Positions 1 to 64,000 of a stretch of DNA of 64,000 nt are shown piece by piece. A program made the position numbers and the translations under genes. A model generated the notes under the pieces. The model was given only the letters and a program-made list of their open reading frames with translations, was not told the origin of the DNA and searched no databases. This DNA comes from Mobula birostris (lineage: Eukaryota): positions 20,605,820-20,669,819 of the forward strand of contig NC_092396.1 in assembly GCF_030028105.1 (NCBI RefSeq). The letters are read 5' to 3'. How positions within the stretch are numbered: the stretch's first letter is position 1; every line of letters starts with the position of its first letter.

Positions 1-394
1 AGACATAAAGTGCATATTTATAGTAGCAATTCCTCCAGTTAAATAACGGAAAAGTTAAAGCCATTCAGTCTCTACTGCAAACCATTTCCTCACTAGCAAC
101 TCCATTCTTGTCTTTGGCTAATGCCTAAGACTGACCTGATTGCTTATCGCCAACAATTAACCTATTAGACTTGAAATGAATCTGTGAATCCATTTCTTCT
201 CCATCCCCAAAGTAGTCCACCTCAGTAATGCTACCTGCTGGCCCTTGCTCAGCTTAATCGTTCCTGGAAGCCTGATCTGTGCTTTTATCACTAAACTAAA
301 TTTCTGAAATGTTCTCTTTCCCTGACCCAAGCTCCATACTCATTATCTCATCCAAACCTCTATTGCTTGCATTCTAATTTGCACCAATTCACGT

Positions 395-790
395 TAAAGT
401 TCAAAGTAAATTTATTATCAAAGTCTACATATGTCACCATATACAACCCTGAGGCTCATTTTCTTGCAGAAATACTCAAATCCATAATAGACTAATAACC
501 ATTATAGAATCAGTGAAAGACTGCACCAACTTGGGTGTTGGACCGGTGTACAAAAGACAGCAAACTGCAAATTCAAAAAGAAAGAATGTTAAAAATAAAT
601 GTATCTAGTCATTTATTATTTTTTTTGTATTTGCACAAATAATCCTTTTTACATTGTTTGTCTATCCTTGTGTGTAGTTGCTCATTGATTCTATTGTATT
701 TCTTTGTTCTACTGTGAATACTCACAGGAAGATGATTTTCAAGGTAGGAAATGGTGACATATATGTACTTTGATAATAAATTTACTTCTC
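395..790. repeat. Two oppositely oriented copies of a LINE (Rex1-type) 3' UTR tail
   Basis: aagtaaatttattatcaaagt...atatgtcacc (~404-440) is the reverse complement of ggtgacatatatgtactttgataataaatttact (~752-786). The same tail occurs at ~4748, ~28480 and ~59250-59495. Confidence 0.7.
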
Positions 791-974
791 TTTGTTAATT
801 CTTGATTCATAAAGTCTTTTTCTCTTCCCTTTGGGCAGTCCCTTGGGGTTAAGGATGGCTTGGCTCCCACTCTGGTTAGTGAGGTGGCTGGAAGTCCTGT
901 GCTGAGTTTACAGCTGGTGCTTTAACGTGACAGCTGGGTGGACAGGATGTGGAAACATCTCAATGATGGAGCAA

Positions 975-1750
975 GTGAAGTTATCCCCTCTGGTTCAAGG
1001 GCCTGATGCTTGAGGGGTAATAACTGTTCCTGAACCTGGTGGTGTGAGTCTTGAGGCTCCTGTACCTTCCAGATGTCAGCAGCGAGAAGAGAACATGCCC
1101 TGGGTGGTGGGGGTCCTTGATGATGGATGCTGCTTTCTTGTGGCAACGTTTCGTGTAGACGTGCTCAATAGTGGGGAGGGCTTTACCTGTGATGGACTGG
1201 GCCGTATCTACTACGGTTTGTAGGATTTTCCATTCAAGGGCATTGGTTTTTCCATACCAGGCTGTGATGCAGCCAGTCAATATATTCTCCATTAAATGTC
1301 CTTAGAAGTTTGTCAAAGTATTAGATGTCATGCTGAATCTACACAACTCCTAAGGAAGTAGAAGCTCTATCATGCTTTCTTCATAATTGCATTTAAATAC
1401 TGGGCCCAGGAAAGGTCCTCCAAAATAATAACACCCACGTATTTAAAGTTGCTGACCCTCTCTCGCTCTGGTCCTCCAATGAGGACTGACTCATGGACCT
1501 CTGGTTTCCTCCTCCTGAAGTCAATAATCAGCTCCTTGGTCTTCCTCTTATAAGCTGATACATCACCACCTTTGATATGGCCTAAAAAAGTGTAGTTCAG
1601 TCGCAGTTATTTTGAATTCCTTTGGTTGTAGAGTAGAGATGAAAGCAGTTCAATGATTTCCCACTCGCCCAGACGGTGACTGCAGTTGAAATCTTATTGG
1701 AGGTAAAATGCAGCATTGTAGTGAGCAAGACCGAGATGAGAGTGCGATGA
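975..1750 (-). mobile_element. Rex1/Babar-type LINE, RT C-terminal fragment
   Basis: ENILTGCITAWYG...[41 protein letters not shown]. Confidence 0.8.
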
Positions 1751-1899
1751 TGGCACAGACTTGCTTCACCCCCATTCTGAAGTGTGATCGGGTCCTGGGT
1801 CTGAACCACTGCAGCAGACACACTCTGGAATGGTAATGATTTTTGTGGAAAACCAAGTTTGAGAAGGATTTCCAGAAATTTCTTCCCCTCCCTCCTTTT

Positions 1900-2330
1900 C
1901 TTATTTTTTTCAATTTCCCATTCTGGTTAGCCTTTCACCCCTTCTCCTTATCTGCCCATCGCCTCCCTCTGGTTCCCCTCCTCCTTCCCTTTCTTCCATG
2001 GTCCACTGTCCTCTCCTATCAAATTCCTTCTTCCTTGGCCCTTTAGCTCTTCCGGCTATCCCCTCCCAGCTTCTCACTTTGTCTCCCTCCCCCCTCACCC
2101 AGTTGCACCTATAAGATGCCAGCTTGTACTCCTTCTCCACGCCGATCTCCCCGCCTCTCCTTATTCTGGCTTCTGCCCTCTTCCTTTCCAGACCCGATGA
2201 AGTGACTCAGCCCAAAGCATTGAGTTTATTCCCCTTCACAGATACTGCCTGGCTTGCTGAGTTCCTCCAGCACTTTTGAGTGTGTGTGTTGTTCGAGATT
2301 TCCAGCATCTGCAGGGTCTCTTGTGTTTAA
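1900..2330 (+). mobile_element. Penelope-like element terminal repeat, degenerate
   Basis: Pyrimidine-rich tract followed by ...gatgaagtgactcagccc...gatactgcctggcttgctgagttcctccagcac...gatttccagcatctgcag; homologous to 17700-18035, which follows a GIY-YIG coding fragment. Confidence 0.65.
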
Positions 2331-2907
2331 GAAGAAAGGCTGATGAGAATACATTAATTACTTCCCAACAAGCTATTTCCATAAATCACTTGACATCAGG
2401 AATGAAATAAATAATCACAAGACTGGCATGTGATGTGTGTTTTATAACTGTTTCAGTCAGTGCCTCTAGTGATTATACAGCAGCTGTGTGGTGATGGCTG
2501 CAGAACAGAGAATGTGCAGAAGGCATAGCACAACGGGACGCTATCCAGTGCGCCTTTGTTTCTTGCTTGAGTTGGTAACTCCAATGTGCCAATGTTTTGC
2601 AGCCTGCAGCATTCACAGCTAATCTCCCCAGCTCTCCAAATCATTAGATTATTGTGTTCAACAATTAATCTTAATGAATCTCCCTCTGGATTTCTCAGTC
2701 TCTGTTAAATTAACTGTCTGAAAGCCTTGGTATATAGAGTGTGTTCAGAGGAAAGTCTGTAGTGTAAGGGTGTTGAATGAAGTACAGAATTATCAAAGAA
2801 TTAGATTAACACTTTCTGGGTTCTTGTCAGGGTATACCAGGCTAATAAAGGTTTAACTATATAATCTATAACCCAATTTCTTTTAAAAATAAGAAGCTTC
2901 CATTTAG

Positions 2908-2972
2908 ATAGTACCTCCAGGATGATCATAGTACCTTCGATAATGATCATAGTACCTCCAGGATGATCATAG
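2908..2972. repeat. Short tandem repeat, ~3 x 20-21 bp (ATAGTACCTCCAGGATGATC)
   Basis: Units 1 and 3 are identical; unit 2 is a variant. Confidence 0.85.
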
Positions 2973-3585
2973 CCAATTAAGTGATTTCGTAGTGCAGTCA
3001 CTTTGATTCTTCAGGAAATGTAGCAACTAATTTACATACAATATTGCCCCGAGATTAATATTTGCCCAAACTACTGAAGAGGATTGCTGTTTTAACATAC
3101 ATCCACGATGGTATTCAAGTGAACATCTCATTTGAAGAGCAGAGCTTCTCGCGTTGTAGGCTCTCGCTCAGCCTAACCAGAACTGAAGACAAGATGCTGC
3201 TAATGAACCAACTTGCTGCCACTCAAAGCCTTGTTGTCTGTGCCTCTCTCACTTTCCCTGCTCTGACAGCACGGCAAAAAGCAGACTAGTGACAGCATTA
3301 AGATGCATGCATCACTCAGTGTCCTTTCAATCAAACAGCAATAATGTTATCAAAGGGGGGACGACAAGGTAACCATATTGTTGTCAGTCACACACATCCC
3401 AAATTATATCTATGCTTCCAATAGCCAGTACTTTGATCTTTGATATTAACTGGTTGTTTGTGATTGCCAGTAAAGATAACCAGGTAAAGATAGAAGGTGG
3501 ATAGATTTCTGAGTGTAAGTGGCTGATTCAGACATTATTAAAATGACTATTAAAGCCTCAGAATAGTTAAGAATGATGTGGGTAC

Positions 3586-3675
3586 CAGGCAGGCAGTCGA
3601 GGTGATGATCACATGGGTCTGCTTCAGCCTGGGATGTGATGTTCCCGTTACTCAGGTTCTTAGTGCGACGCTTGT
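3586..3675 (-). CDS. DRAXIN: DRAXIN coding exon 4 (90 nt)
   Basis: ttccttgcag|AC AAG; [31 protein letters not shown]|gtaccc. Confidence 0.92.
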
Positions 3676-6600
3676 CTGCAAGGAAAATAGATATCAACAC
3701 TTCACAAGAAATATTTCTGCTGATTGTGCAGCTGCTCGGATTCACCAAGCCATGGCTAAACTAGTTACATTTTGAGGACAGATTGCACAGAGCAAACTTG
3801 TATACCCTCATGAGTAGATGATTTATGAGACACAAAAGATAATTAGAGGATTAATAGAGTAGATGAAGAGAAACTATTTCCTCTGGTGGGGATGCTCAGA
3901 TCAAATGGAAACAATATTAAAACACTGTGAAGGGGTGATGTTAAGAAAAACATTTTCACACAAAGTGGATATACAGTGGTCTCTCCCCTTCCAAAGTAAA
4001 TTGCTGAGGGAGGCTCACTACAACCAAACATACTCGCGCCCCTTGCACACTCATTCCCGCGTCCCACTCCGTTCACACTGCTAACACACTTTCATGCCTC
4101 CACTTGTTACCTTTCTTCTTTGTTGAAGGCCACATATCTGGCTTCATATCTTCATAATCTGTCCAATCAAAGAGCGTCATGTCGAGAGTGGGGTTTACCT
4201 CGGCGACAGTTCTTGCTCTGGCCTACATGAGCTCGGGGCAATGATGAGAGGGGCAGAGATGAGGGCAGCAGACACAAAGAAATGAATGGAGAATGGAGTG
4301 AGAGAGTCGTTTAAAGATAATTAATTGTTTAAGAAGATAAATAAAGAAAAATTAAAGATATATAGGGGTCGGGACAATTGAGTGGATAATGAAATGAAAG
4401 AGCAAAGAAAGTTACACCAATTAGATGGGTAGAAATTAAATTTTTATGGACAGCAACAAGACTGGAGAAATAGCAACTGGTAAAGAATACTCAGAGATAA
4501 ATCACCAAGTGGCAGTGAAGCAGTGACTCGTGAATCTCCGCCTGATGGAACGCTATCACTTGGGCACTGAAGTAAAACATGCCTGTCTCGCAGTACCTGC
4601 AAATGTCATTATGGCTGTTTGAGGAGTTGAGTTAACACTAAAAAAAACTTCTGCAAATAAATATCAGATTTAATTGAAGCTAGGAATCTTCATGTTCTGG
4701 GAATGCAAAGACAGTGCCAATTATTTCTACGTTGTCCACTTTCCTTTCAAAGTTCGAGGTGAATTTATTATCAAAGTACATATATGTCACCACAGACAAC
4801 CCTGAGATTCCTTTTCTCAGTAAAGCCAAGAAACACAATAGAATCAAAGAAAGACTGCACCCAACAAGATGGACAAACAAGCAGTGTGCAACAGACAACA
4901 AACTGGAAATACTAAATGGAAAAAATAATAATAATAAGTAAACAATAAATATCAAGAACATGAGATGAAGAGGCCTTGAAAGTGATTCCATAGTTTGTAG
5001 GAACAGTTCAGTGATGGGGTGAGTGAAATTATCCCCATTGATTCAACAGCCTGATGGTTGATGACTGTTCCTGAACCTGGTAGTGTGGGATCTGAGGATC
5101 TTGTACCTTCTTTCTGATGGTGGCAGTGAGAAGAGGGTATAACCAAATGCTGCCTGAAGCCTCAATTGCCTGAACCAGATCAATAAAACCAACAATATCC
5201 TTTATGACTAAAATATAAGCATCTAACCCAAACTGCCACTAAAATCTTAATTTTCAGCTCTGCAAAAGCTTCTTGGTCACAACTAAAATATTCCTTTGCA
5301 CTTTAGTTGCTCCTTCACATTATTTCTTTTTAACCTTTATAAATTCCTCTCTGTAAAACTCATCTCCTTGCAACTTACCTTGTGCTGCCTGCTTATTATA
5401 ATTCCAAGCAATATTATTCCCACAAAGTATAATTTTCTAAGCCACCCTTATCTAATTCTCTCCACAGTCTGGCCAACTTTTTCACTTCTTTTTGAAGTTC
5501 ATCAGACACCTGTCTACAACAAAACCATTATAAGTGTGTAGTTAATATAATTATTGTATCAACGTGTGAAAGACACTTAAATTATTGGGAAAAAATCTGG
5601 TTGTTGGCCAAAATTGCAAACGTTCAGTTTTCTTTTTCATCCTTATTTCCTTATTGGAAGATTGTGCCATGTTTTTCTGATGATGGTCAAACCTCAGAGG
5701 GAGTGTGCTTTACTATATCCACTGTTTCTCCGTGTCATGTCAGTGGTTTTACAGGACGGACTTGGAGATTCAGAAATCCCTGAGGGAGGGCAGATCATGA
5801 ACTGCTAAACGCAGCATGATTTAATCGGTTCACAAAGTGATTCTCCACTGATGTGACATTCCTGCTCCATTAAACTCCTGTTGAAAGGAGCAAAATTGGC
5901 TGTTTCAAATGATGGGAAAGTGATCAGGTAGGATTGGTTTACCTGCTCTTTTGTTTGCTGTCTAGGCTTTACCGCTGGCACTTCCTCAGTTGTAATGGTG
6001 GTCAGCAACATACTGGTCGCAATTGCACTGGACATAGGCAGGGGCATAGTAGAAAGTTCATCCATCACCTTGCTTTCTGTTAGATCTCTTACGGATGGAA
6101 TTAACTCAGTTCCTGAGACTTTCAATGCTGGAAGAGGATATATAAAATGTCAGATTAATCAAATGCTCTTATAGAAATCAAATGACCAAAACGTTGACAA
6201 GGTTTCACTAGGTGACATCATGAAAGTGGGGAAGTCCACCTTTGTGTGGTAGGGTGCCAAGGACTTGCTGTGCAACAAGAATGTTACTGCACAAAAGGTC
6301 ACTGGGTGACGAAGGATTTGAGAGAGAACTGCACGGTCTGCTGTTTATTTTGTAGTTTCCAGCCTGACTGGCTGTTATTTTCCCTGCACATTGAGATAAA
6401 CGTGCTCATTGCTGCAAAAGCTAAAGAAATAATAATTTGATTTAATTAACATAACTTTAACTTTAATTAACACTGGCTCAGTGGCCACTTTATTAGGTAC
6501 ACCTGCACACCAGTTTGTTAATTTCTATACAGCCAATCATATGGCAGCAACTCAATGCATAAAAGCATGCAGACATGGTCAAGAGGTTCAGTTGTTGTTC

Positions 6601-9600
6601 AGGCCAAACATCAGAATGAGGAAGAAGTGTGATCTAAGTGACTTTGACCATGGAATGATTGTTGGTGCCAGATGGTATGGTTTGAGTATCTCAGAAGCTG
6701 CTGATCTCTAGGGATTTTCATGCACAGCTGTCTCTAGACTTCACAGAGAATGGTGCGAAAAACAGCAAAACATCTAGTGAGCAGCAGTTTTGTGGGCAAA
6801 AACATCCTGTTAATGAGAAGTCAGAGAAGAAAGTCCAGACTGGTTCAAGCTGACAGGAAGGCAAAGTCACTCAAATAACCACCAGTTACAACAGTGGTGT
6901 GCAGAGGAACATCTCTGAACATACAACATGTCAAACCTTGAAATGGATGGGCTACAGCAGTAGGCGAACACAAACATACATAATATTTGTTTGGCATTTC
7001 CAATGTGAAAACTGGTTTCAGATTAAGAACACTAGCTAAGGTAAAAGGGAAAGACCAACTAGGGTCGGGCTCATGCATCTACCCTTCCCAATCTCCCAGG
7101 ATAAATAGGAATTCCCAGCTGTATCCCTCTGCTGCTTTGACTAGCTGCTGTGATCAACTGACAGTCAAGTTTGCTAATCCTCCTAAAAACTTTCAAACCA
7201 TGCCCAGTATGCCCTACACAAGGAGGTCTTTAACAACATTCTTCATCCTATTGATTACTTTATAATGAAAATGCAATGTTATTCACAATTATTCTGTGCA
7301 AAACTTCAACCATTCCGATTAAAGTCTATTGCTCTCTCCCAGTGCTTTACCTCATTCTTAGATATAAACATTGCAGTCAGCTTCTCAAGAGCCTTACTCA
7401 GTTTGAACTGGCACTCAGTAATTTAACTGGGTAGAACAGATTTATTGTCAATATATTTGCACACTTTCATAGACCTTTTAATGAAATTTAATGTAACAAG
7501 CTAACATTTGTCAAAAAATCATGTGGGAATTCTGAATTTGATATAAACAGTTTTTGTGGGTTTTTATTTGTTGCACTGCCCAGGAGAACAAGTTCAGAAA
7601 TAGGATATAGGGCCTCTTGTTTCTGATTAATGGTAGACAGTGGCCAAATTAAAGCGAAATTTTACAGGCAGTGGTATCCAGATTTAAATAGTTCCATCAG
7701 GCCAATAAGGCCGTGTGACTCCGTTGTGCATTTAATATTTTACTAATATTTGAATAATATTTTAAATATATTGCTTGATGAGCACCTTTTGTTTAAATGA
7801 TTCATTACGGGTTACGTGTAAAAGCACATGAATGGCGTATGTTATTATGCCACCAAGTCACATACGCAAGTCTCACTAAAATAAGACAAAACAAAGACAA
7901 TCATCTCCCAGCTCCATGTTTTTCTTTCAATTAATTTTATGTTTTGGAGTTACAAAACATAACAGACTGTAAAAAGGGATTTCCCTCATATTTAACTCAA
8001 CAGTTTATGATCTGTCTGCATGGCTACTCCACCAGAAGCAAAAAGACATCTGCATAGAAAAGAAAAATATTTACATGGTATATCTCATGACCTCTTGATG
8101 CATTGACACATCTTACATCAAATGAAGTATTTTTTCTTGTTGATTTGGGTCATGTGGCTGCCTCTGGCAAGGTCAGTGTTCATGGCCCATCCCTACAACC
8201 TTGGGCGAAGGTGGTGTGAGGAACTCCAACTCTCGGACTGCTGCAGTCCTTCTGGTGAGGATGCCTTAAGGTGTCAATGGCAGGATCTTCCAAGACTTAG
8301 CCCAGTGATGATGAAGGAATGGCAATAAATTTCCAATTCAGAAGAGCCTGAGGATGGTGCATCCACCAACGCAGTCAAGTGCCTTTGTCTCCAGAGGTGG
8401 TAGAAGCCATGGTCTGGGAGGATCTGTTTACAAAACTTCATTGAACTACTGCAATGGATTTAATAAATGGTATCTACTGCAGCTAATGAGCTGATGGTGA
8501 AGGAGTGAAAGTTTAGAGCCATTGGTAGGTGAAGCTAGGCTGCTCCATCCCGAACACCACTAAATTTCTTTAGTGTTGTTGGAGCTGCACACATACAGGC
8601 ACAGGGTGACTGTTCCATCACATTCTTGAAGAACAGGGAAACTCTGGAATATGAGTAACACGCTGCAAAGTATCCAGTGCCTTCTCTTGTACGAACGCTA
8701 CATACAGAGGACCAGGTGAGTTTCAGGATGTTGGCAATGGGGGATTTAGTGACAGTAATACCTTTGAATGTTAAAGGTCAGGGGAAATGTTGAAATGTAG
8801 CATTTAATTTGGAGGAAAGCTTCAATCAGGAAGTGAACGTATGATTTTGTTAATAAATGACTAGGACTGCCAGATTGGCTAACAGCTTCTTCGCTCAGGA
8901 CGTGAGACTAATGTGATTCCACCACCACCGAGGTCTCAGCACAAGGAGCTGCTTACTGCTTACTGTCTACCTGTGCCGCACATGACGTGCACTTCGAATT
9001 ATATTTTATTAACTTATTTGTGGTAACATTTTGCTTTATGTGTTGCGTGTGATACTGGTTCTGTGGGTGCACTGTGGTCCAGAGAAATATTGGTTTGTTT
9101 GGTAGTATATAGGTACAACCAAAATATGACAATAAACCTGAACTTAGAACTTGAAATACTGAATATTGAGTTCCCCAGGGAAATCCACTGATCTTTGGTA
9201 AAGCCACCAGACTATCACAAGGCTCCCTGCAGATATTAAGTTGGTGGAAACAGTTCATTAAAACATGCTGATATACTGTTCCTTTTATTTAAAGTCTACA
9301 CTGCTTGTTATTTGACATCCTTTTAATGATCTCACGCTGACAGTTGGTGATTTTGTGGGAGAATTCATTGATCATTGAGATTAATTTTGGAGGAACTATC
9401 TCATCAATCCACAGGGCCCAGGAGGGCAGAAAATACTCTCGGCCTTGGTCACCAAACCTTGTCCTCGTAATAACCCTGTGAAGTGCAAAGAGACCTGAGC
9501 TATGCATAAAAGTAGATCAGAATGATCTTTTGCTGCTTTCAATATGTTTTTGGAAACAATTACAGAGCAGTTCTTCGCTCCAATGAAAGCTTGCAACTGT

Positions 9601-11931
9601 TATAGAGAACTCGAAAGCAAATTGCCTTCTTTAACAACAGTCAGCACAGTGTGACCAGCATGCCAGTTACAAATAAAATACAAACAAATAAACTGTACAG
9701 CAAAAAAAATCGCTTTCCCCGACCATGACCAGTGTTTAGGGACTGCCAGCTCTGCGTGTCAGCCGTGACTGTGACATGCAGCCAGAGTGTTGCTCAGAAT
9801 AATAGAATCAGGTAGGCGCAGGTGTAGTCACAGAAAGCGACGCGCATCCCTTTAAGGTTCTTGCCTTCAGCTGCACCAAATTAGGCTACATAGGAGGGAG
9901 CTGTGCAGTGGGTTTTAAATTCTCACCATAGGGGGCCGACCTATCCAATCACCCATGCAGCTGGAATTCAAAAAGAGTTGTCAGTGGGATCTGAGCTCCC
10001 TCATGATATCACATTATTATTTCTCATAATGAACAAAGAGGTGAGATCTTAAACAAACCGCAGCAAGAATATTCCTGTTCGAATCTTTGCAATGTTTCTC
10101 CTATTTTTTTTATTTACTCGGTCGATTACTTTTGCTTTAGAATGCACACTTATTCACGTCACAGGCGTGGAATATCCAAAGCCAGGAGTAAAGGAGATAC
10201 AAGTAGAATGCGTATAGACACTGGATTGAACCAAAGCAGACAGCGTGCAGATGGAATGCAGAATACTCCCCCCACCACCCCACCCTGCCCCCAAACAAGG
10301 ATGGGGGTAGAGCAGATACAGTACAGCTAGCCTTTCTGGCAAAGTTACACCAAATTTGCAATCGGTTTCATAAGCAATAACCTTATTTAACCATAAAATG
10401 ACACGTGCCCTGAAAGAAAAGTATGTGGCTGAACGAGAGGAGGGAGTGAAAACATAGAGACTTGACACATTAAGATGGAGAGAGAAAAAAAAGAAAGATA
10501 AAGAGACAGGGAGAAGACGACAGAGAGAAAAAGTAAAAGACAAGGCAATGAATCGTGTGGTGAGCAAAGAAAAGGGACAGTGGCAGCAGAGGAAGTAAGA
10601 GGCAAAGCTGATCTGAAAATGAGAGTTACATGGACAAAATAAGGGTGTAAAAGGAAATAGAAGGCAGGAAGGAAGTTATGTGGGAAAAGGAAAAGATGAA
10701 GGCTGGTAGACTGTAATGTATATACTGCTTATTTTGTATAACAAATGTCTAAGAGTATAAAAACAAGGCTAATTAAACGAAGAACAAATTAGAACAGGCA
10801 ATCAAGGCTTTGATCAAATATGTGGATTTCAAAGAAGATTTTAAAGAGAATATCTTTTTAAATGGAGAAGAAGTTGAGAGAGAAAAAAATTTAACAATTA
10901 CATTGGTGGTTGAAGGCAAAGGTAGTAAATGTGGGACAAGGAGGGGAATGTATCAACAATATGAAGGACACTACAGTTTGAAGAATTAAGTTACTAAATC
11001 AGAAAAAAAATGTTTCAGAGATGGGAAGAGCAGGATTTAAATGTAGCAATGCAAGTTTTAAATTGAAAACTGTGAAAGACAGAGGGAATGGATGAACAGA
11101 ACTTGCAAAGGAACAAAATATGGGTGGCAGAATTCTGGAGGACCACAGTTTATGGAGGGTTGGAACTCAATGGTCAACTGAGACAGAATATTATGGAAAG
11201 ATTGTAAAACTGTCTGTTTTAGGAAACCCCTTTTTGGTTTTACTATTTTTTTTAAAAAAAATTATGTCTTTCAAGATAAATACAAACACTAGAGCCATCA
11301 ATATTAGAGTTATATTTTTCTAAAATGTTACCATATTATTTTAATTTTAGTATGTTTTGTTTTAAAACTTCATTTTTGCCAGGTATGTCCAATGCTGGAG
11401 AATCTTTCCAGCTCATTTAAGATAAAAACCTATACACCAGAGCGTCTCCAAGTCCTGCTTACCCTTGTTATGTCGTCCTCGTTCTCTCCGATTTTGCTTC
11501 TTGTGATCTCGGCTGTGTTTTCTCCCTTTATTTGCGGATTCCACCATCCGGTAATTTTCTAACTCTCGGGGATAAAACTGGCCACTTTGATCCCCTGCTC
11601 CCTCCTCCAGCATGGCTGCTCTCTCTAGGCTGTCTGTCTCCACACGCACTGGTGTAAGGCTCTCTAGTCCTACGCCGTCTTCATCGGGTCTCCCGGCCTC
11701 CATCACTCTGGTCACCATAGTGCTGGCCTTCTCCTTCCTCAGTACGCCGTGTCTGCGGCCTGGTCTGGGCAGGTCTGGCCAAGAGTCGTGCCTCTTCAGA
11801 CTGTGGTCGGTGTCGGGTGGCTGCAGTGAGCTCTTCTTATCCCTGGAGTCGGCCTCCAGAGCACAGACCTGGCTCAGAACGTCAAAAACCAAGATGAGGA
11901 GGAAAGGAGGCGTGAGGTACCACTGAGCCAT
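3586..11931 (-). CDS. DRAXIN: Draxin (dorsal inhibitory axon guidance protein), spliced CDS, 3' partial; exons 11931-11463, 6127-5943, 4222-4111, 3675-3586
   Basis: All four exons have AG/GT boundaries and compatible phases (1,0,1,1). The protein has a signal-peptide-like N-terminus ([24 protein letters not shown]), the draxin motif [22 protein letters not shown] and the start of the Cys-rich domain [11 protein letters not shown]. It lies head-to-head with MAD2L2, as in human. The remaining Cys-rich exons were not found in 1-3585, so they presumably lie left of the window. Confidence 0.93.
4111..4222 (-). CDS. DRAXIN: DRAXIN coding exon 3 (112 nt; netrin-binding motif)
   Basis: tag|GCC AGA...; [38 protein letters not shown]|gtaac. 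Confidence 0.93.
4745..5145 (-). mobile_element. Rex1-type LINE 3' end fragment
   Basis: Same 3' coding end (aggttcaggaacagt) and same tail as the other copies. Confidence 0.7.
5943..6127 (-). CDS. DRAXIN: DRAXIN coding exon 2 (185 nt, Ser/Thr-rich linker)
   Basis: cctcttccag|CA TTG AAA...GAG CAG|gtaaac; phases match both neighbouring exons. Confidence 0.85.
6471..6975 (+). mobile_element. Tc1/mariner DNA transposon remnant (left TIR plus HTH region)
   Basis: cagtggccactttattaggtacacc TIR-like start; [31 protein letters not shown] is a Tc1-type N-terminus, with stops downstream. Confidence 0.75.
7722..7964. mobile_element. Probable solo LTR (~243 bp)
   Basis: Termini (c)GTTGTG...CATAACA form an imperfect TG..CA inverted end; flanks GACTC / GACTG look like a 5-bp TSD with one mismatch. 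Confidence 0.45.
11463..11931 (-). CDS. DRAXIN: DRAXIN first coding exon (469 nt coding; acceptor at 11950/11949)
   Basis: ttcttcttcag|CTTAAT...ATG GCT CAG TGG; ends AAC AAG G|gtaagc. Confidence 0.9.
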
Positions 11932-13289
11932 TTTCTTTGTACGATTAAGCTGAAGAAGAAACAGGCAATACATTTGATTTCAAATGCTGATCGTGGTTTC
12001 TACAACATTCAGGCACGGATTAATGTTCAGCTCTAGATAGACAAAACACTCCCAGTAGTTTAGATGCTATAGTTTAGTGGACATTGTATCTCAGCTGCTG
12101 GAAAGGGTTAGGAGTTCAAATGCCGTTTAGTTCCAGCTGATGTTATTGGAATGATTATGGGAGAAATCCAATTTGTTATAGCGTCCTTGGATGACGCTAA
12201 AGCTGGGGAAAACCAAACTCGGTTGTTATGCAATAACGCCCGCAGGACCCATTCCCCGGTGACAGATGGTGCCTTCAAGAAAGCCGTAAGGGGGGGTGGC
12301 GGGGTTGAGGGGAGTTGGTAAAAACTGACCACTACACCCAGAGCTCAGCTACTACAATGCTCTCATCATAATCATCTGCTCCTGGCCGTCCTGCATTACA
12401 AAATAATTGCAGTAGTTCCCTCCCAACGCAGGACAATAAATATCAGTCGTGCACATACAAACAATACAGACAGGAGCGTCCGCTGTTGTAACCACAACAC
12501 TAACATTTATTTCCCTGGAGTCGGGGAGAGGAAAATCAGGTGGGGCGTTTTGCCCTGGATAGTATTCAATGCTTCCAACTAGAAAACGCATATGCACCCG
12601 TGCATAAAACGAGAACGGGTGTTTGTGTCACGGGTGATCCCACTCCGGGACATATGGTGGCTGAGCTAATGCATGCATGGAACTGTAGTCCATAGTAGGG
12701 GGTGGGGGAAATTTAGAAGGGAAAAAAAATCAATGTGATTGATGAATCAGGAGACTAGGCTTTAGAAACCATGACAAACGAGCACAATACAACACCGCAC
12801 AATAGTTTTGATATTAAAATAGAAAGTGAGTATTCAAAACGCCGCGAAGGTAGTAGATTTGAAGGAGTGGCCATATTCTGAAATGTATGTAAATTTAACA
12901 TCTCAATTCTTTAACTAGTATTTCCCCAGCCCACGGGGATAATATTAATTAATTACAACTTCCCGAGGGGACAGTCTCTCAACTCCCATCTGCTGTAGGA
13001 CCAAACATTTCTTCCAGCAATTTGCAGCATCTTCCATTGTATAGACACACACAACACCGGCGCCCTACCCGCAACCCCCCCCCCAACTCCCCTCCCCACC
13101 TCACCTCCGAAAATTCCACCTCTCCAAAATCATCTCCACCATCATCTACGGAGCTTCAGCTTCCCACTCCCCCCCCCCAACAATCAGAATCACAAAGCAT
13201 TGTTTTCCAAGTTTCGCAGGCATGTGCTTGACCTCCCGTCGGTATCCCCCGCGACTGATCAAATGTTGAATGCTCTGCCAAGGTCCCGC

Positions 13290-14175
13290 NNNNNNNNNNN
13301 NNNNNNNNNNNNNNNNNNNNNNNNNNNNNNNNNNNNNNNNNNNNNNNNNNNNNNNNNNNNNNNNNNNNNNNNNNNNNNNNNNNNNNNNNNNNNNNNNNNN
13401 NNNNNNNNNNNNNNNNNNNNNNNNNNNNNNNNNNNNNNNNNNNNNNNNNNNNNNNNNNNNNNNNNNNNNNNNNNNNNNNNNNNNNNNNNNNNNNNNNNNN
13501 NNNNNNNNNNNNNNNNNNNNNNNNNNNNNNNNNNNNNNNNNNNNNNNNNNNNNNNNNNNNNNNNNNNNNNNNNNNNNNNNNNNNNNNNNNNNNNNNNNNN
13601 NNNNNNNNNNNNNNNNNNNNNNNNNNNNNNNNNNNNNNNNNNNNNNNNNNNNNNNNNNNNNNNNNNNNNNNNNNNNNNNNNNNNNNNNNNNNNNNNNNNN
13701 NNNNNNNNNNNNNNNNNNNNNNNNNNNNNNNNNNNNNNNNNNNNNNNNNNNNNNNNNNNNNNNNNNNNNNNNNNNNNNNNNNNNNNNNNNNNNNNNNNNN
13801 NNNNNNNNNNNNNNACTCACACACACACCGCATACACACACACACCACATACACACACAACACCACAAACACACTCACTCATACACACGCGACANNNNNN
13901 NNNNNNNNNNNNNNNNNNNNNNNNNNNNNNNNNNNNNNNNNNNNNNNNNNNNNNNNNNNNNNNNNNNNNNNNNNNNNNNNNNNNNNNNNNNNNNNNNNNN
14001 NNNNNNNNNNNNNNNNNNNNNNNNNNNNNNNNNNNNNNNNNNNNNNNNNNNNNNNNNNNNNNNNNNNNNNNNNNNNNNNNNNNNNNNNNNNNACTCACAC
14101 ACACACCGCATACACACACACACCACATACACACACAACAACAACACCACAAACACACTCACTCATACACACGCG

Positions 14176-14208
<33 letters not shown>
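13290..14208. other. Assembly gaps (N runs 13290-13814 and 13894-14092) in a CA-rich low-complexity tract
   Basis: N runs; the near-identical ~80-bp CA-rich block recurs after each gap; (CA)n at 14179-14208. Confidence 0.95.
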
Positions 14209-14210
<2 letters not shown>

Positions 14211-14678
14211 ACCAAGATCCAGGGTTCAAACAGCGTATGAACTTCGGCCCCTGCACACTGGCTCTCCAATCCCCAGCACTTTAACAGAGAGAGAACAATC
14301 CTTTCCCAATGTAAACAAACTACCGACAATCAAATCTATCATTTTAACAAGGCAATTGATGCTCAATGTTTGACAAACATCTTGGACTCCTTTTTTTAGT
14401 TTGGAAGCAAATGATTTACAGATAGACCAACCAGAACACATACATTGACAGATATATGTACCCACAGACACACACAGACACAGACACACACACACGCACG
14501 CACACCCACACACATTGCTTTTATGCAGTCTCCAATAAATACAAATCATTCCGAAAATCGTCAGAGAGCCATTTACAGTTGAGTTGCAGGTGCCTTGAGA
14601 CGCGACACGAGCCGAATAACATTCAAAGGCGCCGTTCGGCACCGAACACCACGCTGATCCGGACATCCTCCTTCCTAC

Positions 14679-14835
14679 CTGTCTGTTTCTTGGGCTCAGG
14701 GCACAGAGAGCTGCCACTCCGGCAACCCGATAGAACCGAAGATTCAATATCTCCCAGACTGGGAAAGGAATAAGCATCCGCGCTCCCGGGCGCGTTCGCG
14801 ACTATGATGTCAGCGATAGACAGGGGCGGGCACGA
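14679..14835 (-). promoter_or_regulatory. Putative DRAXIN non-coding exon 1 / CpG-rich promoter
   Basis: CpG-rich patch with a GC box (GGGGCGGG near 14823) and a minus-strand donor ACAG|GTAGGA at 14679/14678. The first coding exon is preceded by an acceptor, so an upstream exon is required. Confidence 0.45.
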
Positions 14836-16184
14836 ACAGAACGAATAGAGAAATGTCACAAGAGATACAGTAAAGTAGAAATGAAGATAGGAGTGGGGGT
14901 GTGTGGAGGTCGTGTCCAAGCAATGTTTTGTTTTGTCTTGAAGGTGAATGGAGATGGTTGATGGGGCTGGTCAACAGGAGAGGCAACGCAATTGAAGAGA
15001 GCATGGATGGGAAACGTTGGATATGTAGAAGCGTTATCAGTTTGGCGACTGTGACAAGTGTGGTCGCCCAGGTAACGGGTGCAAGAACGGAATGTCTGAA
15101 ATATTTTGGAAATATACAAATAAACCCAAGAAATGCCTCGGAAAACAAGAGTTGGAAGGGCTTCGCGCTATAAATAGGCTGTTATATGAGAGTGGACGAA
15201 CGGTAGCAGATAGAGTTTCACGTAGCTCACAATGAGTACTGTGCTGTCATGGGAGTCTAATAAAAGGACGATTGAGGACAGATGAACAAAGAGATGTGAG
15301 AGGATAGTTACTCAATTCAAAAAAAAATAGAAGGTTAAGCAGTAAGCGCAAAAACCGCGAGGATTAATGGCATATTGGTTTCAGTCAGGAGAGAGGCTAT
15401 AATAAGTATGCACCATCACACAAATTGTACTCTCGATCTGTATTTCATTAGTTCCGATAAAGCCCAGAAACAATTTATTGGAATGGGCCTGACCGGGAGA
15501 GATGGGTCTATCTATAGTGGAACTAGGCATAGTCCCTGACTGTTAAAGTACGATGCTGGACAGTCCGGAAGACGGGAACACAATCCTAATGTTCAGGCTT
15601 AGCAGTTAAATGCGATTGCAAATAAAAAAAACCGTTTTCATTCAAATTGATGTAATCAGAAAGGGAAGTTGCCATGTGGATCGTAGATACCGTTAACTCA
15701 TAATAGACGGCCAGGAAGTTGTGTAACATCAAAGCTGTCAGATGGCGGACATGCCGGCTTCTTCCCCTGCCTTTCTAGTCCTGAAAAGTCGGCTGTTTAT
15801 TCCTCTCCGTAGATGCTGCCTGACCTGCTGAGTTCTCCTAGCATTGTGTGTGCCCCTTTATTTTATTATCTGTAGTAAATTGTGAGGAGAGAATTTTAAA
15901 AATGCAGCACAGAAGCAACTGTATGGACAACACCTTTCCTTAAACCTGGTTAAAGGTTGGGATACTTAAATGGCAATGGGGAGGGGGAAGTTAAACGGTA
16001 GTGATTTTGATGGTTTCTCTAACTAAAAGTTATCATGTTGAATTAATCTGCACAAATACAAACCATTCGGTTCACCCTATGTGCACTGGAAATCAGGGTT
16101 TATACAGGACCTAGTCCACCGCTTTTCAATTTCCCGTGTCAGCATATTCCTCCATCCCGTTATGCCTGTTTCCTCAACTTTCTC

Positions 16185-16750
16185 AAGTCAGGTTCATTGT
16201 CCTTTAACGGTATACAGGTGCATGTACACCCCCAAACAGGTTTCTCCGGACCAGGGTGTGAAGCACGGTGGTACACATAACACACGATAACTTAGGAACG
16301 CAAGAATTAAAACATCAAATGAATTACGCATTGATTGGCAAAAAGTAAAGTGCGTAAGTTAAGATTGTAGCGTACAGTACAAAGTATCCGAGGCATTTCG
16401 AATGCGTTGCGGCCGGGAGTTCAGAAGCCTAGTGGCCTGAGGGAAGAAACTGTTTTCATCCTGATCGTTGTTGTCTTCACGCAACCGAGCCTCCGGCCTG
16501 ATGGTAGAATGTCAGGGACGATGCTGGATGGATGGGTGGGATCCTTGATAGTACCAAGGGCCCTGCGTACGCAACGCTCCTGATAAATGTCCCCGATAGC
16601 TGGTACGGAGACACCCCCCCCCCACCCCCGCCCGCATGGTTCTCTCAGCCGTTCTCACGGTCCTTTGTAGGGAATTCCGGTCCAGTGTTCTGCTGCTCCC
16701 GTATCAGATGGAGGTACCGGGTGTCGGGACGCTCTCAATGGTGCTCCTCA
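16185..16750 (-). mobile_element. Rex1-type LINE 3' fragment
   Basis: Degenerate RT C-terminus (caggccggaggctcgg...gaaaacagtttcttccc on the minus strand) and 3' tail. Confidence 0.6.
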
Positions 16751-16924
16751 GTTAAGATCCTGAAATTTATCTAAAATCGTACTGCGGGGGAGGAGGCCTT
16801 TACCGATCTGAACCCTATATGAACGGCTTCTTTTAGTCTCCCTCCGAAACATAGACGGTTAATTTATCAAATTCTTCCATTGTTTTAAAAGATCACAAAA
16901 ACAGAGGGAAGCGTGATTTATTAT

Positions 16925-17062
16925 TTAGTCCCGCAGAAGTGTCTCGGCCCGAAACGTCGACTGTACTCTTTCCCATAGATGCTACCTGGCCTGCTGAATT
17001 CCTCCGGCTTTTTGTGTGCGTTGCTTTGGGTTTCCGGCATCTGCAGATTTCCTCGTGTTTAT
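16925..17062 (+). mobile_element. Penelope-like terminal repeat with degenerate hammerhead motif
   Basis: agtc-ccgcaga-agtgtctcggccc-gaaa-cgtc-gact followed by the family tail gatgctacctggcctgctgaattcctcc. Confidence 0.7.
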
Positions 17063-17479
17063 TATTTAGTGGTTGGCTTGCTCTCCATTCTGCAAATCTT
17101 TGAATGGTGGAATGGCGGGGTACCGAGGTCTTCAATAGAACTGTCCAATCAGGGAGTTCCCTCACTGCCTCTTTCCAAGCTGCTCAGTGTTTTTCCTTCT
17201 TAAACATTTATTCAGTTCTTTTTTGAAGGTTCCAACTGAATTTCCTACCGTCACTTTTTCACTCCTGCATTCCAAATGTGTATTGCCACTGCAGTAAAAA
17301 TTTTGCACCCCACACACACAATGCTCAATTTCAACAGCCAATGAAGTGAAACTTCATTTAGGATATTTGAAGGGCGGGGGAGGCATGTATCCTCATAATA
17401 TTTGCGAAGTAACTAAATTAGGATTAAAAATGCCTCATCGCAGAATGCTGGGAAATGAGATTAGTCCAGACACTGCAGG

Positions 17480-18035
17480 GACCAGTTCGTTGAGTGCCTC
17501 CGTTCCATCCGCCTGAAGCGGAACTTCCCAGTGGCCGAACATTTTTAATTCCGATTCCCACTCCCGCTCCGACATATCGGTCCACGGTCTCCTCTCCCGC
17601 AAAGATAAGGCCCAACTCAGGGTGGAGGACCAACACCTTATATTCCAACTGGGTCGCCTCCAACCTATGGTGTTAATATATGGGTTTCTCCTTCCAGTTA
17701 AAAAATCCTTCCCCACCCCTCCTCTTCTATTTCCCACTCTGGCCTCTTACCTGTTCTCAGCGGCCTAACACCTCCGCCTGGGCCTCCTCCTCCTTCCCTT
17801 TCTCCTATGGTCCACTCTCCTCTTCTATCAGATTCATTCTTTGCCGATCCTTTATTTCTCCTTCCTACCCGGCTTCACCTGCCACCTTCTAACTCTCCTC
17901 CTTCCCCTTCCCCTCGCCTTTTTATTTTGACGTCTTCCCCCTTCCATTCCAGTCCTGAAGACGGGTCTCGGCGGAAACATCTCCATCGACGCTGCCTGAC
18001 CTGCTGGGTTTCTCCAGCACTTTGCACGTGTTAGT
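17480..18035 (+). mobile_element. Penelope-like element 3' part: GIY-YIG endonuclease C-terminal fragment plus terminal repeat
   Basis: Frameshifted FVECLRSIR..FPVAEHF/NSDSHSRSDISVHGLL..LRVEDQHLIFQLGRLQP, typical of the vertebrate PLE EN domain; followed by a pyrimidine tract and ctgaaga..gaaac motif. Confidence 0.75.
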
Positions 18036-18679
18036 GTAGATAGATACTTGACAGCTGACACAAACACTAAGGTCTGAAAGGGCCCGTTTTCATGTTGCTT
18101 GACTTTGTGAATAGGTGAAGTTTCTTTACACAGTTACTGGAGAAATAGCTGCTTCACCTCAATAGGTAGGTTGTTCAGGGAAAAGTTAGACGACCCTAAC
18201 TGTCAAGAAGATAATGAACCGTTTATCGCAGAAATACTGAATTGAAGAGAAGAGACGGGGGTAGAGGGAAGCTGAAGGAAAGGCGTCTGTCGAATGGCTA
18301 AGCAACCATTTGAGAGACGCAATGCCCAAATAGCATATACACAGAAATTGCCCAGATTCAATGAAGTTGCCTTGAGGAGGTGACGAAAGCAGGGCGTACA
18401 ATTGCAATGTTTTACATTATCACCTGCCTGGATCATTTTTTAAGTATTCCCTCCTCGAAATTACAAAGTTGAAAATGGATCTGACATGTGCTTACAATCC
18501 TTTGAGACTACTCCACCATTCAGCAAGGTTATGGATGATATTCTACCTCACCCAATCGTCCCATTACCATTCTAAAACCTTTATTCCTGTAGGACCTATT
18601 CATGCATTTTTATAACTGATCCATATTCCTCTCATGTAATTTCAAAGACTCCTTTTCAATTCAATAAAGTCAAAGAAAG

Positions 18680-18990
18680 ATGCAGCAGAATAGCAGGCCC
18701 TTCGGCCAGCGGGCCAGCAACCACGCATTTGCACGAATCATTTGTTAATCATATGGTAATTCCTTTTATATTCTCTCCACGTTCTCATCAACTTTCCCAG
18801 GATCCTGCCGCTCACTTACACACTAGGGATAATCCACAGTGGTTTATATACCAATTTACCGGTGTTTATGGGAGGAAACCAGAGAACCCGGAGCAAACCC
18901 ACGCTGTCACAGGGAGAATGTGCAAACTCGGAATGTGTGAACCTGGGTTTCTGTTCCAGTGAGGCAAAGGCTTCATAAACCACACCTCTG
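18680..18990 (-). mobile_element. V-SINE (HE1-like) degenerate copy
   Basis: V-domain-like core ggaggaaaccagagaacccggagcaaacccacgctgtcacagggagaatgtgcaaact. Confidence 0.65.
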
Positions 18991-19479
18991 TCACTTAAAG
19001 CCTTTATCTCGAACCATTGATTTTTGACTTGCAAATTAGCAGAACTATCCCATTTACTTCATCAAGCCCCCTAGGAGCTTTACATTGTTACTAAACTTAT
19101 CTTTCGCCCTTCTACTCTAAATTATATTGCAACCTTATCATAATTAGTCACAAAACACTGAAGATAAACCGAGATCAAACTGTTGGATGCCTTCTCTGTC
19201 TTTCGCTACAAATAAAGACATAAGTATTTGTAGCGTATCTCCACTTCCATTTATTTATCAACCTAACCTCAGCTGTAAAGACCCGCATTTACCTTCTCTG
19301 AATTTTTAATGCAAAATTAATTTTCACAATCTATTTTGGGACCTTGCTCGTTTTCTGTCATATTCGTCTCCTTTTTACCGGTGTTGGGCTTGACACGGTG
19401 GTAAACTCGTTGCCTCCTTCACTGCGTTCTAACCGCAGCAAAGGGCTCCGAACTTGTGGCTGAGCTCTGGTTGGCCGCC

Positions 19480-19830
19480 TCTCTGTGACGGAGGCTCAGG
19501 GGCGGGGCCATCTGATCGGAGGGGCACGCAAGCTGGTGACGTCACGACGCACGGTGTCAACTGAAGTGGCCGCAGGGCCGCTAGCCGGAGGTCAGTTTGG
19601 AGAGAGGGCGGTTGATGGTCATCGTCGTCTCGGCGTAGGAGGGGGGCTCGGGGCGGTGGTGCTCGGCGGGATTGGCGGCTCGCGGTCTAGCCCGGTCGTG
19701 CTCGGGTGCTCCCTCAGGTCGCGGCCTAGGCCACTGACAGGCGGGACCCGGGGGTGAAGGGGAGCTGGGAGCTGCAGGGCTGCGGATGGAGTCAGCACTG
19801 GGGTGTCGACTGTGAGCGGACACTTGGTGC
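19480..19830 (+). promoter_or_regulatory. MAD2L2 CpG-island promoter and non-coding exon 1 (donor GAG|GTCAGT at 19590/19591)
   Basis: High GC and CpG content, GC box GGGGCGGGG near 19499, palindromic CRE TGACGTCA at 19537-19544; the ATG exon has an acceptor 12 nt upstream of the ATG. Confidence 0.7.
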
Positions 19831-20539
19831 TCGGAATGAGAAGGGGAAGGTGAAGAGCGAGCTCACTCCTTATCCAGTTCAGTGACCTGACTGCGATCTC
19901 CCTCCACCACGCCTAAACACATCAGGAGATAATTCCTTTGTTACTGAAGCTGCACATCACTGATCCTAACCGCATTGACACCACCGGACACTCTGTGATC
20001 ACACCATCAGGAGTGGAATTCGAATAGCTTCTTCCGATGTCTCTTGAATGAAAATGTTTGCCAATATTCCAGAATCGAATATGATGTAATTTGCAATTAG
20101 TTTTCTCTCTTTTTCCTTTCTATAAATATTCATAACTGCTCCTTTAAAGTGCCTTGAGGATTTTCTACAGTGTAAATACATGCACATTTTGTTCCATATC
20201 TACTTCAGACTTTATTTCGTATAATTCTTTATTTTGTAGAATTGTTGAATTTTTTTTGTAACACCAACACACCACAGCAACTTTCTGATCCGTGTAAATG
20301 TATATGATAAATAAAGTTCGTCCTACGTAGTCCAAACTATACTTCTGTTAGAAATGGGACGCATAATTATTTATTTACTTTTTATTTATTTGTTTATTTT
20401 CTTTCTATATTATGTATTGCATTGAACTGCTGCTGCTAGGTTAACAAATTTCATGATAATAAACCTGATTCTGATTCTACTGGTTTTATTAAATCATGCT
20501 GTTCTGACCAATTGTAATATTCTCTAGGTATTTGTGAAG

Positions 20540-20579
20540 ATGGCCACTCTCACACGACAAGATCTCAATTTTGGACAAG
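20540..20579 (+). CDS. MAD2L2: MAD2L2 coding exon 1
   Basis: ATG GCC ACT CTC ACA CGA CAA GAT CTC AAT TTT GGA CAA G|gtgcag; acceptor at 20527/20528. Confidence 0.95.
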
Positions 20580-23500
20580 GTGCAGTTTTAAATATTTTAA
20601 CCAAAGCAACTCGTACCGCTTTGCGTGAATCTTAGATGATAAACATTTTTTTTCTGGTCATTTGTTTGTATTTAATTCTATCCCTGCAAACAGGTAGTTT
20701 GCTGGGGAGATTGTTGGACAGTCATTGATCCTGATGACAGTTCATGAATTTTCAGATTGTGATAAGGAGCAGAAATCACTCCCAGCCCAAGGTGGTTAAA
20801 TCCTTTAGTAGGATGTATTCTAAATTTTGTATGTTCCTGTTTCCATTGCCTGGCTTTCCAGGCTGCACACTATAAACTGCACTGGCACGATCTTACACCC
20901 AGTGAACTGCGGATCTTTTCTTTCTCCAGTGGTTGCAGACGTACTCTGTGAATTTCTGGAAGTGGCTATTCATTTGATTTTGTACGTCAGGGAGGTGTAT
21001 CCAATTGGTATCTTTCAGAAGAGGAAGAAGTACAATGTACCTGTACAGGTAAGTAAGCAGAAACATTGCAAAGTGGATATCCTCATGTTTGCAAAGTGGA
21101 TATTGTTCTGAGGTAGAGATTTGAAGTTTAGGCTACTTTGGAAACTGAACACATAATACGATGCTTTATAAAGCTGCAAATGTGTGGGAGCATCACTGCT
21201 TTCAGATCCCTCTTCAAATCATACACCAACCCGACTTGGAATCTTAGTGCTTCTGTTTTATTTAACCTCCGGATATAAATACTGGAATTCTCTCCCAAAA
21301 CATGACAGTGGGAGTAAATTCAGGAGAATCACAGTGGCAATTCAAGAAAGTGGCTCCCAACATGTAAAGCCAGTTGGGAAAAAGACAATATATGTTGTCT
21401 TTGCCAGTTACACCAAATCCTGCTTAATAAAAATAGCAAATATTAAAACAAAAAATTGTAACTCTAGAGTTTAAGTTTTGTGTGAGCTACTCTTTTGGGG
21501 TTTTGTGCTTTTGAAGACTAGTAATGGCAATAAAGCTGAATGAAGCTTTATTTACCCTTTGAATGCTGTGCTTATTGTAGATGTCGTGTCACCCAGAGCT
21601 TAACCAATACATTCAGGATACTCTGCACTGTATCAAGCCTTTGATTGAGAAGGTGAGAGAAATACTACTTGTTTGCATTTGTCAGAATGTGGAACTGCTT
21701 GTATAAGCACTACCAGTTACTTTCTACTTTACATTATTACTACTCACGTGACTCTTAGAGGCCTGTTATTTTTGTCTCAGTGTATTTAAGATTCTACAGA
21801 AACTAACACTGTGACTAAGTGAGTGGAGACTAGGTGTTCTTTATTTACTGAGTGGCTCAGTCTCCTCACTTAGAAAATAATCATTTGGAAGGATGTTGTT
21901 GCAACAACATTGTAATGTGATGGATAACTGTAGCCCACTTAGTGAAGGGTTCTTCTATTACATTTCATCTGCCTGATTTTGATCTGTGAGCACTAATAAC
22001 TTCACATATAGAATAGTACAGCACAGTAAAGGTCCTCTGGCCCACAATGTTGTGCTAACTTTTTTTTAAATCCATCTATCCATTCATCCAACCAACCATT
22101 TACTGTCTCTGAAATGCTCACCCACCAGGAGATCTATCACCTGACCAGGTTCTTTGCCTAGTCCTTGATCCAGTATGATCTCTGCTCTAGGTGGCCTGTC
22201 TGCGTATTATGCACTATGGCAAATCTAATTGATTTTACCTAAACCAGAAAAAGACCATAAGATATAGGAGCAGAATTAGGTCATTTGGCCCATCGAGTCT
22301 GTTCTGCGATTTCATCATGGCTGATCCAGTTTTCCTCTCAGCCCCAGTCTCCAGCCTTCTCCCCATATCCCTTCATGCCCTGAACAATAAAGAATTTATC
22401 AACCTCTGCCTCAAAAATACACAGAGACTCGGCCTCCACAACTGCCTGTGGCAAAGAATTCGCAGATTCACCACTCTCTGGCTAAAGAAATTACTACTCA
22501 TCTCCGCTCTAAAAGGACTTCCCTCTATTTTGAGGCTGTGCGCTCTGGTCTTAGACTCTCCCACCATAGGAAACATCCCCTCCACATTCACTCTAACAAG
22601 GCCTTTCATCATTCGATAGGTTTTGCTGAGGACACTCCTCATTCTTCTGAATTCTCGTGAATACTGGCCCAAAGCCATCAAACGCTCTTCATATGTCAAG
22701 CTATTCAATCCTGGAATCTTTTTCTGAGCCTCTTTTGAACCCTTTTTCAGTACATCCTTTCTAAGATAAGGGGCCCAAAACTGCTCACAATACTCCAAGT
22801 GACGCCTCACCAGTGCTTTATAAAGTCTCAACCTTACATCCTTGCTTTTATGTTCCAGTCCTCTTGAAATCAGAATCAGAATCCTTTATTATCGCCAAGT
22901 ATGTGGACACATACAGGGAATTTGAAGCAGGGAAAATGAATGCTAACATCCCACCCCGGACTCAACCTGAAAATTAACCTTTAGGGAATCCTACAGAAGA
23001 ACTCCCAAATACCTTTGTGCCTCAGTTTTTTGTATTTTCTCTCCATCCTCTCATTTCTTCTACATGTCTTGACACCATATTCCATCTGCCATTTCTTTGC
23101 CCATCTCCTAATATGTCTAAGTTCTTCTGTAGCCTCTCTACTTCCTCAAAACTACCTGCCCCTCCACCTACCTTCATATCGTCTGCAAACTTTGCAACAA
23201 AGCCATCAATCCCATCATCCAAATCAATGACATATAACATAAAAAGAATTGATCCCAATATAGACCCTGTGGAACCACTAGTCACCAGTAGCCAACCAGA
23301 AAAGGCTCCCTTTATTCCCACTCTTTGCCTCTTGCCAATCGGCCAATGTTTTACCCATGCTAGAATATTTCCTGTAATATCATGGGCTTGGAGCTTGTTA
23401 ATCAGCCTTCCGTGTGGCACCTTGATAAAGCCCTTCTGGTCCAGGTGACCTATCTACCTTCAGACCTTTCAGTTTCCCAAGAACCTTCTGTCTAGTTATG

Positions 23501-26500
23501 GTAACTTCACACACTTCATGACCCCTGACACCTGGAACTTCCACCATACTACTAGTGTCTTGCACAGTGAAGACTGATGCAAAATATTTATTCAGTTTGT
23601 TTGCCATTTTCTTGTCCTCTATTACTACCACTCCAGCGCTGATTCCCAGTGGTCGGATATTCACTCTTGCCTCTCTTTTATACTTCATGTATTTGAAGAA
23701 ACTTTTGGTATCCTCTTTAGTAGTATTGGCTAGCTTACTTTTACTTTTACGTGCTTAATGACATTTTTAGTTGCCTTCTGTTGATTTTTAAATGTTTCCT
23801 AACCCTCCCACTATTTTTTGCTCTATTATATGAGCTCTCTTTGGCTTTTATATTGGCTTTGACTTCTCTTGTTAGCCATGGTTGTGACATCTTTCCTTTA
23901 GAATACTTCTTCCTCTTTGGGATGTATACAGTATATCCTGTGCCTTCTGAGTTGCTTTCAGAAATTCCTGCCATTGCTGCTCTGTCATCATCCCTGCCAG
24001 TGTACTTTTCCAATCAGTTCTGACCAACTCCTCTCTCATGCCTCTGTAATTCCCTTTACTCCATTGTAATACTGACACATCTGACTTTAGCTCTCATTCT
24101 CAGATTTCAGGGTGAATTCGATTATATGATCACTTACCCCTAAGTGTTCTTTTACCTTAAGCTCTCTAATCAATTCTGGTTCATTGTACATCACCCTATC
24201 CAGAATAGCTGATCCCCTAGTGGGCTCAACCATGAGCTGCTCTAAAAAGCCATATTGTAGGCACTCTAGAAGTTCACCCTCCTGGAATCCAGCACCAACC
24301 CAATTTTCCCAATCTACCTGCATATTGAAATCCCCCATGACTATTGTAACATTGCCCTTTTGCTGTGCATCTTCTATCTCCCATTGTAATTTATAGGCCA
24401 CATCCTTACTACTGTTTGGGAGTCTGTATACAACTCCCATCAGGGTCTTTTTACCCTTGCAGTTCCTTAGCTCTATCCACTATGATTCAACACCTTCCAA
24501 CCCTATGTCACCTCTTTCTGATGATTTCACTTTTTACCAACAGGGCAATGCCATACCCTCTGTCTTCCTGCCTGTCCTTTCAATACAACGTGTATTCTTG
24601 GATATTAAGCTCCCAGCTACAATGTTCTTTCAGCCATGATTCATTGATATCTACAACATTATCCCTGCCAATCTGCAACTGTGCTGCAAGTTCATCTGCC
24701 TTATTACATATACTGCGAGCATTCATATATAACACGTTCTTTCCTGTATTCATTCTTTTTGATTTTGTCTGCCGTTTACGTGGCAACTCATCCTGTTGAC
24801 TGCAATTTCGCCCTATCAACAGCCTCTCCTCACTACACATTGCCTCTGTTTATAAACCAGCTACCTCATCTTCAGCACTATTATCCAGCTTTTCTATGAT
24901 ACTACTTGTATTGAAATATATGCAGCTCAGGACACTAGTTGCACCATGTTTAACCTTTTGAATCCTAACTTAGTCTGAGGTTTTATCAACATCTGCCTCC
25001 ACAACCTCTCCACTAACTGTTCTGACACTCTGGTTCCCATTCCACTGAGCTCTAGTTTAAACCCCACAACGCAGCATTAACAAAACTTCCTGCTAAGATA
25101 TTAGTCCCCCTCCAGTTCGGGTGCAAACTGTTCTTTCTGTACAGGTCCCACCTTCCCTGGAAGAGAGCCCAACATTCCAAAACCTTTTATGCCCTCCCTC
25201 CTACACCAACTCCTTTGCCACATATTAAACTGTATAATCTTCCTAGTTCTGGCCTCACTAGCACGTGGCACGGGTAGCAATCCTGAAATCACAATCCTGG
25301 AGGTCCTGCCCTTTAACTTAGCACCTAACTCCCAGAATTCCCTATGCAGAACCTTGTCACTGGTACTCCCCATGTCACTAGTACCTATATGGACCACGAC
25401 TTCTGGTTGTTCACCCTCCCACTTAAGAATGCTGAGGACTTGATCTGAGATATCCCAGACCCTGGCACCCGGAAGGCAACATACCATTCGCGAATCTCGT
25501 TCTCACCCACAGAATCTCCTGTCCACTCCCCTAACTAACGAATCCCCTTTCATCACAGTGTGCCTCTTCCCCCCGAAGAAAAACTAATGTTTTGGAACGC
25601 CAGCTATCTCCAAGCACATCGTCTGAAATTTGGACATCCAATGCTCCTTTCTCATTCAAGTCCTAAGAGTTTTTTTCCTACTGCCATTTGGAAATAACTT
25701 TGTACGGAGAGCAAAAATTCTAGGAGATTCACCACTGGACATTTTACTTAGGGATAAGTAATTGGTGTAACTTGGCTAGCTCAGAACAATTATGTAAAAG
25801 GTCAATGCAAGTCGTTTTTTTTTCTGTTACCTATTCTGTTAACAGTACACTAGTGTATTTGCAGAAACTGTAATTTGAAAAAACTTATCACTCCTCTCCC
25901 CAATATTTTTTGATTTTTGTTTTAAATATTTGGATAATTTTAAACGCAAACAACAGGAATTCTGCAGATGCTGGAAATTCAAGCAACACACATAAAAGTT
26001 GCTGGTCCTGACGAAGGGTCTCGGCCTGAAACGGCGACTGCACCTCTTCCTAGAGATGCTGCCTGGCCTGCTGTGTTCACCAGCAACTTTTATGTGTGTT
26101 ATTTGGATGATTGCTTGGTTGAGATAAGCATTTTATGTGTTGTGACCTGCTCCATTTTGTTTTGTCTTTAGAATGAGGTGGATCGGGTGGTGGTGGTGAT
26201 CCTGGATAAAGAGCATCATCCTGTGGAGCGCTTTGTCTTTGAGATATCTCAACCTCCTCTGCTGTCTGTCAGGTGAAACATTTTCAGTATTCTGTATTCC
26301 TGTACTACTACTGCATGTGACTAAACTATTAATCTTAATCTGAAGCTCGTTACACTTAAGGAAGACAATTCTCCCCATATTCTGAATCTGTCTACATTAC
26401 AAATAGAACATCCTGTGTAATTATTTGGTTAGAACATAATTAGGTTTCTACACATCGTAACCCTAACATGCTTTCTGCACAACCCAATCAAGAAATACAA

Positions 26501-29500
26501 AAGGATAAAACAATTAAATGAGAGTGAATTGGTGCAATTTCTCAGTGGTGAAACCAGAATATATTTTGATTGGCGATGTTTCGAAAGTCTTCTGGTACTG
26601 CTGCTTGTATTACAAGATCTGTGAAGAGTGGTGCAATGGATTTATTTCTATGTCTATGTTAGAATTGTTCTAGATTTTTCCCTGGCAAAATTTGATTTCT
26701 AAGGTACCTTTACTTCAACGTAAAATAATAGTTTCCCGTAAGAATATCTTGTGATTCTTGGGCAACATGTCTAAAGTAGCTTAATTTGGGTCAGAAGGTG
26801 TATTGTGTGGAAGAAATGGAATGGTGTGCTGTTTCTTCGTGCTACTTGAGGTTTGTAAACTAGTGAGCTGTTGTGCCGAGGGCTGATGTACTTTAGCGCA
26901 CTAGTTTCTGCTAGTGAGCTCTGACGGTGGACTGACAGTCACAGAAGTCTGCAGTGCAACAGGTGGTGATTTTGAACACTGCTTCTGCCAGCTCTTCGAA
27001 ACGGCTGCTTAGTTGGTCCCTCGCCCTTGCTTTCCTCCACACACCCCTCATAACCTTGTAAACTCATCCTCTATGAATACATCCAGAGTGGCTAAGGGAC
27101 CTGACTTCCACTTTTCCACAGGTCTTGGCTACCTTCTGTGCAGAAATTTCTCCATGTTCCTTCTTATTATTTTGTCAGTCTATAAACTCTTGTGATTGCT
27201 TTATACAGCTGCAACCACATGAACCTTTCATGTATTCTGTCTGAGGCAAACTCTTTTTTCCATTAGTATGCAGGCAAAATTGCACCTGTGAGTTGTTGCA
27301 TTGGGAACAAATGCACTAGTGAACTGTGGGACTGACTATCAACTACTGTGGGTTTATTGTCTGACTTTCCTTATTTTGTAGCTTAAATAACAATTGAATA
27401 AAATGGATCTGAATTTCTGAAGTGAGAAATAGAAGTAACTGGAAACTGAATTGGTGCAAATGACCAATAGAAGTAAGAACAAGTGCTGACACAGATGTTT
27501 GCCCCAAAACATTGTCAGTTTATTCCCCCCACCCCACAACTCTGCCAACCACCAGATGCTGCTCAGCTGGCTGCATTCCTCCAGCAGACTGTTTATTGCT
27601 CCAGATTCCAGCATCGATAGTCTCTTGTGTCTCTATGGATAAGAAAAGGCCATTCAGCTCCTTGGATGTACTCCACCATTCAGTAGAATCATGGCTGATT
27701 GATTACTAAGATGTAATAGCACGTTTGGAAAATCAACCAGATGAAGCAAGGACAGCATGGCTTCATGAAGGAGCTATTGTGTCTGACATATTAAAGTTCT
27801 TTAGAAGAAGTCTCAACCAAAATTAGAGGGGAAGCAATACATGTACCTGGAAGTCCAGAGGACATTTGACAAGATGCTTGGTGAAATATTTATGTCACAA
27901 CTTGAGAGCCCACCGTATTGGAGGTAATATTGGCATGGATAAAGGATTAGGTAACAGCAAGTAGAGATGGGGGAGTTATTGAAGGTGGCAAACGTATGAA
28001 GTTTATAGGTAGGCTGGGAGAGTAAGGAAAAAAGGTTGGCAAATGGAACATAATGTGGGAAAATGTGAACATTGGTTCTGGAAGGAAGAACAAAAGATTT
28101 CTAAGAGAGAAAAAAAGTTGCCCAAATCCGCAGCATGAAGTACCGAAAGCTGGCACACGAATGCAGCTGGTATTAAGGAAAACTGGTGGAATATAGTCTG
28201 GGGATGTTTCCTGTCATGGAAGAGACTGAAGCCAGAGGGCATGATCTCAGAAAAGGAGTGGAGGGTGAGAGATAACTGGTAAACTATTCCAGTATACTCA
28301 ATATAAGTTTCTTAATTCATGAGTCTATGCAAGTCCTTGGTTCAGGGGACTTATTTAGGTAAGAATAATAAATGCAGTTATTAACAGTGCTGTTAGAATT
28401 CCTTGAATGGATATATATATATATAAAAGGCTTGAAAATGCAATCAAGTTTCACAACTGAGAAGCGACAAAATGCTCAAAGTTCAAAGCAAATTTATTAC
28501 CAAGGTTTGTTCATGTTGCTATGTATTAATCTGAGATCCATTTTCTTTTGGGCATTCACATTACCTTCAAAGAAACAATAGAATCATTGAAGACAATCTG
28601 CAAAGAAAGATGGGCAAACAACCAATGTGTAAAAAACAACAGACTGCAAATACAAAAAGAAAAGCAAATAATAAAAATAAATAAGTGATACATATTTTTT
28701 AGAACATGATTTGCACAGTCCTTGAAAATGAGTCCACAGGTTGTGGAATTAGTGCTGAGGTGATTGGAGTTAACTATTCTGGTTCAGGAGCCTGATGGTT
28801 GAAGGGCAGTAACTGTTCCTGAACCTGGTGTTGTGGGACCCGAGGCTCTTGAAACTCCTTCCTTTTGGCAGCAGCAAGAAGAGAGCATGTCCTGGATGAT
28901 GGGGATCCGTGATAATGGATGGTGCTTTCTTGTGGCAGTGCTCCTTGTAGATGTGTTCAGTGGTGGGGAGGGCTTTTCCTGTGATGAACTGGGCTGTATC
29001 CACCACTTCTGTAGGCCCTTCCATTCATAGGCTTTGGTGTTTCCATACCAGGCTGAGCATAACTCCTGTGTGGCTAGATAACTCAGTATTTCATTTTTCA
29101 TTGCATTTAATGGGCCATGTGTTACTGGTTGTGGCTGATTGTTTTGCTCATGGATAAGCACATCTTTGACCACATTTCTAGGATGGGCTAAGAGATTTAG
29201 GAGAAGGTATAGGAGAAGAATTAGTCCATTTGGCCCATCAAGTCTGTTCTACATCATGGTTGATCAATTTCCCTCACAGCCCCCATCTGCTACTTTCTCC
29301 CTATATCCATTCATGCCCTGATAAATCAAGAACCTAAAGCCTGTGCCATTAGAGGAAGTGGTTAAAAGGGAAAATACAGAATTTGAAAGATACTTACGTT
29401 GCACAATTGGATTTTTCCGTGACTTGATCTTTTTTCTGTTTTGTAGCTCTGACTCATTGCTGTCCCGTGTTGAGCAGCTCCTTCGAGCTTCAATTCTGAA

Positions 29501-32500
29501 GATCAGTGTCTGTGATGCAATTCTGGACACTAACCCTCCAGGTAGACATTTGATTGTAGTGCTTTTGTTGTACATTCACTGTTATAGCAAGCTAAGATGA
29601 CAGAGAATCTGACTGGATTGAATCTAATGTTGGGAGTGAGATCGTTTCTTCTCTAATAGGGAATTTATTTTTTCCCCTTTCTCTCCTGAAGGCATTTAAT
29701 TTTCTTGGGTTTGGTTTCCTGGGTTTCCATTACTTTCCAGAATCTGTAATTAGAATTGAAACCAAGAGATATGTGTGTGTTAGCTAAACTGTTTGGCTAG
29801 TTATTTTCTTGATATAAATTCCCTGAAGTTCCTTCTGACTACGGCACCTAGAGGCCTGCTAATGGTCAAGAAATAACAAAATGATAAACGATAGACCTGT
29901 TAGTCCGATAGCACTTGCTGTGAAAATACTGAAATTAGGAAATTGGTTACAGATAATTGGAAATTTGTAGACAGAGATGACATGCTTTTGTTAAGAGTAT
30001 CTATTTAACAAATCTAATTTGAGACCGTTGTGTCTAGATAACAGTATTTGATTTCCTTGTATTTAATGGGCCATGGCTGTGGCTAATTGTTTTGCTCATG
30101 GATAACTGCATCTTTGACCTCATTTCTTGGATGGGCTAAGTGACTTAGACTACAAGATATAAGAGCAGAGTTAGGCCATTTGGCCCATTTAATCTGCTCC
30201 AGTATTTCATAATGGCTGGTCTATTTCCCTCTCAGCCCCAATCTCCTGCCTTCTCTCCGTTTCTCTTCATGCCCTGACTGATCAAGAATCTATCAACCTG
30301 TGCCTCAAATATACCCAATGACTTGGCCTCCACAGCCACCCGTGGTAATGAATTCCACAGATTCGCCACTCTCTGCTTAAAGAAATTTCTCCTCATTTCC
30401 GTTCTAAACGGACGCCCCTCTATTCTGAGGGCCCTGTCCTCTGGTCTTCGACTCCGCTACCGTAGGAAATATTCTCTCCACATCCACTCTGTCAAGGCCT
30501 TTCACTATTCGATATGTTTCAATGAGATCTCTTCCCCCACCCCACCCCCCAAATTCTTCTGAATTCCAGTGAGTACAGGCCCAGAGCCATCAAATGCTCT
30601 TCATATGACTTGTACCAGTGAATCCATTTCTTGCTTCTGTTACTGGACTCTGAATGGAGCTCAGTGGTGGAACGCAGACATGATGGGAAAACTTTAAAAA
30701 AAAACTGCAAACTGCTGGAAATCTGAAATGAAAACAAAACGCTGGAAAAATTCAGCAGGCTAGGAAAGAGGAAGAGGTAATGTTTCGGATTTAGGACTGT
30801 TCATTAGAACTGATGAGGATTTGGGAAACCCATCTCTGCAATTATGTGGCAGCAAGACTGGTATAAAGTCAGAGGTCAGGATTTCCAACTTGAAAGTGAG
30901 GGAGGAAGAATATTTAAAATTTTATTTTCTTATTTTACTTTGTTTAAATGTTTTTATTTATTATGTCTGGAATGTATTTTAATTACTTTTAAAATTTAAA
31001 ACTTTTCGTAATTGTGGTATTTTAATAGTCTCTGAACATCAGATGTATTGAAACTCCTACAGAGCTTTACAGTCTTTGAGAGGAGCTGAGGCTCTGCCAT
31101 CTACCTGCTGTAAAAATCCGCTGGAGTTTGAGGGCAAGGCCTCGGGTATTGGCTTACCTTCTCTTTGCCAGACCATTCTGGGAGTAGTGAATCCTTGTAA
31201 GCTTGGAATAGGTGTGGGGAAGAGTATGACTGGTGTATGGTTGAATTCAGTGCAATGTGGAAGTTGTTAACACAAAATAAGGGCAAACTAGTTTTGGAGC
31301 AATAGAGGACTGGTAAGGGATGATATAGAGGAGGAATAAATGGGTGATTTTCAAGATGTAAACAGTCTGTCAGGGTTCTGCAAGAATGTACTCTGGGATT
31401 TTGGTTATTTACAATACATTTTATGATGTAGATGAAAGAATAATGTATTAGTTTAAATATGTATGGGAAAGTAAACTGTGAAGCAGATACAGCTTTAAGG
31501 ATGGGTTAAGTGAACAGGAGAAGGTGGTGTTGCAAATTATGATGTTCATCATTTGATAGGCAGACCAGAAATCCAGTGGCCCATTGAGTGCTGATCTGTT
31601 TTAATGTTGTTGGTCTGGGGAGAAAATTACTGAAATACTGGAGGACGGGGAATACAGAAGAAATCATCAAAACTTACCAGCTTGCTGAATGCAGCTGTGG
31701 TGTTTGCATTCACTCAGCCAGTGAAAGTGGAGTTCAGCGTATGAGAACATACAGTAATAATCCCATTTAACCTATTGAGTTAGCACATTTGTTCCCAGGA
31801 ATACATCCTGAGTAATAAGATACTAGTTTAAATGTTAGTGTTCAGTTGGTTTGATGGAGCAGTTGGTTTGGTGTGTGAAACACCTAGGCCCATCAAGTAG
31901 TTGGGAAGGCAACAGCAAGTTCACTTTTGAGAGGTGTTTGTCTACGTATGGGGATGTCTTTCTGCAATGACTACTGTGAGACTTCATTTGGAGCACTATC
32001 TGCATTTTCGTTTCTGTACAAAATTATACCTGGAAATGATACATTTGGATTCACTGAGTTGATCTCTGGGACGTGAAGATTGTCATTTAAGGATTGATAG
32101 AGTAACTTTTATCCATTGGAGTCCTGAATTATAGAGATGATCTCATTGTAACACAAAGGATCTGAGTGGAATTGGCAGGTACGTGGCAAAAAGCTGGGTT
32201 TTTTTGGCACGTAGCTGACAATCTCTCTCAGATCCTTTGGAGTGCCAAGAACTAAGAATCATAGCTTCAGGATAAAGGTTCACTATTTAGTTCTGAGAAG
32301 AGGAAGTCTTCACTCAGGGGGTTGTAAATCTTGGCAGTTTATATCAGTGGAAAACGGTTGTTCAGTTGAGTGCAATCAAGACAGATTTTAAAATATTTTT
32401 AGTTGAGAGGTTTTTTTTAAAAAAGCAAATGATTGGGCAGGAGAGAGCACCAGTGCTGCTTTTTGGATTATTGATTTTGATTTTTTATTCGTAACTTTTG

Positions 32501-35500
32501 CTGCTGTTCCAGAAGTTTGAGAGATTTAACGGGCCAGCAATTGAGCCTGGTATGTTCCAGGGCGTCTGACTCAATGCCAGGATTAATAAGTCATGCTAAC
32601 GGGGGAGTATGAGAGTTTCAAGAGCTGTGTTGTAGTGCTGGATCTGAATAGTGCTGTTTATTTCTAGGCTGTACCTTTACTGTGCTGGTTCATACAAGAG
32701 ATGTTGCCACTCGGAACATGGAGAAGATTCAGGTGATAAAGGTGAACAATCTTTTTAGGTAGACTTTACAATGGTTTGCGTGCTTAGCATGACATTTATT
32801 GATACTTGTATGCAGTTACTCTTGCATATATACTCAATGGGGGAGAGATTTTCCAAACGGCACTGAGTACTTAGAATTCAGACTTTGCTCTCTCTGCTTA
32901 GACTATCTATGTCCATTTTCTTCTCTTAGTGATTGCTCTCTCCTCTTTTAAAAAAAAATACAGCTCTTGTTCCCACCTAAAACTTCATTCTGGTAGAAAG
33001 AATAGAAAATACTCAACAACAACAAAAAACAATTTTAGTAACTGAAAATGTTGATCATGTCTGATTTTATATACGTGCAGGTATTGCAACCATATCTAGT
33101 GATTGGAGATGCGCCAACAAATGGTTATCTCTAACGCCCTCAACCCCCTTAGCATCTCAAATCACTTCTGTCTTGGCCAAAGTCAGAAATCAACAATGTC
33201 ACTTGTGACCCTTAACTCATGACCTATTGTTCCAGTCTCACCCAATCCCAGTGGAAAAAGCCTGCTTACATTCACCCTTGCTGTACCCCCCTTAATTTTG
33301 TTTACCTCTATCAAATCTTCCCTCATTCTCCTACACTCTAGGGAATAAAGTCCAAAGCCCTATAATTCAGGTCCAAAGATCCTGGCAACATCCTTGCAAA
33401 CGTTTTCTGCACTCTTACAATCTTATTGATATTTTTCTTGCACGTAGGTGACTAGAACTGCACTCAGTACTCCAAATTAGGCCTTACCAACGTCTTATAT
33501 GTACAACTTCAACTTAACATCCTAACTCCTGTACTCAATACTCTGATTTATGAAGGCCATTGTGCCTTAAGTTCTTTTTACAACCCTATCTGGATGTGAT
33601 TCCTTGATCTGGGAATACAAATCAAGGAATTATGGTTCTGTATTCCCAGATCCCTCTGTTCTACTGCACTTCTCAGTGCTCTAACACTCAGAGTTTAAGT
33701 CCTACCCTGGTTTGTCCTCCCAAAGTGCAACACCTCACAGTTGTCCGCATTAAATTTCATCTGCCATTTTTCAGCCCATTTTTCCAGCTGCTCCAGGTCC
33801 TGCTACAAGCTTTGATAGCCTTCCTCACTGATCATTACACCTTGGTCTTGGTGCCATCTGCAGATTTGCTGATCCAGTTAATCACATTATCATCCAGATC
33901 AATGATAAATAGATGACAATCATCAATGGACCCAGCACTGCTCCCTGTGACACACCATTAGCCACAAGCCTCCAGTCAGAGAGGCAACCATTTACTACCA
34001 CTGGCTTCCTCCATGAAGTCACTGTCTAGTCCAATTTACTACCTCATCTTGAATGCCGAGTGAACCTTCTTGACCAACCTTCCATTTAGTTGTCAAATGC
34101 CCTGCTAAAGTCCATGTAGACAACATCCACTGCCTTGCCTTCATCAATTTTCCTGATAACCCCCTCGAAAAACTCTATAAGATTGGTTAGATATGGCCTA
34201 CCGTGCACAAAACCATGTTGACCATCCCTAATCAGTCTCTGTCTATCCAAATACTAATATATCCAGTCCCTTAGAATACCTTCCGATAACTTGCCCACTA
34301 CTGATGTTAGGCTCACTGATTTATAATTTCTAACTTATTCTTAGAGACTTTCTTAAATAATAGAACAACATTAGCTATCCTTCACTCTGCTGGCACCCCA
34401 CCTGTTGCTAAGGACGTTTTAAAAATCTGCTAGGGACTCTGGAATTTCTGTTCTGGCCTCCCAAAAGGTTGGAGGGAACAGCTTGTCAGGATTTAGGAGA
34501 TTTATCTACCCTAATTTCCCTCAAAACAGCATCCTCTCTAATCTGTGTAGAGTTCACGACGTCCATGCTGTCCATAGACTGCATGTCCATCTCCTGAGTA
34601 AACACAGATGCAAAATATCCAATTAAGAGCTCCCCGTCTCTCTCAGTTCCATGCATGGATGAGTACTCTGATCTTCAAGAGAACCAATTTTGTCCAGTGC
34701 TATCCTTTTGCTCTTAATATATCTTGGGATTCTTCTTCACCTTGTCTGCTAGAGCAACCTCATGCCGCCTTTTTGCCCTCCTGATTTCCTTCCTAAGTGT
34801 TCTCTTATACTTCTCAAGTACCTCATTTGTTTCTTCCTGCCTGTACCTGCTATGCAACTCCTTAATATCTCTCAAAAACCAAGGTTCATTAAACCTGTTA
34901 TCGTTGCGGTTTATTCTGACAGGAACATACAAAATCTGTACTGTCAAAATTTCACCTTTGATGGCCTCCCACTTACGAAGCACACTTTTGGCAGAAAACA
35001 ATGTGTCTCAATCTACTCTTGCCAGTTCCTTTCTGATACCATCAAAATTGGCCTTTCTCCAATTTAGAATATCAACCTGAGGACCAGACCTATCCTTCTC
35101 TATAATTATTTTGAAAGTAATGGCATGATCACTCGATGCAAGGTGTTCCCATTCACGAATCTCCGTCAGCTACCCTGTCTCATTCCCTAATAGGAGATAC
35201 AGTTTCTCACACTCTCTAGTTGGGACTTCTATGTATTGATTAATGAAACTTTCTTGAATACATTTGACAAGCTCTATCCCATCTAGCCCTTTTAGAATAT
35301 GAGAGTCCCAGTCAATATGTGGAAAGTTAAAATCACCCTCCACAACCGTGTGTTTGTTGCAACAATCTGCAGTCTCTCTACAAATTTTCTCCTAAATCCC
35401 ACTAATTCTAGGGTGGTTTATAATAGAAGCCCGTTAATGTGGTCATCCCTTTCATATTCCGTAGTTCCATCCATATAGCCGCAATAGACAAGCTTTTCAG

Positions 35501-38235
35501 TTTGTTCTGCCTGAGCACTGCCTTGACACTTGCTCTGACTACTAATACCACCCCTCCATCATGTCTAAAACAATGGAACTCTGGAACATTAAGCTATCAG
35601 AACTGCCCCTCCTGTAACCAAGTCTCACTAATGGCTACAATGTCATAATTCCACGTGCTGATCTGTGCCCAAAGCTCATCCTGCCTTCCTACAATACTTC
35701 TTGCATGAAGTATACATAATTCAGAACATTAGTCCCACTATGCTCAACATTTTGGTTCCTGATTTTGTAGATGGACTTAACAACATAGTTCCCTACAACG
35801 GCTCCACTAACTGCTCTGTTAATCTGGTTCCCACATCCTTGCAACTCCAGTTTAAACCTTCCTCTGCAGCACTAGCAAACCATTCTCACCAGGATATTAA
35901 TCCCCCTCCAATTCAGGTGCAAACCGTCCCATCTGTACAGGTCCCAGCTTCCCTAGGAGAGAGCCCAATGATCCTAAAATCTGATGCCATCCCTCCTGTA
36001 CCATCTCCTCAGCCATGTGCTAAACCATATTATGTTCCTACTTTTGGCTTCCCACATATCAGTGAGTAATCCTGAGAACACAACCCTGGAGGTCCTGTCC
36101 GTAGCACCTAGGTCCTTGAACTCACTTTGCAGAACCTCCTCACCTTTCTACCCATTGCATTGGTACCAATGTTGACCACAGACAATAGGTGCAGGAGTAG
36201 GCCATTCAGTCCTTCGAGCCAGCACCATCATTCACTGTGATCATGGCTGATCACCCACAATTAGTACCCTTTTCCTGCCTTCTCCCCATATCCCTTCATT
36301 CCGCTATCTTTAAGAGCTCTATCTAACTCTTTTTTGAAAGAATCCAGAGAATTGGCCTCCACTGTCTTCTGAGGCAGAGCATTCCACAGAATCACAACCC
36401 TCTGTGTGAAAAAGTTTTTCCTCAACTCCGTTCTAAATTGTCTACCCCTTATTTTTAAACTGTGGCCTCTGGTTCTGGACTCCCCCAACATCGGGAACGT
36501 TTCCTGCCTCTAGCGTGTCCAATCCCTTAATAATCTTATATGTTTCAATCAGATCCCCTCTCATCCTTCTAAATTCTAGTGTATACAACCCCATTCGCTC
36601 CAATCTTTCAACATATGACAGTCCCACCATCCTGGGAATTAACCTCGTGAACCTACGCTGCTCTCCCTTAATAGCTAGAATGTCCTTCCTCAAATTTGGA
36701 GACCAAAACTGCACACAATACAGCCTCTGGTTACTCCCTCTTCCACTTAACAATGCAGTCAACTCAATCTGAGATGTCTCTGACTCTGGCACTTGGGAGG
36801 TAATGTACCCAATAGGAATCTTGTTCTTGTCCACAGAACCTGCTTTCTTTTTCCCCTAACCATTGAAACCCCTCTCGGTACAGCTCACCTCTTCTCCCCT
36901 CTTCCCTTCTGAAACACAGAGCCGTACTCATTGCCAGAGACCTGACTGCTGCTGTGGCTTTCCTCTGCTAGGTCATTCCCCCCCCCCCCCAACTGTATCC
37001 AAAGTGGTATATGTGTTAATGAGAGGAACAGTCACAGGGATATGCTGAACATCATGCCCATATCTACTAATTCCACTTTCCTGCATATACTCTGTACCTG
37101 GCTCATTGAAGTATCTGTCCAAATTCCTCTTAAATAGCGTTACTGACCCTGCCTCCTCTACCAGCTCATTGCAGATACTAGTTACACTTTATATGAAAGA
37201 TTTACTGCTCAGATCCACTTTAAGCCTTCTTTTCACCTTGTACCTATGCCCTTTAGTTTTAAACACCTCTTCCATGGGAAACCAACATTGATTATCTACC
37301 TGATCTATATCACTCATAATTTTATGAATTTCTTGCATGTCTCCAGGATTCCTTCATTTCAGAGTAGACAGACCCAGCCTATCTGATCTCTCCTTGTAAG
37401 TCAAACCCACCAATCCAGGCAGCATCCTTCTGAGTCTTGTCTGCATCCTTTCCGGCTTAATCACGTACTTATAACCTGGCAACCAGAACCGCACACAGCA
37501 CTCCAACTGTGGCCGAACCAAAGTTTTGTACAATGGGAATTTGGTGTTTCCAACTACTATACTTAGTGCCTTGGCTAATGAAGGCAAATATGCCATATGC
37601 TGCCTTCAGACTGGAGCAATTCAAGGTGGCTGGCCGCCTTCTGGCAAGTAGAGGATAGCCATTTTGCAGTAAACGGAAAATAAGAGTGTTGTCACTTGCT
37701 GCCTTACTGATCTGTTTAATTCCAATCAGGATTTCCCATGGATTCATGCAGATGAACAAGAAGTGAATATGCGAGAACCTAGGCTAATTCCGCTGAAAAC
37801 CATGACTTCAGATATCTTAAAGGTAACACATTTTGGCACAAAATATCTTGTGTTGCATTTGTGGTTGATTTGATAGTAGTTTCTGTGCACTTAAAGGACT
37901 AAGTTCTTCAAAGCTTAATGAAAAATTATCCGAACCTGTTGCAGAATATATATACCATTAGTAGAAAATTCCATAGTTGGGATAATCTATTTGGTTTTAT
38001 AACTATCTGAACCCATTGGCTAAATATGTGAAGTTGTAGAGTTAAGAGTGATTCATTGTGAATGCTGCATCATGGTTTTCATTTTAAGAAAATTACATGA
38101 TTCCTGACTGCTTTAGTCTGCTTTTTGCATGGTACTGTTTATATTCACAGCAGTGCAGACACATGATTCATGTGCCTTTTGTTTCGTTTATAGATGCAAT
38201 TATATGTTGAAGAGAGAGCTCAGAAAATATTTTGA
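20540..38235 (+). CDS. MAD2L2: Mitotic spindle assembly checkpoint protein MAD2B / REV7 (HORMA domain), complete spliced CDS of 636 nt, 211 aa
   Basis: Exon sizes 40+119+72+101+95+74+93+42 = 636, all GT-AG. Translation [70 protein letters not shown]...[27 protein letters not shown] is near-identical to vertebrate REV7. Confidence 0.98.
20930..21048 (+). CDS. MAD2L2: MAD2L2 coding exon 2
   Basis: ttctccag|TG GTT GCA...GTA CAG|gtaagt. Confidence 0.97.
21581..21652 (+). CDS. MAD2L2: MAD2L2 coding exon 3
   Basis: ttgtag|[24 protein letters not shown]|gtgaga. Confidence 0.97.
22252..25570 (-). mobile_element. CR1-clade LINE, long degenerate copy (ORF1 esterase, EN and RT fragments, 3' tail)
   Basis: [20 protein letters not shown] (SGNH esterase ORF1); [15 protein letters not shown] and IVMGDFN (APE); KFADDMK and [19 protein letters not shown] (RT). 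Confidence 0.9.
25940..26105. mobile_element. Penelope-like terminal repeat with inverted partial copy and hammerhead core
   Basis: Perfect 22-bp inverted repeat at 25985-26006 / 26079-26100 enclosing CTGACGA-AGGGTCTCGGCCT-GAAA. Confidence 0.75.
26172..26272 (+). CDS. MAD2L2: MAD2L2 coding exon 4
   Basis: ctttag|[35 protein letters not shown]|gtgaaa. Confidence 0.97.
28478..29055 (-). mobile_element. Rex1-type LINE 3' fragment
   Basis: [14 protein letters not shown]...[36 protein letters not shown] plus tail. Confidence 0.8.
29447..29541 (+). CDS. MAD2L2: MAD2L2 coding exon 5
   Basis: ttgtag|[33 protein letters not shown]|gtagac. Confidence 0.97.
30150..30610 (-). mobile_element. CR1 LINE 3' fragment
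   Basis: [17 protein letters not shown]; 3' tail homologous to 22252-22700. Confidence 0.8.
32668..32741 (+). CDS. MAD2L2: MAD2L2 coding exon 6
   Basis: ttctag|[26 protein letters not shown]|gtgaac. Confidence 0.97.
33200..37040 (-). mobile_element. Degenerate CR1 LINE (RT, EN, ORF1 remnants) with a younger CR1 3' fragment inserted at ~36180-36721
   Basis: [19 protein letters not shown] and [38 protein letters not shown] motifs; ORF1 remnants on both sides of 36180-36721. Confidence 0.85.
37050..37610 (-). mobile_element. CR1 LINE 3' fragment
   Basis: [17 protein letters not shown]. Confidence 0.75.
37730..37822 (+). CDS. MAD2L2: MAD2L2 coding exon 7
   Basis: aatcag|[31 protein letters not shown]|gtaaca. 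Confidence 0.97.
38194..38235 (+). CDS. MAD2L2: MAD2L2 last coding exon
   Basis: ttatag|[16 protein letters not shown]. Confidence 0.96.
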   Translation: MQLYVEERAQKIF

Positions 38236-38806
38236 CTCCATGGCTGCAATACCAAGTGGAACATAAGTTCTAAGGCACTGGGTGTACTTCGTCACTGAAA
38301 TTTGTTGCACACAGAAGAAAACGTGTGAAACGTGAAACCTAATATGGAATCATATCCTGAAATGGAATTTGTGGATGGGTTTTAACACTTTTGTATTGTG
38401 ATGATAGCTTGTAGTTTGACTATGTGCATGTGTTGTGCTGACTGCATTAAGTGTGAAGTGAACTTGGCTACAAATTAAAAGGCTGAGTCAGGGTTAGAAA
38501 ATAACTGATTGCACATTTCAAGATATGGTCAGTAGACTATCCAAGAATGGTGTACGTCAATGTAATGATACCATACAAATGTATAAGCTACAATTTAGAA
38601 ACTACAGTGCTGACATCTGTCAGCTTCTTTGAAGAATTACTCATCTGTAAGAAGTCTATCTTTCAAGGGGAGAGAGCAGGACCTTGAAGGAGAGCAGTTT
38701 TATTCTATTAGGGAGTGAACCTAGTACAAGAATTTTTTTTATGAAAATCTAAATGTGAGGCAGGTGTGTTTGTTTTTTAACTTTAAAATAACAAATGAGA
38801 AACGGA

Positions 38807-38816
38807 AATAAATAAA
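38807..38816 (+). terminator. Candidate MAD2L2 polyadenylation signal (overlapping AATAAA x2)
   Basis: AATAAATAAA about 570 nt after the stop codon, followed by T-rich sequence. Confidence 0.55.
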
Positions 38817-39019
38817 ATTATCACTTTTTAATCTTGCCGTACAGAATGGTTGACATTATTATCTGCACATATACATGCTGTTAATGTTTTTAAGGAAAAA
38901 TTGCTCTTAGACCTGACCACTTAGGAATTGTTTCAATTGTTCCACTCTGAGGCACAACAGTTTTTCTCAACCCATTGGTTTCTGTCTGAAAGTTCATTTT
39001 TATTCATACCCTTTCATCA

Positions 39020-39176
39020 CCCAAGAAGGCAGAGGAGAATGACAGAGCTAAGATCCTCTGGGACTTCCAAATACAGACTGAAAAGGAGGTACTGGCAAAC
39101 CAACCGGACATAGTAATAGTGGACAAGGAACAGAAGAAAGCAATGTTAATCAATGTGGCAATCCCGAATGACACAA
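39020..39176 (+). mobile_element. R4/Rex6-type non-LTR retrotransposon fragment (restriction-like endonuclease domain)
   Basis: Frame from 39032 reads EENDRAKILWDFQIQTEKEVLANQPDIVIVDKEQKKAMLINVAIPND, the PD..(D) REL motif; not shown in the ORF track. Confidence 0.75.
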
Positions 39177-41331
39177 TTCTATCTCCCTTACCATAGCATT
39201 GGAGAGGGTTAGGAACAGACAGGTTAGGAAAGCAGTTAATTGGAGTAAGGGGAAATACGAGGCCTACAGGGACGAGGTCCAGCACCTGGCCGTGTGGTGT
39301 GCTGACAACAACCTGGCCCTTAACACCCAGAAGATCAAGGACCAAGGAGATCATTGTGGATTTCAGGCATGCTAGGAGCCACACTCACATCCCCATCTAT
39401 ATCAACGGAGCTGTAGTGGAGCATGTATCAAGCTTCAAATTCCTTGGTGTCCACATTTCTGAGGATCACACCTGGTCCCTGAACTCCTCCATCCTGGTCA
39501 AAAAGGCACTACTGCGCCTTTATTTCCTGTGGAGCATCAAGAAAGCTCACCTCTGTCCCAGGATACTGACGGACTTTTACCACTGTACCATTGAGAGCAT
39601 ACTCACTGTCACAAAAAACAGTGGGTCAATTGTTTAAGAAAAATAACAAGATGGCTTGAGTCACAAAACTAGATTGAGGTGCTTTCATTTACCTCAAAAC
39701 AATACAAAAGCTGGAAAAAAATATATATATAATCCACTCTCAGACTAAACACAAAAGAAAACTAACCCCAAAACCTTGGTAACCTGAGGCTTATAACTGC
39801 TAAGCCCCTCCTCCTAGACCAACCAAAAGCTAATTAACTCAATTATCCAATTAAAGATGGTATCTTCCACCACCAGCACACCTGTGCAGGTTGCTGCTGC
39901 CTCTATATGAGACAGCTCCGTTCAGCAGCTCTGTTTCTGTTACTGCTGGGGATGAGTATTTTACCGAGTGTGCCATGTGCCACCCATAGTCAGTGACGAG
40001 CCTTCGTCACATTACCTCCCTCCTCTCCTGCAGCGGCAATGTTTGGCAGTCTTGACAGGAAGTCCGCTGTGATGTTCTCCTTGCCTGATTTGTGCCGCAC
40101 ACAGAACCTGAAAGGTTGAAGTTCCAGGTACCACCTAGTCACCCTGGCATTCCGATCCTTCATTGTCTGGATCTAAGTCAGGGCTCTGTGGTCTGTCTGG
40201 AGGTCAAACTCCCTCCCAAGAAGGTAGTACCTGAGGCTGTCCAACGCCCACTTGATTGCCAGACACTCCTCCTCGATTGTGGAGTACCAGGTTTCACAGG
40301 GCAGAAGTTTCCTGCTGAGATATAACACAGGATGTTCCTCACCTGGCTCTCCCTGAGCCAGTACTGCCCCGATGCCTACATCTGAGGCATCCACCTGCAC
40401 CAGGAAGCGGTGTTCAAAGTCAGGACTCTGCAACACAGGGGAAGAGCACAATTTCTCCTTCAGGCCCTGGAAAGCACTTTCACACTCCTCTCTCCATTCC
40501 ACAGGATTTCGGGCCAACTTGTAGGTGAGGTTGGTCAATGGGGCTGCCAGGGTTGAAAAGTGAGGGATGAACCGTTGGTACCAGCCCACTAGGCCAAGAA
40601 GAGACCGGACCTGGGTCTTGGTACGGGGCCTGGGGCTGTTCAGAATGGCCTCAACTTTATCCACCTGAGGCCAGACTTCTCCTCTCCCCAACTGATAGCC
40701 CAGGTAGCAGGTTTCCTGCCTGGCCCACTCACATTTCTGCAGGTTGAGTGTAAGTCCTGCTGCATTGATTGCACCTAGGACTCAACAGAGGTGCTCCAGA
40801 TGTCAGGCTAAAAATAACCACATCATCCAAATAGGCGGCACCGCAGTCCTCACAACCTTGTAGCACTCTGTCCATAAGCCTCTGGAATGTGGCTGGGGCA
40901 CCATGTAAGCCAAAGGGTGTCACCGTGAACTTAACGAGGCCTACAGGGGTCCTGAATGCAGTGAGGGGCTGGGACTGGCTCTCCAGGGGGACCTGCCAAT
41001 ACCCCTTGCAGAGGTCCAAGATGGTGATGTAGTTGGCTCTCCCAATCCTCTCCAGCAGGTCCTCAATCTGGGGCATCAGGTAGGCATCGAAAAATGAGAT
41101 GGCATTCAGTTTCCTAAAGTGAATGCAAATGCGAAGAGTTCAATTCGTCTCTGGCACAATGACAATAGGTCCGCTTGATGCTGGAGCTGGGAGTCATCGA
41201 ACCGTCTGAAAGTGAGTGGAGTAGCCCTATTGTCATTGTGCCAAAGAAGAATGGAACTCTTCGCATTTGCATTGACTTTAGGAAGCTGAATGCCATCTCA
41301 TTTTTCGATGCCTACCTGATGCCCTGAATTG

Positions 41332-41381
41332 AGGCTCCAGTCTCCAAGGAGGTGTGGGTTCGAATCCCACCGCTGCCACCA
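41332..41381 (+). pseudogene. Reverse-transcribed 3' ~50 nt of tRNA-Leu including CCA (extended primer-binding site)
   Basis: AGGCTCCAGTCTCcaaGGAGGtGTGGGTTCGAATCCCACCGCTGCCA-CCA matches vertebrate tRNA-Leu(AAG/TAG) from the anticodon loop to the CCA end. Confidence 0.85.
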
Positions 41382-41550
41382 TATGTCACAAAAAACTGTG
41401 GGTTAATTGTTTAAGAAAAATAACAAGATAGCTTGAGTCACAAAACTAGATTGAGGTGCTTTTATTTATCTCAAAACAAGACAAAAACTGGAAAAAAAAC
41501 ACAATATACATCCACCCTCAGACTAAACACAAAAGAAAACTAACCCCAAA

Positions 41551-41678
41551 GCCTGCCTGCCTGTCTGTACCTTGTTTTACAGCAGTTGGCATCCAGCTTA
41601 ATGGTGCATTACCGCCACCCTCTGCTCCAGAATGTGCACTAGACATACAGTCTAAATCCCTTCACCCAATCGCACATG

Positions 41679-41730
<52 letters not shown>

Positions 41731-42393
41731 AACCAACACTTTACCCTCCCATCTTTGACCATCCTAGTATCCTATTCCTGTTTATTCATCATATTCTATA
41801 AAAAACCCCTGTACCCCTTAAAAATGCCAAAAATACCCAGACTTGTGCTCTCTCACCCATGCCCAGCAACCCTTTTAATGTGAATTCCTGCATCCCCAAC
41901 TCCCTTAATTTATTTCTCATCATCTCTCTCTGTATCCTATACTTCCTGCAACACAAAACTACATGTTCTACTGACTCCTCTTCCTGACATTCCTCACACA
42001 ATCCTGTCTGGTGTTTCCCTATCATTTTCAATGCCCCAGCCTTAACCTAGTCCACACAATTTCCTCTCTTCTGTTTCCATTACCTACCCTAGTAACTGCA
42101 ACACTCTTTTGTATTTGATATAAATGCCTCCCTTTCCCCTCCCTGTCCCATCTTTCTTGCCACATTCAGTTGACTTTTTCCCAGATTACACACTTAACCT
42201 CTGCTTTACTGATACTAATGTGCATTTCCACATTTTCTTTCTTTAACACCCNNNNNNNNNNNNNNNNNNNNNNNNNNNNNNNNNNNNNNNNNNNNNNNNN
42301 NNNNNNNNNNNNNNNNNNNNNNNNNNNNNNNNNNNNNNNNNNNNNNNNNNNNNNNNNNNNNNNNNNNNNNNNNNNNNNNNNNNNNNNNNNNNN
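41551..42393 (-). mobile_element. I-group (Nimb-like) LINE 3' fragment inserted in the 5' LTR; 5' junction lies in an N-gap; contains a (TA)n/(CA)n microsatellite
   Basis: C-terminal CCHC GLCEECQEEESVEHVVLCC..FLRGTG; 3' UTR ggtggcggtaatgcacc; LTR sequence resumes at 42394. Confidence 0.7.
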
Positions 42394-43135
42394 AACCCAT
42401 AGAAACTTGGTAACCTGAGGCTTATAACTACTAAGCCCCTCCCTCTAGACCAACCGAAAGCTAATTAACTCAATTATCCAATTAGAGATGGTATCTTCCA
42501 CCATCAGCACATCTGTGCAGGTTGCTGCTGCCTCTGTATGAGACAGCTCCATGCAGCAGCTCTGTTTCTATTACTGCTGGGGATGAGTATTTTACCGAGT
42601 GCGCCATGTGCCGTCCGTAGTCAGTGATGAGCCTTCGTCACACTCACCAATTGCATTTCAGTGTGGTATGGCAATTGTCCTGTATCGGACCGCAAAGCAC
42701 TCCAGCGTGTGGTGAAAACAGCCCAGCGGATTATCGGCACCCAATTGCCCACCATTGAGAATATCTACCATAAACGCTGCCTGGGCAGGGCGGAAAGCAT
42801 TATCAAGGATGCATCTCACCCTAACCATGGACTTTTTACTCTCCTCCCATCCGGTAGGCGCTACAGGAGCCTCCGCTCTCGCACCAGCAGGCACAGGAGG
42901 AGCTTCTTCCCTGAGGCTGTGACCCTGCTGAACCTCTCATCACAGCACTAAGCAGTATTGCATCCGTATTGTACTGTCTCAGTACTTTTATATTTGTGTG
43001 CTGTAGCACTTTTTTATTCGCAGTTATTTTGTAAATAACACTATTCTTTGCATTTCTGGTCAGATGCTAAACGCATTTTATTGGCTTTGTATCTGTCCTC
43101 GGCACAATGACAATAAAGTTGAATCTAATCTAATC

Positions 43136-43675
43136 AGGCAGGAACTTGGAAGCATAAATTGGGAACAGATGTTCTCAGGGAAATGTACAGAAGAAATGTG
43201 GCAAATGTTCAGGGGATATTTGCATAGAGTTCTGCATAGGTATGTTCCAATGAGACAGCGAAATGATAGTAGGGTACAGGAACCGTGAAGTACAAAGGCT
43301 GTTGTAAATAGTCAAGAAGAAAAGAAGAGCTTATGAATGGTTCAAAAAACTAGGCAATGATAGAGATCTAGAAGATTATTAGATTAGCAGGAAGGAGCTT
43401 AAGAAAGAAACTAGGAGAGCCAGAAAGGACCATGAGAAGGCCTTGGCGGACAGGATTAAGGAAAGCCCCAAAGCATTCTACAAGTATGTGAAGAGCAAGA
43501 GGATAAGACGTGAGAGAATAGGACCAATCAAGTGTGACAGTGGAAAAGTGTGTATGGAACCGGAGGAGATAGCAGAGGTACTTAATGAGTACTTTGCTTC
43601 AGTATTCACTATGGAAAAGGATCTTGGTGACTGTAGGGATGACTTGCAGTGGACTGAAAAGCTTGAGCATGTAGA
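43136..43675 (+). mobile_element. CR1 ORF2 fragment
   Basis: LADRIKESPKAFYKYVKSKR..LNEYFASVFT. Confidence 0.85.
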
Positions 43676-44400
43676 TAGTCATAGTCATACTTTTTTGTTC
43701 CCAGGGGAAATTGGTTTTCGTTACAGTTCCACCATAAATAATATAGTAATAGAACCATAAATAGTTAAATAGTAATATGTAAATTATGCCAGTAAATTAT
43801 GAAATAAGTCCAGGACCAGCCTATTGGCTCAGGGTGTCTGACCCTCCTGTGACTGAGCAAAGTTTCCATACCAGGCAGTGATGCAGCCAGTCAGGATATT
43901 CTCAATTGTACACCTATAGAAAGTTCTTAGGATTTGGGGGCCCATACCAAACTTCTTCCAACCGTCTGAGGTGAGAGGTGCATTTGTGCAGACCACAAGA
44001 TCCTCAGTGATGTTTATGCAGAGGAACTTAAAGCTGTTTACCCTCTCAACTCCAGATTCATTGATGTCTATAGGGGTTAACCTGTCTCCATTCCTCCTGT
44101 AGTCCACAACCATTGAGGGAAAGGTTGTTTTCTTGACACCACTGTGTCAGGGTGATGACTTCTTCTCTGCCTCATTATTATCTGAGATTAGGGGTTGTAG
44201 TGACGTCAGCAAATTTAATTAGCAGATTGGAGTTGTGTGTGGCGACACAGTTATTGGTATACCGAGAGTAGAGGAGGGGGCTCAGTACACAGCCCTGAGG
44301 GGTACCTGGGTCAGAAGGGCAGAGGTGAGGGAGCCCACTCTTACCACCTGCCGGCATCTGACAGGAAGTCCAGGAAGGATCCAGTTACACAAGGCAGGGT
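43674..44400 (-). mobile_element. Rex1-type LINE fragments (3' tail of one subfamily plus RT interior of another)
   Basis: Tail near-identical to 47472-47640; VVDYRR..VNSFKFL..FYRCTIENILTGCITAWYGN. Confidence 0.75.
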
Positions 44401-44458
44401 GGGCTCGAACCATCAACCTTTTGGTGAACAGCCGAACGCGCTGACTGCGATATTGCGC
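44397..44458 (-). pseudogene. tRNA-Asn(GTT)-derived remnant lacking the acceptor stem
   Basis: Minus strand GCGCAAT..GTCAGCGCGTTCGGCTGTTCACCAAAAGGTTGATGGTTCGAGCCCACCC closely matches the vertebrate tRNA-Asn body; B box intact; both acceptor-stem strands missing. Confidence 0.7.
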
Positions 44459-44559
44459 ATGTTATAAACCTGAAATACCTCGCTGGGATTTTCTGCACTA
44501 GTAGCCCAGATGTTAATAATTCGCGGTGAGGGACACTTTTTTAGAGGACGAGTCTGGCT

Positions 44560-44627
44560 GCCCCTTGCAACGGGAGAGCCAATGAAGTGGGGCGGTCGAG
44601 GCACCGCTAAATCCCGCCCAGCTCGCC
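44560..44627 (+). promoter_or_regulatory. AKR7A CpG-island promoter
   Basis: CCAAT at 44579-44583, GC boxes GGGGCGG at 44589-44595 and CCCGCCC near 44613, immediately before the Kozak-like gccATG. Confidence 0.65.
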
Positions 44628-62788
<18,161 letters not shown>

Positions 62789-62855
62789 GTATGCAGATTC
62801 AACAATATAAATATCACTGTAATTAAATGGATTGGTTAGTTCCTTAAGATTGTTT

Positions 62856-63460
62856 TAGATTATGAGGACACGCAGTCCCCTTTTATTGTCATCTAGTAAT
62901 GCATGCATTAAGAAATGATACAATGTTTTTCCAGAATGATATCACGGAAACACATGACAAACCGACTTTAAAAACTTAACAAAAAACCACATAATTATAA
63001 CATATAGTTACAACAGTGCAAACAATACCGTAATTTGATAAGGACAGACCATGGCACGGTAATAGTCTCAACGTCTCTCGAAAGTCCCATCATCTCACGC
63101 AGACGGTAAACCTCCAGCGCCGCCAACTTGCCGATGCAGCATCCAACCACAGTCCAACTCCGAGTCTGTCTGAAAACTGAGCCTCCGACCATCTCTCCAC
63201 CACTGAGCACCATCTGCCGAACGTTCCGACCCCGGCCCCGGCAACGGGCAAAGCTGATGATTTAGGGCCTTTGTCTCCGGAGATTCTCGATCGTGCAGCG
63301 GCAGCGAAGCTGGTATTTCAGAAGTTACTCCAGGTGTTCCTCCACGCTTTTCACGGCTGTCTCCATCAAATCCAGATTGTGCACGGCCCCCTAGTCACAT
63401 ATAATCAATATCATTCGGAATGGCCGCATGCGCTGCGTCGCATCGCCATCTTCTCCTCCC
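62856..63460 (-). mobile_element. Non-autonomous ~610-bp retroposon, copy 2
   Basis: Same head and tail as 57641-58276. Confidence 0.75.
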
Positions 63461-63469
63461 TCCCTTAGA

Positions 63470-63968
63470 CAGGGGTGGTGATGGGGACCAGCTCCCACTA
63501 CCTAATAAATGGTCCCAATGGCGTCTGTCTCAAATAGCCTCTGACAACGAGTCCAGCTCCTTATGTAGCTTAGGGTTTTATCTGGATGCTCCAGAAGGGG
63601 CAAAGGCAGGTAACTGGCACTTTAAAATCAGTTGCTTTGGGCAGATGGGGCTTGTCAGCTTATCTAGGAGCAGGAAAACTGGTCTCAAACCTCTGCTGCC
63701 TTGCGGCTGTACCCACCCATGGGGAAGGCTTTGGGAGTAAACACTGAGGGGAAAAATCTGGAGCTGAACTCTCTAAGGTCCTACGTTGAGTTCAAAACTG
63801 AATGGCCACTCCTGTGATGCCACTGGTGCCGAACTGCCGTTCCTATGGATTCATCAGCTGCATGGAGTGGGGAAACCTGTAGCTTGCTCTCCATATTGTA
63901 CTGCCTGAGTGGGTGTATTACGTAGGACACAACGTCCATGGTCAACCCTGACCAACAGAGGGCCTCAT
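63470..63968 (+). repeat. Interspersed repeat, possibly an RTE-related non-autonomous element
   Basis: Resembles RTE-type 5' UTR sequence (ggggaaggctttgggagtaaac; ggaaaact..ctcaaacctc) by recognition only; no coding evidence. Confidence 0.35.
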
Positions 63969-64000
63969 AATAGACTGGAGAAGGATTTGACTATCAAAAG

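Follow-up and report, generated by a model that had tools for sequence, protein, structure and literature searches.

A deleted Gmr1-type Ty3/gypsy element of Mobula birostris with a probably over-copied tRNA-Leu primer and an inverted duplication of reverse transcriptase sequence

Between a pair of long terminal repeats (LTRs) in the genome of Mobula birostris, an inverted duplication of reverse transcriptase (RT) sequence is joined directly to a partial copy of a tRNA. How an element with this interior came to be made, and then inserted with a perfect target-site duplication, is the question raised by the locus. The window analysed is the whole stretch of 64,000 nt of contig NC_092396.1 (positions 20,605,820 to 20,669,819, forward strand, assembly GCF_030028105.1), and positions below refer to it. 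The locus is a retrotransposon fossil – a Gmr1-type Ty3/gypsy element, internally deleted, whose LTRs are paired and whose flanks carry a 5-bp target-site duplication. It probably records one aberrant reverse-transcription cycle of such an element, in which over-extended plus-strand strong-stop DNA began to copy RT RNA, doubled back on itself and returned to minus-strand DNA, with the product fixed in the germ line. The neighboring genes, among which exons were matched to a skate protein, are Draxin (3449–11979, minus strand), MAD2L2 (20929–38229, plus strand; seven exons matched, the last coding exon at 38194–38229), and an aldo-keto reductase (44586–54650, plus strand) with a CpG island at about 44400–45100.

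Anatomy and class of the element

The element reads on the minus strand, in the order 5’ LTR, TA, tRNA tract, inverted RT, spacer, RT-RNase H, polypurine tract, and 3’ LTR. It is flanked by CTCAC at 39602–39606, within the open reading frame of a host LINE, and by the matching copy at 42643–42647; the LINE frame, found at 39197–39634, resumes beyond the element at 42631–42948. The 3’ LTR (39607–40011, minus strand) is 405 nt long, begins with TGT and ends with ACA, and is adjoined by a polypurine tract at 40012–40030 (minus strand). The surviving pol, consisting of RT and RNase H (40012–41169, minus strand), matches Pfam RVT_1 and RT_RNaseH and aligns at 83–87% to the polyprotein P0001. It is broken by a stop in the first arm of the inverted repeat and by a frame break at 40801/40802, where the contigs of the family are longer than the window.

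The inverted repeat consists of arm 1 (41061–41169, minus strand), which carries RT N-terminal sequence in the element’s sense and is the putative fold-back copy, and arm 2 (41226–41334, plus strand), in which RT sequence is inverted relative to the element. Each arm is the reverse complement of the other but for 8 mismatches over 109 positions, and they are the longest among the 20 inverted pairs listed for 30000–52000. The 56-nt spacer between them (41170–41225, plus strand) is single-copy sequence of the RT N-terminus, collinear with arm 2, and would be the loop of the fold-back. A plus-strand frame at 41169–41333 corresponds to residues 749–803 of the closest polyprotein (84%), while the remaining RT-RNase H is on the minus strand, and the inverted piece begins at 41167–41169 rather than at an ATG.

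Behind arm 2 is a 47-nt copy of the 3’ part of a mature tRNA-Leu, from position 38 to the CCA (41335–41381, plus strand), the complement of which is an over-extended primer-binding site (PBS). This CCA-tailed tRNA lies directly behind the 5’ LTR and a 2-nt spacer. The 5’ LTR (41384–42642, minus strand) is split at about 41555–42402 by an insertion of ca. 850 nt, which includes an assembly N gap at 42252–42393. The insertion has a short tandem tail at 41552–41570 and a Cys/His-rich frame at 41789–42046 (minus strand); a Pfam search of it gave no match, and it presumably resembles a LINE 3’ end.

A sequence-only reading of the locus had described a 109-bp inverted duplication with eight mismatches around a 56-nt spacer, and a plus-strand RT N-terminus opposite in orientation to the rest of pol. 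Recomputation returned the identical repeat, and the polyprotein alignment agrees on the orientation, with the start refined to 41167–41169. The same reading had gag, PR, and INT lost and the product cleanly integrated. Both points stand – gag, PR, and INT are absent between the LTRs, where RT-RNase H alone is left, and CTCAC is found on both sides.

The RT and RNase H, Ty3/gypsy-type by Pfam, align at 81–87% to the leading fish-type polyproteins. Of the polyproteins scanned, the closest three all have the order PR-INT-RT-RH, and two of the three have a SCAN gag (the third is partial); gag is absent from the window. In excerpts of two papers, the Gmr1 clade is marked by an integrase that lies upstream of RT (PMC8220671) and by a SCAN-like gag (PMC4592553). 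INT is deleted in the window, and RNase H directly abuts the polypurine tract and LTR. TG...CA LTRs, a PBS, a polypurine tract, and a short target-site duplication are all present. Like Gmr1-clade Ty3/gypsy elements, the window element has an RT-RNase H that meets the polypurine tract and 3’ LTR, a tRNA-Leu PBS, and a 5-bp target-site duplication, the last of these also seen, by eye, in six of seven intact relatives. It differs from them in that the gag, PR, and INT of the SCAN-PR-INT-RT-RH order in the closest polyproteins are gone, the PBS is extended, and a piece of RT is inverted. Because 1047–1184 residues precede the RT motif in 32 long homologs, more than 3 kb of gag, PR, and INT has been lost.

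The tRNA tract and its junction with RT

The window matches the tRNA-Leu(AAG) locus L004 at 39 of 44 positions in 41335–41378, and this match is followed by CCA. The comparison set was eight tRNA-Leu-like loci, seven of them called genes (three AAG and four TAG). ARAGORN found no tRNA gene in the window, so the tract is a fragment. Three of the five mismatches to L004 are in the variable tetraloop, one has the letter of another locus in the set (L009), and one is CpG-type. The three variable-loop letters are unlike those of all eight loci, among which the tetraloop varies too, and the variable loop of the tract may be that of a host isodecoder.

For a control on the length of the PBS, 42 related loci of at least 4.5 kb were self-compared, and seven had an intact LTR pair and a tRNA-Leu PBS. 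These seven Gmr1-like relatives are distant, with ca. 50% protein identity, and are eukaryotic DNA inside bacterial bins; none of the family contigs listed crosses the PBS. Their PBS is short, matching the tRNA at 10–14 of the first 18 nt, versus 18 in the window, and at 6–14 of the next 29 nt, versus 24 in the window. None of the seven has an inverted repeat between its LTRs. In the window element, the complement of a mature CCA-tailed tRNA follows straight after U5 and exceeds the length of a PBS.

Several bacterial genome bins include intact LTR retrotransposons of eukaryotic origin (loci L010–L016, L025, L056, and L071), whose LTRs are as much as 99.7% identical within a pair; these are host contamination. 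Two of the loci, L014 (36 nt past the 5’ LTR) and L071 (44 nt past), carry TTAGACCA, a complement of D-loop sequence (5 and 8 of 300 shuffles, respectively) and perhaps a sign of a bipartite PBS like that of Ty1/Ty3. Viral contigs held no relatives and no PBS-like matches; the single match there is not a tRNA gene.

At junction 1 (41321–41334, plus strand), 14 nt directly ahead of the tRNA copy are common to RT and the tRNA anticodon arm, matching at 11 of 14 positions, which bears out the earlier observation that the RT end resembles the tRNA-Leu anticodon arm just where the tRNA copy starts. With the wobble base read as G, the RT site ranks first on both counts, total matches (11 of 14) and longest run (8), among the 2288 14-mers on both strands of 40012–41169, a ranking that covers the surviving interior alone (1.15 kb of the internal region). 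An A at the wobble base leaves it sharing first place in total matches (10 of 14), with a run of only 3. All of the family contigs listed (seven in run X1 and three in run X5, from two other organisms) differ from arm 1 at 41069, and the run with their letter is 9. The chance at a random junction is 1e-4 for a run of 8 and 3e-5 for a run of 9, which argues that the template switch was guided by homology.

The tRNA-only sequence starts at tRNA position 38, beside G37, and the overlap implies copying beyond G37, which we take to carry m1G37 as a modification of tRNA-Leu(IAG). Inosine at position 34 yields G in cDNA, and m1G37 is sub-stoichiometric, in the excerpted text of PMC8062790. A wobble inosine copied as G is favored, with the reservation that the G is no proof of inosine because RT supplies the same letter.

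In the element RNA, the U5 of both LTRs (41445–41456 and 39668–39679, minus strand) carries the complement of 12 nt of the anticodon arm of the primer tRNA-Leu(AAG). This motif lies 61 nt from the LTR end with a C facing the wobble base, and it could be a second primer contact favoring the inosine isoacceptor; its figure of 1 in 300 shuffles is post hoc. In the seven relatives the complementarity is weak or absent, with 18–293 of 300 shuffles versus 1 of 300 for the window, and a U5-anticodon pairing common to Gmr1 elements is not supported.

Strand transfers and age of the rearrangement

Junction 2, the putative fold-back point, is a 3-nt microhomology, AGG, at 41167–41169. One family contig (record 7 of X1) is collinear with the window on 41167–41311, and the spacer is therefore native RT sequence, with the AGG common to both orientations. 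Microhomology of at least 3 nt has a chance of 0.05 at such a junction. In the direction of plus-strand synthesis, the order is PBS, tRNA complement, 165 nt of antisense RT, and then sense RT that begins within the part just made. As judged from the orientation of its parts, the spacer – collinear with arm 2, on the tRNA side – has the polarity predicted for a plus-strand fold-back. A minus-strand fold-back was rejected, as it would leave a loop of the opposite polarity.

In the proposed cycle, plus-strand strong-stop DNA would have passed tRNA position 58 or so and gone on along the tRNA-Leu primer into the anticodon loop, as the 47 nt ending in CCA suggest; the copying of A58 without error would point to an under-methylated primer. 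The over-long 3’ end would have been unable to extend at the PBS and may instead have found a partner in those RT codons of the element RNA that resemble the anticodon arm, where the overlap is found, in a run that would be perfect if a wobble inosine had been copied as G. Reverse transcriptase would then have copied 165–168 nt of RT RNA backwards, seen now as the inverted RT. The new strand appears to have folded back over 3 nt with a 56-nt loop, to judge from the geometry of the repeat, and to have copied itself, presumably in an intramolecular step. The resulting sense copy would have paired, within the 109-nt arm, with minus-strand DNA, a substitute for the usual plus-strand transfer that left out gag, PR, and INT. 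A linear DNA with two whole LTRs would have been inserted by the particle’s integrase, as the 5-bp target-site duplication indicates. The RNA template could have been the same one, just ahead of the minus-strand polymerase, or a co-packaged copy, the sequence being alike for both; in the Gmr1 order, the RT priming site is ca. 1.05 kb from the polypurine tract.

The earlier proposal for this DNA was that strong-stop DNA was over-extended, switched onto pol through microhomology, and folded back. These steps agree with the junction sequence, the polarity of the spacer, the controls, and the dating, and what the proposal lacked was a third switch, onto minus-strand DNA. This switch is needed because copying would otherwise continue into the tRNA and LTR, and the 109-nt arm supplies homology for it.

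The same reverse-transcription event might have run without a fold-back, the strand jumping directly to minus-strand DNA at the 3-nt microhomology in two switches rather than three. This route takes fewer steps to an identical final sequence, and it suits a junction 2 overlap of just 3 nt and a nascent end for which no stable self-priming structure is predicted (−4.7 to −6 kcal/mol, away from the fold-back site). However, about 5 kb of minus strand would have been available, and the landing fell within the 165 nt just copied, or roughly 3% by length; a direct jump is considered unlikely. The fold-back followed by rejoining is preferred.

The arms differ at 8 of 109 positions (7.3%, 95% interval 3–14%) and the LTRs at 27 of 414 (6.5%, 95% interval 4–9%), with a Fisher p of 0.83 in what is a weak test. 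The similarity of the two divergences had been judged by eye before; as computed, they are compatible with a single event. Three of the eight arm mismatches fall in one codon at the tRNA junction. Three differences in arm 1 lie within 10 nt of each other (41142–41151), 18–27 nt from the fold-back point, which may be chance. Unlike arm 2, arm 1 deviates from the homologs at five codons.

The arms also share three letters that are absent from most family contigs (41078/41317, 41243/41152, and 41250/41145, among the 40 of 211 differences listed). Two of these alter residues kept in 76 of 77 and 72 of 77 homologs (those in register, of 120). Shared changes at conserved residues call for a template that was degenerate or from a subfamily, for CpG decay in parallel, or for conversion from arm to arm. 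They look as if they came from an aged copy, as would be expected in a two-stage history – a normal full-length insertion, followed by repair of a later chromosomal break with over-extended strong-stop cDNA and microhomology template switching. Against this, the arm divergence is not below that of the LTRs, of the shared letters two are of CpG type and one also occurs in X1, in a minority (about 5 of a depth of 185), and the distance of 4–7% between window and family leaves room for 1–3 shared letters per 109 nt. Two stages are very unlikely, and a single aberrant cycle is the reading carried forward.

Independent sequence was compared in four runs of other organisms; the best of the 24 runs listed contains 0.34 of the window’s words, and no RNA run is among those listed. 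The family is present in the compared runs, with distant matches only in X22. No piece crossing either junction was found in the four runs, whose contigs show presence and not absence, and none of the nine joints listed in them changes strand, versus one rearranged copy in the window, where an amplified non-autonomous derivative of the LARD or TRIM kind would be expected in several copies. The locus is known from the assembly alone, in repeat-rich surroundings and ca. 0.9 kb from a gap of the short-read type (42252–42393), and a fold-back chimera of the library or a mis-join of family copies would be in keeping with that. But the arms differ at eight sites, unlike those of a fresh chimera, the LTRs and target-site duplication are in register, and a CCA-tailed tRNA at the place of the PBS, overlapping RT in its anticodon arm, is a signature of reverse transcription rather than a product of an assembler. 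An artifact is highly improbable, and the aberrant reverse-transcription cycle remains the favored origin of the structure.

The hairpin and known reverse-transcription products

A transcript of the inverted repeat was said to form a long hairpin, and the fold is indeed predicted to be very stable – −198.4 kcal/mol, z = −23, with none of 200 shuffles as good. It has a 39-bp perfect stretch and is possible on either strand. A microRNA precursor was rejected as an explanation, since the best Rfam score of 49.5 bits, against a gathering threshold of 100, was a generic hairpin match; all hairpin matches in the Rfam search of the window were below threshold. Elsewhere in the window, at 32154–32239, is a 39-nt inverted repeat, 85% complementary, with an 8-nt loop.

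It is possible that siRNA would be produced from the hairpin. A stronger claim is that transcription, such as read-through from MAD2L2, is the reason the hairpin persists, with siRNA against the family as the product; as a claim about later function, it is compatible with an origin by reverse-transcription error. The predicted fold (−198 kcal/mol on the plus strand, with its 39-bp perfect stretch) and the position of the locus, 2.8 kb downstream of the MAD2L2 stop and on the strand of that gene, are in its favor. However, the arms have decayed at the rate of the LTRs and show no trace of selection on their pairing, the MAD2L2 mRNA would already terminate at an AATAAA at 38807, and the ca. 850-nt insertion parts most of the 5’ LTR, the promoter side, from the hairpin. 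Retention for such a role is very doubtful.

Retroviral deletions and deletions-with-insertions caused by strand-transfer errors were reportedly described by Pathak and Temin in 1990 and by Pulsinelli and Temin in 1991 (J Virol). The latter class, which is named in excerpts of PMC3187697, resembles the window element in having a large deletion starting at the PBS, inserted sequence, and short overlaps at the joints. The window element differs in its double switch of polarity, which leaves an inverted duplication, and in the position of the overlap in the anticodon arm. Excerpts of further papers (PMC9278108, PMC13174262, and PMC12789967) likewise belong to a literature on deletions with insertions, proviral inversions, and tRNA/LINE-1 chimeras. 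Chimeras of tRNA halves and LINE-1 also have a partial tRNA, broken near the anticodon, joined to a retroelement, often antisense; as far as the excerpts of PMC13174262 go, they are made by TPRT or twin priming, whereas the window element has its own primer tRNA in PBS position and integrase-made ends. Defective HIV-1 proviruses with an inversion and a large deletion were also integrated (two inversion cases in the set of PMC9278108), with no tRNA read-through described in the excerpted text.

The closest likeness in copying of the primer is to HIV-1 and MLV. In excerpts of PMC13191261 and PMC8599865, strong-stop DNA ends at positions 58, 55, 54, and 37, with read-through when m1A58 is missing, and the product of HIV-1 in vitro that ends at position 37 is minor and not competent for transfer (PMC13191261). 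These over-extended plus-strand products, with ends at 55, 54, 37, or the 5’ end, are like the window element in that the primer was copied past 58, the tRNA-only part in the window running from 38. They were made in vitro or in cell lines and are transfer-incompetent at 37, while the window copy is that of a Ty3/gypsy element with tRNA-Leu, probably rescued and then integrated in the germ line. Dead-end strong-stop DNA is also described for Ty3 in part of PMC5371799, and m1A58 is variable in zebrafish eggs and embryos, according to an excerpt of PMC11417395 dealing with tRNAs other than that of the window. A literature search, with thin coverage of older virology and subscription papers, returned no genomic description of a tRNA over-copy combined with inverted RT.

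The structure is rare and mechanistically legible, in a non-coding fossil that is a single dead copy. Read-through of the primer to the anticodon loop is described in vitro as a dead end; the copy in the window suggests that it can be rescued by non-canonical switches and integrated in the germ line, and the anatomy of this copy fixes the order of the template switches. A wider reading, tentative and rather unlikely, is that over-copied primers of this family, whose U5 would also pair with the anticodon arm of tRNA-Leu(IAG), are repeatedly rescued at these RT codons, and that the junction records the state of the germ-line primer (A58 unmethylated, G37 passed, and inosine 34 read as G). If so, the same junction 1 would recur independently, strong-stop fidelity could be read out in vivo, and an LTR element would have a route to making hairpins against itself. 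If further copies exist, the positions and letters of their junctions would be a fossil assay of tRNA modification and of the behavior of reverse transcriptase in vivo.

Follow-up and report, generated by a model that had tools for sequence, protein, structure and literature searches.

Primer sites extended into tRNA-Leu in a vertebrate Gypsy family, probably by strong-stop overshoot past position 58

How does roughly half of a mature tRNA come to lie against the long terminal repeat (LTR) of a retrotransposon, where a primer-binding site of 18 nt is usual? The question arises in a 64-kb window of the Mobula birostris genome (the window being the whole stretch of DNA analysed), whose plus strand carries the 3' part of a tRNA-Leu as far as ACCA at 41381, followed by TA at 41382-41383 and the LTR edge at 41384. 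An earlier note on this DNA had placed a mature tRNA-Leu 3' half with CCA 2 nt (TA) from this edge, and the placement holds: from position 38 to 73 the window is identical to host gene L050 at 42 of 44 letters (differences at 48 and 67), and the gene carries no genomic CCA. The match to tRNA-Leu also extends past 18 nt, as the note's reading demanded. In all, 47 nt (41335-41381, tRNA positions 38-76) are necessarily tRNA-derived, 29 letters more than the usual site. The start at 41332 given by the note does not stand, as 41324-41334 fits both tRNA positions 27-37 and the element's own reverse transcriptase (RT) sequence, which leaves the start undefined.

Host genes for tRNA-Leu(AAG) and tRNA-Leu(TAG) were found by pattern search, many of them in arrays with tRNA-Thr. 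The variable loop CAAG, which the note had set against TTCG as a difference to be checked, is present in 13 of the 27 host Leu genes counted, all 13 with A67, and therefore represents a real host isodecoder rather than damage. Neither ARAGORN nor Rfam finds a tRNA in the 64-kb window, where Rfam returns just sub-threshold miRNA-like matches on a microsatellite and on the RT inverted repeat. Reversed-pattern controls gave 0 matches genome-wide, indicating that the tRNA and LTR-edge matches are not due to chance. The arrays of tRNA-Leu and tRNA-Thr (L046-L069) lie at C34:15.57-16.32 Mb, C4:116.5-117.0 Mb, C13:29.6 Mb and C3:2.9-3.0 Mb, and their variable loop is very variable; one gene, L154, has a CAG anticodon in the AAG-type body.

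Self-comparison of the window pairs the LTR edge at 41384 with 39607, and 42403-42642 with 39772-40011. A Gypsy element spans 39607-42642 on the minus strand, bounded by the 5-bp target-site duplication (TSD) CTCAC; because the element lies on the minus strand, the plus-strand tRNA-Leu sequence has the normal orientation of a primer site. Read from its 5' end, the element has a split 5' LTR, the TA spacer and the 18-nt primer site, which continues into tRNA 58 to 38; then come 168 nt of RT in inverted orientation, RT and RNase H in sense, the polypurine tract and the 3' LTR, with no gag, protease region or integrase in this deleted copy. The 405-bp LTR of the earlier note exists, but it is the 3' LTR; the one beside the tRNA piece is the 5' LTR, broken by about 850 nt. 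The features are as follows:

39602-39606, no strand: TSD CTCAC, left copy; the insertion breaks a LINE reading frame.
39607-40011, minus strand: 3' LTR, 405 bp, unbroken, from LTR pairing.
40012-40031, minus strand: polypurine tract adjoining the 3' LTR, read from the sequence.
40012-41169, minus strand: sense 3' part of pol, with broken RT and RNase H (Pfam RVT_1, 4.7e-19; RT_RNaseH_2, 5.5e-34); maps to natural copies L071 and L077.
41167-41334, plus strand: inverted 168-nt RT piece, antisense to the element, overlapping the sense part by 3 nt (41167-41169) and giving rise to inverted repeat I2 (109 nt); its ends at 41167 and 41334 are loose.
41324-41334, plus strand: block common to the element's RT site and tRNA-Leu 27-37, counting A34 (inosine) as G; it likely provided the homology for landing, and its letters fit either source.
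41335-41363, plus strand: tRNA-Leu 38-58, comprising the 3' side of the anticodon stem, the CAAG variable arm and the T arm with B box, A at 58; the extension past the normal primer site.
41364-41381, minus strand: primer-binding site of the ordinary 18 nt, matching tRNA-Leu 59-76, CCA included, and having G at 67, from family comparison and host tRNA genes.
41382-41383, no strand: TA spacer, as in ordinary family copies, from family comparison.
41384-42642, minus strand: 5' LTR, interrupted by about 850 nt that were inserted later; across the 355 sites of its two matched parts, 24 disagree with the 3' LTR.
42643-42647, no strand: TSD CTCAC, right copy, from sequence comparison.

A SCAN-like gag domain (PF02023, 2.4e-25), missing from the deleted window copy, is present in natural copy L077, and the near-full natural copies have the domain order SCAN, integrase, RT, RNase H (Integrase_H2C2 and rve before RVT_1; RNase H adjoins the 3' LTR). 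Gmr1-like elements likewise have their integrase upstream of RT. Judged by its LTR pair, TSD, primer site, polypurine tract, SCAN gag and integrase-before-RT order, the window family appears to resemble Gmr1-like Ty3/Gypsy elements, to which the accessible part of PMC4592553 links SCAN-like gag. The two share the order SCAN, integrase, RT, RNase H, and no tRNA overshoot is described for Gmr1-like elements in the accessible text of the literature searched. The insert in the 5' LTR (41550-42400) ends in a TA/CA microsatellite and holds a CCHC-type frame at 41789-42046, which we take to be like a LINE 3' end. Over 245 bp it matches, at 95%, sequence inserted into the 3' LTR of L071, and related sequence is present in L075; the insert is possibly a microsatellite-targeting element.

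The junction between tRNA and RT sequence is unique to the window. Of 96 candidates for 41170-41345, 40 were scored; they yielded 42 matches, and the window alone runs past 41334. A single public DNA sample, sequenced in runs X1 and X3, yields two 88-nt contigs that bridge 41297-41384 with 2 differences, which argues against an assembly error, although the sample may share its origin with the assembly. No RNA run carrying the junction is listed by the sequencing-run search, the best sharing at most 0.28.

The landing site is informative about where copying of the tRNA ended. With A34 read as G, tRNA 29-37 is identical to the RT site where the inverted piece starts, and 27-28 fit as well; this 9-mer occurs at most once per natural copy, in 4 of 7 copies and on the sense strand only. 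At tRNA 38-43 the window has no homology to the landing site. Among 17 family copies with the RT landing site, 13 show two CpG-variant forms able to explain the window letters without a tRNA, so that 41324-41334 can be assigned to neither source and the tRNA end falls anywhere in 27-38. Since the cDNA pairs with the 29-37 look-alike only after copying beyond 37, the window copy probably passed G37. The inverted orientation of the RT piece indicates a sense-strand template, most simply genomic RNA, and the return to sense occurred at the 3-nt overlap (41167-41169). A stricter reading, in which 41324-41334 must be tRNA-derived through a stop at m2,2G26 with an end at 26/27, was dropped, as family variation explains these letters without a tRNA.

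The earlier note had proposed measuring primer-site length across the LTR copies, and we did so with a 26-nt pattern that covers the primer site and LTR edge and is blind to sequence past the primer site. It returned 83 sites, all of which were read, and its reversed control returned 0. An automatic LTR-edge test assigned 49 sites to the window family, and 3 more added by their leader bring the total to 52. Classed by eye, these are 25 ordinary sites, 16 sites in which an 18-nt site is joined to the wrong place and 11 tRNA-extended sites, against 0 extended among 31 sites of two sister families (Fisher P=0.0055, with the sisters fitting the pattern less well and being undersampled). The extended copies represent 9 junctions, the window plus 10 further copies at 8 others, and their isodecoders are four Leu loop types with a clear or near host gene match, plus Thr. 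Every one of the 11 has A at position 58 and its CCA end at the exact place of the primer site with the family's TA spacer. A wider pattern found one extended copy in another LTR family, L150 (C16:44059223), with Leu sequence to the variable arm; in L206 (C1:46618107), of a further LTR family, a Thr extension to about 38-41 is joined to RT-like sequence.

Two other features of the census are recorded here. In many family copies (L072, L081, L090, L117, L121, L133, L142, L146-L149) there are fold-back inversions, or the primer site is joined at spots that recur; in L072 two 5' ends face each other. The 72 non-extended primer sites have A at 67 in 19 cases and T at 66 in 6, and CpG decay alone would produce counts much like these; array-type A67 tRNAs may prime ordinary copies too.

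Six of the 11 extended copies, at 4 of the 9 junctions, end exactly at 38, beside m1G37. L081 and L086 have an inverted partner at the same landing site with different isodecoders; L084 and L085 have a sense partner at the same landing site with the same isodecoder and may be one event. These four and L088, which also ends at 38, share 38-43/44 with their landing sites. In L082, tRNA 38-39 is kept against a mismatching site before element sequence begins, which fixes its end at 38. L087 ends ambiguously at 35-38, and the four copies not ending at 38 are the window, L142, L089 and L083. L089 (291-815) consists of a single LTR, primer site and tRNA to 30/29, directly followed by an exact 5-bp TSD, with mismatches at 37 and 38; L083 (391-850) is similar, with an end near 42-44 and one mismatch in its 5-bp TSD. 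Both have the look of strong-stop DNA that integrated directly, one of its ends not being an LTR.

We consider it likely that the window holds an integrated, deleted Gypsy copy whose primer site runs 29 letters into tRNA-Leu through strong-stop overshoot of m1A58, rescued by template jumps at short homologies; the order of the jumps is reconstructed from one end product. RT would first copy a tRNA without m1A58. The overshoot would then be unable to pair with the minus-strand primer site, and its 3' end would seek another partner. In most siblings RT would pause at 38, before m1G37, and the end would use the 6-7-nt sequence 38-43/44. In the window, 37 would be passed, and the end would pair with the 9-11-nt anticodon-loop look-alike that lies within RT on a sense template; from this template, probably the genomic RNA, 168 nt would be copied backwards. 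A jump at 3 nt of homology to minus-strand DNA, completion and insertion by integrase would follow. The copied tRNA may be a second one, reached by a hop at the 58 stop, and not the primer itself, the two being about evenly balanced for the window.

The modifications invoked have some background. In the accessible part of PMC5066629, human tRNA-Leu isodecoders carry m1A58, m1G37 and m2,2G26, with inosine (I34) in the AAG types, and m1G37 stops RT. For zebrafish, the accessible part of PMC11417395 reports m1G37 in many tRNAs and describes the array-encoded tRNAs as the maternal set. Read-through of m1A usually leaves mismatches (PMC4787781, accessible part); with A58 in 11 of 11 extended copies, unmethylated templates are thus the likelier source, and the constant A58 without misreading would be compatible with a copied tRNA lacking m1A58. 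The peak at 38 (4 of 9 junctions) has P=4.9e-5 unweighted and P=0.013 when weighted for landing-site supply. Across seven natural copies no landing word is commoner than the hexamer 38-43 (11.3% of sites versus 2.6% if uniform), so the peak is just moderately significant at n=9 junctions. It lends support, not proof, to a putative stop at m1G37 in the siblings. For the window, the earlier note had put the block at m1G37; there it probably did not act, as the sole landing homology is at tRNA 27/29-37.

For the window, a stop at m1G37 would mean that the end at 38 joined the RT region without homology. The tRNA-unique letters do end exactly at 38 (41335), 41324-41334 is wholly explicable by the element and its CpG-decay variation among copies, and six siblings end at 38. 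We nevertheless regard this as improbable: the landing site lacks homology to 38-43 while fully matching 29-37 if A34 is read as G, the 9-mer is rare, such a match right beyond the junction is improbable by chance, and L089 shows that 37 is passable. Slightly less probable still is a template consisting of a 3' tRNA half already cut by an anticodon-loop nuclease, in which case an end near 38 would be the end of the template. That would account for the clustering of ends in or beside the anticodon loop and would force a jump, but the ends vary (43/44, 38, 35-38, 30, 27-37), three copies traverse the loop, and the cluster at 38 lies exactly 3' of G37, as in the RT-stop data of the accessible part of PMC5066629.

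The earlier note had offered a choice between one aberrant cycle and a family that stably carries a half-tRNA. The choice was wrongly posed, since the window junction is unique yet the type of event recurs at 9 junctions without clustering. Mean 5' LTR identity is 0.914 between extended copies (55 pairs), 0.915 between ordinary copies (188) and 0.909 between the two classes (216); L084 and L085 are 0.93 identical (60th percentile), and L081 and L086 0.90 (29th). On a tree of 26 of 49 rows and 219 columns (23 rows were too short and omitted), the 8 extended rows require 6 changes versus 7.1 with shuffled labels. The tree is an unresolved star without a well-supported branch, so independent origins cannot be proved by it alone, and the different junctions and isodecoders carry the argument. 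Retention of the half-tRNA by an amplified subfamily, on account of a B box that attracts TFIIIC or Pol III, is highly improbable and largely refuted for the window family. The B box is intact in the window, L084 and L085 share junction and isodecoder, and a separate Thr-primed family does keep a half-tRNA piece; against this, the window junction was found once (among the 42 matches, the window alone passes 41334), the nine junctions differ and do not cluster, there is no A box, and the B box of several siblings shows CpG decay. A stable half-tRNA family thus exists, but as that Thr-primed family and not as the window's.

Equally far-fetched is an independent tRNA retrocopy or SINE beside the LTR, or recombination of a tRNA gene with the primer site after insertion: genomic tRNA-Leu arrays do have 15-nt identity to the primer site and LINEs are abundant in the window, but the segment has no TSD, tail, A box or SINE body of its own, its flanks are RT sequence and LTR spacer alone, all 11 copies have their CCA end precisely where the primer site belongs, together with the TA spacer, ends cluster at 38, and the 5' half and gene flank that recombination would import are seen in 0/11 copies, all in keeping with the earlier note's view that mature tRNA-Leu was copied past position 58.

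Strong-stop overshoot leaves one letter of the window unaccounted for. Its primer site has G67, the element's usual letter, while the CAAG genes all have A67, so simple read-through of one CAAG tRNA does not explain it. A related hybrid is L142 (608-655), in which a Leu-type 18-nt primer site is followed by tRNA-Thr(AGU) 36-58, with 30-35 common to the landing site if A34 is read as G. At several of its 18 positions the Leu primer site does not match tRNA-Thr (59-64 are shared), which would make that tRNA a poor primer for the site. Both the window and L142 are explained in one round if the finished 18-nt end hopped onto a second tRNA, L142 being the stronger case. Alternatives to the hop are that the minus-strand primer site served as the source of a repair, that a further transposition round followed, that the window acquired a point mutation, or that a Thr-family template was the donor for L142.

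That family, of LTR elements with a tRNA-Thr primer site, was reached by searching with the Thr extension. An extension-blind pattern gave 34 sites, all read, of which 32 belong to one group of short elements (L168-L197, L198-L209; on C1, C4, C5, C6, C7, C17, C19, C28, C29 and C34); no autonomous partner was found for them. Behind the primer site, all 32 have tRNA-Thr 32-45 (11-14 of 14 matches), with G at 34. Five sites hold the whole of 32-76, a 45-nt half-tRNA, 3 have T-loop remnants and 24 lack 46-58, a segment flanked by two ATCC repeats; 4 sites have G at 58. As 20 of the 24 short forms appear to be passive copies of one insertion, about 13 insertions remain (5 long, 3 remnant, 5 short), and both long and short forms occur with each of two leader types. 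The 20 near-identical sites (C17, C4456, C4601) were considered as young transpositions and rejected: two that were examined match each other at 93% across more than 5 kb, flanking sequence included, yet the LTRs within each are just 81-86% alike.

Transfer RNA-Thr carries m3C32, and Ty1 makes an extra primer contact. The Thr-family piece may serve as a rescue pad or, as in Ty1, as one more contact with the primer, or it may be a neutral fossil of a founding overshoot. We hold only tentatively, with the balance leaning somewhat against it, a wider reading in which overshoot would be a routine heritable route in vertebrate Gypsy elements. It would include a second-tRNA hop at m1A58 (L142 and G67 of the window), and its ends would map germline modifications (38 for m1G37, 32/33 for m3C32, G for I34). 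One product would have founded the Thr family with a landing pad that rescues overshoot and toggles between 45 nt and 32 nt.

Deletions by mis-aimed plus-strand transfer were reportedly described in retroviral vectors by Pulsinelli and Temin in 1991. There, as in 16 of the 52 family sites, each with an 18-nt site, the primer site is joined to a wrong internal site; the extended family copies differ in retaining 20-47 extra tRNA letters and in having a partner that is often inverted. Colicelli and Goff are said to have found, in 1986, a cloned MLV circle with a tRNA between its LTRs.

The closest biochemical likeness is to the over-extended plus-strand strong-stop products P3-P5 of HIV-1. In the accessible part of PMC13191261, HIV RT makes minor products ending at 55, at 54 and at the modified base 37, of which only those to 54 are said to work; longer products "cannot be integrated" according to that of PMC8599865, with which the accessible part of PMC11251516 agrees. 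The window shows what defines such a product, an unbroken copy of a CCA-tRNA from 76 past 58 at the primer site. Both pass m1A58, and HIV can stop at ms2t6A37 of tRNA-Lys3 (accessible parts of PMC13191261 and PMC8599865). In those sources the HIV-1 products are minor, made in vitro and a dead end past 54, whereas in the window family they are fixed in a vertebrate genome, at 11 of 52 sites, with tRNAs of the m1G37 type. Lentiviruses rescue overshoot with a fixed primer over-extension sequence of about 4 nt (to 54/55; accessible parts of PMC13191261 and PMC8599865). The window family has none, the primer site of its 25 ordinary copies leading straight into a non-tRNA leader, whereas the Thr-primed family has a 14-nt match to 32-45.

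Two other tRNA associations differ from the window. Helenus and TRIMp3 have a tRNA-like promoter inside both LTRs (Kojima 2024, PMC10886601, accessible part). The window's piece is a single antisense 3' half that ends in CCA, runs on unbroken from the primer site and lies outside the LTR; it is present once, and ARAGORN calls no tRNA in the window. In the half-tRNA priming of Copia/Ty5, the primer site corresponds to the anticodon loop of a tRNA that is 3'-truncated and lacks CCA (same part of PMC10886601), whereas ordinary family copies have an 18-nt CCA-end site. Genomic LTR copies with tRNA extensions are not reported in the literature searched, which was largely open-access main text from 2000 onwards; the accessible parts of bioRxiv 2025.05.12.650695 and PMC7472051 add nothing further on them. 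The chemistry has in vitro precedent; the frequency, the fixation, the Leu/Thr hybrid and the Thr-primed family are what would surprise a specialist.

The family copies provide fixed genomic examples, at about one in five primer sites, of products held unable to transfer or integrate past position 54 (accessible parts of PMC8599865 and PMC13191261). Unlike an 18-nt site, the extensions identify which tRNA isodecoders the germline actually uses, and from the points where they end a DNA record of tRNA modifications and RT stops would be available in a species without tRNA-seq. Overshoot is also a simple source for tRNA pieces in LTR elements, and one family kept such a piece. The test can be applied cheaply to any assembled genome. 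Elsewhere in the window are an 8-bp tandem array and several inverted repeats (13258-13900; 25977-26108; 32154-32239; 47472-47718 with 55916-56169), unrelated to the tRNA finding.
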